Shown here: piece after piece, positions 1-64,000 of the stretch
Numbering within the stretch: position 1 is the first letter of the stretch
Layout: the number at the start of each line of letters is the position of its first letter
NCBI GenBank assembly: GCA_028707125.1
Contig: JAQTUX010000001.1
Location: forward strand, 13,639-77,638
Direction of reading: 5' to 3'
DNA from: Candidatus Omnitrophota bacterium
GTDB taxonomy: Bacteria > Omnitrophota > Gorgyraeia > Gygaellales > JAQTUX01
Length of the DNA: 64,000 nt
Notes under the pieces: model-generated
The model's database searches: none
The model's input: only the letters and a program-made list of their open reading frames with translations
Told to the model about the DNA's origin: nothing
Program-made: the position numbers and the translations under genes

Positions 1-509
1 TTTAACTCGAACACAAGAGAGCGGGAAAGCAGCGCTGAAACGATGGAGAAAAACGGGTTATGCACCGTTGCCCCGATAAGTATTATATTACCGTCTTCCA
101 CATCCGGCATAAGCACATCCTGCTGGAGCTTGTTAAAACGGTGTATCTCGTCAATGAAAAGCACGGTCCTTTTAGGGGCGCTGCCAAGGCGCGCCTTGGC
201 GCGGGCGATTATCTTCCTGAGGTCATCAACCCCTGAGGTAGTGGCGTTAATTGAAACAAAGTCGCTTTTTGTGGCATTGCTTATGCAGTAGGCGAGGCTG
301 GTCTTGCCTACCCCGGGAGGGCCGTAAAGTATGATAGACACCAGCCGATCCGCCTCTATGGCGCGGCGCAGCAGCTTGTCCTTGCCCAGTATGTGGGACT
401 GCCCCGCGAATTCATCCAGCGACCTCGGCCGCATGCGCACTGAAAGGGGCTGCTTCCTGGATATCTTGGGGGCCTGTTCGAGGAATAAGTCGAATGTGTC
501 GGAAGGCAT
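1..509 (-). CDS. rarA: Replication-associated recombination protein RarA/MgsA (AAA+ ATPase), N-terminal ~170 aa; 3' end runs off window start
   Basis: Reverse-strand translation from ATG at 509..507 (RBS GGGGAT upstream) gives MPSDTFDLFLEQAPKISRKQPLSVRMRPRSLDEFAGQSHILGKDKLLRRAIEADRLVSIILYGPPGVGKTSLAYCISNATKSDF...LFIDEIHRFNKLQQDVLMPDVEDGNIILIGATV. This is the RarA N-terminal region with Walker A GPPGVGKT and Walker B FIDEIHRF. It is not in the ORF track because it has no stop inside the window. Confidence 0.8.
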   Translation of the reverse strand, partial: MPSDTFDLFLEQAPKISRKQPLSVRMRPRSLDEFAGQSHILGKDKLLRRAIEADRLVSIILYGPPGVGKTSLAYCISNATKSDFVSINATTSGVDDLRKIIARAKARLGSAPKRTVLFIDEIHRFNKLQQDVLMPDVEDGNIILIGATVHNPFFSIVSALLSRSLVFEL

Positions 510-885
510 GATGTTTATCCCCGTCTCGTAAGATGTGCCAAAATTTTCTTCGATAATTTTGGCACACTCGGCGGGATTAATTCGCACAGCGGCTTACGTC
601 ACTATAGTTCCGTAAGCCGCGTGCTCATTAAAAATCCCCGCACTGTGCCGTCGGGATGGAAGCGTTGAACCTGATCGTTTCAGGTGGGCGCTCTCTCAAC
701 AAACCCTCGGGCCTGCTGAAGTCTAAGCACCCTTTATGTTGGTGTTGGCTCAACTATTTTCCGCATCCCGGCGAACACGGCAGGGATTTATTTACTCTCC
801 TTTAATGTATCGCCATAGTAAGTATACCACATTCTAAGCAGAAATTCAATGCCCACGCCTATTTTACCGTCCCGCGGCCGAGCGG

Positions 886-3045
886 TCAAGAGAATAAATC
901 GCCTCCCGTCTTCGCGGCCATTGGCAGGTTTATTGTGAACAGGGTGCCCTGGCCGTATTCGCTTGAAACCCCTATCCGTCCCTTATGGGCGGCTATTATC
1001 TTCTGTATCGCGAATAACCCCAGGCCGCTGCCTTTCTGCGTGGTCGCCTTGGTGGTATAAAAAGGCAAAAAGATGTGTTTCTTCCTCTCTTCGTCCATCC
1101 CTATGCCGTTATCTTGTATCTGGATCGTTATATATTGATCCGACTTGAACATCCTTATGATTATCTTCCCTTTGTAATCGTTAAAACCCTTCAATTCATT
1201 CCTGGCTATGGCGCCCTGCTTTACCTTAAGCGCGTCCATCGCGTTATCTATAAGATTGAAGAGCGCGTCCTGAAATAAGGCGGGGTCGCCTTCGATCCGA
1301 GGAAGGCCGTTTTCTATATGCTTCTCTATGGTCTCAACTGTTACGACGGCCCTGATCCTGGCCATCTCAACGGCGCGTTCGATCGCCTCCCTCGGATCGA
1401 ATTCCCCCGCCTGCTTCAACTGCCGCGGCTGGGAGAAATCCAGGAAGTCGTTGATGATCTTTCCGCCGTGTTTGGCGTTATCCTGAATGCGGTTCAGGGC
1501 ATACGATATGTCTTCAAATATCTTCTTTAATTCGCTTTTGGTAGACCTTTCAAAGTTGGTGAGCTTTATCGTGTCTATCGTATCCGATGTCGCCAGCATT
1601 ATGGCGTGAAAGCGGTTATTGATCTGATGGCTCATCCCGCTGGCCATAACGCCCATTGAACGCATACGCTCGGCGGCGAACAACTGCGCCTGGCTCCTCT
1701 GCGATTCTTCTATAAACTCGGTATTCTCAATTGCCAAAGCCGTCTGATTGGCAAGCATGCCGAAAACCGTAATATCGTCCTGCGTGTAGATGGCCCCCGA
1801 TGCCTTGGGCCCCAACACAAGAAAACCAAGAGATTTGTTCTTTACGAAAGAAGGGACAATAAGCCCGCACCTGATGTTGAATTTACCGTCCATGTCTCTG
1901 TCTATCTCCTCGGCAAACAGGGGCCGGCGCCTGACCTGAAGGTATTTGATCAAAGGCGCCTCAAGCGGCAGTTCCCGCGGGAAATCGGGGAAAAACCCTT
2001 TGACCGTATAGGGGTATTTCTGAATAAACCGCCCTTCCTCTTCCTCTGCCAGGTATATGCAGGCAAAGTCCACCTTTACCGCCCTGGCAACCTTGTAAAC
2101 AATTACTTTAAGCAGGCGCTCTAAATCCTTTATCAGGGTCATCGTGGCGGACAGCCGCCTGAGAACTTCCTGATAGCGGTGCTGTTCTCTAAAGATAACT
2201 CCTTCCGCGTGGCGGCGAAAGCAAGTATAAACGAAGGGGCCGAGGGTGGCAAGAAACAACGTTACCCAGGCCGCCTGTTTCCATAAACCGTATCTATAAC
2301 CCAGCAAAAAAGGGATGCCAAGGACTAAAATATAGACAAACAGGAATATGCCGGCACGGGTAACAGCAATCCTGATATCCATAAGTTGATGGCGGAATAT
2401 AGCGTAAGACGTTATTATAATATAAATACTGGCTAAAATGTTTCCATAAGGCAATATTGGGATATCATACCAAAGCGGATAATTAGTCGCGCCGCCGCCC
2501 CATCCAATGGCGGTTGCCAATAAGAGATATTTTAGTTGATTCCGTTTAAACCCGGTGGCTGTCTTATAGGATTTTACTATTAGAGCTACGCCGTATAAAA
2601 CAATCGATATCCAGATGGCGAAAAATGGATGAAATAATATGCCGGCGTTCGGCCAAAATCGGAAAACAGTTTTTTCTTCCACGCCGGGGATAAAATACGG
2701 AGAAAAACATGCCGCCAGAGAAACAACGGCAAACATATAAGCAAGCTTGATAACCCTCCTTTTCTCGAGGGAAATCCCTATCAGCTCCAATATATAATGC
2801 AAATAAAATACAGGAATAAATAGTGCCCCTGCCATTAAACCGCGGCAATACATAAGCGCCCTTAATTCATTGTCGGCAATTTGCCAGGCAAAATAGAAAT
2901 AACTCCAGACGCTTATGCTGAAGCAAAATAAAGCGTAGGCGATCCTCAGGGTATCTTTTAGCGTTTTTATGCGGCTCAAAATAAAAAGCCCCAGAACAGT
3001 GCTGGTTATGCCGTTGATCAATCCGCTTAAAGCGAAGAAACTCAT
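886..3045 (-). CDS. Sensor histidine kinase with N-terminal 7TM (7TMR-DISM-like) region, GAF domain, HisKA (H-box MSHQINNRFHAI) and HATPase_c
   Basis: 719-aa ORF with ~7 hydrophobic helices in the first 300 aa. It has a GAF-like segment (FACIYLAEEEEGRF...LGFLVLGPKASGAIYTQDDITVFGMLANQTALAIEN). The H-box is SHQINN, the N box NLIDNAMDA and the G boxes DNGIGM/GSGLGL. Confidence 0.85.
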   Translation of the reverse strand: MSFFALSGLINGITSTVLGLFILSRIKTLKDTLRIAYALFCFSISVWSYFYFAWQIADNELRALMYCRGLMAGALFIPVFYLHYILELIGISLEKRRVIKLAYMFAVVSLAACFSPYFIPGVEEKTVFRFWPNAGILFHPFFAIWISIVLYGVALIVKSYKTATGFKRNQLKYLLLATAIGWGGGATNYPLWYDIPILPYGNILASIYIIITSYAIFRHQLMDIRIAVTRAGIFLFVYILVLGIPFLLGYRYGLWKQAAWVTLFLATLGPFVYTCFRRHAEGVIFREQHRYQEVLRRLSATMTLIKDLERLLKVIVYKVARAVKVDFACIYLAEEEEGRFIQKYPYTVKGFFPDFPRELPLEAPLIKYLQVRRRPLFAEEIDRDMDGKFNIRCGLIVPSFVKNKSLGFLVLGPKASGAIYTQDDITVFGMLANQTALAIENTEFIEESQRSQAQLFAAERMRSMGVMASGMSHQINNRFHAIMLATSDTIDTIKLTNFERSTKSELKKIFEDISYALNRIQDNAKHGGKIINDFLDFSQPRQLKQAGEFDPREAIERAVEMARIRAVVTVETIEKHIENGLPRIEGDPALFQDALFNLIDNAMDALKVKQGAIARNELKGFNDYKGKIIIRMFKSDQYITIQIQDNGIGMDEERKKHIFLPFYTTKATTQKGSGLGLFAIQKIIAAHKGRIGVSSEYGQGTLFTINLPMAAKTGGDLFS

Positions 3046-3051
3046 ATCAAA

Positions 3052-4068
3052 TTATTCATTTTTATTCAATGCGATTATGTATTGCATTATCCCCTGTTGT
3101 TCATACCGGATATCAAGATCGCTTTCTTCAAATCCCGCGCTAATGAATATCCTCTTGAATTCCTCCTCGTCGCGATAAACAAGATCCCAATCTCCTCCCC
3201 ATTCCATAAAATGCACGGATGGATTGCTGTATTTATCCCTCACATTCGCGATAACCATATTCCCTTTGGGTAAAAGAAACCTCTTGAGGCCCCGGACTAC
3301 ATATACAGCGGTCCTTTCGCTAAAGTAATCAAAAAGCCCCGCGGAATAAATAAGGTCGTATTTCCCGCGAACATCTTTATCTTTCCTGGCGGTTATCCTT
3401 AAGGCATTCTCCCTGAGAAAATTAACATTGGTAAATCCGCTTAAGGCATCCCTCGCGAAATGTATGGCATTGATATCATTGTCATAGCAATCGAATATCG
3501 CTTTCTTGCACAATCCCTCATTTGAAAACAGGATCTCTCTCAATTCACGGCACGGCCCGGAGGCAAGATCCATAATCCGCAGCTTACAATCCTGCCGTCT
3601 TTTAATAAAATCGATGATCAGCCGCTTAAAATCCTCCTTTCGGTTTCTTACCGCTACCGATATGGCCGACATTTGAAAATAGTTATCAAATAGGCGATCA
3701 AATCCGGTTGTGGCGGGATTATTCTCATAGATATCTTCTATGATCTTGAAATCTCCGGTATAGCCAAAAGGTTTCCTGATGCTCCAATCGCAATAAACCC
3801 CTCTTGCGAATATCTGCCTGAATCTCTTAATAAACAACCGCTTAAGCTTGTAAACTTTATCTTCATTTCCCGCGGCCAGATTGGATCTTTCAAAATTCAT
3901 GATATCCCGGAAAACCTTGTTGATCTCCGAGTTGAACTCGCTCTGAAACCTGCCCCATTCATTGGGGCGCAGGGATAGATACGACTCGATCTCCCGCGCC
4001 CTCTTTTTATAGAGCTTAACGCTTGCCCTGAACGGCATCTCTATTTCCGATCTCAAAACAAGGCTCAT
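3052..4068 (-). CDS. Class I SAM-dependent methyltransferase-like protein with ~170-aa N-terminal domain of unknown function
   Basis: 338-aa ORF. Motif I-like IMDLASGPCRELRE is followed by an acidic DCYDND and by LIYSAGLFDYF, typical of Rossmann-fold methyltransferases. The start codon overlaps the corrected response-regulator stop (ATGA), and the ORF ends 6 nt before the histidine kinase. Confidence 0.5.
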   Translation of the reverse strand: MSLVLRSEIEMPFRASVKLYKKRAREIESYLSLRPNEWGRFQSEFNSEINKVFRDIMNFERSNLAAGNEDKVYKLKRLFIKRFRQIFARGVYCDWSIRKPFGYTGDFKIIEDIYENNPATTGFDRLFDNYFQMSAISVAVRNRKEDFKRLIIDFIKRRQDCKLRIMDLASGPCRELREILFSNEGLCKKAIFDCYDNDINAIHFARDALSGFTNVNFLRENALRITARKDKDVRGKYDLIYSAGLFDYFSERTAVYVVRGLKRFLLPKGNMVIANVRDKYSNPSVHFMEWGGDWDLVYRDEEEFKRIFISAGFEESDLDIRYEQQGIMQYIIALNKNE

Positions 4069-4449
4069 TTCTCTAACCCTAACCCCAGGTTAACGGCGTC
4101 AAAAAAACTATCCAGGTCAAACGGCTTATGCAGGAAAGCGATACAACCCAGTTTTCCCGCTTCGCCCTCTGTCTTTTTATCCGTGAAACCCGTGATAAAA
4201 ATAACCGGGGGGGATATTCTTTCCCCGCCCCTTCAACGTATCCCTGATCTGGCTGACCGTATCAACGCCGCTCTGCCCCGGCATACGGATATCGGAAATG
4301 ATCAGGTCAAAATCGCTTTCTTCGGCAAGAATGAGGGCGTCGTCGTACCTCTTAGCGATCAGGACCTCCAGGCCGCTTTTCTCAAGCAATTTACAAAACG
4401 TCTTCGTGATCAGTTCCTCGTCATCGATCACCAGGATTTTCTTTCGCAT
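4065..4449 (-). CDS. Single-domain response regulator (CheY-like receiver), interrupted by a +1 frameshift in a G7/C7 homopolymer (4207-4213)
   Basis: The N-terminal 90 aa (MRKKILVIDDEELITKTFCKLLEKSGLEVLIAKRYDDALILAEESDFDLIISDIRMPGQSGVDTVSQIRD) is a classic receiver. Removing one G from the 7-G run restores ...KNIPPVIFITGFTDKKTEGEAGKLGCIAFLHKPFDLDSFFDAVNLGLGLEK*, the canonical receiver C-terminus. Its TGA overlaps the ATG of the next gene. The span 4065..4449 is 385 nt, which is 3n+1 and consistent with a 1-nt insertion. Confidence 0.7.
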
Positions 4450-4538
4450 CCGCGGGCCCTCCTTACCCTGTTCCTGCGGATATTATATCACCTTACTGGT
4501 AAGGTGTAAATAATATTTGTTTATGTTAGAGTAATAAT

Positions 4539-4754
4539 ATGGAAAGAGACATCAAGGCGAGTTATTCTCAGCGGCTGCGGTCGTTAAGAAAGCAATACGG
4601 CTACACCCAGCAGGAGCTTGCCGAGAAGGCAGACATAGAATATAAGCACATCCAGCGCCTGGAAAGCAAGAGGCCCTGCGACGTAAAACTCTCCACGCTG
4701 GAAAAGATAGCCAGGGCATTCAATATCTCCCTTCCTGAATTACTGGATTTTTAA
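4539..4754 (+). CDS. XRE-family helix-turn-helix transcriptional regulator
   Basis: 71 aa containing YTQQELAEKADIEYKHIQRLESKRPCDVKLSTLEKIARAFNISLPELL, a Cro/C1-type HTH. Confidence 0.8.
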   Translation: MERDIKASYSQRLRSLRKQYGYTQQELAEKADIEYKHIQRLESKRPCDVKLSTLEKIARAFNISLPELLDF

Positions 4755-4768
4755 CCGCCCCCGCCCCT

Positions 4769-5455
4769 TCAGAGCATTCCCTTATCCGCGAAACTGAAAT
4801 AAGCGTCCTTACCTATTATTATGTGGTCAAGCACCATGATCTGAAGCGCGGCGCCTGATTGCGCCAACCCCGACGTAAACTTCTTGTCTTCGCTGCTGGG
4901 ATTGACATGGCCTGAGGGGTGGTTATGCACGCAGATGATCGCCGCCGCGTAATGCTGCAGCGCCTTATGAAAAACCTCCCTTATCAGGGGCCGCACGTTA
5001 TTCACGGTGCCTTCCGCTATCTCCACAATGTCGGTTATACGGCTCTGCGAATTAAGGAATACGGCCTTGACCACCTCTTTTTTCAGGCTTCCCATGCGCG
5101 GCGTTAAAATATCCGCTATGTCTTTTGAAGACCTGATCTTAAGGCTGCTTCTGTCCGCCCCCTGCTCCTTAAACCTTCTGCCTATTTCGATCGCGGCTTT
5201 GATCCGCGCGATTTTGGCGGCACCCAGCCCTTTAAATTCCTTCCAGCGGGAAAAATCAACGTCGGCCATATCGCGGAATACGCCGAATTGCTTCAGGATC
5301 GCTCTTGCCAGGTCTATCGCGCTCTTCCCCTTCACCCCTGAGCCCAAAATGACGGCCAAAAGCTCTGTGTCGGTCAGTTTGTGTTCGCCGTAGCGCAAAA
5401 GCCGTTCCCGCGGCCGGTCGTCCTCAGGCCACGAGTTAATCCCCTGTTCAGCCAT
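4769..5455 (-). CDS. radC: DNA repair protein RadC (JAB/MPN domain, UPF0758)
   Basis: 228 aa. The N-terminal HhH region (ELLAVILGSGVKGKSAIDLARAIL) and the JAMM motif HNHPSGHVNPSSED are diagnostic of RadC. Confidence 0.85.
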   Translation of the reverse strand: MAEQGINSWPEDDRPRERLLRYGEHKLTDTELLAVILGSGVKGKSAIDLARAILKQFGVFRDMADVDFSRWKEFKGLGAAKIARIKAAIEIGRRFKEQGADRSSLKIRSSKDIADILTPRMGSLKKEVVKAVFLNSQSRITDIVEIAEGTVNNVRPLIREVFHKALQHYAAAIICVHNHPSGHVNPSSEDKKFTSGLAQSGAALQIMVLDHIIIGKDAYFSFADKGML

Positions 5456-5460
5456 TTTTA

Positions 5461-5510
5461 CCCTCTACTATATAGACGTAAAAAGCGGCGTTTTACTTGC
5501 AAAAAAGTTT
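5461..5510 (-). promoter_or_regulatory. Conserved promoter/leader cassette copy A (TTTTTTGCAAG-N-TTTACGTCTATATAGTAGAGGG) immediately upstream of radC
   Basis: The reverse complement reads AAACTTTTTTGCAAGTAAAACGCCGCTTTTTACGTCTATATAGTAGAGGGTAAAAATG. It is near-identical to the copies at 11058-11108 and ~51533-51585 and ends in the RBS of the downstream gene. Confidence 0.5.
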
Positions 5511-6918
5511 AAGAAAAATAGGCGTGGGGAATCCCTGATAGACAGGAGTTAAATATGAGGAGGGCTGATATCAGCAGCTCGCATGTCGCGGCTACGATGC
5601 CACAGAGGGCGGGGATCATAAAACTGAAGGCAAGAAGCAGGAATCCCGAGGCAACAACGATACTCAAATAAGGCACGACAACCATATTGGCAAAAATGGC
5701 TATGGGCGAGACAATGCCGAAATAATGCCAAACCGGCAGGGCAGTGCCCAGCCAGGCAGCCAGGGATACGCAAAACGCGAGTATTGGAAACTTCACTATC
5801 CTCTTCTTCAATAACACCTCCGGAAATAGCCGGCGTATCCTGGGAGACAGCCAGACAATGGAAAGCACGCTTATAAACGAGAGTTGAAACCCTATGTCAA
5901 ATAACTGGTTAGGATTTATAAGCAGTATGATAAACGCGGCGATGGCAAGGGAATTATAAATATTCACCTCCCGCTCCAGCACATAACCCAAAAGCATAAC
6001 CTCCGCCATCAGCGTTGCCCTGACAACCGAAACCCTGGCACCGGTAAGCAGGCAATAAAATGCCAGCAGGGACATCGTGATAATGAAACGCGGCTTTCTG
6101 GATATCCTAAGGGACTTAAGCAGCGATAAAAAGATGAAAGCGGCTATCCCTGTATGCAGGCCCGATACCGCGAGTATGTGGACTGTGCCGGTCCTCATAA
6201 ACAACTCATTGACCTGCCGCGGCGGCGCCCTTCTTTCGCCAAGCAGCATCGCGCTGTACAGATTGGCTGAGACCGGAGAAAGATAATCGTTCAATATAGC
6301 GATCAGCCTGTTTTTCAAAGATACGGCTGCCTGCTTTATAATGCTGCCCCGGTTATGTGAAATCACTTTGATCCCCGATCCCGTATTAACAGTCGCTATT
6401 GAATATATGCCATTCCGCCTCAGATACGCCCGGTAATCAAACCTTCCGTCACCGAAGTTATACGGCCAGTCGATCTTGCCTGTTATTGAGACCTCGTCGC
6501 CAAAACGCGCGTTCATATCGGCGGGCATCCTTACCAGAGCCTTGCCTGCGACAGCAAATTCCCTGCTATTGAATATAATCCTTTTAGCATCCAACACAAA
6601 GGCCTGCCTTTTATTGCCGATCTCGCGCGGCTCTTCCGCGACTATGCCTACTATATCTATGGCTTCGGTAACGTAATTAAAATTGCTGACGTGATTATGG
6701 GGCAGGACTTTTGTGTTGGCGTAAAGCAGCGCGCCCAGGAAGAAAAACAGCGCCTGCGCCGGAACGGCTGAATATGCCCGGCGCCTGAAGAACACGAAAT
6801 TAGCGGCTAAGGCGGCGGCTGTCAATATTAAGAACGCGGATAGAGGAAGGGGAAAAAAATGCGCGGCAAGAATACCGGCGATCAAAGAAACGGTTATGCC
6901 GATCAAGGGATACTTCAT
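5509..6918 (-). CDS. comEC: ComEC/Rec2-family competence (DNA internalization) membrane protein, no beta-lactamase domain
   Basis: 469-aa polytopic membrane protein with N-terminal DUF4131-like and ComEC-like regions. It overlaps comEA by 4 nt. Confidence 0.7.
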   Translation of the reverse strand: MKYPLIGITVSLIAGILAAHFFPLPLSAFLILTAAALAANFVFFRRRAYSAVPAQALFFFLGALLYANTKVLPHNHVSNFNYVTEAIDIVGIVAEEPREIGNKRQAFVLDAKRIIFNSREFAVAGKALVRMPADMNARFGDEVSITGKIDWPYNFGDGRFDYRAYLRRNGIYSIATVNTGSGIKVISHNRGSIIKQAAVSLKNRLIAILNDYLSPVSANLYSAMLLGERRAPPRQVNELFMRTGTVHILAVSGLHTGIAAFIFLSLLKSLRISRKPRFIITMSLLAFYCLLTGARVSVVRATLMAEVMLLGYVLEREVNIYNSLAIAAFIILLINPNQLFDIGFQLSFISVLSIVWLSPRIRRLFPEVLLKKRIVKFPILAFCVSLAAWLGTALPVWHYFGIVSPIAIFANMVVVPYLSIVVASGFLLLAFSFMIPALCGIVAATCELLISALLIFNSCLSGIPHAYFS

Positions 6919-7271
6919 TCCATTACGATAAGATCCTTGAACCTCGCGTACTTACCGGGCCCTACGCCTTTTACCTTTCTGATGTCCTCCTCAAAGAAAA
7001 ACGGCCCCTGCGATTTACGGTATTCGATTATCCTTTCTGCCAACGCCGGCCCTATGCCGGGCAAGGATATCAGCTGCTCCCTGGTGGCAATATTTATGTT
7101 TATCTTTTCCCGCGCGCGCTGTGTCCGCGACTCTGGCGGCTTTGAGAAGATCACGCCGCGGGGGATTTCAGGAGAGAGGCCCTTTACAAAAATACTTATC
7201 AGCAGCCCCGTCAAGATCACGGCGCCGATAAATAATAAAATTCCCCGTTCCTGGCGGGTAAGATTCAGCAT
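6915..7271 (-). CDS. comEA: ComEA-like helix-hairpin-helix DNA-binding competence protein
   Basis: 118 aa with one N-terminal TM helix and a tandem HhH (NINIATREQLISLPGIGPALAERIIEYR...GPFFFEEDIRKVKGVGPGKYARFKDLI). Confidence 0.85.
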   Translation of the reverse strand: MLNLTRQERGILLFIGAVILTGLLISIFVKGLSPEIPRGVIFSKPPESRTQRAREKININIATREQLISLPGIGPALAERIIEYRKSQGPFFFEEDIRKVKGVGPGKYARFKDLIVME

Positions 7272-7326
7272 ATCTGGTAATCTTCAAATATTTATGTTAT
7301 TATAACATACGCAACGGAGGAGAAAA

Positions 7327-7731
7327 ATGAAAATAAGGCGCGGTTTTACGCTAATCGAAGTTTTAATAGTTGTAATGGTCATTTCTATCGTGGCGGCGCT
7401 GGCCATACCCAATATACTAAGGTCAAAATTGACCGCCAATGAATCGGCCGCCCAGACAACGCTGAAGACCATCGCGGTTGCCTGCGAGAACTACGCGACG
7501 GCAAACAACGGCCTTTACCCCGCATCTGAAACACAACTCCTTGAAGCGGAGCCGCCATATCTGAACGGCTCATACGACGGGCAGACGATCCAGGGGTATA
7601 AATACGCCTTTAATCTCACGAACGCGAGTTATCTTGTCATTGCCTCGCCTGCCAGCTGCGGGGCGAACGGCTCAAAGACCTATACGATCGTAACCGGCGG
7701 GATCCTTACGGGGGCGGACTGCGGCGCCTAA
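7327..7731 (+). CDS. Prepilin-type N-terminal cleavage/methylation domain protein (type IV pilin / competence pseudopilin-like)
   Basis: MKIRRGFTLIEVLIVVMVISIVAALAIP is a class III signal (G^FTLIE) followed by a hydrophobic helix. The gene is divergent from comEA. Confidence 0.75.
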   Translation: MKIRRGFTLIEVLIVVMVISIVAALAIPNILRSKLTANESAAQTTLKTIAVACENYATANNGLYPASETQLLEAEPPYLNGSYDGQTIQGYKYAFNLTNASYLVIASPASCGANGSKTYTIVTGGILTGADCGA

Positions 7732-10175
7732 ACCACTATATTGACTAATTTTCCGGGGATAATTATAATCTTCTTGAGGGGGGAATCTTTGACCCACTGC
7801 CTTACCTTCTCATCAGATAAAACGGCTTTCCTTAAATCCTCTTCGCTGATATCCGGGCTCACTTCAACTTTAGAACGCACCTTGCCGTTCACCTGCACTA
7901 TTATCGCCGCGATATCCGCCTTAAGCATGCCTTCCTCATAGGAAGGCCAGCCCGACTTAAAAACACTGCCTTTCTCGCCTAGCATCTGCCACATCTCCTC
8001 TGCCAGATGCGGGATAAACGGCGCCAGCAGACATACCAGAGCCCTTACAGCGGCTGATTCTGTCTTGCTCTTTATCTCCACCTTATCGCCCACGCTTTTA
8101 TATATCTCATTGACCAGTTCCATGCAGGCGGCGATACAGGTGTTGAATTTAAAACCGCCCTCCATATCATCGGTTATCTTCTTTATTACGCTGTGCGTCT
8201 TGCGGGCCAGATCCTTGTTATCCGGTCCTGCCTTGACGCGCGCCTGGCTTGAGGCCTCGACTAATCTCCAGAGCCTGCTCACAAATCTGCTGGAACCTTC
8301 TATGCCCCTGTCATCCCACTCAAGCTCTGCCTCAGGAGGCGCGGCAAACAAAATGAATAGCCTTAAGGTATCTGCCCCGTATTTCCCGATCACTCCGTCG
8401 GGGTCAACAACGTTACCGCGCGACTTGGACATGACCTCGCCTTCTTTCAAGACCATGCCCTGCGTAAGCAAGTTAACGAACGGTTCATTAAAATCTATCA
8501 GCCCCAGGTCCTTGAAAAATTTAGTGAAAAAACGGGAATAAAGAAGATGCAGTATGGCATGCTCTATGCCTCCGATGTACTGGTCAACCGGCATCCAGTG
8601 TTTGGCCTCGCCCTTGTTGAATATCTCTTTTTTGTCTTTTGGCGAGCAAAACCTCAGGAAATACCAGGAAGAATCAAAGAATGTCGCCATTGTGTCGGTC
8701 TCGCGGCGGGCAGCCGATCCGCATTTGGGGCATTTTACCTCAACAAAACTCTTCACCTTTCCTAACGGCGAACCGCCCTCGCCGCTGATCTTGACCTTCC
8801 TGGGCAGCTCAACCGGCAGGTCCTTCTCGGGAACCGGTACAATGCCGCATTTTGAGCAGTATATAATCGGGATGGGCGTGCCCCAGTAGCGCTGGCGGGA
8901 GATCAGCCAGTCGCGCAGGCGCCAGTTTACCACGCGCCTGCCAATGCCTTTTTGTTCCATCCATTCCGCGATCTTTACCTTTGCCTCGTTGTTGGGCAGT
9001 CCGTCAAACTGCGCTGAATTTACCTGAACACCGTCGGCCTCGTATGCCTCAGAAAGATCTTCTGCTCTGATATTCTGATCCTCTGATCCTCTGATAACTA
9101 TCCGCATGGGCAGATTGTGTTCTTTAGCAAATAGAAAATCCCTCTGATCATGCGTAGGCACCGCCATGATCGCGCCTGTGCCGTATTCCATAAGCACATA
9201 ATCGGCGATCCATATAGGTATCTCCTCGTTGTTCACCGGATTTATGGCGTAGGCGCCTGTGAATACGCCTTCCTTTTTTACGTCCTGCGAGGCGCGCGCG
9301 ACCTTCGTCTCTTTGGCTACCTTACTAATAAAGTCAAGATCCTGCTTCTCCTGCTGCCTGCCTTTTATGAGCTGTTTTACCAATGGATGCTCCGGAGCAA
9401 GCACGATGTAGGTCGCGCCGAAAATAGTATCCACGCGCGTGGTAAATACCGGGATCGTCTGGCCGCTGTCTTTTGCCTTGAAATATATCTCAACCCCCTC
9501 TGAACGGCCGAGCCAGTTTTTCTGCATCGCCACAACCCGCTCCGGCCATCTGCTCAACTGGTTTAAATCCTCTAATAATCTCTCCTGATATTCGGTGATC
9601 TTCAGATACCACTGCTCAAGCTCCTTCTGCGCCACTTCATTCTTGCAGCGCCAGCATCCTCCGTCTATCACCTCTTCGTTGGCAAGGGTTGTCTCGCAGG
9701 ACGGGCACCAGTTTACGCTTGAGGCCTTCCTGTAGGCAAGCCCGCGCTCAAACATCTTCAGAAATATCCATTGGTTCCAACGGTAATATTCCGGCAGGCA
9801 GGTGGAGATCTCCCTGCCCCAATCGTAGGAGAAGCCCATGCGCTTAAGCTCCGCCTTCATCCACTCAATACATTTAAGCGTCCAGGCCTCCGCGTCGGTA
9901 TTGTTTTTTATGGCGGCGTTCTCCGCGGGCTGGCCAAAGGCGTCAAAGCCGACAGGATGCAGGACGTTAAAGCCGCGCATCATCTTGTAGCGGGCGATCA
10001 CGTCGGCAATGGTGTAGTTGCGCACGTGGCCCATATGGATCTTCCCCGACGGATAAGGAAACATCTCCAGGCAGTAATATTTCTTCCTTTTACTATCCGG
10101 CCTTACGGAATATGTCTTATCCCTCTGCCAGCGCCTCTGCCATTTTTCTTCGATCTTTTTAAAATCGTATTTCAT
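7728..10175 (-). CDS. leuS: Leucyl-tRNA synthetase
   Basis: 815 aa with the HIGH motif HMGHVRNYTIADVIARY, the KMSKS motif (VMSKSRGNVVDP), and editing and zinc regions typical of LeuS. Confidence 0.95.
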   Translation of the reverse strand: MKYDFKKIEEKWQRRWQRDKTYSVRPDSKRKKYYCLEMFPYPSGKIHMGHVRNYTIADVIARYKMMRGFNVLHPVGFDAFGQPAENAAIKNNTDAEAWTLKCIEWMKAELKRMGFSYDWGREISTCLPEYYRWNQWIFLKMFERGLAYRKASSVNWCPSCETTLANEEVIDGGCWRCKNEVAQKELEQWYLKITEYQERLLEDLNQLSRWPERVVAMQKNWLGRSEGVEIYFKAKDSGQTIPVFTTRVDTIFGATYIVLAPEHPLVKQLIKGRQQEKQDLDFISKVAKETKVARASQDVKKEGVFTGAYAINPVNNEEIPIWIADYVLMEYGTGAIMAVPTHDQRDFLFAKEHNLPMRIVIRGSEDQNIRAEDLSEAYEADGVQVNSAQFDGLPNNEAKVKIAEWMEQKGIGRRVVNWRLRDWLISRQRYWGTPIPIIYCSKCGIVPVPEKDLPVELPRKVKISGEGGSPLGKVKSFVEVKCPKCGSAARRETDTMATFFDSSWYFLRFCSPKDKKEIFNKGEAKHWMPVDQYIGGIEHAILHLLYSRFFTKFFKDLGLIDFNEPFVNLLTQGMVLKEGEVMSKSRGNVVDPDGVIGKYGADTLRLFILFAAPPEAELEWDDRGIEGSSRFVSRLWRLVEASSQARVKAGPDNKDLARKTHSVIKKITDDMEGGFKFNTCIAACMELVNEIYKSVGDKVEIKSKTESAAVRALVCLLAPFIPHLAEEMWQMLGEKGSVFKSGWPSYEEGMLKADIAAIIVQVNGKVRSKVEVSPDISEEDLRKAVLSDEKVRQWVKDSPLKKIIIIPGKLVNIVV

Positions 10176-11020
10176 AGCGAAACCAGCCTGCGCACCGCCT
10201 CTACGTTGCGCCTGTCTTCCCCTTCTTTTCTTTTTGGAGTTTCCAATATAAACGGCACATCTCTCAACTTGGGATGATTGACGATCCTGGCAAAGCCCTC
10301 CAGGCCTATCCTGCCCTTACCTATGTGCTCATGCCTGTCGTAATGAGAGCTCAGCTTATCCTTCGTATCGTTAAGGTGTATCAATTTTATCTTGCGCGGG
10401 CCTATCAGGGAATCAATTTCTGAAAGCATCATTTCCAACCCCTCTTCGCTGGCGATATCGTATCCGGCGCAATAAGCGTGACAGGTATCAACGCATAAGC
10501 CGACGCGGCTTTTCTGCGCCACAGATGATATAACCTCTGCCTGATGTATGAACTTATACCCCAGCCAGCTGCCTGAACCCGACGTGTTCTCGAGCAGTAT
10601 GGTTACGCCCGTATCCTCGGTGGACTCAAGTATCCTGTTTATGCCCCTGATAAGCCGCTTCAGGCCCCGCCTCTCCCCTGACTTCTTATGGCTGCCCATA
10701 TGCGTAACAAGATACTGCGCGCCCAGGGCCTCTGCTTCGCGAATATCCGCTATATATGTCTTTATCGACTCGTAAAAAAGCTTATTAAAAGGTGAGGCCA
10801 AATTCGCCAGATACGGTATATGCACAAAAACCGGCCTGATCCGGCTCTGCTTGACCCTCTTCCTGAACTCCTCTATATCCTCTTTAGCTATGCTGCCGCG
10901 GCGCCATTCGCGGGGCGAGCGGGAAAATATCTGCATCGTGTTGATTTTAAGCGCGTTGGCCCTGTCAACCGCCTCGTAAATCTTCCCCGCGATAGAAACG
11001 TGAACCCCCAGCCGCAGCAT
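10172..11020 (-). CDS. nfo: Endonuclease IV (AP endonuclease family 2)
   Basis: 282 aa. MLRLGVHVSIAGKIYEAVDRANALKINTMQIFSRSPREW and HIPYLANLASP are characteristic Nfo TIM-barrel motifs. Confidence 0.9.
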   Translation of the reverse strand: MLRLGVHVSIAGKIYEAVDRANALKINTMQIFSRSPREWRRGSIAKEDIEEFRKRVKQSRIRPVFVHIPYLANLASPFNKLFYESIKTYIADIREAEALGAQYLVTHMGSHKKSGERRGLKRLIRGINRILESTEDTGVTILLENTSGSGSWLGYKFIHQAEVISSVAQKSRVGLCVDTCHAYCAGYDIASEEGLEMMLSEIDSLIGPRKIKLIHLNDTKDKLSSHYDRHEHIGKGRIGLEGFARIVNHPKLRDVPFILETPKRKEGEDRRNVEAVRRLVSL

Positions 11021-11057
11021 TATGGAACAATTATATCACGCCGTCACAAGAAATCTT

Positions 11058-11108
11058 AAACTTTTTTGCAAGTAAAACGCTGATTCTTACGTCTTATATA
11101 GTAGAGGG
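11058..11108 (+). promoter_or_regulatory. Conserved promoter/leader cassette copy B upstream of the ORF6N gene
   Basis: AAACTTTTTTGCAAGTAAAACGCTGATTCTTACGTCTTATATAGTAGAGGGGGTGAAAAAATG, followed by the ATG at 11118. Confidence 0.5.
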
Positions 11109-11117
11109 GGTGAAAAA

Positions 11118-11684
11118 ATGGTTGATTATGCTACAGAGGCTGTTTCTGGAATGATCCTGGAAGCAAGAGGCCAAAAGGTAATGCTGGACAAGGATTTAGC
11201 GGTGCTTTATGGTGTAAAGACAAAAAGGCTGAATGAACAAGTCAGAAGAAACAAAGACAGATTTCCCGAAGATTTCATGTTTCAGCTTACAAAAGAAGAG
11301 GCCCTGAACTTGAAATCGCATTTTGCGACTTCAAGTTTAAGGTCGCAATTTGCGACCTTAAACAGTATTAAACCGGAGGACTCTAAAAGAGGCAAACATA
11401 TCAAGTACCTACCACTAGCCTTTACAGAACAGGGTATTGCTATGCTCTCAAGCGTGCTCAATAGCAAACGAGCAATACAGGTTAATATATTGATTATGAG
11501 GGCATTTGTTCAGTTGAGACGCGTGCTTCTAACTCATAAGGAATTGGCGGTAAAGATTGAGGCATTGGAAAGGAAATACGCGGAACATGATAAAACCATC
11601 AAATCAATATTTGAAGCAATTAAACAATTATTGGAACAACCTGGGGAGAAAGAGAAAAGAAGGATTGGTTTTCATGATACTTAA
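11118..11684 (+). CDS. ORF6N-domain protein (phage antirepressor-like DNA-binding family)
   Basis: 188 aa. The N-terminal segment ARGQKVMLDKDLAVLYGVKTKRLNEQVRRNKDRFPEDFMFQLTKEE matches the ORF6N/KilA-N-like fold family. The C-terminus is coiled-coil. Confidence 0.7.
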   Translation: MVDYATEAVSGMILEARGQKVMLDKDLAVLYGVKTKRLNEQVRRNKDRFPEDFMFQLTKEEALNLKSHFATSSLRSQFATLNSIKPEDSKRGKHIKYLPLAFTEQGIAMLSSVLNSKRAIQVNILIMRAFVQLRRVLLTHKELAVKIEALERKYAEHDKTIKSIFEAIKQLLEQPGEKEKRRIGFHDT

Positions 11685-11812
11685 CGAACCCGTTGCCTTG
11701 TGCGGATGAAAGGCACTACGCTCGCTATTTTGCTTGTTGGATAGGTCCTTCGTCGCTCGCTTACGCTCGTTCCTCAGGACCATTTTTCCCGATGGGTAAA
11801 CTAGAGGAAAAA

Positions 11813-11885
11813 TGGAGCTGGAGGGATTTGAACCCTCGACCCCTTGCATGCCATGCAAGTGCTCTCCCAGCTGAGCTACAGCCCC
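11813..11885 (-). tRNA. tRNA-Ala (anticodon GGC)
   Basis: Minus strand reads GGGGCTGTAGCTCAGCTGGGAGAGCACTTGCATGGCATGCAAGGGGTCGAGGGTTCAAATCCCTCCAGCTCCA and folds as a cloverleaf. The anticodon loop is AUGGCAU, and the G3:U70 Ala identity pair is present. CCA is not encoded. Confidence 0.85.
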
Positions 11886-11958
11886 AAAAATTCTACCTGT
11901 ATAAAATGCCGGAATTTTTGGATTAAATAAAGCGGAACTAAGATTTAAGAGCTAAGAA

Positions 11959-12381
11959 CTAAGATAAATTCAGATACTTTACCAGCTTGTCCCAGGTGCG
12001 GCTGCCCATTACTCCGTCGGCATTCAGGCCGTTTGCCTCCTGGAATTTCTTTATCGCCTCTTTGGTGGCCGTGCCTATCTGGCCGTCTATCGGGCCTGTA
12101 TAGAAGTTGGCGTTCTTTAATGCCTGCTGGATTTCCGCTGCCGTGGGCATTTTTATAACTACCTCCTTCTCTATTTTGGGCACGGCAGTCAATTCTTTCT
12201 CTATGGCCCCTATCTTGTCTTTTAAGGCGATATTCTCTGCTTCCATCTCTTTTATCCGCGCCTGCAGCGAGGCCATTTGCTCCGATTGCGCGGCAAGCTG
12301 CTCCTCTTTTTTATTATCCAAAGTAACACAACCAGACATCAATAAAGCCAAAATAAACAGGAAAAAAGCGCTCTTTTTCAT
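11959..12381 (-). CDS. Lipoprotein with coiled-coil and C-terminal peptidoglycan-binding (PG_binding_1) domain
   Basis: The likely start is MKKSAFFLFILALLMSGC (lipobox LMSGC). The long ORF-track start at 12540 overlaps tRNA-Leu, so that N-terminal extension was rejected. The C-terminus YTGPIDGQIGTATKEAIKKFQEANGLNADGVMGSRTWDKL is a PG-binding repeat. Confidence 0.65.
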   Translation of the reverse strand: MKKSAFFLFILALLMSGCVTLDNKKEEQLAAQSEQMASLQARIKEMEAENIALKDKIGAIEKELTAVPKIEKEVVIKMPTAAEIQQALKNANFYTGPIDGQIGTATKEAIKKFQEANGLNADGVMGSRTWDKLVKYLNLS

Positions 12382-12482
12382 CGATCTCCTTTCTTTGAAA
12401 AGCTTATTATATCTATTTTTTACCTGTTTGACAAACGGTATTTTCAATGCTATATTCCTATTTATCTCGTATATTTTATGTT

Positions 12483-12565
12483 GCCGAAGTGGCGGAATGG
12501 CAGACGCGGTAGCCTCAAAAGCTATTGAGGGCAACCTCATGAGAGTTCAAGTCTCTCCTTCGGCA
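12483..12565 (+). tRNA. tRNA-Leu (anticodon CAA), class II with long variable arm
   Basis: GCCGAAGTGGCGGAATGGCAGACGCGGTAGCCTCAAAAGCTATTGAGGGCAACCTCATGAGAGTTCAAGTCTCTCCTTCGGCA has a 7-bp acceptor stem, anticodon loop CUCAAAA, variable stem-loop GAGG-GCAA-CCTC and T-arm GAGAG-TTCAAGT-CTCTC. It closely resembles E. coli tRNA-Leu. Confidence 0.85.
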
Positions 12566-12578
12566 TTAACAAAATAAC

Positions 12579-13271
12579 ATGGCAGAAAATAAAACAACCT
12601 ACCAATGGAGCCCAGAATTAGCCTATATTGTAGGCCTGATAACTACTGACGGTTCCCTCTCTTGTGATAGGCGCCATATTACTATGGTATCGCGTGACTT
12701 ACAACTGCTTAAAACTTTTCGTAAGTGCCTCAACCTAAGAAACCGGATAAGCAAACGCAAACAATACAAAAACCGCCCAAACCCTAATTATCAAGTCACC
12801 TTCGGTAATGTATCTTTTTATCACTGGCTACAGAAAATTGGATTAATGCCTAATAAAACCTATAATCTCAAGGAACTTTTAGTGCCAAAAAATTACCTTG
12901 CAGATTATCTTCGCGGGTTTATAGATGGTGATGGTTCAATTTTTACTTATGCCGATCGATATATGTGCTATAAAGGAAAACACTATACATACAAACGCCT
13001 TTATGTCGCATTTAATTCCCTAAGTAAAATACATCTATCTTGGATAAAATCCAACTTAGAAGTACTGTTGGGATTGAAGGGCGGATTCGCTAAGTGGAGC
13101 AATAAACATAGCACCGCGCCTCTCTGGACTCTGCGGTATGCTAAAAATGATTCGCTTAAATTGCTTCCCTGGATTTATTATAAAGAGGATTTACCTTGCC
13201 TTAAACGCAAAAGAAAAATTGCCGACAGATTCTTAAGAAACTTGCGAGTTAATTCCGATTTACAAAATTAA
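12579..13271 (+). CDS. LAGLIDADG homing endonuclease (two-motif, single-chain)
   Basis: 230 aa with two LAGLIDADG motifs, LAYIVGLITTDGSL and LRGFIDGDGSI, about 100 aa apart. It starts 14 nt after the tRNA-Leu 3' end. Confidence 0.85.
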   Translation: MAENKTTYQWSPELAYIVGLITTDGSLSCDRRHITMVSRDLQLLKTFRKCLNLRNRISKRKQYKNRPNPNYQVTFGNVSFYHWLQKIGLMPNKTYNLKELLVPKNYLADYLRGFIDGDGSIFTYADRYMCYKGKHYTYKRLYVAFNSLSKIHLSWIKSNLEVLLGLKGGFAKWSNKHSTAPLWTLRYAKNDSLKLLPWIYYKEDLPCLKRKRKIADRFLRNLRVNSDLQN

Positions 13272-13320
13272 TCCTGATTCTCTCCCTCGGCACTAAATTG
13301 GGTAAGGCAGGCTGATAAAT

Positions 13321-13662
13321 TCATTTACCCTGGCTGTGTCTGTATTTTATTACTCTTACTTTCTCCAACGTAACCAGCCCCTCCGTTACCGCTTCATCAA
13401 GGAAAGGGATAAGTTTATTAAGGTTTTCTTCGGTATCTACCAGTTCAACGACTATCGGCAGATCTTCAGAGAGGCGTAATAGCTTTGCCGTATGCATGCG
13501 GCTGTCCGCGCCAAAACCCATAATTCCACGGATCACCGTAGCGCCTGCCAGATTAAGTTCCCTCGCCTTAAGGACGATCTGCTCATAGAGCGCTTTGCCC
13601 TTGTATTGATCCGTCTCTCCGACAAAGATACGCAATAACATCCCTTCTTCAGGCAGTTTCAT
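13321..13662 (-). CDS. DUF190/UPF0166 protein (CrcB-associated, PII-like fold)
   Basis: 113 aa (LLRIFVGETDQYKGKALYEQIVLKARELNLAGATVIRGIMGFG...) matching the DUF190 family that is routinely co-encoded with crcB. Confidence 0.75.
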   Translation of the reverse strand: MKLPEEGMLLRIFVGETDQYKGKALYEQIVLKARELNLAGATVIRGIMGFGADSRMHTAKLLRLSEDLPIVVELVDTEENLNKLIPFLDEAVTEGLVTLEKVRVIKYRHSQGK

Positions 13663-14058
13663 TTACGCCACCCCCTTCAGATTAGCCATCAGGAACCTGG
13701 CCGCCGCAAAACCGGCAAAGACCAAAGCTATGCCGATAATATTGGATGCCAGGATATTGATAACGGCGATCTTGAATTCGCCATCCCGGATCAGATTAAA
13801 ATTTTCCAAACTGAACGTTGAAAAAGTGGTGAACCCTCCGAGGATGCCGATAAATATGAACATTCTTACGGTCGGCGCGACTGCCAACCGCTCAAAAATA
13901 CCCCATAAGAATCCGATCACCAGAGAACCCGCGAGATTTACTACGAGCGTGCTTACGGGAAAGACTCCGTTTGAAAATCTGTAGTCAATGCCGGAAGCGA
14001 TATACCTGAGAAGCGTCCCCGCGGCTCCGCCTAAAGCGATAAAAAATAACCTCAACAT
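13663..14058 (-). CDS. crcB: Fluoride ion channel CrcB/FluC
   Basis: 131 aa with 4 TM helices. MLRLFFIALGGAAGTLLRY and GFTTFSTFSLE are CrcB signatures. Confidence 0.9.
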   Translation of the reverse strand: MLRLFFIALGGAAGTLLRYIASGIDYRFSNGVFPVSTLVVNLAGSLVIGFLWGIFERLAVAPTVRMFIFIGILGGFTTFSTFSLENFNLIRDGEFKIAVINILASNIIGIALVFAGFAAARFLMANLKGVA

Positions 14059-14077
14059 AAGTTGACCCCTCCTTCTT

Positions 14078-14136
14078 TATCCGGTAGGAGTTATCAGCCC
14101 TGTTGAGGCGGTTAAGAGGCAAACCCCATTGCCTGC
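14078..14136 (-). promoter_or_regulatory. Fluoride riboswitch (crcB RNA motif) in 5' leader of crcB
   Basis: Minus strand reads GGCAAUGGGGUUUGCCUCUUAACCGCCUCAACAGGGCUGAUAACUCCUACCGG. It aligns with the crcB-motif consensus and with the Thermotoga petrophila aptamer (GGCGAUGAGGCCCGCCCAAACUGCCCUGAAAAGGGCUGAUGGCCUCUAC). The P1 helix GGCAAUGGGGUUUGCC, AACCGCC, and GGCUGAU...CUCCUAC are all present. An RBS AAGGAGGGG and the crcB ATG follow. Confidence 0.8.
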
Positions 14137-14208
14137 TTTTGAATGCCTTGGAAAAAATCAGATATCGCTCATTATTATATTATTTCTTTTCCGGATCGCA
14201 ATACAAAT

Positions 14209-15297
14209 TTAACAACCTGTGGCAAACCACTCCCTTGTTCTAAGGCAGACCCTGACCAGCAACAACATGACAGGCACTTCTATAAGCACGCCGACTACGG
14301 TTGCCAGGGACGCCCCGGACGACAAGCCGAATAATACCGTAGACGTGGCTATAGCCACTTCAAAATGATTGCTGGCGCCGATAAGCGCGGACGGGGCAGC
14401 GTCCCGATATCCCAACTTCAGCCATTTCGCCAGCAGATATGTGATCGCGAATATCAGGCAGGTCTGTATGAGGAGCGGCACGGCGATAAGAAAAATAACC
14501 TGCGGCTGGCTGATAATCAAATCACCCTTAAATGAGAATAAAAGTATCAGCGTAACCAGCAGCGCTGCTATGGATACCTCTGTCAAATAATGTATAAATC
14601 TTTCCTCAAACCATTTAAATCCCTTTTTGGCAATAATCCATTTGCGCGAATAATACCCTAAAAGCAGGGGCAGGCCCACATAAATTACTACCGATAACAC
14701 TATTGTCTGCCAGGGTATGGGCATCTTATTCACCCCTAAAAGCCAGCCGCCCAGCGGGGCATAGAGGAAAAGCATGGTCAGCGAATTGATCGCCACCATA
14801 ACCAGCGTGTGGCCGCCGTTGCCTCTGGATAGATGGCCCCAAATAAGCACCATCGCGGTGCAGGGGGCGATGCCCAGCAGTATGCAGCCGGAGATATACG
14901 AACGGTAAAGTTCAACTCGCGAGCCGTCTTTGATAATTTCCAACCCGGGAAGCCAGCCCTTGAAGATCCCGCCTAAAAACAGCGTGGCGATGGCAAGCAT
15001 GGTAAACGGCTTGATGCACCAATTGACAAACAATGTCAATATAACCGGCTTCGGCGCCTTGCCTGCCTTGACAACCTCGGCAAAATCTATCTTTACCATG
15101 ATCGGGTACATCATAAAAAACAGGCATACCGCTATAGGGATGGATACCTGGTAAACAGAAAAACTGTCCAGCCGCACTGCCAAAGCCGGGAACAACCTTC
15201 CCAGCAGGATGCCCGCGCCGATACATCCGGCAACCCACAAGGTAAGATATTTCTCAAAAAAACTTAAACGGCGCTCTTCATGGATGATGTGCTCCAT
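14209..15297 (-). CDS. acr3: Arsenite efflux transporter, ACR3 family
   Basis: 362 aa with 10 TM helices. [29 protein letters not shown]...[13 protein letters not shown]...[12 protein letters not shown] closely matches Acr3/ArsB (BART superfamily) signatures. Confidence 0.85.
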
Positions 15298-15306
15298 AAG
15301 ACCTCC

Positions 15307-15996
15307 TTAGAAGAACTTTAATACGTAGGCCACCATATAATATACTCCCACTAACACGAATGTTAATCCGGTAACTATTCGCATATAATGCTCTAACCTT
15401 GTCAGCTTATGGAACCAATGGCTTAATGAAGTAACGCCCGCGGCAATGGCAACAGCAAAAATTAACACCGGAATTCCTGTGCCAATTCCATAAATAAAGG
15501 GCAACGTTACCCCAAATTTAGATTGAAGCGCAAGCGGAATGAGACTGCCGAAAAAAAGCGCCGCTGATACCGGACAAAACGCGAGGGCAAATATTGCTCC
15601 TAATAAGAATGCTCCCGGGACACCGGCTTCAACAAGTTTATTGTGATGCTTTTGGGACAGCGATAACCCCGGAAAATTTATCTTAATTACATCCAGCAAT
15701 ATTAACCCCGTAACAATCAGAATAGGCCCTAAGGCTTTGACCATATATTTCTGTAAGAACTGCGCTACCAGAGGAATACTCAAGATTGAGTTGATAAGAA
15801 TAAACCCGAGTATCGCATAGGTGATCATTCTCCCTAATGTATATGCGATACCGGAAAGTAAAACAAAAAAGGGGTGGGCTATCTTCTTGGATAAAAACGA
15901 TATGGCTGCCACATTGGCGGCTAAAGGACAAGGGCTGATAGATGTCAAAATCCCCAGCCACAATGCCGATGCAAAACCTATAAATATCTCTGTCAT
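15307..15996 (-). CDS. CcdA/DsbD-family transmembrane thiol-disulfide electron transporter (cytochrome c biogenesis transmembrane region)
   Basis: 229 aa with 6 TM helices. It has an SPCPL motif in TM1 and a second Cys in a later TM (FCPVSA), as in the DsbD_2/CcdA family. Confidence 0.65.
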   Translation of the reverse strand: MTEIFIGFASALWLGILTSISPCPLAANVAAISFLSKKIAHPFFVLLSGIAYTLGRMITYAILGFILINSILSIPLVAQFLQKYMVKALGPILIVTGLILLDVIKINFPGLSLSQKHHNKLVEAGVPGAFLLGAIFALAFCPVSAALFFGSLIPLALQSKFGVTLPFIYGIGTGIPVLIFAVAIAAGVTSLSHWFHKLTRLEHYMRIVTGLTFVLVGVYYMVAYVLKFF

Positions 15997-16421
15997 TCAG
16001 CTTCCTTCAAAAAAACGGCGACCCCGCTCTTTACATAATCTATAAATCTCTGCTTATTGCCGGCATACTCCCAAATCTTATCAAGATTTTTCCATTTAAT
16101 TTCCTTGCCGTCTTTGACTAGAGATAAAATAAGCGATTTGGTGTAAAGCTTGTATTCGCTCGCGTAATGCTCGTTGCCTTGGTTTTCTACATTTATAACC
16201 TTAAACTCCAGCTCCCCGGAGGAAAGAGCATCCTTAAAATTATCCTCTATGGCTTCCTTTGAATACTGTTCCAACTTATGGCAGGTAGGGCAGCGGAAGT
16301 CCCCATGGAAGTAATACGCGATAACGCGGCCGGCTGGTTTATCGCCGGCACCCTGCGCAAAAGCAGAACTACCGTAAAGAAAAACCGATAAAATAAAAAG
16401 TAGCGTGCAAATCTTGCGCAT
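15993..16421 (-). CDS. Secreted thioredoxin-like protein (CxxC = CPTC)
   Basis: It has a signal peptide MRKICTLLFILSVFLYGSSAFAQ followed by YYFHGDFRCPTCHKLE, a thioredoxin-type WCxxC region. It overlaps the ccdA-like gene by 4 nt. Confidence 0.5.
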   Translation of the reverse strand: MRKICTLLFILSVFLYGSSAFAQGAGDKPAGRVIAYYFHGDFRCPTCHKLEQYSKEAIEDNFKDALSSGELEFKVINVENQGNEHYASEYKLYTKSLILSLVKDGKEIKWKNLDKIWEYAGNKQRFIDYVKSGVAVFLKEAE

Positions 16422-16658
16422 TTAATTCACCGAGATCCATTTTTTTATTTCATCCGGAGCGGGAATCCTGCCCGCGGCTTTTATTTGGCCATCTATGGCA
16501 ATAGCCGGGGTTGACATAAGCCCGTAATCCGTAATTTTCTGTATGTCTTCTACTTTCACTACATCTGCCTGCGCATTTGCTTCTTTTACCGCGGTTTGCG
16601 CGTTCTCATAAAGTTTCTTGCATTTTGGGCAACCCATACCTAAAATTTCGATTTTCAT
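16422..16658 (-). CDS. Small thioredoxin-family protein (redox-active disulfide protein 2-like, CPKC)
   Basis: 78 aa, MKIEILGMGCPKCKKLYENAQ...MSTPAIAIDGQIK, a family frequently found in ars operons. Confidence 0.7.
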   Translation of the reverse strand: MKIEILGMGCPKCKKLYENAQTAVKEANAQADVVKVEDIQKITDYGLMSTPAIAIDGQIKAAGRIPAPDEIKKWISVN

Positions 16659-16671
16659 CTTATCCTCACTT

Positions 16672-17472
16672 CTATTTTTTCACTGCCGAGATTTTTATGC
16701 TTACTATCGCGTCTTGAGCAGATTCAAGATTATTAAACATTGCATCAACCGGATAACTTGACTCGCTCACTACCTTTATATCTTGAAATCCTGCCTGTTC
16801 GATAAAACGCAGATATTCGTCCTTCTTAATCGCTCCGGCAAGGCATCCCACATACGCCTCAACGGACTCTTTAATCTCCTTTGGTAAATCCTTTGCCAAC
16901 ACCAGATCTGAAACCATCATCCGGCCGCCCGATTTCAGCACTCTATGCGCCTCTCTGAATACCATCTCTTTATCCGGCGAAAGGTTAATAACACAATTTG
17001 ATATGATCACATCTATTGAATTATCCTCTACCGGCAGTTTCTCGATCTCTCCCAGCCGAAACTCCACATTGGCATAGCTGCCTTTCTTGGCATTCTCCTT
17101 GGCTTTAGCGATCATTTCAGGCGTCATGTCAACGCCGATGACCCTGCCGGTTTTGCCGACACGCTGAGCCGACAAAAACGCGTCAAACCCGGCGCCGCTT
17201 CCAAGATCCAAAACAATATCGCCTTTTCGTAATGAAGCCACGGCAACCGGATTCCCGCATCCGAATCCTAAATTCGCTCCTTCCGGAACAGTGTTCAATT
17301 CAACATCGCTATACCCCACTTTCTTACTGATATCTTTCGTCTGCGTTACGCCGCCACAGCAAGAACTTGAAGAACAGCATGAACCGGTCGGGCAGCAAGA
17401 TGTTCCCTGTTTGGCTGCTTTAGCATAGCCTTCTTTTACTATCCGCTTTATGCCCCTTGGCTTTCTTTCCAT
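16672..17472 (-). CDS. arsM: Arsenite S-adenosylmethionine methyltransferase
   Basis: It has a Cys-rich N-terminus (SCCPTGSCCSSSSCCGG) and a class I methyltransferase core VLDLGSGAGFDAFLSAQRVGKTGRVIGVDMTPEMI, a hallmark of ArsM. Confidence 0.85.
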   Translation of the reverse strand: MERKPRGIKRIVKEGYAKAAKQGTSCCPTGSCCSSSSCCGGVTQTKDISKKVGYSDVELNTVPEGANLGFGCGNPVAVASLRKGDIVLDLGSGAGFDAFLSAQRVGKTGRVIGVDMTPEMIAKAKENAKKGSYANVEFRLGEIEKLPVEDNSIDVIISNCVINLSPDKEMVFREAHRVLKSGGRMMVSDLVLAKDLPKEIKESVEAYVGCLAGAIKKDEYLRFIEQAGFQDIKVVSESSYPVDAMFNNLESAQDAIVSIKISAVKK

Positions 17473-17481
17473 CTCCCCTCG

Positions 17482-18588
17482 CTATTTAACGATAAATCCA
17501 AAAATCATACCACTAAGGGTTGCCATAACAATAACCAAGCCAGCATAGACAACGGTCTTTTTCGTCCCTATGATCCCCCGGATAACCAGCATGCTCGGTA
17601 AACTCAAGGAAGGGCCTGCAAGAAGAAGCGCGAGCGCAGGCCCCTTGCCCATGCCAGAGCCGATCAGCCCCTGTAAAATCGGCACTTCGGTTAAAGTGGC
17701 AAAATACATAAACGCGCCCACTATTGAAGAGAATAAATTGGCAAAAAGGGAATTGCCGCCCACCAACTCCGCTATAAACCGCGAGGGGATCATCCCCTCT
17801 TGACCCGGCCGGCCCAGCAGAAATCCCGAAGCCAGAACACCGAATAGAAGAAGCGGAAAAATTTGTAAGGCGAAATTCCAAGTAGCCGCTGCCCACTCTT
17901 TGATCTCGCCTTTTTTAAACCATCTGACAATGGTAAAAGCAAGCATCAGGAAAAAGAAACCGGTGATCCGCCATTTATGGATATAAATATCGGCCCAGAG
18001 ACCTGAACTGCCATCTAAGGGCTTCCCCCAATTGGCAAATACAAGTATGGCTACCATGGAGAAAAAATATATGATATTTTGCCATAAAGGATGCCTCTCC
18101 TTATCGTCTTCAAATTGCAGACAACCGCTTTCATGGCGCTCGCGCTCTTCCTTAAGAAAGATAAAGTGCATAATAACGCCTATAATAATACTGAACAGGA
18201 CCGAACCAACGGCGCGCGCCAGCCCTAACTGCCATCCCAGGACACGAGCGGTGAGTATTACAGCCAACACATTTATTGCCGGGCCTGAATAAAGAAAGGC
18301 GATGGCCGGGCCAAGCCCCGCGCCGCGCTTATATATCCCTGAGAACAGAGGCAAGACAGTGCAGGAACATACCGCTAAAATAGCGCCTGAAACAGAAGCA
18401 ACCCCGTAGGCAAGGGCCTTGTTTGCCTTGGCCCCGAAATACTTTATTACGGATGCCTGGCTTATAAAAACGGAAATGGCTCCGGCAATGAAAAAAGCCG
18501 GCACAAGGCATAAAAGCACATGCTCTCTCGCGTACCATTCCGTAAGCGCCAATGCCTCGAAAATCGCGTTATAAAAACGCGCTATCAT
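17482..18588 (-). CDS. DUF318-family permease, ArsP-like (putative organoarsenical efflux permease)
   Basis: 368 aa with 8-9 TM helices and an AVCSCTVLP motif that resembles the CSC-type vicinal thiol motif reported for ArsP. It is the first gene of the ars cluster. Confidence 0.65.
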   Translation of the reverse strand: MIARFYNAIFEALALTEWYAREHVLLCLVPAFFIAGAISVFISQASVIKYFGAKANKALAYGVASVSGAILAVCSCTVLPLFSGIYKRGAGLGPAIAFLYSGPAINVLAVILTARVLGWQLGLARAVGSVLFSIIIGVIMHFIFLKEERERHESGCLQFEDDKERHPLWQNIIYFFSMVAILVFANWGKPLDGSSGLWADIYIHKWRITGFFFLMLAFTIVRWFKKGEIKEWAAATWNFALQIFPLLLFGVLASGFLLGRPGQEGMIPSRFIAELVGGNSLFANLFSSIVGAFMYFATLTEVPILQGLIGSGMGKGPALALLLAGPSLSLPSMLVIRGIIGTKKTVVYAGLVIVMATLSGMIFGFIVK

Positions 18589-18609
18589 TGCCTGACTCCT
18601 TTCCTGAAA

Positions 18610-20196
18610 TTATCTCGTGCGGTAGACGCGGTAGTCAACTTCGGGGAAGAGATTGTAGTGCTCCATCCGCTCATTCAGCCACTCAACGTCAATGCTGTTG
18701 CCGTTGATCATATCATAGAGCGAATTGAAACTCTCTATGTGGTCCTTTATGCGCTGCGAGGCGTAGCCGATGAAGACGTTCGTCTTCATCATGAACGGCC
18801 AGTCGCTGGCGCCGGCAAGAAGCAGCTCGCGCGCCAGGTGATTCAGCGCCTTCTTCAGGTCGCCGGATGCGTGGGAAAACTTATTCGCCATTTCACTCAT
18901 CCGCTCGATCATCATATGTATGTGGGGATAGATCCAGTCATTAGATCCCTCAAGCCAGACCTCACTGTAACCCTTCCAGCCCCAGCTGGAGAAAGACGGC
19001 GTCACCACCTGGAACCTGTCGTATAACTTCAGGTATTCCGCGGGCGTGATCAGCTTAAAGACCTTCTGGTCATAACAGGTCTTGCGTATCACGAAATTAA
19101 GCCAGTCAATGCCCTCAAACCACCAGTGGCCGAACAGCTCCGCGTCATAAGGAGCGACTATGACGGGTTTCCTGCCTAACCTGCCGTGCAGGTATTCGAT
19201 CTGCTTCTCCCGGTTGAACACAAAATTACCGGCGTGAGAAGCGGCTGTTTCTCTCGCCCAACCGGTATCGTAAAGGTCTTTGGAATCTGTCTTGCCTGTG
19301 ATCCTGTGGTATTTGATCCCGGTATGCATCCTTGTGCCGTCGCCGTTGAGGTAGGGCCGGATATAGCCATAGTCCAGGTCGTAGCCGATATCCCTGTAAA
19401 AATCTCTGTAATTAGCATCTCCCGGGTATCCCTCTTTCGCGCTCCAGACCGCCTTGGATGTTTCCATGTCCCTGCCGAAGGCGGCAACTCCGGATTTGCA
19501 GAAATAGGGATTATACACGCCGAAACGCGGCCGCGGCCTGGCGAACAATATGCCGTGTGTGTCAAGGATAAAATACTTTATGCCGAACTCCTTCAGAATA
19601 TCATCCAGTCCGGGGTAATAACCGCATTCGGGCAGCCATACCCCGCGCGGATTGTGGCCAAAGATCCTGCTGTAAGTATCAACCGACGCCTTTACCTGCG
19701 CCCTTACCGCCTGCGGATACATCTCTATTGAAGGCAGGAAAGGATGCGTGCCGATGCAAGACATGATCTCCACTTTACCGCTTGAGTCAAACTTCTTGAA
19801 TGCCTCCAGCAGCCGGCCGTGGTATTTATCCTTGTAGATATATATGGAATCTTTAAATAAATCGTTATACATCCTCGCCAGGCGGTTAAGCCGGCTGTCG
19901 CCTTTTGTGCGCTCTATTTCCTTGTAAGAAAGATCGATCAGCGACTCAAGCTTATGTCTGTAGCGCTCGTTTAAGAGCGTGTCTTCCATCATTGACATAA
20001 GCGTGGGGCTTAAGGAGATCGTGAACCGGAAGTCAACGCCGTCCTGAAGAAGGCCGTCCAGCATCCTTATCAGGGGGATGTAGGTCTCGGTGATGCCTTC
20101 GTAAAACCAGCTCTCCTCCAGAAAGGACGCGTGCTCCGGATGCCTTACAAAAGGAAGGTGCGCGTGCAGTATGAATGATAAGTAACCCTTTTCCAT
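18610..20196 (-). CDS. Glycoside hydrolase family 57 protein, branching-enzyme type (GH57 + DUF1957-like C-terminus)
   Basis: 528 aa. MEKGYLSFILHAHLPFVRHPE...WFYEGITETYIPLI has the GH57 N-terminal catalytic signature HxHLP, and the length is typical of GH57 alpha-1,4-glucan branching enzymes. Confidence 0.7.
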   Translation of the reverse strand: MEKGYLSFILHAHLPFVRHPEHASFLEESWFYEGITETYIPLIRMLDGLLQDGVDFRFTISLSPTLMSMMEDTLLNERYRHKLESLIDLSYKEIERTKGDSRLNRLARMYNDLFKDSIYIYKDKYHGRLLEAFKKFDSSGKVEIMSCIGTHPFLPSIEMYPQAVRAQVKASVDTYSRIFGHNPRGVWLPECGYYPGLDDILKEFGIKYFILDTHGILFARPRPRFGVYNPYFCKSGVAAFGRDMETSKAVWSAKEGYPGDANYRDFYRDIGYDLDYGYIRPYLNGDGTRMHTGIKYHRITGKTDSKDLYDTGWARETAASHAGNFVFNREKQIEYLHGRLGRKPVIVAPYDAELFGHWWFEGIDWLNFVIRKTCYDQKVFKLITPAEYLKLYDRFQVVTPSFSSWGWKGYSEVWLEGSNDWIYPHIHMMIERMSEMANKFSHASGDLKKALNHLARELLLAGASDWPFMMKTNVFIGYASQRIKDHIESFNSLYDMINGNSIDVEWLNERMEHYNLFPEVDYRVYRTR

Positions 20197-20232
20197 ATTT
20201 ATTATACGAGTTTAAGAGGCAGGATGATCAAC

Positions 20233-20889
20233 CTATCTCAACATATGGCTTGCCAGGCTGAATACACCGCCGGAGGATATCCATTCCTCAATACGCTTAT
20301 GAAAAAGCTCTTGTAACTCAAGCGAACTCTTGCCCACCACGTCTATGCCGCAGGAGGCGCCGAAAAGCCGCATATATTCTTCTTCGGAGAGCATCCATTC
20401 TTCATCAAGCATGTCGGATATGCCGAAACGCGGCGTGTTTACGATGTTGGAACGCGCCAGCGCGTAAAAACCCCCTTCCCGGCTGACAATGCCTATTTCA
20501 ACCAACACCCGCCTTTCGGGGGCGCCGACATCCACGTACCAGTTACGCGCCATATTCTTGAGCGTTATATCAAAATATTTCGCCCTGGCTAAGGTATCAA
20601 GGCTGTCCAGGCCAGTGATGTCGTATACGCGGATAACAGACCGCTCAAAATGCTGGCCCTTTTTCTCGATCTCTTCCCTTACGGCCTTCTCCCTCTGAGG
20701 CGTTATCTCCCAGTAAGCAAAGATCCACCAGGGGTCCCTGACCATTGCCACGATCCTGTCCTTGCCGTATTCCCAGGGAAGATCGATCTTGCGCGAGATA
20801 TGCTTCTGTTTACGGAAGGTCTTGAATTTGGCGATCTCTACCTGCGTCTGATCCTGATTAAAGCCGTTTTGCTCAGCCATATTTATCAC
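20233..20889 (-). CDS. DUF4912-domain protein
   Basis: 218 aa. The WWIFAYWEITPQREKAV region is typical of DUF4912, which is commonly GH57-associated. Confidence 0.55.
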   Translation of the reverse strand: MINMAEQNGFNQDQTQVEIAKFKTFRKQKHISRKIDLPWEYGKDRIVAMVRDPWWIFAYWEITPQREKAVREEIEKKGQHFERSVIRVYDITGLDSLDTLARAKYFDITLKNMARNWYVDVGAPERRVLVEIGIVSREGGFYALARSNIVNTPRFGISDMLDEEWMLSEEEYMRLFGASCGIDVVGKSSLELQELFHKRIEEWISSGGVFSLASHMLR

Positions 20890-20895
20890 CCTCTC

Positions 20896-22923
20896 TCATT
20901 TAAGTATACACCATTTAACCCTTAAATTCCAGTCATTACCCCTGCTGAAGTCCGGCTTCCATCTGGGGAATATGCAGGAACACTGGTAGTTCAGCTCGTA
21001 TGCCTTCTCCGACTGAGAAACTGTCTCAACAGGAAAATACCAGACATCCAAGGGTTTCTGGGAAAACAATAAGCTGACGCTGAATCCTTCCTGAAAATCC
21101 TTAATGCCGAATCTCGCGGGCGCGTAGGCCGCGCCTGATGCCTTGATGCCCGCGCAGGCGTTATCGTCAGAAACATACTGATATCTGTCCGCGTTCAGAT
21201 AGGGCATGGTAAGGTTAAGCTCCAGGCCGAAAAGCGCGCCCACATCAAGATCCCCCGTCTTCTTAAGCGTATAGCAAACCTCTATTTCCGCTCCGGATCT
21301 GACCTCTATCCGCTTTGACAGATCTATCTTTGAAGACAACACATCTGACCCGCGCTTTAAGATAACTGCCCTGTCCTTCTTTACGACAGTATAGGCACCC
21401 CGGGCAAAATCCCCTAATTCCTCATAGTTAGAATTCATAAAATCGTTTAATCGAAGGCCGTCCCTGACAAAATAATTTCTCAGGGAGTATCTGGGGAATT
21501 TATCGTAAACAAGATGCTCTGTGACGCCCGCGTCGACTGTCTTGTAGTCCTCATGGATCGTCGCTACCTTAGCGCTGCCTTCCTTATGAAGCGCCTCCAA
21601 TATCTTATGATGATACGCCTCCTTCTTCCTTGAAAGCGTATTGAGCAGATTGAAGGAAAGCGGCTTATAATCCAGCTCCTTGATAACGGCTCCCTCGTCC
21701 GGGTCAAGGCAGACAAATAGATCCCTGTCTTCTATTATAACCTCCTTCTTCCCGTCTGAATCAAAATCTATCTGTTTAATATCAAGCCAGGGCGCGCCTT
21801 TCGGGTGCAGGATGCCGTCGGTGATCTTCTCCGCCGCTATAAGATGCTGGTATACGGCGCTCCTTAAATGATAGAGATAAAGCCCGCCGAACACGCCGTG
21901 CCAGTAGCCGCAGTTGCACTGGCCCTTATACAGTTCTTTCTTTGCCTCCTTCAACTGCCTGGCGGCATCGCCTTTGCATTTCTTCTCCAGGCCGTTGATC
22001 CTGGCGCTTACATAAAGCATCTTTTTGTGCATCTGGTTTGTCTCGGGATACTTGGAGAGAAAATTAAGCCAGGAGCCGCCCGACCACTCCATCATCTCCT
22101 CGTATGAACCAGGGTTGATCTTGAGCGCGCCCAACGGCTGATTGTTATTGAGGTGATCCGAGAGTTTTATCGTCTCTATCCAATCACGGTTCTGAAGAAG
22201 CGCCTTGAAAAAGTTTTCCAGCCAGAACTCTTCAAAAACCCATTTATGCGTGCCCGGCCATTCGCCGAATTTCTCGCCGTCATCTCCGTAGACAAAGATG
22301 ATCCCTTCTCTGCCCGCGGCTTTAGACCTGAAGTAATCTATCGCCTCCTGCGGAAGCCGGAAAGGTATCATATAACGCAGCTGTTTATCGGAGGGATAAA
22401 CGGCTATGGCTTCCTTTGCCCTGCCCGTCAAAAAGAACCCGAATGTATCTTCCTTGCCCACGCCTGAATTCAGGAAATGATTGTCGTCCAGGATAGAATA
22501 ACGTATGCCGGAATTATGGATAGGGCCGGCGAGCGACGGCTCCCATACGCGCTCCGGTATCCACATCCCCCGTGGATCCGTCCCGAACCTTGACTTTATA
22601 TAATCGGACATCATCCGTATCTGGCCGGTGATGTCTCTCTCGGGTATGGCCGTAAGTATGGGCTCGTAATATCCGCCCGACATCATCTCTATCTGCCCGG
22701 ATGAAACCATGCCCGCTATCAGGTCAAGGATCTCGCTGTGCTCCTCTTCAAAATAATCCAGGAGGCATCCGGAGATATGGAAAGTCATTTTTATCTCCGG
22801 ATAACGCGACAGGGTGTTTAAAAAAGGCGAGTAACAGAGCCGGTATGCCCTCTCGATAACATACTTAAAATTACCTGTCGGCTGATGGAAATGGACAGCC
22901 ATGCCGAGATAGACCTTAGCCAT
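20896..22923 (-). CDS. Glycoside hydrolase family 57 (alpha-amylase/4-alpha-glucanotransferase-like)
   Basis: 675 aa. MAKVYLGMAVHFHQPTGNF...TFHISGCLLDYFEEEH...MSGGYYEPIL is the GH57 catalytic domain signature. Confidence 0.8.
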   Translation of the reverse strand: MAKVYLGMAVHFHQPTGNFKYVIERAYRLCYSPFLNTLSRYPEIKMTFHISGCLLDYFEEEHSEILDLIAGMVSSGQIEMMSGGYYEPILTAIPERDITGQIRMMSDYIKSRFGTDPRGMWIPERVWEPSLAGPIHNSGIRYSILDDNHFLNSGVGKEDTFGFFLTGRAKEAIAVYPSDKQLRYMIPFRLPQEAIDYFRSKAAGREGIIFVYGDDGEKFGEWPGTHKWVFEEFWLENFFKALLQNRDWIETIKLSDHLNNNQPLGALKINPGSYEEMMEWSGGSWLNFLSKYPETNQMHKKMLYVSARINGLEKKCKGDAARQLKEAKKELYKGQCNCGYWHGVFGGLYLYHLRSAVYQHLIAAEKITDGILHPKGAPWLDIKQIDFDSDGKKEVIIEDRDLFVCLDPDEGAVIKELDYKPLSFNLLNTLSRKKEAYHHKILEALHKEGSAKVATIHEDYKTVDAGVTEHLVYDKFPRYSLRNYFVRDGLRLNDFMNSNYEELGDFARGAYTVVKKDRAVILKRGSDVLSSKIDLSKRIEVRSGAEIEVCYTLKKTGDLDVGALFGLELNLTMPYLNADRYQYVSDDNACAGIKASGAAYAPARFGIKDFQEGFSVSLLFSQKPLDVWYFPVETVSQSEKAYELNYQCSCIFPRWKPDFSRGNDWNLRVKWCILK

Positions 22924-22931
22924 AACACTCC

Positions 22932-24158
22932 CTACATAAAAAGCAATTTATCCCGTATTTTATCGGCGATATCCCTGGCGACAGGCACTTTGCGGTAGAG
23001 CCGTTTTTTGGTCTGCTCGGAGGCGTCTGAGGACTTTATGGCTTTGTAGGCGTTAAGGATGACCTCTTCCTGAAGCATAAGGCCCCTGTTGATCATATTG
23101 ATGTCCCACATGCCGCGGCCTCGGCTGGCCCACCAGAACTGACAGCTGTGCAGGGCCTTGTCCAGGACAGCCCTTGCCACCTCATAGAAACGCCTGCCGG
23201 CGTCCTTATCTGCCATGTCAAAGGCGCGCCCCGTTAATTCAAAGCATATCTTAAGGTGCTCCCACTGCAGTTCATGGACGGGATTATGATGGTCTTTCCA
23301 GAGGATATAATAATTCTTATGGTGCATGTCTTCCTTTGTCGTGCTCCAGGAAGACGGGTGAGGCGGCCTTGACTCCTTCGCGGGAAACTTCTCCATGACC
23401 TCGCTTACGCTGACGATCTTAACCTTATCTTTAGCGGCGCCTGACTCTGTCATGGCGAATACCTCCGACAAGAACAGCTTTTCCCAGTCGCGGATATGAT
23501 GGCCGAATGTCTCGGCGTCCATCGCTGTTATAACATAGGTATCTTCTTTATCTCCGGATAGATTGATCAGCTCGGCGATAAACCCCCCGGCATCCAGGTT
23601 GCGGAAGCTTATCTTATTGCTTATAATATCGTCCCTGTAAAACACGCTGATCTTAGACGGGCCAAAGCTAACCTCGGAGACAAAATCCATGGGCCACTCT
23701 CCCGGACAGGCGATGCCGCTGATCAGCATCCATTTATAATCCATGTCGCAAAGCAGTTCCGCGACCGCGTCAGAATAGCACATCTCCGGCGGGAAAAATC
23801 CGGCGGGACGGTATGACTCGCCGAACAACCTGAGGTTGGCGCTGTTGTTTAATTCTATCTGCCTTTGCGCTTCTTTGGGCGGGATGAGAGGAAGTATCGC
23901 GTGGTATTTTGACGAATCCACAAACTCGATCTGGCCCCGTTCGGCCAGGCGCCTTATGGCGGCTATGACGTCGGAGGCGCCGTGGTCATCCAGCATCTCT
24001 GTGAGCACGCCGCAGATATTTATCGTGAGTTTCGCGTGAGGGTGCGCCGCGAGCACCTTAAAAAGAGGCCGGTAGGACTCATCGCATATCCTTTTTAAGA
24101 CCTCATGGAATTGAGTAGGCGGCTGGTAAAGGTGCAAAAAGGGGGCCCAGTATATCAT
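22932..24158 (-). CDS. Glycoside hydrolase family 57-like protein (third paralog)
   Basis: 408 aa. WAPFLHLYQPPTQ...LTINICGVLTEML...VITAMDAETFGHH parallels GH57 motifs. Confidence 0.6.
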   Translation of the reverse strand: MIYWAPFLHLYQPPTQFHEVLKRICDESYRPLFKVLAAHPHAKLTINICGVLTEMLDDHGASDVIAAIRRLAERGQIEFVDSSKYHAILPLIPPKEAQRQIELNNSANLRLFGESYRPAGFFPPEMCYSDAVAELLCDMDYKWMLISGIACPGEWPMDFVSEVSFGPSKISVFYRDDIISNKISFRNLDAGGFIAELINLSGDKEDTYVITAMDAETFGHHIRDWEKLFLSEVFAMTESGAAKDKVKIVSVSEVMEKFPAKESRPPHPSSWSTTKEDMHHKNYYILWKDHHNPVHELQWEHLKICFELTGRAFDMADKDAGRRFYEVARAVLDKALHSCQFWWASRGRGMWDINMINRGLMLQEEVILNAYKAIKSSDASEQTKKRLYRKVPVARDIADKIRDKLLFM

Positions 24159-24203
24159 TTCTCCTGATACCTGTCTGATAGTATCAAAATATCCTGAAGG
24201 CCT

Positions 24204-24398
24204 TTACTTTATGGAAAGCTCTCTTTTGACCTGACGCTCGGCTTCTAACCAGTCCTTCATATCGTTGCCGTGGGTAAAGCCCCTTTTCTCATAGATCTGG
24301 TATGCCCTCTGCTGGATCTTTGAAAACAACTCGTTCTGGTTAGTGCTGCGGTTGTTCGTTTTGCTCCTTCCGAACATTCTTCTGTTACCCATATCCAT
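24204..24398 (-). CDS. DUF2934-domain small protein
   Basis: 64 aa with a QQRAYQIYEKRGFTHGNDMKDWLEAERQV core typical of DUF2934. Confidence 0.55.
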   Translation of the reverse strand: MDMGNRRMFGRSKTNNRSTNQNELFSKIQQRAYQIYEKRGFTHGNDMKDWLEAERQVKRELSIK

Positions 24399-24541
24399 TT
24401 CCCCCCTCCTTTTCCTCCAATGGCATTGATTATAATGCCACGCGCTGCTTGTTATACGACAATTTTACAGATTTATTATATCCCTAAGCGAAGTATTATC
24501 AAGTATTTTTTTAGGGATGAAACGCCATTATTTGCTACCGG

Positions 24542-24805
24542 TTAGCCCTTTTTTTCCTTCTTCTCCTTTATGTTGATAAAGGTCTGGCATTTATTATGGC
24601 CGCCTTTCTTGTATTTAAAATAAACCTCGCCGCTTGTCAAGGCATAAAGCGTATTCCTGCCGCTGACATTGATCCCGGCCTTCCATTTGTTCCCTTCGCG
24701 GGTGAGGATCGTCCCTGTTTTGACGAGCTGCCCGCTTGTGACCTTGAGCCCCTTTATATCCGTGTAATGCTGTGAATGTTTGGTCTTTCCGACTCCTATT
24801 GACAT
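24542..24805 (-). CDS. Ribosomal protein L27-like protein (divergent, stand-alone)
   Basis: 87 aa. KGLKVTSGQLVKTGTILTREGNKWKAGINVSGRNTLYALTSGEVYFKY aligns with the L27 core ([51 protein letters not shown]), but the N-terminus is atypical and there is no rplU neighbour. Confidence 0.5.
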   Translation of the reverse strand: MSIGVGKTKHSQHYTDIKGLKVTSGQLVKTGTILTREGNKWKAGINVSGRNTLYALTSGEVYFKYKKGGHNKCQTFINIKEKKEKKG

Positions 24806-24826
24806 CTTGATTGCTCCTTTCTTAGT

Positions 24827-25507
24827 TTACTTCGTTAAGCCCGGCTGCTCCCTCAAAATTATGTTCCTGTTCAACACCGGCCTTATGCCGCGGTAGACGC
24901 GCTCAGCTATCGCCTTATACCCCTGGGCGTTGGGATGGACAAAATCGCTTTTCAAAGACGGATCGGCGATTATCTTGTCTAAGATAGCGGATATAAGTAT
25001 GCAATTATGCTTCCTGGCAAGCTGCCTTATTTCCTGCGAATGCCTCTTCATAATGTTCCTTGTGCTCAATTCTACCAGCGCCACCATCGCGCCGGCGCCG
25101 TTTACCGCCTTTACCATATTTTCTATATTGGCGACCGTATTTTCGGGCGGCACGCTTCTTAAGAAATCATTGCCGCCGAATTCTATGATCACAAGCAGCG
25201 GGTCGCGGCTGAGCACATCGGAATAGATCCGGAACATCGCCTGGGTGGACGTATCCCCCTCAACTCCGGCATTGAGCACCGGTATGTCTATTTTCTGGGA
25301 GAGGAAATCCGGGTAACTTTGCCCTGCCGGCGCACCGAAGCCAAAGGTTATGCTGTCCCCGAAACAGATGATATTCTTTCCCCGCGAATTAATATTCGCG
25401 TAGTCCTGCCGGAAATACTCGGGGAGCACGGAGATCAAAAGCAGACATACCAGAATAAGCCCGATCACTGCCCCGCCCAACAATCTATGTTTTTTTGCCA
25501 TGCTCAT
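24827..25507 (-). CDS. SGNH/GDSL-family hydrolase (TesA/arylesterase-like), secreted
   Basis: It has a signal/TM segment, block I IICFGDSITFG, block III GGNDF and a C-terminal DxxHP-like region. Confidence 0.8.
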   Translation of the reverse strand: MSMAKKHRLLGGAVIGLILVCLLLISVLPEYFRQDYANINSRGKNIICFGDSITFGFGAPAGQSYPDFLSQKIDIPVLNAGVEGDTSTQAMFRIYSDVLSRDPLLVIIEFGGNDFLRSVPPENTVANIENMVKAVNGAGAMVALVELSTRNIMKRHSQEIRQLARKHNCILISAILDKIIADPSLKSDFVHPNAQGYKAIAERVYRGIRPVLNRNIILREQPGLTK

Positions 25508-25541
25508 CCTTTAGCCCGGCCACTATTATAGCAATATTTTG

Positions 25542-27002
25542 CTAAATATGCACCTCTCCTTTTGTCGCCCCTGCCTCCCATTTACCGACCCCCGCCATAA
25601 CGTCCTGGAAACACAACTTGGCGAGTATATCAAAATTGCTCTCCATGATACGGTTAATGCGCCCGGGTTTGGAGAAGAACTCGCGCATGCACCAAGAACC
25701 CAAACGGCCCAACTCTTCAATAGAAAGGTGGTCTGTGGGAATGACCGGATGAAGGAAATCCCAGGTGCTGAAGTCCACCTTCCTGGGGTCTATCCAGTTT
25801 TTCTTTAACGCTATCTTCCACATCGGAGAATTCGGAGCGGGGGTGACATATCCGACCCATAAGACATCCGGGTCAACTTCGTCGGTAAATTCATACCTTT
25901 GCTTGATTATCGCCTCCGTGTCATAGTCAAACCCCATCATGATATCGGCGACGATCGCGATATCGTTCTTGCGCAGTATCTCAATGGTCTTTTTGATCTG
26001 ATCTATCGTCGTGCCTTTAGCGATCCTCTTGAGCTCTTCCTGCGTGGTAACCTCTATCCCGAATACGCCCATAAACAGGCCCGTCTCTTTCATCAAAGGA
26101 AGGATAGATTCGCAATTCACCCAATCAACAGCCCTGCCTAAAGAGACCCATTTAATCGGTATGTTCTTTTTCTTCTTTAATTCACAGAACCTTTTTACGC
26201 GCGCGGGGTCAACATTAAAATTATCGTCCTGTATGACCACGACTTTAACGCCGTATTCTTTGTGCAAAACCTCCAGCTCTTCAATGACCCTCTCCGGGCT
26301 CTTGGCGCGCCATTTCAGGAAATCAGACGGCGAGCGCGGGTCGAACTGGTCCCATTCATAGCAGAAAGTACAGGCAGAAGGGCATCCCCGCGAAGTGATC
26401 ATATCGACAAACGGCTTCCAGTGGGTGTGGCCCACGTATTTATCCATGGGGAACAGATCGTATGCCGGAAGCGGCAGCTTATCCAGGTCAGCCATCAGCG
26501 CCTTATGCGGGCCCATTACGATCTTGCCGTTAATACGCGAGGTGACCCCGCCCACGCCTGACGGATCTTTTTTCTTATCTATAGCTTCGAGCAGATCCGC
26601 GAACGACTCCTCTTCACCCATAACCACAAAATCCACGGCGGAATTCTCCTCAAGCGTGGGAACAGGCATAGCCGAATACCATAATCCACCCAATATTATC
26701 TTTACATCGGGGAGCGCGGCCTTTATTCTTTGGGCTGCTTCTTTGAAGTGGCGTAAAACGCCGTAGCCGCCATAGCCATGTATCTGTTCGCCCATGACCA
26801 CAACATCGGGTTTCTTGGCCTTCACCTGTTCGATCAACTGGTCCATGGGTATTTCCAGGGCCCTGCCGTCAATAACCGCGACATCGCTGTATCCGCGCTC
26901 ACGCGCGAAACTGGCCCAATGCGCGTAGAGTTGATTCGGCGACCTGTGGATCCCGTGCGTTGCCCATGCCCCGACCTTCGGCATAACGAATAATATTTTC
27001 AT
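25542..27002 (-). CDS. B12-binding domain radical SAM protein (class B radical SAM, putative methyltransferase/tailoring enzyme)
   Basis: 486 aa with an N-terminal cobalamin-binding Rossmann domain (MKILFVMPKVGAW...VVVMGEQ) and a radical SAM CxxxCxxC motif (SRGCPSACTFC). Confidence 0.85.
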   Translation of the reverse strand: MKILFVMPKVGAWATHGIHRSPNQLYAHWASFARERGYSDVAVIDGRALEIPMDQLIEQVKAKKPDVVVMGEQIHGYGGYGVLRHFKEAAQRIKAALPDVKIILGGLWYSAMPVPTLEENSAVDFVVMGEEESFADLLEAIDKKKDPSGVGGVTSRINGKIVMGPHKALMADLDKLPLPAYDLFPMDKYVGHTHWKPFVDMITSRGCPSACTFCYEWDQFDPRSPSDFLKWRAKSPERVIEELEVLHKEYGVKVVVIQDDNFNVDPARVKRFCELKKKKNIPIKWVSLGRAVDWVNCESILPLMKETGLFMGVFGIEVTTQEELKRIAKGTTIDQIKKTIEILRKNDIAIVADIMMGFDYDTEAIIKQRYEFTDEVDPDVLWVGYVTPAPNSPMWKIALKKNWIDPRKVDFSTWDFLHPVIPTDHLSIEELGRLGSWCMREFFSKPGRINRIMESNFDILAKLCFQDVMAGVGKWEAGATKGEVHI

Positions 27003-27019
27003 ATTCTTGATCCTCCTCC

Positions 27020-27940
27020 CTATTTAAGGTTCAATATATCCGAAAAATTTTTGGACAAAACCTTCTCTTTTTCTTCTTCTTGTAATCCTGAATTTCGAAC
27101 AACATCAATAGAGCCCTGCAGGGCCCTGTTCGCCGGCCAGTCAGAGCCGAAAAGCATACGAGCGCTGCCTGACATTTCTAAGGCGCATTGTAAAACAGAG
27201 GCCGACTTGCAGCCGGATGTATCAATATAAATCCTGCTCAATATCTCAGAAGGCATCCCGCCTAAATCCTTAACGAGATTAATCCCGCGCAGCATATTGT
27301 AGGTCGTATCAAACCTCTCCTTGATAAACGGCAGCACCCCGCCAAAATGGGCAAATACGAATTTCAAGTCGGGGAATTTTGTAAATACCCCGGACATCAT
27401 AAGTTTACCCGCGCACATTGTCAGGTCAAAAACATATTCAATAACAGGGCCAAGCAGCGGGTCGTTAACGCGCTCTGAGCCGATGGGCTCTATGATCTGT
27501 GAATGCACAAAGATGGGTATCCTGTTCTTCCGGCAAAACTCATACACGCCAAAGAATATCTCCTCATCCAGATAAGCGCCGTTATAACTGGAGGCAAGAG
27601 ACAGGGCCTTCAGGCCCAGTTCCTTATACGCGCGCCTGCATTCCTTAAGCATCAACTCCGGCTCGCCGAAAGGCAGGATAAATGAGCCGATAAACCTGTC
27701 CGGATATTTCTTTACTATATCCGATACGCCGTTATTAAAAATAGCGGCTATACCCTGCCAGCCGCCTTCCGTATGCAGGTGCGCGTCCGTGGTAGGATAG
27801 GTAAGCAACGCCTTTTCTATGCCGGCTGCGCCCATCGCCTTGATCTGCGTCCCGATGTCTGACCAGGCAGGATGAAAGAACGAGGCGTTCTCTACTATCT
27901 CTTTCGGCAGCCAGTGCGAGTGGCCATCGTTTATGCTCAT
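27020..27940 (-). CDS. Amidohydrolase-2 family (TIM-barrel metal-dependent hydrolase/decarboxylase-like)
   Basis: 306 aa. The N-terminal HSHW metal-binding motif, internal VHSQ and C-terminal FGSDWP are typical of Amidohydro_2 (ACMSD-like decarboxylases/lactonases). Confidence 0.7.
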   Translation of the reverse strand: MSINDGHSHWLPKEIVENASFFHPAWSDIGTQIKAMGAAGIEKALLTYPTTDAHLHTEGGWQGIAAIFNNGVSDIVKKYPDRFIGSFILPFGEPELMLKECRRAYKELGLKALSLASSYNGAYLDEEIFFGVYEFCRKNRIPIFVHSQIIEPIGSERVNDPLLGPVIEYVFDLTMCAGKLMMSGVFTKFPDLKFVFAHFGGVLPFIKERFDTTYNMLRGINLVKDLGGMPSEILSRIYIDTSGCKSASVLQCALEMSGSARMLFGSDWPANRALQGSIDVVRNSGLQEEEKEKVLSKNFSDILNLK

Positions 27941-28719
27941 TTATCGGGATGCTCCTGCTTAAACGGTATCACCGGAGCGGTCCAGGGCGTCTGCTGGTTT
28001 ATCACCGCGATCTCCAGCGGACAGACGTTTGCCGGCACAGTCAGCGCAAACCTCACCGCGTTTTCTATGGCTTCGGTAGTCATAAGCCGCGAGGTATTGG
28101 CGGTCACCTCTTTCAGTTTACCGGTAAGGTCTGTGTCGGTCACGCCCGGCAGTATTGAGGTTATCTTGATGCCGTGGTCGCGCAGCTCCCAGAATAACCC
28201 CTTGGAGAACGCGCGCAGGCCTACCTTAAGCGAACTATAAACCAGAAAGTTCCTCGGCAAAGGGTCGCAGAGCGTTGAGCCGGATACCATGTTAATGATG
28301 GCGCCGGATTTATTTTTAATCATATCGTTGATAACTAAACGGATCATCCGTACATAACCTAAATAATTCGTGTGCACCAGGCGCTCAAAGTCCTCAAAGG
28401 GCTGTTTTTCAAAGGGGTATTGGCTGGAAACCCCGGCGTTGTTTATCAGGATATCTATCTTGCCGAATTTCTCTTTTGTCTTGTTCACCAGATTTTCCAG
28501 GTCCTCTAATTTAGTCACATCGCAAGGCACGGCCAGGACCTCTACCTTGTATTTCTTCGCCAGTTCCGCGGCGGTTTCCTTAAGCGGCCCCTCTCCGCGG
28601 GCGGCGAGGGCTAAATTAACGCCTAAACTTGCCGCGGTTGAGGCCAGTGCCTTACCTATGCCGCGGCTTGAGCCGGTAACTATGGCTGTCTTTCCTTTCA
28701 ACTCTGCGCTCATATTCAT
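27937..28719 (-). CDS. SDR-family oxidoreductase (3-ketoacyl-ACP/polyketide ketoreductase-like)
   Basis: It carries TGSSRGIG (TGxxxGIG), NNAG and the catalytic YxxxK (YSSLK). It overlaps its neighbours by 4 nt on both sides. Confidence 0.85.
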   Translation of the reverse strand: MNMSAELKGKTAIVTGSSRGIGKALASTAASLGVNLALAARGEGPLKETAAELAKKYKVEVLAVPCDVTKLEDLENLVNKTKEKFGKIDILINNAGVSSQYPFEKQPFEDFERLVHTNYLGYVRMIRLVINDMIKNKSGAIINMVSGSTLCDPLPRNFLVYSSLKVGLRAFSKGLFWELRDHGIKITSILPGVTDTDLTGKLKEVTANTSRLMTTEAIENAVRFALTVPANVCPLEIAVINQQTPWTAPVIPFKQEHPDK

Positions 28720-29162
28720 CTCCTGACTTTGGCTTCCTTTTCTATGACATCTTTAAATATCAGCAGGTTATCTTTGGAATGCTTATTAATAAAGCCCTCC
28801 ACCTGCTCATCGTTGAACTTCGCCTTATCGTCCATCTCAAAATGCTGTATCCAGGTCAGCAGGGTGCCTGCCTGCTTCGGCGTATAAAGCCAGACGATCT
28901 TCATATATTTAAAAGGGAATTTCGGCTCTTCTCTCTCGGAATAGGTAAAGTATTCATCTTTGAACAACAGCCGCCAGGACTGCCAGGACTTGCCTTCGTC
29001 ATCGGTAAGCCGGAAGGTGATCTTATTGCCTTCTCTTTTGAGCACCTCTGCCTTCTTGTATTCTCCTCCAAACAGCTCTGTCCAGCGTTCAATGTCGTTG
29101 GAGATCTCGAATATCCTGTCATAAGGCGCGTTGATCACGATCGAATTGCATGTATGCCCCAT
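28716..29162 (-). CDS. SRPBCC (Polyketide_cyc2/START-like) domain protein, putative polyketide cyclase/aromatase-like
   Basis: 148 aa with helix-grip-fold-like pattern (IVINAPYDRIFEISNDIERWTELF...), similar in size and organization to TcmN-type ARO/CYC domains. Confidence 0.55.
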   Translation of the reverse strand: MGHTCNSIVINAPYDRIFEISNDIERWTELFGGEYKKAEVLKREGNKITFRLTDDEGKSWQSWRLLFKDEYFTYSEREEPKFPFKYMKIVWLYTPKQAGTLLTWIQHFEMDDKAKFNDEQVEGFINKHSKDNLLIFKDVIEKEAKVRR

Positions 29163-29179
29163 AATTGTCCTCCTATGTT

Positions 29180-29977
29180 TTATAATATCGCTACGACGCG
29201 CGCCCAGGCAGCGCCGGCGTCTTTGATCTTAACCGGAAAACACGCCACCTTAAAACCCGACGCCGGCAATTCATCCAAATTGGCCAGCCGCTCAATGTGC
29301 GCGTATTCCCGTTTTCTGCCGAAAAAGTGCGCCGGCCATAAATGCCTCGCGTCATGGGTGCGCGTAAAATCAGCCATCATGAATTTATACGGCCGGTCAA
29401 AGCCCAAAGTGTCGATGCCCACTATCTTCACTCCCGCGTCCAATAAATACCCTATGGCCGCGGGATCTACTCCGGGATAATTCGTCAAATATTCTTTTGA
29501 GCCGAAAAATTTATCCGCCCCCGTATGCAGCAATACGATATCGCCGGACTTAAGTTGATAATTTATCTTTTCCAGGGCAAAACGCGCGTCGTTCTTGGAT
29601 ATGACCTCTCCCGGTTTCTTGTCGGTGAAATCCAGGACCACCCCGTCGGAAAGGCACCATTCCAAAGGAAGCTCATTTATTGTCTTTGACGGCCTTCCCT
29701 GCGACTGGCTGCCGTAATGGAACGAGTAATCAATGTGCGTGCCGATATGCACCGGAGAATGCACTGTCTCAAGCGAGAGGAATTCTCCATCAGGCAGGTC
29801 TGATGGCTTTATGACCCTTTTGCCGAAAAGAAAATCCAGACGGCCCTTAAGCGTCCTTTTCATCATTACCCAGTTAAGATGGCGCACCCCGGGCTTATGC
29901 CCCAGCCGCTCGATCCAGAAAGGATGGACCTCGGGAGCGCTGTCGTCAATGGATATGCTTAAATCTATTATGTTCAT
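29180..29977 (-). CDS. Cyclase-family protein (pfam04199; kynurenine formamidase/polyketide cyclase-like)
   Basis: It has the HxGTHxDxxxH metal-binding motif (VHSPVHIGTHIDYSFHY) typical of the putative-cyclase family. Confidence 0.75.
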   Translation of the reverse strand: MNIIDLSISIDDSAPEVHPFWIERLGHKPGVRHLNWVMMKRTLKGRLDFLFGKRVIKPSDLPDGEFLSLETVHSPVHIGTHIDYSFHYGSQSQGRPSKTINELPLEWCLSDGVVLDFTDKKPGEVISKNDARFALEKINYQLKSGDIVLLHTGADKFFGSKEYLTNYPGVDPAAIGYLLDAGVKIVGIDTLGFDRPYKFMMADFTRTHDARHLWPAHFFGRKREYAHIERLANLDELPASGFKVACFPVKIKDAGAAWARVVAIL

Positions 29978-29980
29978 TGC

Positions 29981-30214
29981 CTATGCCTTTTTTGAGCCAA
30001 TTATGGCGGCGATGTCCTTGATGGACTGGAATTTGCTGATCTCCTTCTCATCCAATTTTACACCAAACTCCTTCTCTAAAGCAATACGTATCTCCACCAT
30101 TTCGGTTGAGTCAACTCCGATGCCTTCGTAAAGTTTCGCGCCTGTGTCAATATTGGCGTTCCTGAGCCCCAGCAATTTTACTATCATGTCTTTTACTTGC
30201 GTCTCAATCTCCAT
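29981..30214 (-). CDS. Acyl carrier protein
   Basis: 77 aa. GVDSTEMVEIRIALEKEFGV has the phosphopantetheine-attachment Ser in a DSx motif at the start of helix II. Confidence 0.8.
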   Translation of the reverse strand: MEIETQVKDMIVKLLGLRNANIDTGAKLYEGIGVDSTEMVEIRIALEKEFGVKLDEKEISKFQSIKDIAAIIGSKKA

Positions 30215-30224
30215 AGATACCCTC

Positions 30225-31460
30225 CTATGCCTTCTTTAATATCAATGCCGAGTTGATGCCGCCCCTGCCGCGGGAAATAACCAGGGCGTTATTGATCTCC
30301 CGGGCAACGCCTTTATCTCTGATAAAATTCAGGTCCGCTCCCTTAACCGGCTCCTTCAGGTTTACCATCGGAGGAAGCATGCTGTTTTCCATGGCCAGTA
30401 TGGTGATTATAATGTCAACCGCGCCGGAGGCGCCCAGAAGATTACCCAGCATGGTCTTTGGCGCGCTTACCGGAATGGTTGCCGCTTTCTCGGCGAATAC
30501 ATCCTTTATGGCATTGATCTCGCTTGTGTCGCCGTCAACAGTAGCCGCTCCGTCAAGGCAAATGTAATCTATTTCCCGCGGCTTGATGCCGGCGCCTTGA
30601 AGCGCTATCTTTATGGCGCGCGCAAGCTGCCTGCCTGAGGCGTCCGCCTTTATCCTGTCTACCCCGTCGCAGGTCGCCCCGTATCCGGACACATACGCGC
30701 TGATATGCGCTCCTCTTTTTCTGGCGCGCTCTTCGCTTTCCATGATCATAATGCCGGCGCCCTCGCCTATGACAAAACCGTCCCGCTTTTCATCAAACGG
30801 CCTGTATGCCGCCTGCGGATCGGCGTTATTCGCGCTTAAGGCGCCGTAGCTGTTGCAGCATAACAGCGCGTAAGGCGTAACCGGCGCCTCCATTCCTCCG
30901 GCGAGGATAAAATCCAGCCGGTCTTTTTCCAGCGTCTTTTTGGCATAGCCGATGGCCATGAGGGAGGAGGCGCGGTCAGAGACGACCGTCTTGGAAAACC
31001 CCTTTATGCCGTAATAGATGGAAACCTGCCCCTGCGGCGCGGCAGGGAACCAGGCAGATGCCATATACGGGCTGACGCCTTCGCGGCCCTCCATATACAG
31101 ATCGCGCAGCTCTGTTTCGGCGTAAAGCCAGCCGCCGATGGCGTTGCCCATGAATATCCCTATATTATTGGGGTTTTCCTTTTGCACGTCTATCTTCGCG
31201 TCCTGAAGCGCCTGTTCTGAGGCGATCAGGGCAAGATGGGAAAAGGTGTCTATTTTTTTCAGCAGGCGTTCCGATAGATGAGAATAGGCATCCAGGTCTT
31301 CGATCTGCCCGGCGATACGCGAGGGATATTTTGAGGCGTCAAACCTGGTGATGGCGCGCACGAATGAACGGCCGTTCTTGATATTCGCCCAGAAAGGCCG
31401 CTTGCCCGTGCCTGCGGGCGCGACAATACCTATGCCTGTAACCACTATCCTCTTCATCAT
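30225..31460 (-). CDS. Ketosynthase beta / chain-length-factor-like subunit (KS fold lacking catalytic Cys and His residues)
   Basis: 411 aa with a thiolase/KAS fold. At the active-site position the sequence is VVSDRASSLMAIGYA instead of TGC(T/S)SGLDA. The HGT and GH motifs are replaced by DGAAT and GN. The start overlaps the upstream KS gene by 4 nt. Confidence 0.8.
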   Translation of the reverse strand: MMKRIVVTGIGIVAPAGTGKRPFWANIKNGRSFVRAITRFDASKYPSRIAGQIEDLDAYSHLSERLLKKIDTFSHLALIASEQALQDAKIDVQKENPNNIGIFMGNAIGGWLYAETELRDLYMEGREGVSPYMASAWFPAAPQGQVSIYYGIKGFSKTVVSDRASSLMAIGYAKKTLEKDRLDFILAGGMEAPVTPYALLCCNSYGALSANNADPQAAYRPFDEKRDGFVIGEGAGIMIMESEERARKRGAHISAYVSGYGATCDGVDRIKADASGRQLARAIKIALQGAGIKPREIDYICLDGAATVDGDTSEINAIKDVFAEKAATIPVSAPKTMLGNLLGASGAVDIIITILAMENSMLPPMVNLKEPVKGADLNFIRDKGVAREINNALVISRGRGGINSALILKKA

Positions 31461-32719
31461 TTACTCCATCTTTTTAACACAAGCGAAGAATGTATGCCGG
31501 AAAAGCCGCTTGCGGTTTTTAAAATAGTATCCACCCTTTTTTCCATCGCCTTATTGGGAATATAATTCAGGTCGCACTGCGGGTCCGGCTCCTCCTGATT
31601 TATCGTCGGAGGCAGGATATTCTTTTCAAATATCTGCGCGCATACCGTCAACTCCACGGCGTTGGCCGCCGCCAGAGGATGCCCGATCATCGATTTGAAC
31701 GAACTGATGGGAAGTTTATACGCGTAATCGCCGAATATCGTCTTGTAGGCTCCGGTCTCAAAGATATCGTTCATCCTTGTGGATGAGCCGTGGGCGTTTA
31801 TGTAGTCGATCTCCCGCGGCTTGACCTTCGCGTCCTTCAGCGCCATCTTTATGCAAGTAGACATCGCCTCCCCGTCTTGGGGCAGGTCGGTCATATGAAA
31901 GGCGTTGCAGCTTGAGCCGAATCCCGTGATCTCGCAGTATATATGTGCCCCGCGGTTTTTGGCGTGTTCCAGTTCTTCCAGTATCAAAACCCCGGCGCCC
32001 TCTGAAAGCACGAACCCGTCGCGCTTGTTATCAAACGGCCGCGACGCCTTTTCCGGCTGGTCATTGCGGTTGGACAATACGCTGACCACGTCAAAGGCCC
32101 CGAACGTAATAGGGGTAAGCGGCGCCTCTGCCGCGCCGGCGATCAAGACATCCGCTTCGCCGTCCCTTATCGCCTCAAAGGCAAAACCCACCGCGTCCGT
32201 GCCGGCGGTGCAGCCGGTAGAAAGGGTTTCACACAAGCCGTTCAGATGATAGCGCGCCGATATCTCGCTTGAAGGCGTATTGAACATCGCCGCGTCGTAG
32301 AGAACGTCGCTTGCCTTGGCAGGGTCGATCGGCTCTTTGCCGTGGTTTGTCACGCGCAGGAACTCCTCTTCCATATATTTGGTGCCGCAGATGGCGTTTG
32401 CCAGAACCACGCCTATCTGCTCAAGATTTTCTTTCTTAAAGTCCAGTTCTGAATCCTCAACCGCCATTTTGGCGCAGGTTACGCCGAACTGCACGTAGCG
32501 GTCCATCCTCGCCGCCTCCTGCCTGGTCAACCCCAGCTTTACGGGGTCAAATTCGTAGCAATATGCCGCGATCCGGGAATGGAACATTGAGACGTCAAAC
32601 ATGTCCACCTTTCTCACGGCGGACTTTCCCCGCGACATACCCTGCCAGACCCCGTCCTTGCCTATGCCGTTGGGTGATATGCAGCCGATGCCTGTAACAA
32701 CTACGCGCCTATTCTTCAT
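31457..32719 (-). CDS. Beta-ketoacyl synthase, type II PKS KS-alpha-like (active)
   Basis: 420 aa. The active-site LSTGCTAGTDAVGFA resembles the type II PKS KS-alpha TGCTSGLDA motif. His-His (NAHGSST ... KSMIGHPLAAA) is conserved. Confidence 0.85.
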   Translation of the reverse strand: MKNRRVVVTGIGCISPNGIGKDGVWQGMSRGKSAVRKVDMFDVSMFHSRIAAYCYEFDPVKLGLTRQEAARMDRYVQFGVTCAKMAVEDSELDFKKENLEQIGVVLANAICGTKYMEEEFLRVTNHGKEPIDPAKASDVLYDAAMFNTPSSEISARYHLNGLCETLSTGCTAGTDAVGFAFEAIRDGEADVLIAGAAEAPLTPITFGAFDVVSVLSNRNDQPEKASRPFDNKRDGFVLSEGAGVLILEELEHAKNRGAHIYCEITGFGSSCNAFHMTDLPQDGEAMSTCIKMALKDAKVKPREIDYINAHGSSTRMNDIFETGAYKTIFGDYAYKLPISSFKSMIGHPLAAANAVELTVCAQIFEKNILPPTINQEEPDPQCDLNYIPNKAMEKRVDTILKTASGFSGIHSSLVLKRWSK

Positions 32720-32725
32720 GTCTGC

Positions 32726-33310
32726 CTACTCCACTCTGGTTGCCCTGAACCTGACATTGCCTCCGTCAGGGCAGGTAATGGTGTTCAAAGAGTTCTCATC
32801 TTCCATAAAGGAAAATTTTGCCCCGAAATTAAGCGCGAACAAAACGGGAAACAGGGTATGGAACGCCGCCCCGCAGAAATTCGGAATGGTGCGCAGGCCC
32901 GTGGTCTCCCATTTATCTCCCGCCTTATAACCATAGAAGCATTTGCCGGTGACCTCCTCCACGCTGATTATCATTTTCCTGGGGCTGGGGCCTTTGTGAT
33001 CGGGATTCTTAGGCACAACCTCAACCTTGCCCGCGTCATCAAGGACCTCGGTAAAAAACTCCAGTTTCCCGCCGTCGGGGCAGGTCGTATGCATAGAACG
33101 TTGGTTCTGCTCAAAAGGGAATTTAGCGCCAAAAGTCAAGGCGTAGCAGGGCGCGAACACCGAATGCGCCATCCCCAGGCAAAAATGCTTGGGCGGATGC
33201 GTGAAATCATCAAGTATCAGCTGGTCGCCGACCTTATAATTATGGTAACAATACCCGCCTTGTTTGGTAACGGTCAATCTTAACTTGGGAAACTTTACCC
33301 TGCTTTCCAT
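32726..33310 (-). CDS. Tandem-duplicated Cys-rich protein of unknown function (2 x ~95-aa repeat ending in TCPDGG)
   Basis: 194 aa. Repeat 1 (GGYCYHNYKVGD...FCLGMAHSVFAPCYALTFGAKFPF...TCPDGGKLEF) and repeat 2 (GKCFYGYKAGD...FCGAAFHTLFPVLFALNFGAKFSF...TCPDGGNVRF) share conserved Cys/His positions. Confidence 0.4.
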   Translation of the reverse strand: MESRVKFPKLRLTVTKQGGYCYHNYKVGDQLILDDFTHPPKHFCLGMAHSVFAPCYALTFGAKFPFEQNQRSMHTTCPDGGKLEFFTEVLDDAGKVEVVPKNPDHKGPSPRKMIISVEEVTGKCFYGYKAGDKWETTGLRTIPNFCGAAFHTLFPVLFALNFGAKFSFMEDENSLNTITCPDGGNVRFRATRVE

Positions 33311-34296
33311 ATCTTCTCCTTGATCTGCTCTTTGGTGAGAAATCCGCCTGTCTTCTCTACCCTATGCACAAGTTCAACTAATTTTTTATTCAGCGGCGCG
33401 GGAACGCCGGTTTTCTCTGCTACGTCCGCTATCTGGCCGTTGATATAGTCAATTTCAGACGGCCTGCCCCGTTTAATGCTCTGCAATATTGAGCCATGGA
33501 GCGGCTCACTGCTCAATTTGGTCATAATGCCGGAAAATATCGCGGCTGCCTTATCAACAGGCATAAACGCGAGGCCGCGCGCCTTGTCAATATCAAAACC
33601 AGGCAGCGCGCCAGGTTTTATGCCTGCCCTGTCAACTGCCTCAAACGCTTCTTTCTGAAGCGCCAGCGCGAGCTTACACATCTCAATATCGGAAAACACC
33701 TCCTGCATACTCAGGCCGCAGAGCGCGGGAACGCAATTGTTGAGATTCACGAATAATTTTGTCCACTTCTGCGCCACAATATCGCTGCTCTGAACAATCT
33801 CAAAAGCAGAAGACAGCTCATCGGTTATTGTCTGTACTATTGTGCCGTTGGCGCCATAGGGTTTACCAACTATCCACTTGCCTTCAAAATTATGCACGAT
33901 CGCGCCGGCTTTAAGATATGTCGCTCCGAACATAACTATGCTTGATATGATGTTATCCCGGCCGATGAACCCCGAAATAATTTCGTCCGCCTTTACGCCG
34001 TTTTGCGTAGTCAGAACGGTTGTGTCTCTGAAATAATCTTTGTTCTGGCTATATGCCTCTTCTATATCCTGCGTCTTTGTGGCAAGGATGATCAGGTCCG
34101 CGCGGCTGCCAAGGCGTGTGCCTGCATCAAGATCGATCCGTAGGTCTCCGCGCGCGCCGCTTACCTTCAGGCCGCCATTCTTGATCGCCTCAACCTGGTC
34201 AGCCCGTCCGATCAAACAGACGTCTTTGCCCTTCTGCTTAAGATAGGCGGCAACCAGCCCGCCGATCGCTCCTGCCCCTATTACGGCTATTTTCAT
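33295..34296 (-). CDS. Ketopantoate reductase (ApbA/PanE)-family NAD(P)-dependent oxidoreductase
   Basis: N-terminal Rossmann motif MKIAVIGAGAIGGLVAAYL and a C-terminal ApbA_C-like helical domain. Confidence 0.75.
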   Translation of the reverse strand: MKIAVIGAGAIGGLVAAYLKQKGKDVCLIGRADQVEAIKNGGLKVSGARGDLRIDLDAGTRLGSRADLIILATKTQDIEEAYSQNKDYFRDTTVLTTQNGVKADEIISGFIGRDNIISSIVMFGATYLKAGAIVHNFEGKWIVGKPYGANGTIVQTITDELSSAFEIVQSSDIVAQKWTKLFVNLNNCVPALCGLSMQEVFSDIEMCKLALALQKEAFEAVDRAGIKPGALPGFDIDKARGLAFMPVDKAAAIFSGIMTKLSSEPLHGSILQSIKRGRPSEIDYINGQIADVAEKTGVPAPLNKKLVELVHRVEKTGGFLTKEQIKEKIWKAG

Positions 34297-34769
34297 CTCT
34301 TCTCGCTATACGCCTTAAGATTATCTAAAATGTTTTCCAGATTCCTGTCGTGTAATCCGCGAAAGACAAGTTTCCATAAGATCTTATTGGCCCATCCCCT
34401 GACCTTAAACAGCATCTCGTATTCCACCTTTACCTTATGGCAGCACATCTGCTTTAAAGAAACTGTTTCCATGCCCTCTAAAAATCCGTCTTTAAATTTG
34501 CGCGTTATGCTTTCGCCTTGCTTGATCTCAGAGACCGCTGCTTTCCACGACGGGCCGAACGGAAGCGCTACCTTCTGTATATACTCGCTGCCTTCTCGAA
34601 CAGGGCCGTCCGTGGTTTTGCTGAACCTCATCAAGGAATTCTCAGGCCACCATCCGGCCTCTCCCCACCTGACTATTTCAAGGAACAGCCCTTCAATCCC
34701 CGCCTCAATTATCCTGGCGTGATAATTGGAATAATATTTATTTGCCGAAACCATATTTAGCGTAATCAA
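34293..34769 (-). CDS. SRPBCC/Polyketide_cyc2-like domain protein
   Basis: 158 aa with a helix-grip-like pattern; weaker match than 28716..29162. Confidence 0.45.
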   Translation of the reverse strand: MITLNMVSANKYYSNYHARIIEAGIEGLFLEIVRWGEAGWWPENSLMRFSKTTDGPVREGSEYIQKVALPFGPSWKAAVSEIKQGESITRKFKDGFLEGMETVSLKQMCCHKVKVEYEMLFKVRGWANKILWKLVFRGLHDRNLENILDNLKAYSEKR

Positions 34770-35007
34770 TGCCTACCGCATCAAGTATCTTCTTCATCGG
34801 GGCGGCAAACGCCGCCGGCACGCCCATAAACATCGCCTTGACCACATCAACCTCCTCTATCAGCGCGCTGCCGCGCTCCGTAGCGTAAAGTTGCGCGCTT
34901 TCCCTGATGGATCCTTCGGCAATGCTCCTGTGGAACAGGGATATCTTATTGATGATCTGCCTGAATTTATCTTCTATGCCTTTTTCCCAAACCAGCTTAT
35001 CAGCCAT
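34738..35007 (-). CDS. Small PCP_red-like domain protein (hypothetical)
   Basis: 89 aa. LVWEKGIEDKFRQIINKISLFHRSIAEGSIRESAQLYATERGSALIEEVDVVKAM resembles the stand-alone C-terminal domain of protochlorophyllide reductase subunit B (PCP_red). Confidence 0.35.
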   Translation of the reverse strand: MADKLVWEKGIEDKFRQIINKISLFHRSIAEGSIRESAQLYATERGSALIEEVDVVKAMFMGVPAAFAAPMKKILDAVGIDYAKYGFGK

Positions 35008-35016
35008 AAACCCTCC

Positions 35017-36453
35017 TTAAACGCTGAACCAATTTGCCACCAAAGGCCTGCCTGACAGATCCGTATTAATATGCTTCAGGTTCGTATATTCCAACAGCCC
35101 CTCCCTGCCCAGCTCTTTTCCGAAGCCGCTCTGCTTGAACCCGCCGTAAGGCGCCTGAGGATAAAACATGCCGTATGTATTAATCCAGACCGTGCCGGCG
35201 TTGATCTGACCGGCTAATCTTTGCGCCTTTGTTAAATCCCTGGCCCATATGCTGGCAGCCAAACCAAAAGCAGAGTTGTTAGCCAGGCCCGCTGCTTCAT
35301 CAAGAGAAGAAAACGTGGATACGCCTGTAACCGGGCCGAACACCTCTTCCTGGAATATGTCCATTTCCGGCCTGACATCGGCAAACACCGTCGGCTCAAA
35401 GAAAAATCCCTGTTTCAGATCCGCGGGTATCTTGCCTCCGCAAACAAGATGGGCTCCCTGTTTTTCAGCCCGCTCAACGAAGGACATAACTTTTTTTCTC
35501 TGTTCCTTGCTTATCAACGGCCCCATCTGGGTTTCAGGATCAAGGCCGTCGCCTAATTTTAACGCCTTTGCCTTGCTCACAAAGGCATCTAAGAATTTAT
35601 CCGCGATCTTCTTATCAATTAAAAGCCGCGACATTGCCGTGCACATCTGCCCCTGATTTAAAAATATACCGCAAAGCAGGCCGCTGGAAACGGTTTCTAT
35701 ATCACAATCATCCAATACCACTGCCGCTGACTTTCCCCCTAACTCCATAACCAGTTTCTTGGTATTGGCTGAAGCCAATTTCATTATTTCTTTGCCAACC
35801 TCATTGCTGCCGGTAAAAGAGATCATGTCCACAGCTTTATGCGCGGCCAATGCCGCGCCGACAGTGCTGCCCGCGCCGGTAACGATGTTAAAGACGCCTT
35901 TAGGCAGGCCTGCCGCCTCTATAATACGGCCGAGTTCCAGCGCGCTTAAAGGCGTTAAGCTCGCCGGCTTAAGCACTATAGTATTGCCCGCGGCAAGGGC
36001 GAAGGCCGTCTTCCAGCAGGCGATCAACAACGGATAATTCCAGGGGACGATCAAACCAACTACGCCTATTGGCTGGCGCGTAAGCGCGCTTCTTGCCTCT
36101 GCCGGCAGTTTTATTTCTTCATCCTTAAGCCATTCCTGTGATAAATTGGCAGCGTCCTCAAACACCTGCGCTGCCGACGGGATGTCCATAAAGGTGGTTT
36201 CCTTTATCGGCTTGCCGGTATTCAATGACTCAATCTCAATTAACTTGGAGGCATTTTCTCTTATGCCTTCCGCGATCTTGAAAAGACAGGCGGCGCGCTC
36301 CTTTGGAGACATCTTCGGCCAGGGCCCGTTATCAAAGGCATTTCTTGCCGATGAAACAGCCCGCTCCAGGTCATCGAGCGCGGCTTCCGGCACCTGCGCG
36401 ATCACTTTTTCGTTACAAGGATTAATTATTTCTCTTTTTTTATTAACGTTCAT
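35017..36453 (-). CDS. NAD(P)-dependent aldehyde dehydrogenase
   Basis: 478 aa with ELGGKSAAVV (catalytic Glu region), a catalytic Cys in GQMCTA and GxGxxG/FTGS motifs. Confidence 0.9.
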   Translation of the reverse strand: MNVNKKREIINPCNEKVIAQVPEAALDDLERAVSSARNAFDNGPWPKMSPKERAACLFKIAEGIRENASKLIEIESLNTGKPIKETTFMDIPSAAQVFEDAANLSQEWLKDEEIKLPAEARSALTRQPIGVVGLIVPWNYPLLIACWKTAFALAAGNTIVLKPASLTPLSALELGRIIEAAGLPKGVFNIVTGAGSTVGAALAAHKAVDMISFTGSNEVGKEIMKLASANTKKLVMELGGKSAAVVLDDCDIETVSSGLLCGIFLNQGQMCTAMSRLLIDKKIADKFLDAFVSKAKALKLGDGLDPETQMGPLISKEQRKKVMSFVERAEKQGAHLVCGGKIPADLKQGFFFEPTVFADVRPEMDIFQEEVFGPVTGVSTFSSLDEAAGLANNSAFGLAASIWARDLTKAQRLAGQINAGTVWINTYGMFYPQAPYGGFKQSGFGKELGREGLLEYTNLKHINTDLSGRPLVANWFSV

Positions 36454-36487
36454 TAGCGGTAATTAGCTTTTTACAAATTAGCGGCAA

Positions 36488-37483
36488 TTAGCGTATTTTC
36501 ACCTGCTTAAATAATTCAAACAGCCGGCCAAACGGCACATACCAGCGGGAAAGTTTACCTAATTCGCCTTTCAACTTCATTTTACCCTGCATAGTAGCCA
36601 CAAACGGCTCGATCTTACCTAAAAATACCGACTGCCAGACATCTGCCGGAGCCGATATGATAAAAGGCGCCTCATCATCAAATTCCAGCTTTGCTATCCT
36701 TCCCTTCTCAAAATTGAATTTATATGCCTTATTATGCCCGTCCATCTTGATCGCCAGTTTCAAGGTCAGGTCCAATTCCCCGCCTTTCTTCGCGATAAAC
36801 TCGTCCTTATTCACCAGGTCCACGATCGCCTGGATATGCTCCGGGGAAAACATCAAATACGACTTATCAGAAGCCAGGTTTTCTTTAAGCGCCTTATCCA
36901 GATCATCCAGTATATCCTTCTTAAACAGCCGCGCCACAGAAGCGGTCTTTACCGCCTCTTCCAATTCCTCAATAAGATACAACGCGTCTATGAATTTGTC
37001 CGCCATAGAGACCACGCCGTGATTCCTGATAAACGCTATATTGCTGTTTTTCAGGGCCTCGATCACCAGTTCCGGTTTTGTGATGGAAGGGGTATCCTGC
37101 GACACAGCGCTAATGTTGCCCAGATAGAGCCTGGTCTCAAAGGTCAGGGTCTTCAGTTCCGGATACACGGCAAAGTAGGCGTTGGCGAGCGGCGGATGGC
37201 AATGGATCACCGCTTTGCAGGGAAAATTCTTATAAATGGACTGGTGCAAAGGAAACTCCGAAGACAGGTTTTTTGCTTCTTGGGGCCTGCTCAAATCCAC
37301 TTTAATGATATCTTCGGCGGTTAAATTGCCCAGGCATGTTCCGCTGGCAGTGATAAGTATATTGTTATCGTCTATGCGGCAGCTCAAATTACCGCCGCGC
37401 GCGGCCACAAGGCGCAAAGCGGATAATTTCTTTCCGATATTGATCATCTCATCCCTTAAGGCCTTGTCTTTGCCGAATATCAT
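36488..37483 (-). CDS. Class II aldolase/adducin-family protein fused to C-terminal SCP2-like domain
   Basis: The N-terminal ~215 aa (LVAARGGNLSCRIDDNNILITASGT...HCHPPLA) is a FucA/MtnB-like class II aldolase. The C-terminal ~110 aa is an SCP2 sterol-carrier-like fold. Confidence 0.75.
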   Translation of the reverse strand: MIFGKDKALRDEMINIGKKLSALRLVAARGGNLSCRIDDNNILITASGTCLGNLTAEDIIKVDLSRPQEAKNLSSEFPLHQSIYKNFPCKAVIHCHPPLANAYFAVYPELKTLTFETRLYLGNISAVSQDTPSITKPELVIEALKNSNIAFIRNHGVVSMADKFIDALYLIEELEEAVKTASVARLFKKDILDDLDKALKENLASDKSYLMFSPEHIQAIVDLVNKDEFIAKKGGELDLTLKLAIKMDGHNKAYKFNFEKGRIAKLEFDDEAPFIISAPADVWQSVFLGKIEPFVATMQGKMKLKGELGKLSRWYVPFGRLFELFKQVKIR

Positions 37484-38421
37484 CTGCCGATCTCCAGAAT
37501 AAAATGTTTACTGATGAATTTATCGGGCGTAATATCAAACGCCGGATAATATCCTTTTACGCCGTAAGGGGCGAGCCGCAACCCCTTATATTCCAGCATC
37601 TCTTTTTCAGGGCGGACCTCTATTTTGATGTCCTTGCCTGTTTTCGCCTTTGAGGCAGGCGGGCATAAAACATAAAAAGGTATCTTAAAATGCCTTGCCA
37701 ATACCGCGATCTGATAAGTGCCGATCTTGTTGGCGACGTCGCCGTTTCGCGCCAGCTGGTCGCATCCCACAATAACCTTATTCACCTTTCCCTGGGATAT
37801 GACGCTGGCTGTCATATTATCGGTTATCAGGGTTACGGGAACCTTTGCGCGCTGTAATTCCCAGGCGGTAAGGCGGCTGCCCTGAAAATAGGGACGGGTC
37901 TCTGTGGCGTAAAACCCTATTTTCTTGCCCTGCTTCCGGCAGAACTGCGCGATAAGCGGCAGTTCACCGCTGACATTGCAATGGGTAAGTATGCTGTCGC
38001 CGTCTTTTAGATGATCAGCCACTTCCTCTGCCCGCTTAATCCGCTTATGCCTCAACATCTCTAAAAATCCATGGATCATCTTTTCTAAATCTTTTCCTTG
38101 CGCCTGCCAGCCAAGGACCATATCAGTAAGGAATTTGAACGGCAATGTAGGACGAGTGGCATTAAGCGTATCAGCTACCTTCTTGAGAACTTTGCCTGTA
38201 TTTTTACCGCCCCTGTTCTGCCTCAAAACCAGCAGAAAAGTATAGAAAACCAGGATCACCTGGCCAAAGGCGCGCGTCTTCATTGCCTTGATCGCCCTTG
38301 CCGCCTGCTGGTATGTCCTTACCTTTATATATGTGAGTTTCTGCGGCAGCGCTGTCTCATCAAGCACATAGATCGTGTCACCCTTCAATTCTATCGGCCA
38401 AAATAATGGTGAAAATGTCAT
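37480..38421 (-). CDS. mtnA: eIF-2B alpha/beta/delta-family isomerase (methylthioribose-1-phosphate isomerase MtnA / ribose-1,5-bisphosphate isomerase-like)
   Basis: 313 aa. IELKGDTIYVLDETALPQKLTYIKVRTYQ...VGCDQLARNGDVANKIGTYQIAVLARHFKIPFYV matches the MtnA/e2b2 family. It overlaps the aldolase gene by 4 nt. Confidence 0.8.
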   Translation of the reverse strand: MTFSPLFWPIELKGDTIYVLDETALPQKLTYIKVRTYQQAARAIKAMKTRAFGQVILVFYTFLLVLRQNRGGKNTGKVLKKVADTLNATRPTLPFKFLTDMVLGWQAQGKDLEKMIHGFLEMLRHKRIKRAEEVADHLKDGDSILTHCNVSGELPLIAQFCRKQGKKIGFYATETRPYFQGSRLTAWELQRAKVPVTLITDNMTASVISQGKVNKVIVGCDQLARNGDVANKIGTYQIAVLARHFKIPFYVLCPPASKAKTGKDIKIEVRPEKEMLEYKGLRLAPYGVKGYYPAFDITPDKFISKHFILEIGR

Positions 38422-38442
38422 AATTAACTCCGAAGCAGTTTA

Positions 38443-38796
38443 TTATTTATGATTATTCAGCGACTTCCTTACCTTTAATACCAGAGGCCTGACTTCGGGC
38501 AACTCCTGCTTTATTAAATTCCAGACTATCTCGAGATCAACACCAGAATATTCATGGATAAGCTTATCGCGCATGCCCGCCATTGCCTTCCATGGTACAC
38601 CGGGATGTTTCTCTTTTATGGCCGCCGGAATATTTTTTGCCGCCTCGCCCATCACCTCAACGCTTCTTAAAACTGCGTTTTGAGTTTTCTTGTCCTTTTT
38701 GAACTGCGCTAAACTCATCTCACCCACAAAATCATAAATCTCGCTTATGCAATCAACAATGTCCTGCACATAATCACGATAATCCCTTTTTACCAT
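38443..38796 (-). CDS. hepT: HepT-like (DUF86) RNase toxin of HepT/MntA toxin-antitoxin pair
   Basis: 117 aa with an Rx4HxY motif (RDKLIHEY). Confidence 0.8.
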   Translation of the reverse strand: MVKRDYRDYVQDIVDCISEIYDFVGEMSLAQFKKDKKTQNAVLRSVEVMGEAAKNIPAAIKEKHPGVPWKAMAGMRDKLIHEYSGVDLEIVWNLIKQELPEVRPLVLKVRKSLNNHK

Positions 38797-39089
38797 AGCG
38801 GCACCGCCTCTTTCAGTATGCTCCTGCCCATAATCGGCTTCAGGGCCTTTTTGGATACCAGATCAATCTTCCTGACCTTCAGTAAATGTCTTAAATATTC
38901 CTCTAATTCCATAAACGCCAGAAATCCCACGGGGCCGGAGAATTCAACCAGCATGTCCAGATCGCTGGTTTTCTTGTTTTCTCCTCTGACATATGAGCCG
39001 AAGACGGCCAATTCCTTTACTTTAAATTTGCTGTATAAAACCGGCTTGTGCTTGGAAATGACATCCCCTATTTTCTGCAATTTTGTCAC
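38790..39089 (-). CDS. mntA: MntA-like nucleotidyltransferase antitoxin
   Basis: 99 aa with the minimal nucleotidyltransferase motif GSYVRGENKKTSDLDMLVEF (GSx9-13DxD). It overlaps hepT by 7 nt. Confidence 0.8.
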   Translation of the reverse strand: MTKLQKIGDVISKHKPVLYSKFKVKELAVFGSYVRGENKKTSDLDMLVEFSGPVGFLAFMELEEYLRHLLKVRKIDLVSKKALKPIMGRSILKEAVPLW

Positions 39090-39105
39090 GCCAAACCACC
39101 TCCTT

Positions 39106-39200
39106 TATTAGTGAAAAATGCCCCCTCGCCCACAATACAACTACCCACTTTCCTCTTCAGCTCCGAAACAGTTTCTTGTTCCGCCAAACTTTGTGGCGGG
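39106..39200. repeat. Solo copy of IS200-end/REP-like repeat containing GAAACAGTTTC palindrome and CCGCCA-N7-TGGCGG hairpin
   Basis: 39130-39175 (CAATACAACTACCCACTTTCCTCTTCAGCTCCGAAACAGTTTCTTGTT) is ~80% identical to 54370-54410, immediately downstream of the IS200-like tnpA. Confidence 0.5.
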
Positions 39201-39238
39201 TCACCCGCTACGATACCCTCACCCCTTGCCCTAAATGT

Positions 39239-40093
39239 TTACTTTTCTATAGTAGGTTGCTTAGAGGAACGGGCACTATTTTCCACTCTCTTCTGATTCT
39301 GCGCATCAAAAGGAGTTATTACTCTAAGCACATCTTGACTCCTTATCTTGAATAATTGTTTGGTTTCCGAATCTAAAAATATGGTTCCCGTCTTTAATGT
39401 TTGAAATCCTTTAAGTTTATTCAGATATCCGAATGGGGTTTTCTTTTCATTCGCTAAATTCAGTGGTATTGCGGTCAATACTTCTGAATCTTGATCCTTC
39501 AAAATATCCTCCGAACACATTCCCATTAATACCCACAGATCAGCAACGCATATTGGGAATACAATAAGAAAGACAACTAATGGAATTGTAATTAGAGCAT
39601 AAAAACTTCTATTCTTAATGTATTTTAATATAGGAGATGATGGCAGATGCGCTAATGTCCATATTATATTGGTAAGAAAAATAAGGAAAACTAACACAAT
39701 GGTCCAAACACTTAATGAGTCGACAAAAATTCCAGACAAAAGACGAATTATTAACATTGCTAAAAATACAACAATTAATACGTTAACTACCTGAGCTAAT
39801 ATGGTAATTGTCAATTTTTTAAATAAAGAGTATATCATTTTATCTAGAAATCTGATGAATTCGTGTAGACAAATATTAAGATTTATTAATATAAAAAAGA
39901 GGAGGAAGCTAACTATGCCATAAAAAACATTCATGGACAAAATCGGTTCCTTAAAAACATAACCATGATAAATACCATTTAAAATTTTAAGGGAAGCTAG
40001 ATATCCCGCATAATAAAAATAAAAGACCAAACCAATAAATATCTGAACAAAATGCTTCATTAAAATTTGTTTCCAATATGCTTTATCAAACAT
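39239..40093 (-). CDS. Hypothetical polytopic membrane protein in an AT-rich segment
   Basis: The start was re-assigned to the ATG preceded by GGAGGA at 40093, because the longer ORF-track start overlaps the MITE-like element. The protein has multiple hydrophobic helices and an Ile/Leu/Phe-rich, low-GC composition. Confidence 0.45.
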   Translation of the reverse strand: MFDKAYWKQILMKHFVQIFIGLVFYFYYAGYLASLKILNGIYHGYVFKEPILSMNVFYGIVSFLLFFILINLNICLHEFIRFLDKMIYSLFKKLTITILAQVVNVLIVVFLAMLIIRLLSGIFVDSLSVWTIVLVFLIFLTNIIWTLAHLPSSPILKYIKNRSFYALITIPLVVFLIVFPICVADLWVLMGMCSEDILKDQDSEVLTAIPLNLANEKKTPFGYLNKLKGFQTLKTGTIFLDSETKQLFKIRSQDVLRVITPFDAQNQKRVENSARSSKQPTIEK

Positions 40094-40125
40094 AATTCCT
40101 CCAGAAAATGGAGTACACTCGTAAA

Positions 40126-40354
40126 TGAACCCGCTGGCTTTCGAGCGAATTTGAGGTTTTAGGCAAAGCAGCTCGAGCAGCGAGGGAACTTTGTGGCCTA
40201 TAAGGCCCAAAGTGCGAGGACTGTCTGAGCAGTATTTGCGTATAGCGCAAATACTGCGAGTTCCGCAAGCACCGAGCTGCGAGAGACCTTTGCCGGCCCT
40301 CTTTGAATGCCATTAGGGGCAAAACCGATATGAGCGAGGAAGCCAGCGGGTTCA
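40126..40354. mobile_element. MITE-like non-coding element with 16-bp perfect terminal inverted repeats (ATGAACCCGCTGGCTT) and internal hairpins
   Basis: The left end is ATGAACCCGCTGGCTTtcgagcg and the right end, reverse-complemented, is ATGAACCCGCTGGCTTcctcgct. The interior has perfect hairpins GCAGTATTTGCG-TATA-CGCAAATACTGC and GGCCTATAAGGCC, with no credible ORF. Confidence 0.45.
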
Positions 40355-40363
40355 TAGATTAGG

Positions 40364-41113
40364 CTATTTCCCCTCTAACTTCTTCACAGTTGCCAGGGCG
40401 ATCTCGATCAGCTTTGATTCTGCCATATAATAAAGCGGGTTCATAAAGCCCATTTCGCCGGTAATCACGTTGTCGCTGACCGATAAAATTGAGCCGGCCT
40501 TGATCTTATATGTCTGCGCAATCGTTAAAAGCGCGGATGAGACCATATCCACGGCAATCGCGCCCTGCTTTCTCTTTGCCTCAACGATCTCTCTGGTCTC
40601 CCGCAGGAGCGCGTCGGTTGTCCAGCAGGTGCCGCGATGGATATTGACACCCATGCCTTTGGCGACTTCGTATAAAGTATCAGCGATCTTCTTATCGGCA
40701 AGCGTCTCAAAACCCTCATCCACATAATACGGCGTCACCCCGTCCCCGCGCAGCACCTTATCCACCACGATCAAATCCCCTACTTTGATATTCTCGTCAA
40801 GCGCTCCGCAGGTGCCGATACGGATAATGTTCTGTATTTCGGCGTTGCACATTACCTCGGAGGTGATCGCCGTATCCGCTGAAAACCTTCCGCCGTTTAT
40901 GGCGCTCACCCTTATGCCGTCAATCGCGCCGGTATACATCGTATATTCCATAAAGGAAAAATTCCTTATCGGGCTTTCTAATTTCTTTATCAGGACCTCT
41001 AACCTGTCCCTGGGCCCGGGCACGATCGCGTATTTACCCACATCCTGCGGCCGTAACTGCACCATCTGCGTCAAATCCCTGCCCGTCAAATGAACCTCTT
41101 TTTGCATTTGCAT
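40364..41113 (-). CDS. PNP/UDP phosphorylase family 1 protein (purine/uridine or MTA phosphorylase-like)
   Basis: 249 aa. RIGTCGALDENIKVGDLIV and VDMVSSAL are consistent with DeoD/Udp/MtnP-type nucleoside phosphorylases. Confidence 0.75.
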   Translation of the reverse strand: MQMQKEVHLTGRDLTQMVQLRPQDVGKYAIVPGPRDRLEVLIKKLESPIRNFSFMEYTMYTGAIDGIRVSAINGGRFSADTAITSEVMCNAEIQNIIRIGTCGALDENIKVGDLIVVDKVLRGDGVTPYYVDEGFETLADKKIADTLYEVAKGMGVNIHRGTCWTTDALLRETREIVEAKRKQGAIAVDMVSSALLTIAQTYKIKAGSILSVSDNVITGEMGFMNPLYYMAESKLIEIALATVKKLEGK

Positions 41114-41123
41114 AATCGTCTCC

Positions 41124-42560
41124 TTATTTCCTCAATGCTTCCTTATCCACTTTGCCCGTTCTATTCTTAGGCAGCGAGTCCACGAAATTTATATGATGCG
41201 GGATCTTGAAGTGCGCCAGATGCTGGCGGGAGAACTGCCTGATATCCGCCTCTTTTAATTCCGCCCCGTCCTTTGCCACAATGAACGCCGCCACTGCCTC
41301 TCCCCTTAATTCATCGGCCACGCCTATCACAGCCGCCTCTTTAACCAGCGGATGCCGCATAAGCGCTGCTTCAACTTCAGGCGAATAAACGATCTCGCCG
41401 CTTACCTTGATCATCTCTTTCTTGCGGCCGATTATATAATATAGACCTTCCTCATCCTGCCTGACAATATCCCCGGTCTTAAACCATCCGTCTTCGCTAA
41501 GGACCTCGCGGGTCAGCTGCGGCTCTTTATAATATTCCTTCATCACCGCGTCGCCCCTGATCCAAAGCTCGCCATCCACGATCTTTGCCTCTATTTCAAA
41601 ATCTAATTTTCCTATACTGGATAATTTATTGATATCCTTGGGCGAATAGGCGTTAGGAGCGGCGGTCTCGGTCAGGCCCCAGCCGTTAAGCAGACAGGCG
41701 TTAGGGTATGCCTTGTGAAACCTGTTTAACAATTCCGGCGAGGAAGGCGCGCCGAAGACAACGGCATATTTCAAATGAGAAAAATCAAATTTATCGTATT
41801 CCTTTAACGATAAGATCGCCACATACATCGCCGGGACGATGCAAAAGATGGTTACTTTATGCTTTTCCGTATTCCTCAGGAACTCCAAAGGATGGAATCT
41901 TTCCATCAACACCAGGGTTGAGCCAAAATACAGCATAAACAGGGCGTAATCAAAGCCGCCAAGATGCGAGAACGGCACTCCGCCGCATAAATATATGTCA
42001 TCGCAAGAGGCGCCCAAAAAATGCTCTATTGTCTTTACCGGGCTGTCAAAATGCTTATGCGTCAAGACCACTCCCTTGGGATGGCCGGTTGAGCCGGAGG
42101 TATAAAAAATGGAAGAGATATCTTGTTCATTGATTTCTATATCTGGCCTCGCGGAACTTGCCCCTATGTTATCGTTAAGTATGACGACCTGTTTCAGGCG
42201 GAGGCAGCGGGTTTGGATGGATTGCGCGTCTATGTCTTTTTTGGGCTGGGCGATCAGGAGTTTCGCGTCGCTGTGATTGATGAAATTAACGATCTCTTCC
42301 TGCGTTAACATAAAATCCAGGGGCACGCACACCGCGCCTGCGCTGAATACGGCAAAATAACTGTAGATATACTGGGGGATATTGGGAAGGAACACGGCCA
42401 CCTTATCCCCTTTTTGAATGCCCTGCTCAATGAGGAAGTTGGCGAGCTTAAAGGAGTTATCGCGCAAGTCCTTGAAGCTGACAGAGCTGTCGCGGAAGAT
42501 AAGCGCCGGCTTATCAGGCCGCTCTTTTGCCTGCTTTTCCAGTAATACGGTAATATTCAT
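41124..42560 (-). CDS. AMP-dependent synthetase/ligase (acyl-CoA synthetase family)
   Basis: 478 aa with the AMP-binding motif YTSGSTGHPKGVVLTH, GWGLTE and the C-terminal K of the ANL superfamily. Confidence 0.85.
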   Translation of the reverse strand: MNITVLLEKQAKERPDKPALIFRDSSVSFKDLRDNSFKLANFLIEQGIQKGDKVAVFLPNIPQYIYSYFAVFSAGAVCVPLDFMLTQEEIVNFINHSDAKLLIAQPKKDIDAQSIQTRCLRLKQVVILNDNIGASSARPDIEINEQDISSIFYTSGSTGHPKGVVLTHKHFDSPVKTIEHFLGASCDDIYLCGGVPFSHLGGFDYALFMLYFGSTLVLMERFHPLEFLRNTEKHKVTIFCIVPAMYVAILSLKEYDKFDFSHLKYAVVFGAPSSPELLNRFHKAYPNACLLNGWGLTETAAPNAYSPKDINKLSSIGKLDFEIEAKIVDGELWIRGDAVMKEYYKEPQLTREVLSEDGWFKTGDIVRQDEEGLYYIIGRKKEMIKVSGEIVYSPEVEAALMRHPLVKEAAVIGVADELRGEAVAAFIVAKDGAELKEADIRQFSRQHLAHFKIPHHINFVDSLPKNRTGKVDKEALRK

Positions 42561-42668
42561 AATATAGTAAAATTTTACTAATTAAATTGTATTATATAAA
42601 ATATCCCCTGAATGTCAAGGTTTTTTTAGAGATAAAACTGATTGGCTTAATTGAAGATACGGCGTGAA

Positions 42669-42965
42669 TTAAGTGGCGTCTTCCAAAGGCAGGAGGAATG
42701 CCTTAACACCTTCGCGGCCCAACTCTTTACGCAGCTGCCTGATGCAGTCAAGTAGCTGTTTAGCCTGCTGATCTTCACAGGCGATATACAAAAGATCGTT
42801 CTTCCCCGGCCAGATATCAGTCCCAAAATGCGTGCCGGAACTGCTGCCGCTGCCAAAAACACCGGTTACTTTAGTATAATTCTTCAAGCCGCAGCCCTCC
42901 AAGGTTTCCATTACCTCGGCATCTATGGCTTCGTTGTAAATGACCATCACCATTTTCCGGCTCAC
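42669..42965 (-). CDS. PII-like (GlnB-superfamily, DUF3240-like) small protein associated with RND efflux operon
   Basis: 98 aa with a beta-alpha-beta pattern (MVMVIYNEAIDAEVMETLEGCGLKNYTKV). Its start overlaps the RND pump stop by 4 nt. Confidence 0.45.
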   Translation of the reverse strand: MSRKMVMVIYNEAIDAEVMETLEGCGLKNYTKVTGVFGSGSSSGTHFGTDIWPGKNDLLYIACEDQQAKQLLDCIRQLRKELGREGVKAFLLPLEDAT

Positions 42966-45900
42966 TTCTTATGGCCTCCATTTCTCCTGATCCTGGCTTC
43001 GAATATGGCATACAACGTCGGAACGAACAGCATCGTAACCAGGGTAGACACGGTCAAGCCGCCGATCATCGTGATCCCCAGCGGCTGCCAGGTTTCAGAA
43101 CCCTCGCCTCTTGATAAAGCCAACGGCATAAGCCCCGCCAGAGTGGTAATGGTGGTCATTAAAACCGGCCTCAAGCGGTCCCTGCCTCCCCGCGTTACCG
43201 CCTGAAGCATTGAAAGGCCCCTAGCGCGCAGAATATTTATGTAGCTGATAAGCACTATGGCGTTATTAACCACGATGCCCATAAGCATAATGATGCCTAA
43301 AAAGGTGACCACGCTTAATGTCGTCCCGGTCACAAGAAATGCCAGGAATACTCCCGTAAAGGTAAAGGGCACGGCAAACATAACGATGAAAGGGTCTAAT
43401 AACGACTCAAACTGGGCGGCCATGATCATATACACAAGCACAAGGCCCAGGGCCAAAAGGAACGTTAAGTCACGGAACGCCTTCTTCTGCTCTTCTGCCT
43501 CCCCGCCGAAATTCAGCATTATGTCGGCGGGCAGGATCAGCTTCCGCAATTCCTTCTTTACGTCTTCTATGACTTTTCCCGCCGAGCGTTTATAGGTATT
43601 GCATTCTACCCTGACTACTCTTTCGCGGTTCTGGCGCTCGATATTGATGGGCCCGGCCGTCTCGTAGACCCTGGCAAAATTAGACAGGCGTATCTGCTTG
43701 CCGGTTACCAGAGAGACAAGCGAAAGGTTCTCTATATCTTCTATTTTTGAGCGCGACGACTCCTCCAACCGCACATAAATATCGTATGTCTCGCCCTTCT
43801 CGCGGTATTTTGTGGCGGTAGAGCCCTCAATAAATGTCTTAACGCTGCTTGCTACCGTGTTCATATTAAGGCCCAGTGCCGCCGCCTTTTCCCTGTCCAC
43901 CTCGATCCTCAACTCCGGGCGGCTTATATCCCGCGAGATGCTCGTATCAACAGCTCCGGGGACCTTCTCCATAACCCCTTTTATCTTCGCTGCCAACGCG
44001 TTGGTATCTTCAAAAGAGTGGCCGATGATCTCCAGCTGTATCGCCTTCCCGCCTGCCCCGGTGATCATCCTGCCGAGGGGGTTGCCGGTAGAGATATCGA
44101 CCTTTAACACCCCGGGAATGCGCCAGATCTCCTCCCTGAGCTTCTGTCCGACCTCAAATACCGAACGCCGTCTTTCTGTTTTCGGCACCAGCTTTGCCCC
44201 GCAAACCACAACGTGCGGCCCGGAGTCGCCCGCGCCCATTGCCCTGCCGCTGCCCGTGGTAGTGCCGGCCCTGGCATAAAAAAACTTCGCCTCGGGGACG
44301 CTCTTTTCCAGAATATCCTCGATCCTGCCGGCTACCTTATCCGTTTCTTCAAACCTCGTGCCCAAAGCAAGCTGAACGGTAATGCGCACGTCGCCGCTGT
44401 CCTCTTCGGGGATGAATTCATTGCCTATGAAACGGGTGGAAAACAGGCTCGTTATAAAGGCCGCCAGAAAACCGAAGATCACCAGTTTTTTATGGCCGAG
44501 GCACCAGGCAAGGCAGCGGCCGTAAAAATCTTCCCATGACTTGAACAATCTCTCTGAAAAATCATAAAGTTTGGCCAGCGCCCCGCTCTGTTTCCTCAAT
44601 CTCAGCAGTTTTGAACAAAGCATCGGCGAGAACGTGGCGGCGGTAAAAAGAGAAGCCAGGAGCGTTACGGTCACGATCATGGCCAATTCCCCGAACATGA
44701 TGCCGACGACGCCGGTGATAAAGAGCATCGGCAAAAATACGACCACTGTGGTAAAGGTAGAGGCGGCAATAGAGAGGAACATTTCGGAAGCGCCGAATAT
44801 CGCGGCCTCCTGAGGCCTGCGGCCTTTCTCCAAAGAGCGGTAAACGTTGTCCACTACCACGATGGCGTTATCCACCACCATACCGCAGGCGATCGCCAGC
44901 GAAGAAAGTCCGATGACGTTTATGGTCTTTCCGCTCAAGAAGAGATAGATAAAGGCGATCAGCAGCGAAAAAGGCAATGTCAAGGCGATGATGAGGCTGC
45001 CGAAAAACTGCCGCAGGAAGAACCATACCACCAGTATGACCAGGATAATGGCCAGCCAAAGCGCCGACTTGAGGTTCTGGAGAGAATTGATGATATCCTG
45101 CGAAGTATCAAATATGAGGAACATCTTTACGTCGGCGGGAAGCGTCTTTTGGAATTCCTTTAATTTATTCTTTATCCGCGCGGCCACCTCCACCGTATTG
45201 GTGCCGGTCTGCTTCTGCACCATCATCATCAGGCCCGGATGCCGGTTGATCCTCACGTTCATCGTTACTTCCTTGAAACTGTCCTCCACTTTGGCGACAT
45301 CCTTAAGATAAACGGACTTCCCGTCGCGCTTGCCGAGGATGACCAGGTTTATCTCTTCGGGCGAGGCGAACTCGCCGGGAAGGCGCAGGAGATAATCGCT
45401 TAATCCCGTCTTTATGCCTCCCATCGGCTGGGTGACATTCTCCTGCTTTAAGGCGTTCTGTATATCAAGCACGGAAAAACCGTAGCCCTCCAGCCGCTGC
45501 CTGTTTATCCAGATATTGATCTGCCGCTCCAGGCCGCCAAACAACTGCACGGTGCCCACGCCCGCAAGCTGCCTTAAGCTGTCGCCCACCCTTTTATCAA
45601 TCAGATCATACAGCCCGGCGTAGCTCTGCTCGGCGGTTATCCCCGTGAATATGATGGGAATATTGGCGGTGTTAAATTTATATATAAAAGGGTTGTCCAT
45701 CTCATCGGGGATATCCGGAAGGAAGCGCTTTGCCAGGTCAATGCGGTCGCGGATATCATTTGAGGCCTCATCGATGTTGGTCCCCCACTTGAATTTTATG
45801 CTGATCAAAGAGAGCCCTTCAAGAGAATTGGAAGTCATCTTTTCCAGGCCGGGGGTAGTAGAGAGCTGGTTCTCCAGCGGCTCGGTAACCTTTATCTCCA

Positions 45901-46075
45901 CGTCTTCGGGGCTGGCTCCGGAATAAGAAGACACCACCGTGATCACCGGCGGCTCGATCTCCGGCATCATATCTATGCCTAACCTTGACATACTGTAAAA
46001 GGCAACGACGAGGATCGCCGAAAAGATCATCAAATTTGTTACCGGCCTTTTTACGCCGAACTCAGGAAGCAACAT
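42962..46075 (-). CDS. RND-family efflux transporter permease (AcrB/CzcA family)
   Basis: 1037 aa with 12 TM helices and two large periplasmic loops, typical of RND pumps. Confidence 0.9.
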   Translation of the reverse strand: MLLPEFGVKRPVTNLMIFSAILVVAFYSMSRLGIDMMPEIEPPVITVVSSYSGASPEDVEIKVTEPLENQLSTTPGLEKMTSNSLEGLSLISIKFKWGTNIDEASNDIRDRIDLAKRFLPDIPDEMDNPFIYKFNTANIPIIFTGITAEQSYAGLYDLIDKRVGDSLRQLAGVGTVQLFGGLERQINIWINRQRLEGYGFSVLDIQNALKQENVTQPMGGIKTGLSDYLLRLPGEFASPEEINLVILGKRDGKSVYLKDVAKVEDSFKEVTMNVRINRHPGLMMMVQKQTGTNTVEVAARIKNKLKEFQKTLPADVKMFLIFDTSQDIINSLQNLKSALWLAIILVILVVWFFLRQFFGSLIIALTLPFSLLIAFIYLFLSGKTINVIGLSSLAIACGMVVDNAIVVVDNVYRSLEKGRRPQEAAIFGASEMFLSIAASTFTTVVVFLPMLFITGVVGIMFGELAMIVTVTLLASLFTAATFSPMLCSKLLRLRKQSGALAKLYDFSERLFKSWEDFYGRCLAWCLGHKKLVIFGFLAAFITSLFSTRFIGNEFIPEEDSGDVRITVQLALGTRFEETDKVAGRIEDILEKSVPEAKFFYARAGTTTGSGRAMGAGDSGPHVVVCGAKLVPKTERRRSVFEVGQKLREEIWRIPGVLKVDISTGNPLGRMITGAGGKAIQLEIIGHSFEDTNALAAKIKGVMEKVPGAVDTSISRDISRPELRIEVDREKAAALGLNMNTVASSVKTFIEGSTATKYREKGETYDIYVRLEESSRSKIEDIENLSLVSLVTGKQIRLSNFARVYETAGPINIERQNRERVVRVECNTYKRSAGKVIEDVKKELRKLILPADIMLNFGGEAEEQKKAFRDLTFLLALGLVLVYMIMAAQFESLLDPFIVMFAVPFTFTGVFLAFLVTGTTLSVVTFLGIIMLMGIVVNNAIVLISYINILRARGLSMLQAVTRGGRDRLRPVLMTTITTLAGLMPLALSRGEGSETWQPLGITMIGGLTVSTLVTMLFVPTLYAIFEARIRRNGGHKK

Positions 46076-46078
46076 ATT

Positions 46079-46948
46079 TTACTCCGTTTCCACGCTTACC
46101 TTAGCGTTCTCGTAGAGCCGCTGCTGGCCCATGATCACCACCAGGTCGCCCGGTTTTATTCCGTCGTCAACGGCATAATAGGGCCCCTGGCGGACGCCTA
46201 ACTTTACTTTCTTTAACAGAACTTTATTATCTTCTATCACATATATATAGGTATCCGGCTCCTTACCTACAACCGCCTCTTTTAAGATTACCGGCACATT
46301 TTTATATTCCTCAATAAACAAATTTACCTTGGCGAACATCCCGGGCTTAAGGAGCTGTCCCTCCTGATTATCTATGGTTATCTCAATGGGCGCGGTCCTG
46401 GTCTCCAGGTCAACCATCGGGCTGAACTTGGTCACCTTGCCGCTGAATTCCCTGTCAGGATAGGCGTCTACCTTGATCTTCGCTATCTTCCCCAGTGAGA
46501 CCCTCGGCAGGTATTTTTCCGGCAGGCCCAGATCAATAAGCATACTGTCCATATTGACCACCAGCGCTACCGGGTCTTGAGGACTTACGTTTGAGCCGAT
46601 GTCCACGTACACCCTGCCGACAACGCCGTCCAGAGGGCTTTCTACCGGCGCCTTCTCGAACTTCAGGCCGACCTCATCCCTGTCAATGTAGACGATCGCC
46701 TCTCCCTTGTTCACCGGGCTGTTATCCTCTTTGACCTTCCGCATTATCTTGCCGCCTACCTTGGGATAGACCAGCACTTCGTCTTCGGCCTTGATGTTGC
46801 CCACGTATTCCAGGGACTCAAACAGGTCGCGCAGCTCCACCTTCATTACCTTTACCGGGATGGCCTCTTCAGGCGCTGTCTCGGGCCCTTTCTGCGAGCA
46901 TCCCGCCAACATTAAAACGCAAAACAGCAAAATAACTAACGGTCTCAT
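46079..46948 (-). CDS. RND efflux periplasmic adaptor (membrane fusion protein, HlyD family)
   Basis: 289 aa with a lipoprotein signal (LAGCS) and biotinyl/lipoyl-like plus beta-barrel adaptor domains. Confidence 0.85.
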   Translation of the reverse strand: MRPLVILLFCVLMLAGCSQKGPETAPEEAIPVKVMKVELRDLFESLEYVGNIKAEDEVLVYPKVGGKIMRKVKEDNSPVNKGEAIVYIDRDEVGLKFEKAPVESPLDGVVGRVYVDIGSNVSPQDPVALVVNMDSMLIDLGLPEKYLPRVSLGKIAKIKVDAYPDREFSGKVTKFSPMVDLETRTAPIEITIDNQEGQLLKPGMFAKVNLFIEEYKNVPVILKEAVVGKEPDTYIYVIEDNKVLLKKVKLGVRQGPYYAVDDGIKPGDLVVIMGQQRLYENAKVSVETE

Positions 46949-48240
46949 CAGATACCCCCTGTTGCCTTGTCAAAACTCGCCTTGGCGATTATGTAGTCGT
47001 ATATCGCCTGTTTTTTATTAAAGGCGGTTATGTCGTATTTCACGGCGGAATCGTCCACGTCCAGGGCGCTGGCTATGCCCTCTTCATATTTTTCTTCCGC
47101 CGTTTCCAGATTATCCTTATATAAGGCCGTATCGGATTCTACCGCCTGGATCTTTGATATCGCGTCCTGTAAAGCAAGATAGGCGTTCCTTAATTCCAGC
47201 ACGATATCCTTAACGGCCTTTTCTTTGGTCAACTGCGTCTGTTTCAGGCCTATCAGCGCCTGCCCTACCCTGGCCTTTGCCGCCCAGCCGTCAAAGACCG
47301 GCCAGGAAAAAGTAAGCCCGATGATGTTGTAGTCCTGCCAGCCCTTTCCTGGACTGAAGGTCAAAGATGCGGTGGAACGGCTATAGTAATCCCAGGAGGC
47401 GTAAATCGAAGGCCGGTTATCCGCCTTGGCGATCTCTACCGCGTTTTTATCCGCCTTGAGCTGCGCTTCATACTGCCGTATCTCCGGCCTGGCGGAAATC
47501 GCCTTTAATAACGCCAGGTCATAAGCGATCTCTTGCGGTTCATAGCCGAACTCCGCGTCGGGCCTGATCCGGGCTTCCTTCTCTAAATATAGCAGATTTT
47601 TCAAAAGCTCCTCCGCTGCCTCCGCCTGATTAAGCGATGCCTCGTACTCCTGCCGGGCGCTGCTTAAAGACGCTTCCATATTAAGTATATCTGATTCTGA
47701 CGCCTGGCCGTTTTTATAGCGCTCTTTGGCCACGGCCAGATGCACCCTTATGTTCTCCAATATCTTTTGATTTACATAAGCGAATTCATCGGCTAAGGCC
47801 AGAGTATAAAATGACTTATTTATATCCAGCGCCAGCTCCAGCTTTTCTTTATCCAATAACGCCTGGGAGACCTCGAATTCGTTCTCTTTTTGTTTTATGG
47901 TATTGATCGTCTTGCCGCCTTTGTAGAGGTATTGCTTAAGAGTGGTTTGCGTGGTGGTCTGGGCTATGTCTTTGGCGTAATAACCCCGCGTATCGTTCCA
48001 TGTGCCGGTAAAACTTAACGCCGGCAGCAGTCCTGAACGCGCCTCAGCGATCTTTAGCTTCGCGTTTTCAACGTCCTGCGCTTTAAGGCGTATATCGCGG
48101 TTATCTCTTAAGGCGATGGCCAGCGCTTCATCCAGAGTCAAGACAATGGCCTTGCCCTCAGCGGCTGCCGCGGCCATACAGCGGGCGCTGCCGCAACAGA
48201 AGAATGTAAAAATCATATATAATATAATGTAATTGCGCAT
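46948..48240 (-). CDS. TolC-family outer-membrane efflux protein
   Basis: 430 aa with a signal peptide and two OEP repeats rich in coiled-coil. Confidence 0.8.
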   Translation of the reverse strand: MRNYIILYMIFTFFCCGSARCMAAAAAEGKAIVLTLDEALAIALRDNRDIRLKAQDVENAKLKIAEARSGLLPALSFTGTWNDTRGYYAKDIAQTTTQTTLKQYLYKGGKTINTIKQKENEFEVSQALLDKEKLELALDINKSFYTLALADEFAYVNQKILENIRVHLAVAKERYKNGQASESDILNMEASLSSARQEYEASLNQAEAAEELLKNLLYLEKEARIRPDAEFGYEPQEIAYDLALLKAISARPEIRQYEAQLKADKNAVEIAKADNRPSIYASWDYYSRSTASLTFSPGKGWQDYNIIGLTFSWPVFDGWAAKARVGQALIGLKQTQLTKEKAVKDIVLELRNAYLALQDAISKIQAVESDTALYKDNLETAEEKYEEGIASALDVDDSAVKYDITAFNKKQAIYDYIIAKASFDKATGGI

Positions 48241-48241
48241 T

Positions 48242-48691
48242 TTATTTTTCGCCGGCCTTCAAGTGGCTGTGTATCTTGGTCAGGATCTCAAGGTACTTGT
48301 CGCGGTCTGAAACGCTCAGATTGCCGAACGCCTCCATTATCATCCTTCGCCTTGCCTCGTTTATCCTTACAATAACGCCCTTGCCCTTCGGAGTAACGCT
48401 GACTTTGACTACGCGCCTGTCGTCGGGCAGGCTCTCGCGCGCGACAAGGCCTTCTCTTACCAGTTTATCTACAAGCCCTGTGGCCCCTGCCATGCTTACG
48501 GACAGGTCCTTGGCCAGTTCGCTCATGCGCATTGATTCCTCTTCTTTCAGGATATCAAGTATGATCGCCTGCGCGAAAGAGATATTCGCCGCTGCCAGCC
48601 ATTTTCTGTGCCTCTTCAGGAACTGGCGCATGACAGCCGGCAGGAGCCGGCAGACACCGTGGGAAAATTGGACGAGATCGTTGTCAGACAT
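48242..48691 (-). CDS. MarR-family transcriptional regulator
   Basis: 149 aa with the winged-HTH SMRMSELAKDLSVSMAGATGLVDKLVREGLVARESLPDDRRVVKV. Confidence 0.85.
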   Translation of the reverse strand: MSDNDLVQFSHGVCRLLPAVMRQFLKRHRKWLAAANISFAQAIILDILKEEESMRMSELAKDLSVSMAGATGLVDKLVREGLVARESLPDDRRVVKVSVTPKGKGVIVRINEARRRMIMEAFGNLSVSDRDKYLEILTKIHSHLKAGEK

Positions 48692-48699
48692 ATTTAATC

Positions 48700-48740
48700 T
48701 ACCTGATATTTAGGTTACTTAAATATTCACTAGATGAAGT
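48700..48740 (-). promoter_or_regulatory. Putative MarR operator/promoter (inverted repeat ATATTTAG-N5-TTAAATAT plus TATAAT)
   Basis: TGATATTTAGGTTACTTAAATATTCAC lies just upstream of the marR-like start; TATAAT is at 48750-48755. Confidence 0.3.
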
Positions 48741-48780
48741 ATAATATATCTTTGCCATCCTGTCAAGAAAAAATAAGGAG

Positions 48781-49293
48781 TTATTGAGCGGCCAGGCGCG
48801 TGAGGAATTTTATCTCGGCGTCAAGCAGCTGCTGGTTATGCTCTATGATAGTAATAAGATTAGGGGGGGCGTCGGGGGCGAGGGTGTTTTTAAGTTTCTG
48901 GAGCCCTCTTTCCAGGCGCTCCAGAAGTTTCAGGCGTATCTTTAAATAGCGCCGCCTTGGCTGCGGCGGTATATGGTTCAGGAAATACAGCGACAGGTCA
49001 ATGCTGAAATACGGCCTTTCGATCCTTAAGATGTTCTCCAGGAGCAGCCTGCTGAACTCCTCCCTGCCCCTGGAGGTGATCTTGTAGGTCTGCCTTGCCG
49101 GCCGCCTGCCTGCCTTGGTCAGGGCCTGCGTGACCAGGCCCCGGGACAGCATCTTTCGCAGAGGATAATATATGGAATCCGTGTCAAACCCCGCGAAAGT
49201 GGAAGAAACCTCCCGCATTATCTTCTTTAATTGATAGCCGTGTTTAGGGCCGTCGCTAAGAAGACCTAAGAAAAGCAATTCCTGTTCTTTCAT
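48781..49293 (-). CDS. PadR-family transcriptional regulator
   Basis: The N-terminal [49 protein letters not shown] is a PadR winged helix. Confidence 0.8.
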
Positions 49294-50240
49294 TGCTGAA
49301 ATACGCCGATTTTTCTGAATTTATTGTAGCGCTTCTCCAGCAGTTCATCTATGGGGACTGCCTTGCATTCTTTTATATTGCGAAGCACCGCTTCCTTCAG
49401 GGCCCGCGCCATCTTTTCCGGCTCGCGGTGGGCGCCGCCTAACGGCTCCGGCACAATTTCATCTATGATGCCGCGCTGCTTAAGGTCTGCCGCGGTCAGC
49501 TTCAGCGCCTCGCAGGCATCCTGCGCGCGGCTTCCGCTTTTCCAGAGTATCGCGGCGCAGCCTTCAGGCGAGATCACCGAATAATAGGCGTTTTCCAGCA
49601 CGCCGATCCTGTCGGCAACGCCTATGCCTAAGGCGCCGCCTGAGCCGCCCTCCCCTATCACAAAGGCAACTATTGGCGTGGCGATCAGCGACATCTCCAT
49701 CATATTAAGGGCTATTGCCTGCGCCTGGCCGCGCTCTTCAGCCCCTATGCCCGGATACGCGCCCGGCGTATCAATAAATATCACGATGGGGATCTTGAAT
49801 TTTTCCGCCAGTTTCATAAGGCGGAGCGCCTTGCGGTAGCCCTCCGGATGCGCGCAGCCGAAGTTGCGCACCAGGTTCTCCTTTGTATCGCGCCCCTTCT
49901 GATGGCCTATGACCATGACCTTTTCGCCGTCTATCCTTGCCAGTCCGCCTACCATCGCCTTATCATCCGCGAATGAGCGCTCTCCGTGCAGCTGGACAAA
50001 ATCCGACATGATCGCGTTTATGTAATCAAGGGTATAGGGCCTCTGGGGATGGCGGGCAAGCTGCACTCTCTGCCAGGCGGTAAGGTTGGAATAGACCTCC
50101 TTCCTGAGTTGCTGCAGCCGGGTTTCCAGCCGTTTGATCTCGCTGGACAGGTCTATCTTCTTCTCGTCTGTAAATGAGACCAGTTCCTTGATCTTTCTTT
50201 CCAGCTCTAAAATGGGCTTCTCAAAATCAAGTCCGCTCAT
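49290..50240 (-). CDS. accA: Acetyl-CoA carboxylase carboxyltransferase subunit alpha
   Basis: 316 aa. [55 protein letters not shown] is the AccA signature. Confidence 0.9.
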
Positions 50241-50244
50241 TTCT

Positions 50245-51054
50245 CTAATCTATGATGGTGACTTCCGTGCTCACGGGCACAATAGTGTAGAGTTCCTCTA
50301 CTTCCTGATTGGCCATACGCACGCAGCCCTGGGTGACCTGCTTGCCCAGGTTCTGCGGCTCGGTTGTGCCGTGTATGCCGTAACCGGCTAAATTAAAACC
50401 CAGCCAGCGGCTGCCTAAGATGTTCTCGGCGCTTTCAGGAGGGACGACCGCGCCTGCCTTAAACCAGGTAGGATTCATAAGCTTATTCACTATCTTGAAG
50501 GTGCCTACCGGGGTAGAGTTGTCCTTTCCGGTAGAGACAACATAGGTCTTTATTATTTCGTCTTTTATCTTCAGCATTAAGACGTTCTGGGACTTGTCCA
50601 CAAGGATGTTGAACGGCACATTTATGACTTTAAGCTTCTTCCCCGGGACGATCATGTCTCCCGTGATCCCGTTCATCTTCTTCAGCAGTTCAACCGTGGT
50701 ATTGTAGCCGGCGGCTATCTTCGTCAAGCTGTCCCCGGGTTTTACCTCGTACATAACGCTGTAGGGGCCGGGCTGATTAGAAAAAAGCAGCTGCGTATTT
50801 ATCGCTTCAACCTTCTTCTGCCAGGCGGATACCTCTTTTGAAGCGGGGTAATCGTTTATAAGCCGAGCGTAAACCGTCTTTGCCTCAAGCAGAGCGCCTT
50901 TTTCCTCCATGCCCTTGGCGCTGCTTATGAGCTGATTGAGGGAATCAGCGGCCTGCCGGGATTTATTGGCGCTGCCCAGCCCGCGCATTAAAAAAACGCC
51001 TGCGATCAAAGCCAGAATGACCGCCGCCGCCATAAATACTATTTGCTTTTTCAT
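50245..51054 (-). CDS. LysM-domain L,D-transpeptidase (YkuD family)
   Basis: It has a signal peptide, a LysM domain ([29 protein letters not shown]) and a YkuD catalytic region [20 protein letters not shown]. Confidence 0.85.
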
Positions 51055-51062
51055 ATCTCTCC

Positions 51063-51509
51063 TTATCTGAATGCCAGCGCAGTTAATATGCCTATTATGG
51101 AGCCGATGATCACCTGCAGGGGCGTATGGCCGATCAGTTCCCAGAGGCGCTTCTCCTGGATCCTGCCCTTCCAGTATATATCCTCCATTACCTTATTCAG
51201 GATCTCTGCCTGCTTTCCTGCCGAACGCCTCACCCCTTGCGCGTCAAACATGGTTACAAAGGCAAAAACCGCTGCCAGCGCGAAAAGCCCTGATTCAAAC
51301 CCATATTCTATGCCTGTGATCACTGCCAGGGCAGACGCGCCTGAGGCATGGCTTGAGGGCATGCCGCCGGTGCCTACGAACCAGCGGAAATTGAATCTTT
51401 TCTCCCTGATTATACCCAGAGCAACCTTGGTCAGCTGGGCAACCACCCAGGCAATAATAGTGACCCTGAGCAGATTATTCTGCAAAAAACCCTGAAAGAA
51501 TCCCGGCAT
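51063..51509 (-). CDS. Divergent PAP2 (DUF212) membrane protein
   Basis: 148 aa. GGMPSSHASGASALAVITG matches the divergent PAP2 family. Confidence 0.8.
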   Translation of the reverse strand: MPGFFQGFLQNNLLRVTIIAWVVAQLTKVALGIIREKRFNFRWFVGTGGMPSSHASGASALAVITGIEYGFESGLFALAAVFAFVTMFDAQGVRRSAGKQAEILNKVMEDIYWKGRIQEKRLWELIGHTPLQVIIGSIIGILTALAFR

Positions 51510-51532
51510 AGTATCTAATTATAATAAATTTT

Positions 51533-51585
51533 TAAGTTTTTTGCAAGAATTTCCCTCACTTTTACGTCTTATATAGTAGAAGGAG
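51533..51585 (+). promoter_or_regulatory. Conserved promoter/leader cassette copy C upstream of spoVG
   Basis: TAAGTTTTTTGCAAGAATTTCCCTCACTTTTACGTCTTATATAGTAGAAGGAGGTGATAACGATG. Coordinates are approximate (+/-2 nt). Confidence 0.5.
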
Positions 51586-51861
51586 GTGATAACGATGAAT
51601 AGCCAGGATATTCAAGTAAAGCGGCTGCATAAGCTGGATAAGGCAGAGGGCAAGCTAAAGGGCTTTGTGGACATTGCCGTGCAAGGGGCGCTGCTGATCA
51701 AGGGGCTGCGCATTATGGACGGCAGGAACGGGCTGTTCGTGGGCATGCCCTGCGAGCAGGGCAAGAACGGCCAATGGTATCCCACTGTGCTGCCTTTAAA
51801 CAAGGAGGTCAAGCAGCAGATCAACGAATTGATATTGCAGGCGTATGAGGAACAGGTATAG
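51586..51861 (+). CDS. spoVG: Septation protein SpoVG
   Basis: IKGLRIMDGRNGLFVGMPCEQGKNGQWYPTVLP aligns with the SpoVG core ([30 protein letters not shown]). The likely true start is the ATG (MNSQDIQ...) 9 nt inside the listed GTG start. Confidence 0.85.
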   Translation: MITMNSQDIQVKRLHKLDKAEGKLKGFVDIAVQGALLIKGLRIMDGRNGLFVGMPCEQGKNGQWYPTVLPLNKEVKQQINELILQAYEEQV

Positions 51862-52201
51862 GCAGGACCTGGGCAGAAAAGGCGAGGATATCGCCGAAGG
51901 GTTTCTGCGCCGCAGGGGCTGCAAAATAATTGTCCGGAATTTTTCCTGCAGATCAGGAGAAATAGATATTATTGCCGGCCAGGGGAACACCACGGTATTT
52001 ATAGAGGTCAAAACCAGGTGCTCCGATGAGTTCGGGCTTCCCGAGGAATCGCTGACTCCGGACAAGATAAGCCGCCTGCGGCGCTCTGCCCAGTTCTATA
52101 TAAAAAACCACGCGGACCCTGAAGGCAATTTCAGGTTTGACGTTATCTCAATCACTTTAAGAGATAACTATGAGATCAGGCTGATCGAAGACGCATTTTA
52201 A
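51845..52201 (+). CDS. yraN: YraN-family (UPF0102) predicted endonuclease
   Basis: GEDIAEGFLRRRGCKIIVRNFSCRSGEIDIIAGQGNTTVFIEVKTR is the YraN signature. It overlaps spoVG by 17 nt. Confidence 0.8.
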   Translation: MRNRYRQDLGRKGEDIAEGFLRRRGCKIIVRNFSCRSGEIDIIAGQGNTTVFIEVKTRCSDEFGLPEESLTPDKISRLRRSAQFYIKNHADPEGNFRFDVISITLRDNYEIRLIEDAF

Positions 52202-52212
52202 AGGAGGGTGGT

Positions 52213-53745
52213 ATGTTAGCCAAGGTGATTTCCAGCACGGTCGTAGGGATAGAAGCGGAAGAGGTCGTTGTTGAGGTTGATGTTTCCGGCGGGCTGCCGG
52301 GTTTTTCCATTGTAGGGCTGCCTGATACGGCTGTGAAGGAGAGCATCAACAGGGTCAAGGCGGCGATCAAGAACTGCGGGTTTGAATTCCCCGGAAGAAA
52401 AATAACGGTCAACCTCGCTCCGGGAGATATCAAAAAACACGGCCCCAGCTTTGACCTGCCCATTGCCCTGGGGATCATGACCGCTACCGGGCAGATCCAT
52501 CCCGACTCTTTTCACGGCAAGGTGATCTGCGGCGAGCTGTCTTTAGACGGCAAGCTGCGGCCCATTGCCGGATCGCTCGCTCTTGCCTTGGCGTTTAAGA
52601 ATAAGCGCTTGAGCAACCTGTTACTGCCGCAAGACAACAGCGCTGAAGCGGCAATAGCGCGGGGAATAGAAGTCCTGCCGCTGGTTGACCTCAGGCAGGC
52701 CGTGGGCTTCCTGAGAAAGGAAGTAGAGATACTGCCTCAAAAAGTGGACCTGCGCCGGATATGGAAAGACAGCGGCCACTGTCATTTGGATATGAGCGAC
52801 GTTAAAGGCCAGACATACATTAAGAGAGCGCTTGAGATCGCCGCCTGCGGCAGGCACAACATTCTGATGATGGGCCCGGCAGGCAGCGGAAAGTCAATGC
52901 TGGCAAAACGCCTGCCCACGATCATGCCGGAAATGACTTTGGAAGAGGCGCTTGAGGCCACAAAGATCCATTCGGTAAGCGGCCTTTTGACCAACAAGGC
53001 GCCGATCGTAACTGAAAGGCCTTTTCGCGCGCCTCATCACACCATATCCGACGTGGCGCTGGTAGGCGGCGGCTCCATACCGCAGCCGGGAGAAATAAGC
53101 ATGGCGCATAACGGCGTGTTGTTCTTGGATGAGCTGCCTGAATTCCACAGGGACGCGCTGGAGGCGCTAAGGCAGCCGCTTGAGGACGGCGTGATCAGGA
53201 TCGCGCGGGTAAATAAATATATAGAGTTACCCTGCAATTTTATGCTGGTCTGCGCCATGAACCCCTGCCCCTGCGGACGGCTTGGCCAAAAAAGGCATCC
53301 CTGCAGCTGCTCAACCACTCAGGTATACCGCTACCGTTCCAAGATCTCCTCTCCGCTATTGGACAGGATAGATATCCATATAGACGTGAAACCGCTGAAA
53401 TACCCCGACCTGAAAAATAACGAGCCGTGCGAAAGCTCAAAGGATATAAAAATGAGGGTGAAACGCGCGCACAAGACCCAAAAGGCGCGCTTCAGGCGCG
53501 AAGGCATACTTTTCAATTCCGCCATGTCGTCAAGGCAGATCAAAAAATACTGTATTCTTGATGAAAATGCCGCCAATCTGCTGAGGGCGGCGATGGAAAA
53601 ATACGAGATTTCAGCGCGCGGCTATGACAAGATACTGAAGGTAGCCAGGACGATCGCGGACGCGTCCCAAAGCGGCGAAATAAGGGCGGAGCATCTTTCA
53701 GAGGCAATTCAATATAGAAGCTTAGATAGGGATGTCTTTGTCTAA
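52213..53745 (+). CDS. comM: Mg-chelatase-like AAA+ ATPase YifB/ComM
   Basis: 510 aa with an N-terminal Lon-like ChlI domain, Walker A GPAGSGKSM, Walker B VLFLDELPEF and a C-terminal Mg_chelatase_C. Confidence 0.9.
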   Translation: MLAKVISSTVVGIEAEEVVVEVDVSGGLPGFSIVGLPDTAVKESINRVKAAIKNCGFEFPGRKITVNLAPGDIKKHGPSFDLPIALGIMTATGQIHPDSFHGKVICGELSLDGKLRPIAGSLALALAFKNKRLSNLLLPQDNSAEAAIARGIEVLPLVDLRQAVGFLRKEVEILPQKVDLRRIWKDSGHCHLDMSDVKGQTYIKRALEIAACGRHNILMMGPAGSGKSMLAKRLPTIMPEMTLEEALEATKIHSVSGLLTNKAPIVTERPFRAPHHTISDVALVGGGSIPQPGEISMAHNGVLFLDELPEFHRDALEALRQPLEDGVIRIARVNKYIELPCNFMLVCAMNPCPCGRLGQKRHPCSCSTTQVYRYRSKISSPLLDRIDIHIDVKPLKYPDLKNNEPCESSKDIKMRVKRAHKTQKARFRREGILFNSAMSSRQIKKYCILDENAANLLRAAMEKYEISARGYDKILKVARTIADASQSGEIRAEHLSEAIQYRSLDRDVFV

Positions 53746-53753
53746 AAGAAAAC

Positions 53754-53786
53754 TGAACTGGTGCCAATTTGGCACCAGTTTTAGAA
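53754..53786 (+). terminator. Rho-independent terminator-like hairpin after comM
   Basis: AACTGGTGCC-AATTT-GGCACCAGTT is a perfect 10-bp stem followed by TTTAG. Confidence 0.55.
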
Positions 53787-54425
53787 ACAGTTTCTCTCCC
53801 GATTAGGAAACTGTTTTAAAACTACACAGGAAACTGCTTTAAGGAAATCAGAAAAGGAGAAATCGATGTCGAAAACGCGAGTATTAATAGAAAATGCGTG
53901 TTATCATCTTTTTGTAAGAGGCAACCACAAACAAAATGTCTTTAGAGAATTGAGCGATTATAGATTCTATCTTCTCCAACTTAGGAGATATAAAAGAAAA
54001 CATTCATTTTTATTATACGGTTATTGTTTGATGCCTAACCATATCCACCTAATTGGTCAACCCAAAGATTCCAAAAAGCTTTCCAAATTTATGCAGGGAT
54101 TACATCGCTCTTATACTGCTTATTATAATAAAAAATACAATAAAGTAGGACATCTATGGCAAAACCGATTCAAAAGTAAAGCAATAAATAAAGATGAATA
54201 TCTAATAGATTGCATTGCTTATATAGAACAGAATCCAGTAAGGGCAAATATGGTCAGTAGCCCAAAGGAATATACATTTAGCAGCTATTTAGAAAGAGAA
54301 TGTAATATTGATGAAGATTTGGATATTAATCTATTGGATAATCTTCTAATCTAAAACAAATATACCCTCAATACCCACTTTGCTATTCAGCTTCGAAACA
54401 GTTTCCTATTAAGAAGTGAAACAGT
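53787..54425 (+). mobile_element. tnpA: IS200/IS605-family element: Y1 (HuH) transposase TnpA flanked by GAAACAGTTTC-type palindromic repeats
   Basis: The CDS 53866..54354 (162 aa) has the HuH motif NHIHLI and a catalytic Tyr region AYIEQNP. Upstream it carries GAAACAGTTTC, GGAAACTGTTTT and GGAAACTGCTTT. Downstream it carries CGAAACAGTTTCC and TGAAACAGTTTCT. Confidence 0.8.
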
Positions 54426-55443
54426 TTCTTAATTTTAATTGGCCGCAGGAGGCAAGGATGTCCTCTCCCCGCTGCTTGCGTAAAGTAACGGGTATCCCCT
54501 GTTTTAAGAGATGATTCTTAAATAAAAGGATTTCCTTCGCAGGGGGCGGCTCTATGTTCAATTCCTTGATGTGATTGGCAGGTATCAGATTGACTTTGGA
54601 TAATCTTATTGTCTTTAAAAGCGCGCTCAACTTTTTGGCGTTCTCCAAAGCGGAATTCAGGCCTTTGATCAAGATATATTCAAATGTAACCTGGCGCTTT
54701 GTTTCTTCCGCGTAGCGGCGGCAGGCAGAAATGAGTTCTGGCAGAGGGTATTTTTTATTTACAGGCATCAGGCGCGTTCTTAAGGCGCTGTCCGCGGCGT
54801 GCAGGGATACGGACAGCTCGATCTGCAGGCCCTCGCCTGCTAATCTTTTGATACCCGGGATGATCCCGCTGGTAGAAATGGTAATGCGCCTTGCCCCGAT
54901 ATTCAGCCCTTCGGGAGAATTTATAACCCTGATCGCCTTTAAGACATTATCGTAGTTATCCAGCGGCTCTCCGATACCCATAAACACAATATGCGTAACC
55001 TTCTTTGCCGCGGAATAGGCCTTGAGGCAAAGTACCTCTTCAATGATCTCAGCGCAGGTCAAATTCCTTTTAAAGCCTGCCAGGCCGCTGGCGCAGAAAG
55101 CGCAGGCGAATGGACAGCCGACTTGAGAAGAAACGCAGCCCGTGACCCTTTTGCCCGCGGGGATACTTACCGCCTCAATGATATTCCTGTCCCGCAATTC
55201 AAAAAGGAATTTTTCTGTTCCATCGCGGGACTCAAACTGCCGCGGCAGGCGCGAAGCGGAAAGCGTGAAATTATCCTTTAGCCGGTTTCTTAAATCCAAA
55301 GGCAGATCGCTCATCCGGCTGAAATCAGGAGCGCCCTTCTTGTAGAGCCAGGAAAATACCTGGCGGCTATGGAAGGCGCCATAGCCCCATTTTTTAAAAA
55401 CTTCCCCTAATTCAGCCAGGGTTAAATTCTTTATGTCGTCCAT
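54409..55443 (-). CDS. rlmN: 23S rRNA/tRNA (adenine-C2)-methyltransferase RlmN (radical SAM)
   Basis: It has the radical SAM cluster VSSQVGCPFACAFCASG and RlmN N-terminal and C-terminal conserved regions. Confidence 0.9.
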   Translation of the reverse strand: MDDIKNLTLAELGEVFKKWGYGAFHSRQVFSWLYKKGAPDFSRMSDLPLDLRNRLKDNFTLSASRLPRQFESRDGTEKFLFELRDRNIIEAVSIPAGKRVTGCVSSQVGCPFACAFCASGLAGFKRNLTCAEIIEEVLCLKAYSAAKKVTHIVFMGIGEPLDNYDNVLKAIRVINSPEGLNIGARRITISTSGIIPGIKRLAGEGLQIELSVSLHAADSALRTRLMPVNKKYPLPELISACRRYAEETKRQVTFEYILIKGLNSALENAKKLSALLKTIRLSKVNLIPANHIKELNIEPPPAKEILLFKNHLLKQGIPVTLRKQRGEDILASCGQLKLRNCFTS

Positions 55444-55449
55444 AGGGTA

Positions 55450-56895
55450 TTAAGGGAGGCGCGCCGATATTGCTTTGCTGTCTGTAACAAACAGGTGCTC
55501 TTTGTAGCGGCAGAGGATGGTTAAACCGCGCCTTAGGCCTTCCGGGATCTTCCGGAACTCCGCGTCCGGCAGATAGATGAAACGCGCCTTTAGCGAAGGG
55601 GCGCTCAAGGCCTGCTCTAAAGACGGCGCATCTTTGAAATACCTGTAATTATCCGTCGACAGGTAAAAAAACGCGGAGCCCCTGTCTACCCTGCATATCA
55701 TCAATTCGTGATCGCCGGCTTGTTTTAAAGCGGCATTGATCGCCGGCGCCATCTTAAACACCTCTTCAAAACGCGGCTTGTAAAGTTTAAGCGGCAGGCA
55801 TAACATAAGCAGGGTCATGGCTATGATTATATATTTTACCGCTTTGGCAAATTTAAATTTGGCCCCCTCGCTTAATAACCTGTTGAGGGAAAGCCCGGCA
55901 AGCAGGGCAGAGGCCGGATACATAGGCAGGATAAAATAGTGCAGTTTCTGGGCGCCGAAAGAAAAGACAAAAGGGAAAAATACCGCCCATATTACCGGTA
56001 TAAGCCAGCCGTTGTTACCCCCTTTAAACTCCTCCTTTATCGCCAGATACCCGCCGTGTAAGGCAAACGGCAGAAAATACCAGTATTTATCCAGCAATGC
56101 CCTTATATAATAATACCAGGGAACATCAAACCTGTCCGCGAAACTGGGTGAAAAGGCGACGTGTTTAAAATTCCAGGCATACCATTTCTCAAACAGCGTG
56201 CTGCCGTAGAGTTTATGCTCCAGAAAGATCCAACCCAGCACCGGGACAACCGCGATAAGGCAGCCGGCTAAAAATAAAGGGTGGAACAGCTCTTTAAATC
56301 TGAACCTGATTAACAAATATAGAACCGCTATCACAAGAGGCGCCGTGCCTACAATATCCTTGGAGAATATGGCGAGGCAGCTTGCCAGGCCGAACAACAG
56401 GTAATAACCGCGCCTGCCTTTCTGCGCCAGATAAAACGCGAACATGGCAAGCGCTATGAAAAACGTGACCGGCAGATCCATACGGCATTGCCGGCTCAGC
56501 CGCGCGACATGATTGGTCAAAAGAAAGCTCCATGCCGCGAAAAAACCTACCCAGATATTCTTAAGCCGCCTGCCGAAATAGAATATCAGGACAGCGGCAA
56601 AAAGCGCGCTCGCCATTGAGAGCAGCTTGGCGGTAAAGAGCCCTGTTCCGAAGAATTTAAAAAGCAGGGCGGTCAGCCAGATCACAAGGGGGAAGTGATA
56701 ATAAAACTGTCCGTCGTAACTTGGATCGTAGATATTAAGCCACTGCCCCGTAGCCGCGACATGCCTGGCTGTAGCCGCGTACATGTAGGAATCGCCGTCC
56801 AATGTAGCTGTATTCCAGGAAAAGGCGAATATCATCATCAGGGCCATGCAGATGATGTAAGCGAGAAGAAAGGCGTGGTTATTTTTTACCGGCAT
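55450..56895 (-). CDS. Glycosyltransferase family 39 (ArnT/PMT-like) polytopic membrane protein
   Basis: 481 aa with ~11 TM helices. The N-terminal loop contains a DGDSYMY-type acidic motif, as in ArnT/PMT_2. Confidence 0.65.
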   Translation of the reverse strand: MPVKNNHAFLLAYIICMALMMIFAFSWNTATLDGDSYMYAATARHVAATGQWLNIYDPSYDGQFYYHFPLVIWLTALLFKFFGTGLFTAKLLSMASALFAAVLIFYFGRRLKNIWVGFFAAWSFLLTNHVARLSRQCRMDLPVTFFIALAMFAFYLAQKGRRGYYLLFGLASCLAIFSKDIVGTAPLVIAVLYLLIRFRFKELFHPLFLAGCLIAVVPVLGWIFLEHKLYGSTLFEKWYAWNFKHVAFSPSFADRFDVPWYYYIRALLDKYWYFLPFALHGGYLAIKEEFKGGNNGWLIPVIWAVFFPFVFSFGAQKLHYFILPMYPASALLAGLSLNRLLSEGAKFKFAKAVKYIIIAMTLLMLCLPLKLYKPRFEEVFKMAPAINAALKQAGDHELMICRVDRGSAFFYLSTDNYRYFKDAPSLEQALSAPSLKARFIYLPDAEFRKIPEGLRRGLTILCRYKEHLFVTDSKAISARLP

Positions 56896-56976
56896 ATCGG
56901 CTTTATTATATTCATTTCCCTTCCGGAATTCAATAACAACTTGAGTATTGATGTATTTAATATATAATATTAGAAA

Positions 56977-58188
56977 ATGGCACCCATAAACAAAAAAATA
57001 ACCGTATTTTCCTGGGCGCTGTATGATTTTGCCAATACGATATTCTCAATGAATATCGTATCGCTGTATTTTGCCCTGTGGGTAACGGTCACAAAAGGCG
57101 CGCAGGATATCACCTACAGCATCGCCCTTTCCCTGTCAATGCTTATCGCCGCGTTCCTTGAGCCCCTTCTGGGGACCATCTCCGATATCCGCCAGAATAA
57201 AATGCGGCTGCTTATGGGATTCACAGCCGCCTGCTGCGTATTTACGGTATTTATGGGGTTCTCCGGCGGGTTGTATACGGGGCTGATTTTTTTCATCGCG
57301 GCAAACGCGGCATACCAGATAGCATCTATATTCTATAACGCGATGTTATCCCATATTGCCGAAAAAAGCGACGTGGGAAGGGTCTCAGGCATGGGGGTCA
57401 GCCTCGGGTATGTGGGCACGCTTGTCGGGCTTTTCACCATAAAGCCGTTCGTGCTAAAAAGCGGCTATCAAGCCGCCTTTATACCTACGGCGCTGCTTTT
57501 CTTCGCCTTCTCCCTGCCCTGCTTTATTTTCGTGAAGGAAACAAAACTCGCGAAAGGCACATTTGAGCTCCCCAGCGTCAAGAACGCCTTCTTAAGGATC
57601 AAACGGACGTTTACGGAAAACACGGAATTACAGGGGGTAAAGTATTTTCTTATCGCCGCCTTCCTGTTTATGAATGCCGTAAACACCGTGATAATCTTTA
57701 TGTCGGTATACATAAAAAAAGTCGTCGGCTTCAGCGATTCGGAGATCGTCACCTTCTACGTCATCTCTACATCCTTCACCATAATAAGCTCTTTTCTTTA
57801 CGGCTTTGTAACCGACAGGGTAGGGCCGTACAAGGCGCTGGGATGGGTTTTAAAGACCTGGTGCGTAGGCATGGCGCTTGTAATGCTCAACTTCAGCAAG
57901 ACGCTGTTCTGGTTTATAGGCCCCATAGCGGGCGCGGCGCTGGGAGCGACCTGGGTTTCTTCGCGCGCGCTGGCAATACACCTGGCCCCCAAAGAAAAAA
58001 TGGGAGAGATATTCGGGATGTTCGGCCTGACCGGCAAGGCCTCCAGCATAATCGGGCCGCTATTATGGGGGCTGGCCATCCTTGTATTTACGCCGCTTGG
58101 GCTGTGGCGCTACAGGATAGCGATCCTAACCCAGCTTCTCCTGGTGATATTAAGCATGCGCTTCTTCAAAAAAATCAATGGAATATAA
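56977..58188 (+). CDS. MFS transporter, LplT-like (lysophospholipid transporter)
   Basis: 403 aa with 12 TM helices. It is directly upstream of, and overlapping, the Aas-like gene, as in lplT-aas operons. Confidence 0.65.
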   Translation: MAPINKKITVFSWALYDFANTIFSMNIVSLYFALWVTVTKGAQDITYSIALSLSMLIAAFLEPLLGTISDIRQNKMRLLMGFTAACCVFTVFMGFSGGLYTGLIFFIAANAAYQIASIFYNAMLSHIAEKSDVGRVSGMGVSLGYVGTLVGLFTIKPFVLKSGYQAAFIPTALLFFAFSLPCFIFVKETKLAKGTFELPSVKNAFLRIKRTFTENTELQGVKYFLIAAFLFMNAVNTVIIFMSVYIKKVVGFSDSEIVTFYVISTSFTIISSFLYGFVTDRVGPYKALGWVLKTWCVGMALVMLNFSKTLFWFIGPIAGAALGATWVSSRALAIHLAPKEKMGEIFGMFGLTGKASSIIGPLLWGLAILVFTPLGLWRYRIAILTQLLLVILSMRFFKKINGI

Positions 58189-60865
58189 AACACTGCCGCA
58201 AATATTCAAAGAGACCGCGTCAAAATTCCGGGGAAACGTCGCCATCCAGGACAAAGACGGCGGAAAATTAAAGGCCTATACCTTCGGAGAGATCAGGGAT
58301 TCAGCCGGAAAAATAGGCGATTTTCTTCTCCATAGCGGAATATGCAAAAATAACGTGTCCCTGATCTGCCCTAACGGCGCGCAGTGGGTAGCGGCGTATT
58401 TCGGTATCCTGGAATCCGGTTCGACCGTTGTCCCCATAGATTACACTCTCACGGCGGAAGAGATCGCCAATATCATATCGGATTCGCAAAGCAAGGCGCT
58501 GTTCTGCTCAAAAGAAGTCCTGCGTAAAATTGAGAGCGCCCTGGGCAAGCTGCCCCACGTCAAGCTCGTGGTCCTGACCAACGCCCAAGCGCAAAAAGAA
58601 GGCATGGCGGGGCTGCGCCAGATAGAAGAACAGGATATCCCCCGTCAAGATATACGGCCGGAAATAAACATAGACGCTGTCGCCTCGCTGCTTTACACAT
58701 CCGGCACGACTGCCAGGCCGAAAGGCGTGATGTTGACGCATAAGAACCTGTGCGCGAATTTCCAGAGTTTAAACGAACTTAAGATATGTTCTTCTAAAGA
58801 CAATGTGCTCTCCATACTCCCCCTGCACCATGCCTACGCCTTTACCGTCACGCTGCTTCTGCCCTTGTTTTCCGGAGCGCGCATAACTTATATACACTCT
58901 TTAAGGACAGACGCCATACTCTCTATAATGAAAGAAACAAAAGTCACGATGCTGGTAGCGGTCCCGGAAATGTTAAATGCCATCCTGAATTCCATAGAGG
59001 ATAACATAAAGCGCCTGGTCCTGCCCTTAAGAATCGGGGTAGCCCTGGCAAGAAAATCCTGCCTGATCATTTATAACGCCAGCGGCCTTAACTGCGCGAA
59101 GGCATTATTCGCGAATATACACTCACGCTTCGGAGGGCATTTAAGGTTCCTGGTAAGCGGAGGCGCCCGGCTTGAACCCAGGGTATCTCTCGGGCTTATG
59201 AGCTTTGGGTTCACTATTTTTGAGGGCTACGGCCTCACCGAAACCTCGCCGGTGGTCGCGCTGGCTAAAAAGGAAATAAAGAAAGCGGCGGCTGTGGGCA
59301 GGGCGATAAACGGCGTGAACATCAGGATAGAAAGCGACAACAAGGGCTCTACCGGAGAGATACTGATCTACGGAGACAATGTGATGAAGGGTTACTACCG
59401 GCGGGATGAAGACACATCCGCGGTAATAAAAAACGGCTGGTTCTATTCCGGCGACCTGGGGTTCATTGATGTTGACGGATACCTCTACATAACCGGCAGG
59501 GCAAAAGACGTGATAGTTTTGAGTTCCGGAAAGAATATTTATCCCGAAGAAATAGAAGAACACTATAAGAAGAGCCCGTTCATCAAAGACATATGCGTCA
59601 TTGATATAACGCAAGGCGGCGTTATAGGGCTCTACGCGGTGATCGCCCCGGATTATGACCACTTCAAGAAGGCGCGGGAGATCAACATAGCGCATAAGAT
59701 AAAATGGGAGGTGGAAAACCTCGCCAAAAACGCCCCCTCATTCCGCCGCCTGCTGGGCTTTACTATCGCCAAGGAAGACCTGCCCAAGACCGCCCTGGGA
59801 AAAGTCAAACGCTACGAAGTCCGGTCAAAATATAAGGACGCGGTCCTGCAGAAAACAAGCGCTGAAGGGACAAATGACGAGCTGCCGCCGGACAAAGAAA
59901 TACTCAAAGATGAAATGGCGCTGGATATCCTGGGTTGCCTCAAAAAGGAATTCAAAAAGGGCGTGGCCCTTGGCGATCATCTGGAGCTGGATCTGGGCGT
60001 GGACTCGCTTATGCGGGTAAACCTGGCGGCCTGCCTGGAAAAGACGCTCAACCGCAATATACCCGACGAGGCAATGTCTTCCGCCTATACTGTCAGGGAA
60101 CTTATAGAAAACATCAAAGGCCTCTCTACCGCGGAAGCCCCTGGCCGGGCGCCTGAGGCAGCGGATTGGGGAAAAATACTGCGGGCTGATCCGGGCAAAG
60201 AGATAATGGAGAAGATCCGCACGCGCGCCAACCTCCTGGAAAAGGGGTTGATATTTTCAGGGACGTTTTTCATAAAGCTGCTCTGCGGCAGCCTGTTTTT
60301 GCTTAAATCCCGCGGCAGGCAGAACCTCCCTTCCAGGGCACCCTATATCATCTGCCCAAACCACACCAGTTTCCTCGACGGCCTTCTCATCAAGGCGTCC
60401 CTGCCGTATTCCCTGGCGGGAAAGATATTCTTTCTCGGGTTCGATTTCAAGTTCTACCGGCTGGCACTGGTGCGCCCCATTATCAAATTGGCCGGCATAA
60501 TACCGCTGGCCCCTTCGGAAAATCTGGTTGAGGCGATGCAGGCCTGCGCCTTTCTGCTTAAACAGGGTAAGATTCTCTGTATCTTTCCTGAAGGCTCGCG
60601 CGGCATAGAAGAAAGGCCCCAGGAATTCAAAAAGGGTGTTGGTATACTGACGCGGGAACTGAATGTTCCTGCTGTTCCCACCTATATTAAGGGCGCTCTT
60701 GCTGCCTGGCCAAGGACGCAAAGATTCCCCAAGCCCCACCCTACCAAAGTGACCTTCGGCAAAGCGGTCTATTCTGAAGAAATTAAAGAACCTCGGGATA
60801 ACAGCGCCTATGAGGCGATCGCTAAGACGCTGCGCGATAGAGTGGAAGGGTTGCTTAAAACTTGA
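58178..60865 (+). CDS. Aas-like tri-domain protein: acyl-AMP ligase (AMP-binding) + ACP-like phosphopantetheine-binding domain + PlsC-type lysophospholipid acyltransferase
   Basis: 895 aa with the AMP-binding motif [16 protein letters not shown]. An internal [19 protein letters not shown] is a carrier-protein DSL Ser motif. The C-terminal [10 protein letters not shown] is the HX4D acyltransferase motif. Confidence 0.8.
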
Positions 60866-61412
60866 TCAGATCAAGAGTTTCCGAGCGGGTCTTCTGATTT
60901 TCCTTAAATATCCCCCTGACAGCGGAAGTCACTGTAAGCGTGCCGGGCTTGCGTATGCCGCGCATTGACATGCAAAGATGTTCTGCCTCGATCACGACCA
61001 TCACCCCCAGCGGCTTAAGCTTGCCCATTATCATATCGGCGATCTGGGTAGTCAGCCGTTCCTGCACCTGAGGCCGTTTAGACAGCATATCCACGACGCG
61101 CGCTAATTTGCTCAGGCCCGTGACCCTGCCTCCTTTCGGGATGTAAGCGATATGAGCCCTGCCGAAGAAGGGCAGCAGGTGGTGCTCGCACACGGAATAA
61201 AGCGGTATGCCCTTAAGCAGGACTATCTCGTTGTGCTTCTGGTCCAGTATTACCTCAAGCTCTTTTCTGGGGTCATCTTTAAATCCGGAAAATATTTCTT
61301 CATACATCTCTGCCACGCGCCTGGGCGTATCCTTTAAGTCCTTTCTCTCGGGATCTTCGCCTATGGCCTCGAGGATCATCCTTACAGCTTTCTCGATTTT
61401 CTTCAAATCCAT
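60855..61412 (-). CDS. folE: GTP cyclohydrolase I
   Basis: 185 aa with the conserved CEHHLLPF and the zinc-binding Cys/His of FolE. Confidence 0.9.
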
Positions 61413-61424
61413 ATTTTATCCCCC

Positions 61425-62789
61425 TTATTTTCCAATACAAAACTGACTAAATATATTCTCCAATATATCGTCGCTGAAATTCTCCCCCGTTATCATGCCG
61501 AGATCATCCAGAGCGCGCCTTAGATCAAAGGCGGCAAGCTCCAAATCCCGCGAAGATGCCGCGGCCCTTTTTACTCCGGCAAGCGCGTCCGCCATAAGCC
61601 CGGCATGCCTGGCGTTGGCCATGATCGTAAAATTATCCGCGGATACTTTTCCGTCAAGGACAATGCCGGCGACCGCCTCTTCTACCCTGTCCAGCCCTTC
61701 GTCCTTCAGGGCCGAAACCCTGCGGGCGATCATGCCTTTATGCCCCGGCAAACTTAATCTCTGTTTCAGGTCGGATTTATTTATTACGACGACCGCGTTC
61801 CTGCCTTTAAGTTTTTTAAGCAATCGCTTATCCTCAGCCGCGGCCGGCTTTGAGCCGTCCAGAACAAGCAGGATAATATCCGCCTCTTTGAAATATTTCC
61901 TGGTTTTGCTCAGGGCCTTTCTCTCAAGCAGGTCTTTGGGCTCAACTATGCCGGCAGTATCGATTATTCTCACAGGTATGCCCCTGATATCCATTATATC
62001 CTCGATCGCGTCCCTGGTTGTACCCGGGATATGCGTGACGATCGCCCGTTCCTTTTTAAGCAGGGCGTTAAGCAGGGACGATTTGCCCACATTAGGCCTG
62101 CCGAATATGCAGATGCTTACTCCTTCCCTGAATATCCTGCTGTTTGAGGCGCCCTTAAGCAAACCTTCCAAATGGCGCTGTATTTGCAGAATATCTTTAT
62201 CTAAACCATCCTTGCCGCGCGCCTCTATGCCTTCCTCGGGAAAATCTATCTCCGCTTCAATACGGCTTAACAGGGAAGTGAGCGCCTGCCTGATCTTCTT
62301 GATCTTGCCTGAAAATGCCCCTCTTAACTGGCTGACGCTGATGGAAAGCGCCTTGTCTGTCTTTGATCTTATGATATCCAATACGGATTCTGCCTGCGCC
62401 AGGTCTATCCTGCCGTTCAAGAACGCCCTTAAGGTAAACTCTCCCGGTTCAGCCAGGCGCGCTCCGCTGCCGACGGAAATATCCAGTATCCGCCTTAAAG
62501 GCACGATGCCGCCGTGGCAGCCTATCTCAACTATATCTTCTCTGGTGTAGGTCTTGGGCTTGCGCATAACTGTGAGCAAAACCTCGTCCACGGCATTTTC
62601 ATCGTTGTCCCTGACCCAGCCGTAATGGACTGTGTGGGTCTTATAATTTGAGGGCTTGCCGCCGTCTTTGGCGGAAAAGATCTTATCGGCTATGGCCAGC
62701 GCGCCTTCTCCGCTTAAGCGCACGATCCCTATGCCGCCCTCTCCCATCGGCGTAGATATCGCGACTATCGTATCTGTTGGATTATACAT
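61425..62789 (-). CDS. mnmE: tRNA modification GTPase MnmE/TrmE
   Basis: The N-terminal DTIVAISTPMGEGGIGIVRLSG, the G-domain GRPNVGKSSLLNAL and the C-terminal CIGK are MnmE hallmarks. The start was taken at the internal Met MYNPTD. Confidence 0.85.
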   Translation of the reverse strand: MYNPTDTIVAISTPMGEGGIGIVRLSGEGALAIADKIFSAKDGGKPSNYKTHTVHYGWVRDNDENAVDEVLLTVMRKPKTYTREDIVEIGCHGGIVPLRRILDISVGSGARLAEPGEFTLRAFLNGRIDLAQAESVLDIIRSKTDKALSISVSQLRGAFSGKIKKIRQALTSLLSRIEAEIDFPEEGIEARGKDGLDKDILQIQRHLEGLLKGASNSRIFREGVSICIFGRPNVGKSSLLNALLKKERAIVTHIPGTTRDAIEDIMDIRGIPVRIIDTAGIVEPKDLLERKALSKTRKYFKEADIILLVLDGSKPAAAEDKRLLKKLKGRNAVVVINKSDLKQRLSLPGHKGMIARRVSALKDEGLDRVEEAVAGIVLDGKVSADNFTIMANARHAGLMADALAGVKRAAASSRDLELAAFDLRRALDDLGMITGENFSDDILENIFSQFCIGK

Positions 62790-62833
62790 AATTCCCTCTA
62801 CACACTTACGTGTGTAGAATCCCTTGGCTATGC

Positions 62834-64000
62834 TTATAATCGCAATTCCCCACACGTAAGTGTGGGGTGTCTTCCCTTTCTTATAACATATTCCCTTGCT
62901 TCTGCCGCGACGAACAATGAGCCGCAGACAAGGATCAAATCATCTTTGCCGGCCGATGAGATCGCTTTATCCATCGCCTCTTGCACGCTGCCCGTGGTAA
63001 CCGATGCCGCGCCTTTCAAATATTTTAAGAATACCTCGGGTTTTGCCGCCCGCGCGTGACCCGAACGCGTCAGTATGAATGCGGGTGTCAGTCCCTGCAA
63101 CTCCAGCGTTATCCCCTCTATGTCCTTATCCGAAGAAGCGCCAAGCACTACAATAACCTTCTTACGCGGAAAGTACCTCTTTATCGCGTTCTTTAAGGCG
63201 AGGGCTGATGCCCTGTTTTGCGCTCCATCCAGGATAATATGCGGATTCTTAGAGATCACTTCACATCTCACCGGCCACAGGCATTTAAGCAGCCCGCCCC
63301 TGATCGCCTTTTCTGATATTGATATCCCCTGCCCTGCCAACTGCTCAATAATGCCGACGGCAACAGCGGCATTCACGATCTGGTGTTCGCCCAACAATCG
63401 TATTTCCAGGCCGCTGTATTCACCGTTAACGCCTCGCAGATCAAACCTCTGCGTATCCTCTGTGAAATCCGACTCTTTATACAAAATATCCCTGCCGGCT
63501 TCAAGAAACCCTACACCTATACTCGCGCATCTCTGCTGTAAAACAGCCCTTGCCTGTTGTTCCTGCGGGGCGCTTATAACCGCGGCTGTTAAGCCGTTTT
63601 TTATAATGCCCGCCTTTTCCCCCGCGATCTGTTCCAATGTCTTTCCCAGCTTATCGGTATGCTCAAGGCTTATAGGCGTTATGCCGCAGGCAAGGGCGTC
63701 GGCGGTATTAGTAGCGTCAAGCCGCCCACCCATCCCCGTCTCAAGCACGACAAGATCCGCTCCCTTCTCTTGAAAATACTTAAAGGCAAGCGCTGTATAT
63801 ACCTCAAAAAATGACAGCGCTCCGTCGGGGCAGTCCCGGTTATACCGTTCGGCCGCCGGCTTTATCTCTGTGACCAACCGCGCTAATCTATGCTCGGGGA
63901 TCATGCCTTCGAAATCCCTGCCGTCAGGCGCGCCTTCTTCATTATCCAACAGCCGTATCCGCTCTCTGAAATCGTTCAGATGCGGAGAGGTGTAAAGCCC
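62834..64000 (-). CDS. folC: Folylpolyglutamate synthase/dihydrofolate synthase, 5' end beyond window
   Basis: The reading frame is open to the window edge and contains GLYTSPHLNDFRERIRL (the FolC GxYTSPHL motif), VLETGMGGRLDATN and the Mur-ligase C domain. Confidence 0.8.
   Translation of the reverse strand, partial: GLYTSPHLNDFRERIRLLDNEEGAPDGRDFEGMIPEHRLARLVTEIKPAAERYNRDCPDGALSFFEVYTALAFKYFQEKGADLVVLETGMGGRLDATNTADALACGITPISLEHTDKLGKTLEQIAGEKAGIIKNGLTAAVISAPQEQQARAVLQQRCASIGVGFLEAGRDILYKESDFTEDTQRFDLRGVNGEYSGLEIRLLGEHQIVNAAVAVGIIEQLAGQGISISEKAIRGGLLKCLWPVRCEVISKNPHIILDGAQNRASALALKNAIKRYFPRKKVIVVLGASSDKDIEGITLELQGLTPAFILTRSGHARAAKPEVFLKYLKGAASVTTGSVQEAMDKAISSAGKDDLILVCGSLFVAAEAREYVIRKGRHPTLTCGELRL

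Follow-up and report, generated by a model that had tools for sequence, protein, structure and literature searches.

A PhcB-like methyltransferase and an adjoining membrane histidine kinase as a candidate small-molecule signaling module in Omnitrophota

Phc-type systems and the Omnitrophota locus

To our knowledge, Phc-type signaling has been worked out only in the Ralstonia plant pathogens, and we know of no experimental characterization of any PhcB-family member outside Ralstonia. The Omnitrophota, to which the locus described here belongs, are very small, largely uncultured cells. In the CqsA-CqsS system of Vibrio and the LqsA-LqsS system of Legionella, the gene for the synthase of a hydrophobic signal adjoins the gene for a multi-pass membrane histidine kinase, which detects the signal in the membrane. 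Such gene pairs of autoinducer synthase and polytopic sensor kinase are a parallel to the arrangement considered here, although CqsA and LqsA are PLP-dependent acyltransferases and are not known to be related in sequence to our methyltransferase.

In Ralstonia, PhcB, a protein of 464-468 aa, makes methyl 3-hydroxymyristate, and PhcS senses this compound (PMC8578825). The Ralstonia reference protein that we used has 464 aa, lies in a phcB-phcS-phcR locus and matches the GMI1000 phcB primer peptide. The PhcQ receiver has been proposed to modulate PhcB, and in Xanthomonas the receiver domain of the sensor RpfC is described as binding and restraining the DSF synthase RpfF (both cited in PMC6989110). 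Both are precedents for the contact control of a signal synthase by a receiver that is proposed below; RpfF, however, is a crotonase and not a methyltransferase, and the RpfC receiver belongs to a hybrid kinase.

The window, that is, the whole stretch of 64,000 nucleotides that was analyzed, contains a three-gene operon with the features given in Table 1. The promoter-like site lies about 33 nt 5' of the regulator ATG, has 11 of 12 hexamer matches plus the extended -10 TG, and is the best-scoring one within positions 400-5000. The distance of 6 nt from the stop codon of the methyltransferase to the ATG of the kinase is as the initial annotation had said, and its call of a 7TM/GAF histidine kinase was borne out by matches to HisKA_7TM, GAF, HisKA and HATPase_c. 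The kinase has the classical H-box and N/G boxes, with H473, D600-N601, D645xGxG and G672xGxG. No fatty-acid or export genes were found within the operon.

Table 1. Features of the operon (positions are those of the window)
Feature	Position	Strand	Basis
Three-gene operon, receiver to methyltransferase to kinase (Candidatus Omnitrophota contig JAQTUX010000001.1)		-	
Sigma-70-type promoter-like site, TTTACA / 17 nt / TG-TATAAT	4482..4510	-	consensus match only
Response-regulator receiver, 5' part, open ORF of 90 aa (final ~10 aa out of frame)	4177..4449	-	
C7 homopolymer (G7 on the plus strand), +1-base frameshift site in the regulator gene	4207..4213	-	
Receiver, 3' part, shifted frame (VIFITGFTD...HKPFD...LEK, then stop)	4065..4205	-	
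PhcB-like class I SAM-dependent methyltransferase, 338 aa; helical N-domain ~1-160, Rossmann ~160-338	3052..4068	-	
Sensor histidine kinase, 719 aa	886..3045	-	domain matches, conserved residues, orthologue position
Kinase domains: polytopic 7TM-type membrane region ~1-280, GAF ~306-440, HisKA with H473, HATPase_c 586-710		-	

The initial annotation had likened this gene order to that of phcB-phcS-phcR, and the comparison holds in part. As in the species complex of Ralstonia solanacearum, the methyltransferase shares homology with PhcB across ~230-280 residues, so that the likeness goes beyond gene order; the next gene after that of the methyltransferase is the kinase gene (the phcB-phcS gap is 0 nt); the kinase combines a polytopic membrane sensor with a HisKA/HATPase core; and receiver proteins are encoded within the operon. 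The sensor and regulator, in contrast, are unlike PhcS and PhcR/PhcQ. Only the kinase cores of PhcS and our kinase align (27% identity), the 7TM and GAF sensor being not alignable with that of PhcS. The regulator is a bare receiver of 124-127 aa encoded upstream, whereas PhcR (REC-HisKA-HATPase) and PhcQ (REC with a C-terminal domain) are encoded downstream. The organism is also of a different phylum, and no PhcA-type LysR regulator is in view at the locus.

The methyltransferase and its relatives

The remote-homology comparison with PhcB that had been suggested for this protein gave a clear result. BLASTP against PhcB of Ralstonia sp. 25C yielded 25% identity over 281 aa (E 3e-18), and hhalign of 25 orthologues against six Ralstonia PhcB sequences yielded a probability of 99.4% (E 4.7e-22) over 204 columns, covering residues 83-311 of the window protein. 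The motifs KP(F/L)GY(A/T)GD(F/Y), A(V/H)RNR, Y(S/C)AGLFDY and W.L(V/I)YRDE are common to both, and members of the family bear the KEGG name PhcB at JGI. Judged from these alignments, the methyltransferase is a true PhcB homologue, related by more than generic SAM-binding motifs. It does not have the full-length PhcB architecture: at 338 aa it lacks the first ~125 residues of PhcB, whose N-terminal region spans ~125-190 aa, and the alignment begins at about PhcB residue 174-203. Identity to PhcB is just 25-28%, so the substrate and product may differ.

The separate N-terminal region that had been noted in this protein is all-helical, with the Rossmann fold starting at about residue 160, and it is the most conserved piece, at 65% identity versus 54% for the Rossmann part (17/17 loci). 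The AF2 model has a mean pLDDT of 85. Its best match among solved structures is 3ocj from Bordetella parapertussis (329 columns, E 6e-12, TM 0.52/0.58), and the other closest ones are the keto-acid C-methyltransferases SgvM and MrsA, PKS C-methyltransferases and O-methyltransferases; the top 50 structural matches include neither protein nor RNA methyltransferases. The initial annotation had named a CheR-type or a housekeeping RNA or protein methyltransferase as the outcome that would undo its proposal, and the HMM searches returned neither. A CheR-type enzyme is rejected in view of these small-molecule structural neighbors and of the absence of any match to CheR or CheR_N, even at E up to 10. 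A housekeeping RNA or protein methyltransferase is rejected for want of an NCBIfam equivalog match: at E <= 0.01 the window protein has 0 NCBIfam matches, and its relatives reach NCBIfam models only far under the cut-offs. PF12147 (Methyltransf_20, "putative methyltransferase") has no match in the window protein at E up to 10, but orthologues 61-65% identical to it score 28-31 bits (cut-off 21), the match extending upstream of the Rossmann fold.

We surveyed the neighborhoods of the homologues, as had also been suggested, and found that they nearly always adjoin two-component genes, contrary to the possibility that the two never occur together. A 7TM kinase lies directly 3' of the methyltransferase in 58/62 non-redundant Omnitrophota-type loci, while in Nitrospirota-type relatives the place after the methyltransferase is taken by MASE8/PAS hybrid kinases. 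The pairing of methyltransferase with kinase is conserved across phyla, and by these synteny counts the gene arrangement is well beyond chance. The stand-alone receiver is less constant: it is directly upstream in 39/60 loci and absent in about a third, but it is there in 28 of the 32 loci whose methyltransferase shares 60% identity or more with that of the window. Spacing between receiver and methyltransferase genes differs among the four loci in which it was read: the two genes overlap by 4 nt in the window and in L005, but are 16 nt apart in L003 and 45 nt apart in L001.

Several loci depart from the basic layout. Two (L017 and L024) have the order receiver, methyltransferase, receiver, aldehyde dehydrogenase, kinase, and in a third (L040) the receiver and methyltransferase are followed by a fusion of a receiver to HMG-CoA reductase. 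The methyltransferase of L007 and L116 is beside genes for ketoacyl synthase, a FabA/ApeP-like dehydratase, ketoacyl synthase, ACP and an FAD oxidoreductase. The aldehyde dehydrogenase, HMG-CoA reductase and fatty-acid-synthase-like neighbors of the variant loci offer hints, from gene context only, that the product could be a diffusible 3-hydroxy fatty acid methyl ester. In L115 a PhcR-like architecture adjoins a relative.

PilZ-fused PhcB-like methyltransferases, found in Nitrospirota, in MAGs labeled Deltaproteobacteria and in some Omnitrophota-type contigs, share the helical and Rossmann core with the window protein (P0121 is 56% and P0208 28% identical to it) and, as in the window, a membrane sensor kinase is encoded directly after them. 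Genes for c-di-GMP proteins (GGDEF, REC-HD-GYP) are often near, as they are in some Omnitrophota loci. These proteins, often named PhcB by JGI, carry an N-terminal PilZ domain (RxxxR, D/NxSxxG), whereas the window protein has no PilZ domain and a separate receiver gene in front. The closest non-orthologous relatives, at 56% identity, have a fused PilZ with RxxxR and DxSxxG, a 7TM kinase next and no upstream receiver. PilZ is present in 31 of 44 long family representatives, and this points to a putative control of synthesis by c-di-GMP; no receiver-methyltransferase fusion was found among the same 44. A published description of PilZ-fused PhcB-like methyltransferases was not found in the literature searched. 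There is precedent for a PilZ module gating a SAM-dependent methyltransferase in Pseudomonas aeruginosa, where the PilZ adaptor MapZ binds CheR1 at high c-di-GMP (bioRxiv 10.1101/2020.02.11.943704), although CheR1 acts on proteins and belongs to another methyltransferase family, MapZ is a protein in its own right, and no CheR signature is seen in the window enzyme.

A frame break in the receiver gene

The initial annotation had the response regulator ending in the ATGA at 4065-4068 and hence translationally coupled to the methyltransferase. The ATGA is present and the overlap is seen, but the ORF opened by the ATG at 4449 is just 90 aa long and closes with the TAA of 4177-4179, and the TGA that overlaps the methyltransferase ATG is a stop of the shifted C-terminal frame only. 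The coupling is thus broken in this genome by a frameshift that the earlier reading had missed. One surplus C in the C7 run is the cause; C6 would be in frame. The final 46 codons of the receiver lie beyond the run in a different frame, with no further stops. Deletion of one C gives a receiver of 127 aa that scores 81.5 bits on Response_reg and is a bare receiver domain, the shifted 3' part aligning with intact orthologues of 124-125 aa. Of the classical receiver residues, the truncated 90-aa product retains D9, D10 and D53 and lacks T86 and K108, which are recovered only by repair of the frame.

The same C7 is present in a separate Logan assembly (L113) of run SRR22315508, with 0 mismatches over 5,490 nt, although the two assemblies may share reads; the gene call for the regulator is, there too, a Response_reg gene of 90 aa. 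All 47 orthologous regulator genes are in frame, with runs of at most five bases at the C7 site, and C7 is judged not to be a conserved recoding site because these orthologues have no such run. The sole other 7-base G/C run of the window sits in an intact ORF.

It is a real possibility, if somewhat short of an even chance, that the module is decaying in this genome, in other words that the frameshift is a genuine inactivating one and the operon is no longer a functional unit, whatever the family does elsewhere. The surplus base on which two assemblies agree, the loss of T86 and K108 from the product, and the absence of the run from the 47 orthologues are all consistent with decay. The methyltransferase and kinase ORFs, however, are full length and keep the invariant residues of their families, the shifted segment of the receiver is free of stops throughout, and the agreement of the assemblies counts for less if both derive from the same reads. 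With the 3' segment intact, the lesion may therefore be of recent origin or vary within the population, +1 slippage on CCC-C may bypass it in part, or it may be a homopolymer error at the level of the reads.

Possible working of the module

We give about an even chance to the operon being an Omnitrophota counterpart of the Phc-type units, one that both makes and senses a small molecule; we infer both the chemistry and the loop between synthase and receptor. All three genes would be driven by the promoter at ~4500. The methyltransferase would methylate a small metabolite, probably carboxylate-bearing and lipid-like, its helical N-domain serving as a substrate cap. The product would partition into or through the membrane, and the neighboring kinase would detect it, or a related cue, by way of its unusually conserved 7TM region, autophosphorylate on H473 and transfer its phosphate to the stand-alone receiver whose gene lies just upstream. 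Having no output domain, the receiver would act by protein contact, and its most economical target would be the co-translated methyltransferase, so that a feedback loop on synthesis would be closed. The receiver would then fill the regulatory position that is held by the fused c-di-GMP-binding PilZ in sister lineages. Since no receiver is fused to the methyltransferase among the 44 long representatives, receiver control is argued from position, coupling, and the analogies with PilZ and with receiver-enzyme fusions. With the receiver gene frameshifted in this genome, the loop here would be open, inactive, or dependent on slippage at C7.

The same genes could also be explained if the cue that the kinase sensed, with its 7TM or its GAF region, were an unrelated one from membrane or cytoplasm and the receiver, or PilZ, simply switched the methyltransferase on or off. 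The product of the methyltransferase would then be no signal for the kinase and might be a metabolite, a modified lipid or a component of the envelope. We think this explanation rather unlikely. It fits the observation that regulatory modules precede enzymes throughout the family, as a fused PilZ, as a receiver before the methyltransferase or aldehyde dehydrogenase, or as the fusion of a receiver to HMG-CoA reductase. It also fits the far greater conservation across loci of the methyltransferase (60-70% identity) than of the kinase (27-56%), and the wholly different kinase sensors of different phyla (7TM-GAF, MASE8-PAS and the PhcS type). Within the kinase, however, conservation is highest in the 7TM sensor, at 42% identity against 35% for GAF and 31% for the kinase core (the 7TM region coming first in 16/17 loci), although its higher identity is perhaps partly inflated by hydrophobic composition. 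The adjacency of methyltransferase and kinase, moreover, outlasts changes of regulatory module and sensor across three phyla, which is more than an output enzyme needs, and the sole characterized member of the family, PhcB, makes the ligand of the adjacent kinase (PMC8578825). Far less probable still is a CheR-like adaptation device in which the kinase, the receiver or another signaling protein is methylated: the gene does sit between two signaling genes, one orthologue is named "chemotaxis methyl-accepting protein methylase" at JGI, and a few relatives have weak, partial, sub-threshold CheR matches (e.g., 16.8 bits versus a cut-off of 27), but the window protein has no such match, its homology points to PhcB, its structural neighbors act on small molecules, and the variant loci hold aldehyde dehydrogenase, HMG-CoA reductase and fatty-acid-synthase-like genes.

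Returning to the Phc-type reading, the conserved pairing points to an undescribed small-molecule signaling module in the phylum. A broader proposal, which we regard as tentative and on balance doubtful, is that PhcB-like methyltransferase-kinase pairs are a widespread, unrecognized class of chemical signaling outside the Burkholderiaceae, in which the adjacent polytopic kinase would read a methylated, lipid-like product and synthesis would be gated by fused PilZ and c-di-GMP or by receiver phosphorylation, forming in Omnitrophota a nearly phylum-wide system between cells or between cell and host. If the products are signals, they would offer a route into the chemical communication of uncultured, very small bacteria, and the PilZ-fused proteins would be a new class of c-di-GMP effector enzymes; even if the methyltransferase is an output enzyme, the family would exemplify small-molecule methylation gated by a kinase or by c-di-GMP. 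Both the core of PhcB and its association with a membrane kinase are found again in Omnitrophota and Nitrospirota-type genomes, and the methyltransferase family is large: a library of 1.84 billion yields 4,917 cluster representatives of it at E <= 0.001.

Layout of the operon and the regulator frameshift

The genes for the response regulator, the methyltransferase and the sensor kinase all lie on the minus strand and are arranged head to tail. The 6 nt that separate the methyltransferase stop from the kinase ATG had been given in the initial annotation, and we find the same spacing in the window sequence. The kinase retains H473 and its N, G1 and G2 boxes. Beyond the kinase comes a 6S RNA gene that has a promoter-like site of its own, and the operon unit therefore stops at 886. 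At the other end, the operon and a divergent XRE/Cro-type gene share an 89-nt intergenic region in which the operon promoter lies; the XRE gene is not conserved beside the module in L001, L003 and L005, which are annotated Omnitrophota loci. The neighbourhood from 4769 to 7731 has a competence and pilus flavour.

Features located in and around the operon
Feature	Position	Strand	Remarks
6S RNA gene	631-789	-	Rfam RF00013, 67.3 bits (gathering score 46.4); directly 3' of kinase
Promoter-like site of 6S RNA gene	849-821	-	TTGAAT, 17 nt, TG-TATACT
Sensor histidine kinase	886-3045	-	719 aa; HisKA_7TM 13-224, GAF 306-440, HisKA, HATPase_c 586-710
Methyltransferase	3052-4068	-	338 aa
Sigma-70-type promoter-like site, strong	4510-4482	-	TTTACA, 17 nt, TG-TATAAT; directly 5' of regulator ATG at 4449
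XRE/Cro-type HTH gene	4539-4754	+	71 aa; divergent from operon
RadC	4769-5455	-	
ComEC-like membrane protein	5509-6918	-	
ComEA-like protein	6915-7271	-	
Prepilin-type protein	7327-7731	+	
LeuRS	7728-10175	-	next after prepilin-type gene
tRNA gene	11813-11885	-	
tRNA gene	12483-12565	+	
Fluoride riboswitch	14078-14142	-	RF01734, 55.4 bits

The regulator stop had been described as overlapping the methyltransferase start. The ATGA at 4065-4068 does exist, but its TGA belongs to a shifted regulator frame: the open reading frame from 4449 terminates at 4177 with a product of 90 aa, and the other 46 codons (VIFITGFTD...HKPFD...LEK and stop) are found in a different frame, from 4205 to 4065. The break comes from a C7 run (4207-4213). 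With six Cs in its place, the product is a receiver of 127 aa, which has a Response_reg score of 81.5 bits and aligns with intact orthologues of 124-125 aa; T86 and K108 are missing from the 90-aa product as encoded.

A conserved programmed frameshift can be ruled out, because all 47 orthologous regulator genes are in frame and none has a C/G run exceeding 5 at this site. The frameshift is therefore either a read-level error or a lesion specific to this lineage, rather than a conserved recoding signal. Systematic homopolymer assembly error is unsupported, on small numbers: the 64-kb window has just one other 7-base G/C run (G7), which is within an intact ORF, and an independent Logan assembly of run SRR22315508, though possibly built from the same reads, is identical to the window over 5,490 nt, C7 run included, and likewise calls a 90-aa gene. 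The shifted segment holds no further stops, so the change is recent or variable, or else it can be bypassed. If tRNA-Pro slipped by +1 on CCC-C, the regulator might come back in frame, and the receiver lesion may leave the circuit open or inactive in this genome.

Relationship of the methyltransferase to PhcB

Pfam returned only near-threshold generic matches for the window methyltransferase (Methyltransf_31, 26.8 bits against a cut-off of 27), and PDB sequence searches with the protein and with its profile returned no match. One NCBI entry, from a Candidatus Omnitrophica MAG, has the identical protein sequence. This entry aside, the best 120 of 647 matches comprise 119 relatives that are 60-70% identical over the full length, all from Omnitrophica or Omnitrophota where an organism is named. 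The whole N-terminal region is conserved in the orthologues, with many invariant aromatic and charged residues, and the orthologues exceed the cut-off of PF12147 (Methyltransf_20), the match starting ahead of the Rossmann fold. In an AlphaFold2 model (mean pLDDT 85, pTM 0.82), seven helices extend to residue 157 and are followed by a class I fold. The best solved matches in Foldseek are 3ocj, which has no assigned function, and the alpha-keto-acid C-methyltransferases SgvM and MrsA, together with PKS C-methyltransferase domains, O-methyltransferases, phosphoethanolamine methyltransferase and Coq5. The initial annotation had allowed for a CheR-type or housekeeping enzyme; NCBIfam has no model naming the family and no match for the window protein, and CheR, PrmA and RNA methyltransferases are absent from the top 50 solved structures in Foldseek. 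A protein-methyltransferase role is unlikely.

The JGI name of one orthologue (P0013) and of many remoter relatives is [quoted passage not shown], which is the KEGG name of PhcB. We retrieved phcB by converting a GMI1000 allele-specific primer (supplement, PMC6989110) into a codon-degenerate pattern and scanning species-representative genomes; 13 of the 23 matches were in Ralstonia. A degenerate pattern from the OE1-1 phcB qPCR primer matched no genome, and the OE1-1 peptide YKIKHYLD reads LRVKHYLD in the Ralstonia species representatives. An equation of YKIKHYLD with VYKLK, which is invariant in the window family, was rejected, as BLASTP places PhcB 174-183 (KHYLDILEGE) on window residues 51-60 (KVFRDIMNFE). 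In Ralstonia sp. 25C, the pattern falls in a 464-aa ORF, which fits the reported PhcB length of 464-468 aa (PMC8578825). Next to it, across a 0-nt gap, is a 447-aa membrane kinase, and beyond that a REC-HisKA-HATPase protein; the locus is phcB-phcS-phcR. Directly upstream of phcB, on the same strand, is the gene of a 345-aa protein that partially matches a receiver (L105, 1759-2796). This protein may correspond to PrhX. The latter has been named "PhcB neighbouring regulator" (PMC10788593).

The window methyltransferase and Ralstonia sp. 25C PhcB are 25% identical over 281 residues by BLASTP (E 3e-18). The remote-homology search proposed at the outset, run as a profile-profile comparison of 25 orthologues with six Ralstonia PhcB sequences, bore out the resemblance, with a probability of 99.4% and E 4.7e-22. 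Motifs beyond SAM binding are common to both: KP(F/L)GY(A/T)GD(F/Y), A(V/H)RNR, Y(S/C)AGLFDY and W.L(V/I)YRDE. The window protein is a PhcB-family enzyme, equivalent to PhcB from about residue 174 on and without the first ~125 residues. We tried the PhcB N-terminus as a cryptic PilZ domain and dropped the idea, unsupported by Pfam and by profile comparison. The likeness to the phc arrangement stands for the methyltransferase and its adjoining kinase but not for the sensor: the window kinase and Ralstonia PhcS align in their catalytic cores alone (27%), and the sensor regions do not align.

Conservation of the methyltransferase-kinase pair

For synteny, we combined annotated contigs with 80 metagenome loci, used the window proteins as tblastn queries to score neighbours, collapsed the loci to 72 clusters at 97% identity and counted only evaluable clusters. 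This was the neighbourhood survey suggested by the initial annotation, and the association held: a two-component kinase of the 7TM type begins directly after the methyltransferase in 58 of 62 clusters. A stand-alone receiver is directly upstream in 39 of 60 clusters, and in 28 of the 32 whose methyltransferase shares at least 60% identity with that of the window.

The four exceptions are instructive. In L017 and L024, the methyltransferase is separated from the 7TM-GAF kinase by two inserted genes, for an aldehyde dehydrogenase and a further stand-alone receiver; L017 reads receiver, methyltransferase, receiver, aldehyde dehydrogenase, kinase (5052-8982), and L024 has the same opening of receiver, methyltransferase, receiver (5018-5389). 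A carboxylate-making dehydrogenase beside a putative carboxyl methyltransferase is suggestive. L040 has a receiver, the methyltransferase and then, in the usual kinase position, a receiver fused to a full HMG-CoA reductase (2303-3859; 363 bits), which suggests an HMG-CoA reductase under phosphorylation control. In L080, a methyltransferase remnant fused to an integrase precedes a PilZ-methyltransferase and kinase. Elsewhere, L005 has two 721-aa 7TM-type kinases (3372-5537 and 7071-9236) on either side of the receiver-methyltransferase pair, followed by two REC-HD-GYP genes, an arrangement that links the module to c-di-GMP turnover.

Seventeen non-redundant loci with full-length genes were compared with the window, loci too diverged to align being excluded. 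Mean identity was 65% for the methyltransferase N-domain and 54% for its Rossmann domain; for the kinase it was 42% in the 7TM region, a figure that hydrophobic composition may inflate, 35% in the GAF domain and 31% in the core. The N-domain exceeded the Rossmann domain in all 17 loci, and the 7TM region exceeded the kinase core in 16. By this measure the N-domain, to which the initial annotation had given no function, is nevertheless the most constrained part of the module, and the membrane sensor is not the fast-evolving part of the kinase.

The wider family and a possible circuit

A profile search of 1.84 billion cluster representatives found 4,917 proteins at E <= 0.001, of which 429 reach E <= 1e-30. 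In the nearest non-orthologous relatives, P0121 (56% identity) and P0122, the N-terminus is a PilZ domain that bears RxxxR and DxSxxG motifs. P0121 is without an upstream receiver, and 6 nt beyond it begins a 7TM kinase whose on-contig N-terminal part of 218 aa is 38% identical. Among 44 long family representatives (P0121-P0266), 31 have an N-terminal PilZ; a receiver-methyltransferase fusion, sought as direct support for receiver control, was found in none. Ahead of the methyltransferase core stands either a fused PilZ or a receiver encoded by its own gene. PhcB is about equally distant (E ~1e-22) from the PilZ group and from the Omnitrophota group, and tblastn of a PilZ-methyltransferase against plasmids returned no PhcB, only weak PKS and Rhizobium methyltransferase-domain matches.

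In Nitrospirota-type relatives, a PilZ-methyltransferase precedes a MASE8-PAS-HisKA-HATPase-REC kinase. One such locus has GGDEF and REC-HD-GYP genes ahead of it. A different arrangement has a 351-aa methyltransferase followed by a hybrid kinase and a protein of PhcR-like architecture. The methyltransferase-kinase pair is kept across three phyla despite a complete change of sensor type and regulatory module.

We suggest that the methyltransferase methylates a small carboxylate or lipid-like compound, that the adjacent kinase would read the methylated compound, and that the receiver may, by analogy, feed back on the methyltransferase. Receiver control of a signal synthase has a precedent in RpfC-RpfF and has been proposed for PhcQ-PhcB (PMC6989110); MapZ-CheR1 is a precedent for PilZ control of a methyltransferase (bioRxiv 10.1101/2020.02.11.943704). 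The main rival explanation, also compatible with the data, is that the methyltransferase is no more than an output enzyme under the control of the kinase, with a product that is not a signal. We regard the module as Phc-like: its synthase is truncated, its sensor and its regulatory input are of other kinds, and it belongs to another phylum. Our literature search found no paper mentioning phcB with Omnitrophota or Nitrospirota, and the PilZ surveys consulted make no mention of this PilZ-methyltransferase fusion; the PilZ-bearing PhcB-like proteins would be a large, apparently undescribed class of putative c-di-GMP-gated methyltransferases.

In two further Nitrospirota-type cases, the first gene of a conserved cluster encodes a PhcB-like methyltransferase of 426 aa, and the genes after it encode a ketoacyl synthase, a FabA/ApeP-like dehydratase, a second ketoacyl synthase, an ACP and an FAD oxidoreductase (L007, 5001-10925; L116, 5001-11082). 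A hybrid kinase follows the cluster in one of the two, L007, whose methyltransferase (P0316) has PilZ-type RxxxR and DISETG motifs.

Follow-up and report, generated by a model that had tools for sequence, protein, structure and literature searches.

Three near-identical copies of a short element that precedes genes in the window (the whole 64,000-nt stretch of Candidatus Omnitrophota DNA analysed here) are most readily understood as promoters recognised by an ECF-type (group 4) sigma factor specific to the Omnitrophota, an explanation that we regard as probable. An alternative-sigma promoter was one of three readings offered by the original prediction, and it is favoured by the geometry of the element, its discreteness, its orientation, its recurrence, its linkage to genes for a sigma factor and an anti-sigma factor, and its co-variation with the sigma subfamily.

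When the sequence was read directly, all three ~50-nt copies were found where the original prediction had placed them, and on the strands it had given. The window holds exactly three such elements, each composed of a T-rich tract, TTGCAAG, 14 variable nucleotides and TTACGTCT(T)ATATAGTAG(A)GG, and in each of them a gene starts 12-18 nt beyond TATATAG. The copies are laid out as follows.

5510-5461, minus strand: copy 1, with a T-tract, TTGCAAG (5502-5496), a 14-nt spacer, TTACGTCT (5481-5474; CGTC at 5478-5475) and ATATAGTAGAGGG (5473-5461), the last comprising ATATAG (5473-5468) and TAGAGGG (5467-5461) with the ribosome-binding site within it; the radC ATG is at 5455.
11058-11108, plus strand: copy 2, with TTGCAAG (11066-11072), spacer (11073-11086), TTACGTCT (11087-11094; CGTC at 11090-11093) and TATATAG (11095-11101) followed by TAGAGGGGG; TTACGTCTTATATAGTAGA spans 11087-11105 and the ATG is at 11118.
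51533-51585, plus strand: copy 3, with TTGCAAG (51541-51547), spacer (51548-51561), TTACGTCT (51562-51569; CGTC at 51565-51568) and TATATAG (51570-51576) followed by TAGAAGGAGG; TTACGTCTTATATAGTAGA spans 51562-51580 and the spoVG ATG is at 51595.

The variable stretch, first put at ~16 nt, measures exactly 14 nt between TTGCAAG and TTACGTCT in all three copies. Copy 1 has one T fewer after CGTCT than copies 2 and 3. Copies 1 and 2 form an inverted pair with 93% identity across 41 nt, a stretch that takes in the spacer.

A chance origin of the three copies is excluded. The 19-mer TTACGTCTTATATAGTAGA occurs twice in the window (0.00 expected from 100 shuffles), and the pattern TTGCAA[CGT]-N17-CGTCT matches three times, compared with no match in 30 shuffles. 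With a 50-column position matrix built from related sites, copies 1, 2 and 3 scored 61.0, 56.0 and 61.1 bits, respectively (copy 1 with a version omitting one T), and the next-best score in the rest of the 64-kb window was below 8 bits, with a shuffle maximum of 6.6 and no tail of weaker sites. The TTTTTGCAAG box by itself is not enriched in the window (6 matches, 8.6 expected); the signal is both boxes jointly, not TTTTTGCAAG singly. An Rfam scan of the window at gathering thresholds placed no family at the motif. Elsewhere the same scan returned two tRNAs, a 6S RNA gene (631-789, minus strand; RF00013, 67.3 bits, gathering score 46.4) and a fluoride riboswitch (14078-14142, minus strand; RF01734, 55.4 bits). 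Immediately downstream of the riboswitch are two small ORFs (13663-14058 and 13321-13662), probably genes for crcB-type fluoride channels.

The original prediction had taken TATATA/TATAGT as the second promoter element, at a distance of ~22 nt from TTGCAA, and had judged this spacing unfit for a canonical sigma70 promoter. The figure and the judgement stand (the distance is 22-25 nt, and the 17-nt position is occupied by ACGTCT), but the choice of element does not, since the -10 element is CGTCT. Read in this way, 17 nt past the -35 box, the odd spacing vanishes and the standard ECF layout, AAC-N16/17-CGTC, appears: in three of three copies TTGCAAG is followed by 14 nt, TTA and CGTC. For the experimentally validated SigE targets of Streptomyces coelicolor the notation is nGCAAC-N17-CGTCTT (PMC6767563, Table 1), and the ECF promoters of Bacillus subtilis have AAC at -35, CGT(C/A) at -10 and a T-tract past the -35 element, and keep near their consensus (PMC5758882).

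The -35 box of the window is GCAAG and not the hallmark AAC. The single form seen most often in the metagenome set described below is TTGCAAC, and AAT, AAG, ACG and AAAG variants, which follow the sigma subfamily, are also seen in related loci. At -10, where ECF promoters have CGT(C/A) or GTC, all window copies have CGTC, and some lineages have TGTC or CATC. Within a lineage, conservation extends ~12 nt past CGTC (TTATATAGTAG), farther than known ECF -10 elements require, and this long block may point to a second factor. Between lineages the bases that follow GTCT change (TTTATAG, AATAAG, ATATAG, TTATATATAG), but they remain A/T-rich and end in AG.

Recurrence of the element was followed in three sequence collections. 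A genome collection whose representatives do not include the window genome was scanned with a strict two-box pattern and gave two matches only, one in an Acidobacteriota MAG (L002) and one in a 'Planctomycetia' MAG (L003), where a four-helix-bundle (23S-IVP) gene, with recA and recX after it, lies behind the motif. Metagenomes were scanned with the downstream 18-mer TTACGTCTTATATAGTAG alone, yielding 58 loci in samples such as sediment and groundwater, and the near-invariance of the block after CGTC in these loci is partly a product of the exact-match query. In about 55 of the 58, a TTG[CA]A[ACT]N or TGTAAC box, with an A-tract before it, is separated by the same 14 nt from the downstream block; since the upstream half was left free in the query, the recurrence of the -35 box independently confirms the two-box structure. 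Among unselected extra copies in the flanks of the loci, those that retain CGTC vary around it (CTACGTC, CTCCGTC, TCACGTC, ..CGTCATCTATAG). A same-strand ORF of at least 60 aa with a ribosome-binding site lies within 300 nt of 51 of the 60 unique sites, at a median distance of 46 nt. A scan of viral sequences returned six matches that were set aside as chance-like, five of them being one conserved sequence in related contigs, and one plausible site (L009).

Two of these sites lie outside obvious Omnitrophota contexts. The GC-rich Acidobacteriota contig (L002) has a full motif at 2239-2274, before a 295-aa Rpn-like ORF (2296-3183), and L009 (912-929; identical with L024), a marine viral or TARA contig, has the box in the form TTGTAAC, with unchanged spacing. 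These two sites may be owed to horizontal transfer, to mis-binning, or to a phage that relies on the sigma of its host.

In nine independent Omnitrophota loci (L013, L014, L018/L028, L073, L074, L079, L080, L081 and L082; L076 in part) an ECF sigma gene is followed by the motif and a zf-HC2 anti-sigma gene, and then, where spoVG is present, by a second motif and spoVG(-yraN-comM). Six of the nine were picked by protein homology alone. The arrangements are listed here with the way in which each locus was selected.

L013, L014, L018 and L028, selected by the motif: sigma gene (Sigma70_r2 and r4_2) directly upstream of the motif, zf-HC2, motif, spoVG.
L073, selected by ComM homology: sigma, motif, zf-HC2, motif, spoVG-yraN-IVP-comM-ORF6N.
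L074/75, selected by ComM homology: sigma, motif, anti-sigma, motif, spoVG-yraN-comM.
L076/77, selected by ComM homology: motif before spoVG only.
L079, L080, L081 and L082, selected by sigma homology: a motif variant after the sigma gene, and also before spoVG where spoVG is present.

The linked sigma factors consist of regions 2 and 4 only. They score 66-95 bits with the ECF superfamily model TIGR02937 (cutoff 42.9) and match Pfam Sigma70_r4_2, the Sigma70_r2 match being weak or below threshold in several; they reach no NCBIfam subfamily or equivalog cutoff. All named homologues of the linked sigma are from Omnitrophica/Omnitrophota. The proteins encoded after the sigma gene are 150-192 aa long, and all have an HxxxCxxC motif and a conserved hydrophobic segment; this anti-sigma candidate matches Pfam PF13490 (zf-HC2) and, weakly, RsrA. 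The motif is absent upstream of the sigma gene itself in the linked loci. In the two loci where the promoter of the sigma gene was read by eye it was sigma-70-like (TTGACT...TATCTT in L014 and TTGACA-16-TAAAAT in L079). In most autoregulated ECF systems the target promoter is upstream of the sigma gene.

The form of the promoter was compared with the recognition helix in region 4.2 of the linked sigma, with the following groups as the outcome.

L074, L076, L081 and L082: helix NTVSSI.KR(N/T/S); -35 box TTGCAAG; -10 region (C/G/A)TGTGTCT(A/T)ATA..AG.
L013, L014, L073, L079 and L080: helix GTVSSY.KRA; -35 box TTGCAA(C/T); -10 element (A/G)CGTCT or GCATCT.
L018 and L028: helix NTVSTIIRRS; -35 box TTGAACG; -10 element ACGTC.

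Judged qualitatively from these sequences, the promoter variants appear to track the sigma subfamilies, as co-evolution of sigma and promoter predicts; the groups are clades and are not statistically independent. The window combines TTGCAAG with ACGTCT, and TTGCAAG is the -35 form found with the closest relatives of its ComM, those in L074 (64% identity) and L076 (61%). No homologue of the sigma or the anti-sigma was detected by tblastn in the 64-kb window (best E 0.06). The best candidate for the cognate sigma, P0244, was rejected, since its sample of origin is not the same and its synteny differs. With all three window promoters in a perfect state, the window genome presumably encodes the cognate sigma.

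In the mechanism that we propose, and in which the identity of the sigma, the start site and the inducing signal are the parts that we infer, region 4 of the sigma would bind the -35 box (TTGCAAG here, TTGCAAC/T or TTGAACG in sister lineages) below its A/T-rich upstream tract, and region 2 would bind the -10 element (A)CGTCT 17 nt on. By analogy, TATATAG would be the A/T-rich stretch that melts between the -10 element and the start site, the latter probably a purine in or just past TATAG. The 5' end of the mRNA would then fall almost at the ribosome-binding site (TAGAGGG or TAGAAGGAGG), leaving leaders of ~12-20 nt in the window. As for the circuit, the sigma gene would be expressed from an ordinary sigma-70-like promoter, as in the two loci read, and the motif would drive the gene directly downstream for a membrane-anchored HxxxCxxC anti-sigma, so that the sigma would induce its own inhibitor; a second copy would drive the next unit, spoVG-yraN-comM. 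With a sigma-70-like promoter on the sigma and the motif on the anti-sigma, the circuit looks like a constitutive sigma with negative feedback.

Three other explanations were weighed against the ECF promoter. According to the first of these, which we consider improbable, the conserved block is an operator over a weak promoter, bound by a DNA-binding regulator such as SpoVG itself or by a repressor on the near-palindromic CTATATAG, with TTGCAAG as a second half-site or an UP-like element. This would account for the near-invariance, within a lineage, of the block TATATAGTAG past CGTC, which an ECF -10 element does not require, and for CTATATAG being a perfect palindrome in copy 1; moreover, spoVG is a constant target and encodes a nucleic-acid-binding protein. 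However, neither copies 2 and 3 (CTTATATAG) nor other lineages (TTTATAG, AATAAG) preserve the palindrome, the two boxes bear no symmetry relation to each other, and the invariant core, CGTC/GTC, is placed and spaced like the -10 element of an ECF promoter. The element also always faces a gene at promoter distance, and is linked to, and co-varies with, the sigma/anti-sigma pair. A regulator may nevertheless bind over TATATAG in addition to the sigma.

A mobile or duplicated module, either a promoter cassette or a MITE-like element spreading with small accessory genes such as ORF6N, methylase, IS200-like and LAGLIDADG genes, is less probable still. The likeness of the copies would then reflect recent copying and not selection for recognition by a sigma, as the 93% identity of copies 1 and 2 might suggest, and many of the downstream genes are indeed typical mobile or accessory genes; the motif is also present in the GC-rich Acidobacteriota contig and the marine viral contig. 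Where a genome has two sigma-linked copies, their spacers are almost the same: in L073, L074, L080 and L081 the anti-sigma copy and the spoVG copy differ at 1-3 positions of the 14-nt spacer, and between genomes the spacers of such pairs differ. These similar spacers, like those of window copies 1 and 2, may have arisen when the promoter module was duplicated locally or underwent gene conversion, or may be under a constraint not yet recognised. On the other hand, the elements have neither terminal inverted repeats nor target duplications, and they always point to the downstream gene. In copy 3 and between genomes the likeness is confined to the two boxes and the spacers differ, and core genes (spoVG, radC, anti-sigma, the recA operon) carry the motif in conserved synteny at ~55-65% protein identity. 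No covariation of arms was observed, and a hairpin or cruciform between the C-rich spacer and the G-run after TAG was rejected, the complementarity being 3.74 compared with 3.62 +/- 0.11 for shuffled partners. Local duplication may account for the identity of spacers, but not for the conservation of the boxes throughout the phylum.

A housekeeping (sigma-70/RpoD) promoter in near-consensus form, or a chance similarity, has next to no likelihood: TTGCAA does resemble TTGACA, and TATATA or TATAGT resembles TATAAT, but the spacing described above is wrong for them, canonical TTGACA-17-TATAAT/TATATT promoters occur elsewhere in the window (e.g. at 12428-12456 before tRNA-Leu), no graded tail of weaker motif matches is seen, and the expectation in shuffles is 0 for both the 19-mer and the two-box pattern. 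Had the motif been upstream of most genes it would have been the generic consensus of the lineage; with three sites in 64 kb, and ordinary sigma-70-type promoters in the same window, it is a separate class. At copies 1 and 2, a consensus scan of positions 1-20000 did not report any site of sigma-70 type on the strand that carries the motif.

Several other element types were compared and rejected. A sigma-54 promoter (TGGCAC-N5-TTGCA, with GG at -24 and TTGC(A) at -12) shares TTGCA, but 5-11 nt upstream of TTGCA the window copies have TTAAAC or TTTAAG with no GG. A promoter for a T7-like single-subunit RNA polymerase, a single unbroken block of about 20 nt that ends in TATAG at the start site and lacks an upstream box, which the motif resembles by eye (TACGtCTtAtATAG and TACGACTCACTATAG), was rejected on the 1-nt indel tolerated in copy 1 and on the second box conserved at 14 nt. 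The sequences match neither the Bacteroidetes-type promoter (TTTG / TAnnTTTG) nor the cin-box (TACGAATA).

The putative ECF promoters of the window stand before the following genes.

4769-5455, minus strand: radC, 228 aa, monocistronic, behind copy 1; Pfam RadC (1.3e-38) and UPF0758_N.
11118-11684, plus strand: ORF6N-domain gene, 188 aa, behind copy 2; Pfam ORF6N (1.7e-34).
51595-53745, plus strand: tightly packed spoVG-yraN-comM operon, behind copy 3.
51595-51861, plus strand: spoVG; Pfam SpoVG.
51845-52201, plus strand: yraN/UPF0102; Pfam UPF0102.
52213-53745, plus strand: comM/YifB; Pfam Mg_chelatase/ChlI.

The radC product scores 230.8 bits with the NCBIfam RadC model (cutoff 180). Copy 1 begins right after the comEC stop codon at 5509, comEC ending one base ahead of it, and radC thus appears to have its own promoter despite its position after comEC. 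The ComEC gene (5509-6918, minus strand; 469 aa) encodes DUF4131 and Competence domains and gave no match to a beta-lactamase-like domain. In the operon, a 17-nt overlap is followed by an 11-nt gap, and the order spoVG-yraN-comM behind the motif is also found in L014, L060, L073, L074, L076, L080 and L081. In front of spoVG the window has a divergent DUF212 gene in place of the sigma/anti-sigma pair. The window ComM is 100% identical to an NCBI protein of a 'Candidatus Omnitrophica bacterium' MAG, and all its named close homologues are from Omnitrophica/Omnitrophota. In L069 and L071, Omnitrophota loci with comM and no adjacent spoVG, no motif was found at comM; the motif goes with spoVG, not with comM.

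Two neighbourhoods of these genes contain elements of mobile type. Just past the ORF6N gene, 11812-13271 is a small accessory-gene hotspot around tRNA genes: tRNA-Ala (11812-11886, minus strand), tRNA-Leu (12482-12566, plus strand) with its TTGACA-17-TATATT promoter, and a LAGLIDADG endonuclease ORF (12579-13271) that starts 13 nt past tRNA-Leu. After comM, an IS200/Y1-transposase-like, RAYT-like gene (53866-54354) is surrounded by inverted REP-like repeats (53780-53836 and 54376-54432) built of GAAACAGTTTC palindromes, with a further, 87% identical repeat copy at 39142-39180. This gene is not behind the motif; in other Omnitrophota loci Y1_Tnp genes are.

Among the related loci, the families encoded behind the motif recur as follows.

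ORF6N, the commonest family: 16 sites.
spoVG: 6 sites.
zf-HC2 anti-sigma-like: 6 sites.
HTH protein family: 5 sites.
N6/N4 DNA methylases: 4 sites.
23S-IVP four-helix-bundle: 3 sites.
IS200/Y1-like: several sites.
LAGLIDADG, RhuM-Fic, YhcG/DUF1016, DUF4258 and AAA_14/DUF4143: single cases.

A common expression of radC, the ORF6N gene and spoVG had been suggested at the outset. For spoVG and ORF6N, which are within the commonest downstream families, this is supported by their recurrence behind the motif across dozens of related loci; radC is a target in the window only (a singleton cluster). In the window, radC, the ORF6N gene and the spoVG-yraN-comM operon would form one undescribed regulon, which in other Omnitrophota would also include DNA methylases, 23S-IVP/four-helix-bundle genes (one followed by recA-recX), and IS200-like and LAGLIDADG genes. 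Conserved leaders of ~50-70 nt separate the motif from DNA methylase genes in L012, L027 and L067, where they share ...GGGGAC-TATGG...CCCC-AGACAATACTATGGACG..., and from ORF6N genes in L030, L038, L042 and L044; in the leaders of several ORF6N genes there is a perfect palindrome, GGTCGCAAATTGCGACC or GGTCACAAATTGTGACC. These leaders are possible second-level regulatory sites or RNA structures.

The Omnitrophota are abundant, uncultured and often ultra-small bacteria, and no description of an Omnitrophota promoter or ECF sigma system was found in the literature library searched. The findings point to an ECF group that is undescribed and specific to the phylum, together with the promoter it would target; a sharply defined promoter and a likely sigma/anti-sigma pair also give the phylum a first inferred regulon. 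Its selectivity allows the matrix to be used for direct annotation of target genes in metagenomes, and the sigma and promoter are a candidate orthogonal pair for synthetic biology. The proposed regulon brings together SpoVG, genes for DNA processing (comM, yraN, radC and recA) and numerous ORF6N and mobile-type genes. The tie between SpoVG and comM, yraN, radC and the puzzling ORF6N family suggests one common response. As a speculation, and one that we hold to be rather unlikely, the phylum-wide ECF regulon might be a DNA-transaction or invader-response programme, with a sigma released by stress and the TATATAGTAG block read by a second component, e.g. SpoVG. The sigma would then turn on SpoVG and recombination/transformation helpers (ComM, YraN and RadC; RecA-RecX in one locus) together with a large, fast-turnover set of ORF6N, orphan methylase, RhuM-Fic, YhcG, RAYT and LAGLIDADG genes, and the programme would be a functional analogue of competence sigma factors or of an SOS-like response, run by an ECF sigma.

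By the sequence criteria applied, the element belongs with ECF-type promoters. It shares with the AAC...CGTC class (SigE of S. coelicolor; SigM, SigX, SigV and SigW of B. subtilis) a GCAAC-like -35 end, 16-17 nt to CGTC(T), an A/T tract past the -35 element, a strict consensus, and a small sigma of regions 2 and 4. It differs in having AAG for AAC in the window lineage, a conserved TTG ahead of the box, and, within a lineage, the ~12 additional conserved bases (TTATATAGTAG) past CGTC; unlike these sigma factors, the Omnitrophota sigma falls below every NCBIfam subfamily and equivalog cutoff, and its regulon is without an evident cell-envelope theme. As in the ZAS (zf-HC2)/ECF pairs RsrA-SigR and RsiW-SigW, an anti-sigma candidate with an N-terminal HxxxCxxC follows the sigma gene. 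In contrast to those pairs, the Omnitrophota promoter lies between the sigma and the anti-sigma genes, so that only the anti-sigma would be autoregulated, and the candidate has a double hydrophobic segment (..SFxLSFxxxRYFLQFL..) and a short conserved tail.

The streptococcal competence sigma ComX/SigX drives, from the cin-box, DNA-processing genes that include radC and recA, and comM and radC belong to the competence regulons of Haemophilus and Vibrio. An alternative sigma acting on DNA-processing genes would be a functional analogy only: the cin-box TACGAATA is absent from the Omnitrophota motif, with TACG alone in common, and the observed targets are without pilus or DNA-uptake genes (comEA, comF, comG, dprA), the comEC of the window ending just ahead of copy 1 and not lying behind it. 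Most Omnitrophota targets, moreover, are ORF6N and other accessory genes. Finally, spoVG is under an alternative sigma in Firmicutes as well (SigH in B. subtilis, and SigB for yabJ-spoVG in S. aureus). The likeness lies in the use of an alternative-sigma instead of a housekeeping promoter for spoVG; the systems differ in the class of the sigma (ECF in the Omnitrophota), in promoter sequence and in the genes that share the operon (yraN-comM).

Follow-up and report, generated by a model that had tools for sequence, protein, structure and literature searches.

The array of genes at positions 25542-36453 of the 64,000-nucleotide stretch analysed here (the window), which belongs to a Candidatus Omnitrophota MAG, raises the question of whether ultra-small, probably predatory anaerobes such as the Omnitrophota hosts encode an aromatic polyketide synthase. 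An earlier note, made from the letters of this DNA, had proposed an unusual and probably uncultivated host lineage, in agreement with the MAG's assignment, and had described thirteen co-directional genes with short gaps or overlaps. This layout is borne out by the ORF coordinates: all 13 ORFs lie tightly packed on the minus strand, with overlaps of 4 nt at the u158/ApbA, KS-alpha/KS-beta, SRPBCC/SDR and SDR/amidohydrolase junctions, additional overlaps of 16-17 nt at u89/u158 and ApbA/TIGR04076, and gaps of 3-17 nt at all other junctions of the array (Table 1). The overlapping genes suggest translational coupling. The co-directional array continues upstream past 36453 and reaches approximately position 50240. 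On the sequence comparisons given below, the region probably encodes a true type II (aromatic) polyketide synthase, and the cluster appears to be vertically inherited in the Omnitrophota.

Table 1. Features of the operon and of the genes upstream of it, in window positions.
Feature	Position	Strand	Domains and remarks
Cobalamin-dependent radical SAM enzyme	25542..27002	-	PF02310 + PF04055; nearest BchE and HpnJ
Amidohydro_2 protein	27020..27940	-	PF04909; resembles non-oxidative aromatic-acid decarboxylases
Classical SDR oxidoreductase	27937..28719	-	PF00106, E 3e-51
Monodomain TcmN/WhiE-type aromatase/cyclase (ARO/CYC, SRPBCC)	28716..29162	-	PF03364, E 2e-8; PF10604, E 8.8e-7
PF04199 cyclase, ActIV/OxyN type by context	29180..29977	-	PF04199, E 1.9e-29; motif HIGTHIDYSFH
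Acyl carrier protein (ACP), 77 aa	29981..30214	-	PF00550, E 7e-10; Ser motif GVDST
KS-beta, chain-length-factor-type (CLF) subunit, 411 aa	30225..31460	-	PF00109 + PF02801; overlaps KS-alpha by 4 nt
KS-alpha, active ketosynthase, 420 aa	31457..32719	-	PF00109 + PF02801
Tandem TIGR04076 protein, 194 aa	32726..33310	-	NCBIfam TIGR04076
ApbA/PanE-family NAD(P)H reductase	33295..34296	-	PF02558 + PF08546; overlaps TIGR04076 gene by 16 nt
u158, divergent SRPBCC-fold protein, 153 aa by NCBI start	34293..34769	-	Predicted fold only
u89, small conserved protein	34738..35007	-	Found in 67 loci
Aldehyde dehydrogenase (ALDH)	35017..36453	-	PF00171, E 2.5e-175
Class II aldolase, C-terminal SCP2 domain	36488..37483	-	PF00596 + PF02036
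MtnA-like isomerase	37480..38421	-	PF01008; TIGR00524 209.8 bits (cutoff 185.85)
Nucleoside phosphorylase, PNP_UDP_1	40364..41113	-	84% identical to PNP_UDP_1 adjoining MtnA in locus L001
AMP-dependent ligase	41124..42560	-	Pfam
P-II-like	42669..42965	-	Pfam
AcrB	42962..46075	-	Pfam
HlyD	46079..46948	-	Pfam
Outer-membrane factor	46948..48240	-	Pfam
MarR	48242..48691	-	Pfam
PadR	48781..49293	-	Pfam
AccA	49290..50240	-	Pfam

The earlier note had described an active ketosynthase overlapping a KS-fold partner that lacks the catalytic Cys, followed by an ACP with a DST Ser, and these descriptions hold. KS-alpha retains the complete Cys/His/His triad, with the motif STGCTAGTD, in both its sequence and the alignment. 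Its top PDB matches are AntD (6smo_B, 381 bits) and Act KS (1tqy_A, 374 bits), as opposed to at most 344 bits for any FabF. A scan of 1.84 billion representatives found that its closest named relatives are source-annotated minimal-PKS KS-alpha proteins, with 45% identity to a Streptomyces cluster of KS-alpha proteins that carry TcmK-like annotations and 40-43% identity to FabF-like representatives; it is also identical (100%) to a protein in an NCBI Omnitrophica MAG. The node uniting it with other KS-alpha sequences in a neighbour-joining tree has a bootstrap of only 15%. In KS-beta, the catalytic Cys/His/His is replaced in the alignment by Arg/Asp/Asn, with Arg at the position of the actinomycete CLF Gln that serves decarboxylative priming. 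The same type of tree groups KS-beta with the CLFs of Streptomyces, Clostridium botulinum and Laceyella (bootstrap 100) rather than inside FabF/FabB, and a CLF profile search ranked Act CLF (1tqy_B) first. Single-sequence scores for KS-beta are higher with FabF (301 bits) than with Act CLF (270 bits), and its best solved matches are FabF. Both KS proteins fall under the NCBIfam FabF equivalog cutoff, and both are labelled beta-ketoacyl-ACP synthase (FabF-like) in NCBI and JGI records. The CLF clade and the higher scores of AntD and Act KS over FabF agree with the proposal that KS-alpha, CLF and ACP with ARO/CYC form an aromatic type II architecture.

Pfam annotation returned the KS, ACP, SDR, PF04909 and radical SAM calls, and the PF04199 cyclase and one SRPBCC protein score above the Pfam thresholds. 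The cyclase, predicted as such from its family and motif, is 46% identical to a Laceyella cyclase and 40% identical to one from another type II PKS locus (L082), and its only matches among solved structures are isatin hydrolase and kynurenine formamidase, i.e. hydrolases. The aromatase/cyclase aligns full-length with WhiE ORFVI and TcmN (E 1e-25 to 1e-23), and the alignment keeps TcmN residues W28, F32, Y35, W63, S67, R69, R82, M91 and W95. Two SRPBCC/Polyketide_cyc2-like proteins had been described; the aromatase/cyclase is confirmed by Pfam and by its TcmN/WhiE matches, and u158, which lies outside the conserved operon core, belongs there by predicted fold only. Together, the cyclase, ARO/CYC and amidohydrolase are 36-46% identical to the corresponding proteins of other type II PKS loci.

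The SDR family call stands, and the ketoreductase role is inferred. Its PDB matches are generic (FabG and clavaldehyde dehydrogenase) and Act KR was not found among the top 60; the protein is not demonstrably a polyketide C-9 ketoreductase. The amidohydrolase-2 assignment is sound, and the PDB matches of this protein are ACMSD and the 5-carboxyvanillate (LigW), gamma-resorcylate, 2,3-dihydroxybenzoate and salicylate decarboxylases; it is 37% identical to an Amidohydro_2 protein of PKS locus L081. The radical SAM enzyme, correctly recognised as class B (B12), has BchE as its top-scoring NCBIfam model (207 bits, cutoff 481, residues 3-431), followed by HpnJ (149 bits) and the ladderane-type model (77 bits, cutoff 360). 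The ApbA-like reductase likewise agrees with its first description and passes the TIGR00745 cutoff (183.9 bits, cutoff 141). The Cys-rich tandem-repeat protein was thought to have no family; it matches TIGR04076, an uncharacterised family, in two stretches (82.6 bits, cutoff 33) with a Cys3-His set in each repeat. An ApbA_C-TIGR04076 fusion occurs in one database protein (P0339). The u89 protein is probably an accessory domain serving an anaerobic tailoring enzyme. In a C. botulinum PKS locus, the u89 HMM hits two proteins over ~80 residues at the C-terminus, namely a HemN-like radical SAM enzyme (E 3e-10) and a Peptidase_U32/DUF2621 protein (E 6e-14), and in Ca. Velamenicoccus archaeovorus u89 overlaps the end of a B12 radical SAM gene. 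The accessory set had been said to fit no characterised pathway. It is indeed uncharacterised, but it is not unique: other type II PKS loci, among them a clostridial one, also carry B12 radical SAM, Amidohydro_2 and small PCP_red/u89-like proteins.

The ALDH had been counted among the accessory enzymes. The gene is present, but it most likely belongs with the neighbouring MtnA/class II aldolase/phosphorylase module, because where detected it comes after MtnA and the aldolase, and this trio can lie on either side of the PKS genes. It probably serves a putative salvage module for radical-SAM by-products and not polyketide tailoring. Within a 10-kb flank, which limits the counts, ~36 loci have MtnA linked to the operon and ~15 have the aldolase. 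The PNP_UDP_1 phosphorylase, found in 40 loci, is the putative first step of 5'-deoxyadenosine/MTA salvage. The block further upstream (41124..50240) is syntenic in many relatives, with AccA upstream of the operon in 35 related loci, PadR in 38, AcrB in 15 and the ligase in 8. MFS and CBM11-like genes, present in most relatives, are missing from the window's operon.

Within the reach of the contigs, synteny of the core operon holds in 80 of the 80 related Omnitrophota loci fetched, including that of Ca. Velamenicoccus archaeovorus, and KS-alpha is encoded by about 400 species genomes. The radical SAM gene and the salvage module are rearranged between loci, and the PKS gene set stays intact. 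Median identity to the window in 33 genomes with full-length AccA is 71% for AccA, 73.5% for KS-alpha, 78% for ARO/CYC, 86% for radical SAM and 87% for SDR; across Omnitrophota loci it is 86% for both SDR and radical SAM. The operon proteins are conserved like AccA or more, and the cluster appears to be vertically inherited within the Omnitrophota. Near-universal retention and housekeeping-level conservation are atypical for secondary metabolism and may indicate a primary-like role. This conservation, the most notable fact about the operon, was overlooked in the first reading. The operon is kept like a housekeeping enzyme; it is absent from the Omnitrophota genomics papers compared and is elsewhere catalogued in passing only.

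The most likely function, judged from gene content, is to make, without O2, a small polycyclic phenol or quinone for export; candidate roles are those of toxin, redox shuttle or quinone-like cofactor. KS-alpha/CLF and the ACP would assemble malonyl units into a short poly-beta-keto chain, the ACP being loaded by a host malonyl transferase, with an AccA gene nearby. The TcmN-like enzyme would close and aromatise the first ring and the PF04199 cyclase would close a further one. Carbonyl reduction may fall to the SDR and/or the ApbA-like reductase, the latter perhaps with the Cys3-His TIGR04076 protein, and the Amidohydro_2 enzyme may remove a terminal aromatic carboxylate. The BchE/HpnJ-like B12 radical SAM enzyme, aided by u89, is predicted to perform a late O2-independent step, either C-methylation or a methylene-to-ketone oxidation of the kind that BchE carries out anaerobically with oxygen from water (PMC13598231). 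By-product 5'-deoxyadenosine or MTA would be disposed of by the phosphorylase, MtnA-like isomerase, class II aldolase and ALDH. The product would leave through the RND pump, and in most relatives also through an MFS pump, with export controlled by the PadR and MarR regulators.

The same enzymes could instead make an endogenous, quasi-essential redox molecule, such as a quinone or cofactor head-group formed without O2, rather than a secreted secondary metabolite. In these reduced genomes the core is kept in every related locus at a conservation equal to or above that of AccA, ring oxygens would come from the polyketide carbonyls with no need for O2, the BchE-like enzyme could use water to introduce a keto group, and classical quinone pathways are reportedly patchy or incomplete in the phylum (Seymour et al., PMC10066038). 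This is nevertheless considered unlikely, as no prenyltransferase or membrane-anchoring enzyme was found in or near the operon, the linked MFS/RND exporters and PadR/MarR regulators suit export, and a fermentative or acetogenic metabolism has been ascribed to many Omnitrophota.

A specialised fatty-acid or lipid synthase, whether a "ladderane-like" cluster or a housekeeping FAS condensing enzyme, is very improbable given that KS-beta has none of the three catalytic residues and sits in the CLF clade, that both KS proteins and the radical SAM enzyme score below the FabF and ladderane-type cutoffs, and that the operon lacks FabZ, FabA and enoyl reductase; a TcmN-type aromatase with aligned catalytic residues has no fatty-acid role. 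The database naming, the FabF structures matched by KS-beta, the B12 radical SAM gene adjoining KS as in proposed ladderane clusters, and antiSMASH ladderane-type BGC calls in Omnitrophota MAGs (PMC9902471) speak for it. Slightly more doubtful again is a polyene or aryl-polyene system producing a reduced, unsaturated chain. Aryl polyene clusters are the commonest Gram-negative KS/CLF systems and the SDR could act as ketoreductase, but hot-dog dehydratase, second ACP, LolA-like, acyltransferase and MMPL genes are missing from the operon and KS-alpha scores far lower with the ishigamide KS (6kxd) and aryl-polyene KS (7f27) than with Act/Ant KS. Of the undescribed "polyketide or polyene-like product" first proposed, the polyketide part therefore holds and the polyene-like part is unsupported, because no dehydratase is encoded in the operon and the cyclases in it are of aromatic type. 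The least probable explanation is a mosaic of unrelated neighbours, for example an aromatic catabolic set beside fatty-acid genes, whose operon-like appearance is coincidental: PF04199 and Amidohydro_2 families do include catabolic enzymes and the ALDH and salvage genes look like a separate module, but the same genes remain clustered in 80 loci although the radical SAM gene and the salvage module are rearranged, the genes overlap, and homologous accessory genes occur in other type II PKS loci.

Taken as an aromatic type II polyketide synthase, the operon can be compared with several known systems. The KS pair shares the thiolase-fold family with FabF/FabB, at the identity to FabF-like representatives given above, but it is a heterodimer-type pair with one catalytically dead member, in an operon that holds an aromatase and cyclases. 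BchE, the anaerobic Mg-protoporphyrin IX monomethyl ester cyclase, carries out O2-independent oxidation (PMC13598231) and is the top model for the operon's radical SAM enzyme, although the score is below the equivalog cutoff and tetrapyrrole context is lacking. The actinomycete minimal PKSs (actinorhodin, tetracenomycin and WhiE spore pigment) are linked to the operon by the KS-alpha identity, the first-ranked Act CLF and the full-length ARO/CYC alignment. They differ in the CLF, where Gln is replaced by Arg, in the SDR, which is not identifiable as an Act-type KR, and in O2-dependent tailoring, as the Omnitrophota operon has no ABM, anthrone oxygenases or FAD monooxygenases.

The clostridial type II PKS loci (C. 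botulinum L085, clostrubin-type) also have an anaerobic host. In L085, a B12 radical SAM gene adjoins KS-alpha, and an MFS pump, a monodomain SRPBCC cyclase and a u89 domain are present. The u89-like domain is fused there to Peptidase_U32-family and HemN-like radical SAM proteins, whereas the Omnitrophota u89 is separate; the B12 radical SAM enzymes of the two share only ~20% identity, and TIGR04076, ApbA and Amidohydro_2, all present in the Omnitrophota operon, were not called in L085. The "ancestral" non-actinomycete type II PKSs den (dendrubin), ant (AQ-256) and pyxidicycline combine KS-CLF-ACP with TcmN-type and OxyN-type (PF04199) cyclases (PMC7693217). This architecture is shared with the Omnitrophota operon, AntD of ant is the best solved match of its KS-alpha, and the hosts are likewise Gram-negative and/or anaerobic. 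The three systems have a TcmN-TcmN pair in place of the single monodomain TcmN, and the Omnitrophota operon adds the TIGR04076 tandem, the ApbA-like reductase, u89, the B12 radical SAM enzyme and the decarboxylase, as well as the active-site Arg of its CLF. Lastly, den, ant and pyxidicycline are sporadic, whereas the Omnitrophota operon is conserved across related genomes.

The operon spans positions 25542-36453 of the window and is composed of 13 ORFs, all on the minus strand, joined by overlaps of 4 to 17 nt or gaps of 3 to 17 nt. Genes were assigned with Pfam and NCBIfam and are listed in the table in transcription order. The ORFs and family assignments bear out the gene-by-gene description of the earlier note except for the Cys-rich repeat protein, said there to have no recognizable family, which belongs to the uncharacterised family TIGR04076 (82.6 bits against a cutoff of 33). 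No Rfam family indicating riboswitch control was found near the operon, and promoter and terminator scans of the operon did not rise above shuffled expectation. Elsewhere in the window, away from the operon, are a fluoride riboswitch, a 6S RNA and two tRNA genes. The window also holds an IS200-like Y1 transposase gene, as well as an MFS transporter gene followed by an AMP-binding/ACP/acyltransferase fusion that resembles the LplT/Aas lysophospholipid recycling pair. The GH57 trio and the DUF4912 gene that the earlier note listed among the other genes of the genome lie downstream of the operon and seem to form a glycogen or alpha-glucan module with no connection to it.

Coordinates of the operon genes, of other features of the window and of features in related or compared loci
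Feature	Position	Strand	Assignment
Aldehyde dehydrogenase (ALDH)	35017-36453	-	Pfam/NCBIfam
u89, 89 aa, no family	34738-35007	-	
u158, 153-158 aa, no family	34293-34769	-	
ApbA/PanE-type reductase	33295-34296	-	Pfam/NCBIfam
Tandem TIGR04076 protein	32726-33310	-	NCBIfam
KS-alpha	31457-32719	-	Pfam/NCBIfam
KS-beta	30225-31460	-	Pfam/NCBIfam
ACP	29981-30214	-	PF00550; GVDST motif
PF04199 cyclase	29180-29977	-	Pfam
SRPBCC "polyketide cyclase" (ARO/CYC)	28716-29162	-	Pfam
Classical SDR	27937-28719	-	Pfam
Amidohydro_2 protein	27020-27940	-	Pfam
B12-binding radical SAM enzyme	25542-27002	-	Pfam/NCBIfam
Aldolase-SCP2 fusion	36488-37483	-	
HepT-like RNase and MNT nucleotidyltransferase pair; 323-aa ORF, no family	38443-39089; 39239-40210	-; -	
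P-II-like ORF, 98 aa	42669-42965	-	
Three GH57 genes and DUF4912 gene	18610-24158	-	
Fluoride riboswitch	14078-14142	-	
6S RNA	631-789	-	
tRNA genes	11813-11885; 12483-12565	-; +	
IS200-like Y1 transposase	53866-54354	+	
MFS transporter and AMP-binding/ACP/acyltransferase fusion	56977-60865	+	
MFS transporter, CBM11-like and 138-aa proteins in related Omnitrophota loci	L001 15468-16592, 17319-18014, 18039-18455; L051 14951-16078, 16861-17544		
u89-like C-termini in the C. botulinum PKS locus L085	3859-5292 and 2196-3845		Peptidase_U32-family protein and HemN-like radical SAM enzyme

KS-alpha retains an intact Cys/His/His triad at the aligned columns, and its STGCTAGTD motif matches the KS-alpha sequences of Streptomyces, Laceyella and C. 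botulinum in the alignment. Its bit scores are higher for AntD, the anthraquinone KS (381), and for the actinorhodin KS (374) than for the best FabF (344). Among the 1.84 billion cluster representatives scanned, none exceeded 53% identity to KS-alpha; the closest named ones are from Laceyella/Thermoactinomyces, Clostridium botulinum and Streptomyces, with source annotations of minimal-PKS KS-alpha or TcmK-like. The gene for KS-beta overlaps that of KS-alpha by 4 nt and encodes Arg/Asp/Asn at the triad positions. A neighbour-joining tree (73 sequences, 413 columns, 100 bootstraps) that included E. coli fabF and fabB and the fetched PKS loci placed the Omnitrophota KS-beta in one clade with the chain-length factors (CLFs) of Streptomyces, C. 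botulinum, Laceyella and two metagenomic PKS loci (five reference CLFs) with a bootstrap of 100, and the Act CLF was the top match of the CLF profile. KS-alpha itself joined the other KS-alpha sequences, separate from the E. coli FabF clade, at a node with a bootstrap of only 15%. The combination that the earlier note had held against its own reading, both KS genes inside FabF/FabB clades together with failing cyclase calls, was not what was found. The clade of KS-beta, the order of the KS-alpha scores and the cyclase matches agree with the type II PKS identity proposed earlier, and judged from its sequence the operon quite probably encodes an aromatic type II PKS.

Actinomycete CLFs characteristically have Gln where the KS has its Cys, a residue linked to decarboxylative priming. 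This Gln is absent from the three Omnitrophota KS-beta sequences aligned, all of which carry Arg. The residue is Arg in Laceyella and in the PKS locus L082, Met in C. botulinum, Ser in the metagenomic PKS locus L081 and Gln in actinomycetes, and Gln is therefore not universal outside actinomycetes. In an attempt to estimate chain length, the Act CLF sequence was recovered and aligned with the Omnitrophota CLF; the gate region reads GGWLY in Omnitrophota, GGFDF in Act and GGNAF in a TcmL-like CLF. The bulky Trp/Tyr replacing the Phe/Phe of the Act CLF hint no more than weakly at a short chain (C16 or less), since F109, T112 and F116 of the published numbering map uncertainly onto the chain index. 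The ACP is a discrete protein with its phosphopantetheine-attachment Ser in the GVDST motif.

The ARO/CYC protein (148 aa) aligns from end to end with WhiE ORFVI and TcmN ARO/CYC (E 1e-25 to 1e-23) and is 36-46% identical to the ARO/CYC proteins of four other PKS loci. Residues W28, F32, Y35, W63, S67, R69, R82, M91 and W95 are common to it and TcmN (2rez) in the HMMER alignment; Tyr35 and Arg69 were reportedly identified by Ames et al. 2008 as the TcmN catalytic pair. The PF04199 cyclase shares 46% identity with its counterpart in the Laceyella type II PKS locus. Of the two SRPBCC/Polyketide_cyc2-like proteins claimed for the operon, ARO/CYC is recognized by sequence, whereas u158 adopts an SRPBCC fold in structure prediction only: hhalign comparisons of the u158, u138 and u143 families with the operon SRPBCC family gave no signal, and Pfam searches at E<=10 with u89, u158, u138 and u143 returned nothing usable. 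The SDR gives generic matches in structure databases, which do not support an Act-type C-9 ketoreductase, and it may act as a ketoreductase. The Amidohydro_2 protein is 37% identical to its counterpart in L081, and the relatives for which structures exist act as non-oxidative decarboxylases (ACMSD and the 5-carboxyvanillate, gamma-resorcylate, 2,3-dihydroxybenzoate and salicylate decarboxylases); it would naturally be expected to act on an aromatic polyketide acid by removing its terminal carboxylate.

The B12 radical SAM enzyme is best matched by the BchE model (TIGR02026), but its 207 bits fall short of the cutoff of 481.35, so it is not a member of this equivalog. The HpnJ model is second (149 bits), and all NCBIfam scores are below cutoff. 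Both BchE and HpnJ are non-methylating cobalamin radical SAM enzymes. BchE has been shown in vitro to convert a methylene to a ketone anaerobically with oxygen from water (PMC13598231), and PMC9714029 describes a type II PKS pathway in which an anthraquinone is C-methylated by a HemN-like radical SAM enzyme. By analogy with these two precedents, O2-independent oxidation and C-methylation would both be plausible for the operon enzyme.

A u89 profile built from 68 sequences aligns along its whole length with the last ~80 residues of two proteins of L085, one of the Peptidase_U32/DUF2621 type (E 6e-14), the other a HemN-like radical SAM enzyme (E 3e-10). These matches suggest that u89 is a stand-alone form of a domain that assists anaerobic tailoring enzymes. 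Among the members of the U32 family are hydroxylases that work without O2, for example UbiU and UbiV. There is also a weak resemblance of u89 to the 64-aa PCP_red protein of L081. The u89-like domain points to an adaptor common to anaerobic polyketide tailoring, and u89 may deliver substrate to the radical SAM enzyme.

The TIGR04076 protein contains two repeats with invariant Cys3-His sets (C21/C44/H49/C77 and C124/C146/H151/C180), and repeat 1 has two more invariant His. Its predicted structure (pLDDT 87.9) comprises two beta-beta-alpha-beta-beta units, for which a structural search found no informative neighbour. The gene overlaps that of the ApbA-like reductase, and ApbA_C is fused to TIGR04076 in one database protein; the two may plausibly form a metal- or cluster-dependent redox pair.

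Directly upstream of the operon are genes for a class II aldolase (PF00596) with a C-terminal SCP2 domain and an MtnA-like isomerase. The isomerase exceeds the cutoff of subfamily TIGR00524 (209.8 against 185.85 bits) and is below that of equivalog TIGR00512 (235.9 against 279). The aldolase-SCP2 fusion seems unusual; SCP2 is a sterol-carrier/lipid-binding domain, and the substrate could be hydrophobic instead of a sugar phosphate. A PNP_UDP_1 phosphorylase, which is matched best by uridine and purine nucleoside phosphorylase models, in each case below the cutoff, lies further upstream, past an insertion of the HepT/MNT toxin-antitoxin pair and the 323-aa ORF that separates it from MtnA and splits the putative salvage module in the window genome. 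In the DHAP shunt, reportedly described by North et al. 2020, a phosphorylase, an isomerase and a class II aldolase dispose of 5'-deoxyadenosine and MTA, and the genes here may form a 5'-deoxyadenosine/MTA salvage module. MtnA, aldolase and ALDH form a constant trio linked to the PKS genes, either upstream (window and the related loci L040, L051, L063 and L080) or downstream (L014). From this linkage and the logic of the DHAP shunt, the ALDH is read as a salvage enzyme that would oxidise the aldehyde released by the aldolase rather than take part in tailoring. The salvage linkage itself is read as by-product removal for the radical SAM step.

Further upstream, towards higher coordinates, are an AMP-dependent ligase, a P-II-like ORF, an AcrB/HlyD/outer-membrane-factor pump, MarR, PadR and AccA. 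Related loci that carry these genes upstream of the operon number 35 for AccA, 38 for PadR, 15 for AcrB and eight for the ligase. The P-II-like ORF overlaps the end of the AcrB gene and is kept beside AcrB in 14 related loci. MarR and PadR are regulator families associated with phenolic ligands, and together with the export pumps they would suit an exported aromatic product, while AccA fits malonyl-CoA supply.

Distribution was scanned with one genome per GTDB species, which gave 400 stretches encoding close KS-alpha relatives. The best 80 of these were fetched and have KS-alpha identities of 71-76%; most are labelled Omnitrophota/Omnitrophica, a few automated records are labelled as Planctomycetales-type or plain "bacterium", and the complete genome of Ca. 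Velamenicoccus archaeovorus, an archaeon-lysing epibiont, is included. The window KS-alpha is 100% identical to a Candidatus Omnitrophica MAG protein encoded on a 1.26-Mb contig, which confirms the suspicion of a probably uncultivated lineage far from actinomycetes. Within the best 80, gene order is kept at every locus as far as the contig reaches: u89, ApbA, tandem TIGR04076, KS-alpha, KS-beta, (B12 radical SAM), ACP, cyclase, ARO/CYC, (MFS), SDR, (CBM11-like), (u138) and Amidohydro_2, where parentheses mark genes that vary in presence or position. The radical SAM gene follows KS-beta in most loci and is at the 3' end of the operon in the window; in the V. archaeovorus type it lies ahead of u89, the two genes overlapping at their ends, and the operon finishes with another copy of it. 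Most relatives carry MFS, CBM11-like and u138 genes inside the operon, all three of which are missing from the window operon. GTDB R232 holds ~705 Omnitrophota species representatives (bioRxiv 10.64898/2026.06.07.730766).

Median full-length identity to the window proteins is 86% for the SDR and for the B12 radical SAM enzyme, 78% for ARO/CYC, 74% for KS-alpha, 69% for KS-beta, 65% for TIGR04076, 61% for the PF04199 cyclase, about 50% for Amidohydro_2, ApbA and ACP, and 42% for u89. In the 33 loci that also carry full-length AccA, AccA identity is 71%, and the PKS core is therefore at least as constrained as this primary-metabolism enzyme. The pattern fits vertical inheritance under purifying selection, which is unusual for a biosynthetic gene cluster.

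In the proposed pathway, the minimal PKS would assemble a short poly-beta-ketone, which the TcmN-type and PF04199 cyclases would fold into a bi- or tricyclic phenol. Further enzymes would reduce and decarboxylate the phenol, the B12 radical SAM enzyme would modify it in an O2-independent step, and the product would be exported, each function beyond family membership being putative. The same chemistry could instead yield an endogenous redox cofactor or quinone; this would account for the strong conservation of the operon, but a prenyltransferase is absent and exporters are present, and we consider it unlikely. A specialised or ladderane-like lipid synthase, or a housekeeping FAS, is very improbable. 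The B12 radical SAM enzyme scores 77.3 bits against the TIGR04072 cutoff of 360, which argues against a ladderane-type lipid cluster, and KS-alpha (462.8 bits) and KS-beta (403.1 bits) are both below the cutoff of 493.75 of the FabF equivalog TIGR03150. FabF of primary fatty-acid synthesis is moreover a homodimer of competent subunits, whereas KS-beta has no triad. Of the fatty-acid synthesis genes outside the operon, only AccA is present in the 64-kb window. Still less credible is a polyene or aryl polyene synthase, as none of the 13 proteins has a dehydratase domain and two cyclase types are present, and a chance mosaic of unrelated genes is the least probable of these readings.

Returning to the aromatic type II PKS, a bolder and rather doubtful extension is that the Omnitrophota lineage depends on a fully O2-independent aromatic polyketide pathway, in which the BchE-like cobalamin radical SAM enzyme and the u89 adaptor replace type II PKS oxygenases (e.g. 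anthrone-to-quinone, with oxygen from water). Its product would be a lineage-defining physiological molecule (a predation effector or quinone-like redox carrier) and not a dispensable antibiotic.

Type II PKSs are seen as secondary-metabolite systems of patchy occurrence that are moved about by horizontal transfer and found mostly in actinomycetes. Here, in contrast, the operon is kept at housekeeping-level conservation in every related genome examined and may occur in up to about 400 species genomes. Omnitrophota are an uncultivated phylum of ultra-small, genome-reduced and probably predatory anaerobes, and an aromatic metabolite may be central to their biology. The operon offers enzymology a putative anaerobic tailoring toolkit (the BchE-like B12 radical SAM enzyme, the u89 adaptor, the non-oxidative decarboxylase and the TIGR04076/ApbA pair) and is a biosynthetic operon physically tied to a putative module that disposes of radical-SAM by-products. 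KS/CLF pairs from outside the actinomycetes reportedly express more readily in E. coli, and Ca. V. archaeovorus dominates an existing enrichment culture for which proteome data exist.

Omnitrophica is named once, without analysis, among 14 phyla in a KS-CLF catalogue (PMC10132072), and is not listed in the accessible part of its supplements. Polyketides are unmentioned in two large Omnitrophota genomics papers and in a V. archaeovorus enrichment-culture paper. antiSMASH "ladderane" calls, which may refer to this operon, have been made in Omnitrophota MAGs (PMC9902471). The operon shares with the dendrubin, AQ-256 and pyxidicycline systems the "ancestral" non-actinomycete architecture of KS-CLF-ACP with TcmN-type and OxyN-type cyclases (PMC7693217). 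The larger locus L081, whose KS-alpha is 46% identical, combines KS/CLF with Amidohydro_2, B12 radical SAM, the PCP_red protein and Polyketide_cyc2, and also has two ACPs, extra Cys-less KS paralogues and a KS-KS fusion; as it holds Amidohydro_2, B12 radical SAM and PCP_red, the anaerobic toolkit is not confined to Omnitrophota loci. In L085, the u89-like domain is fused to the C-terminus of the enzymes, whereas the Omnitrophota u89 is free-standing. The type II PKS is thus already known as a kind of system, and what is distinct here is the anaerobic accessory toolkit, the Arg-type CLF, the putative salvage coupling and the conservation throughout the related genomes examined.
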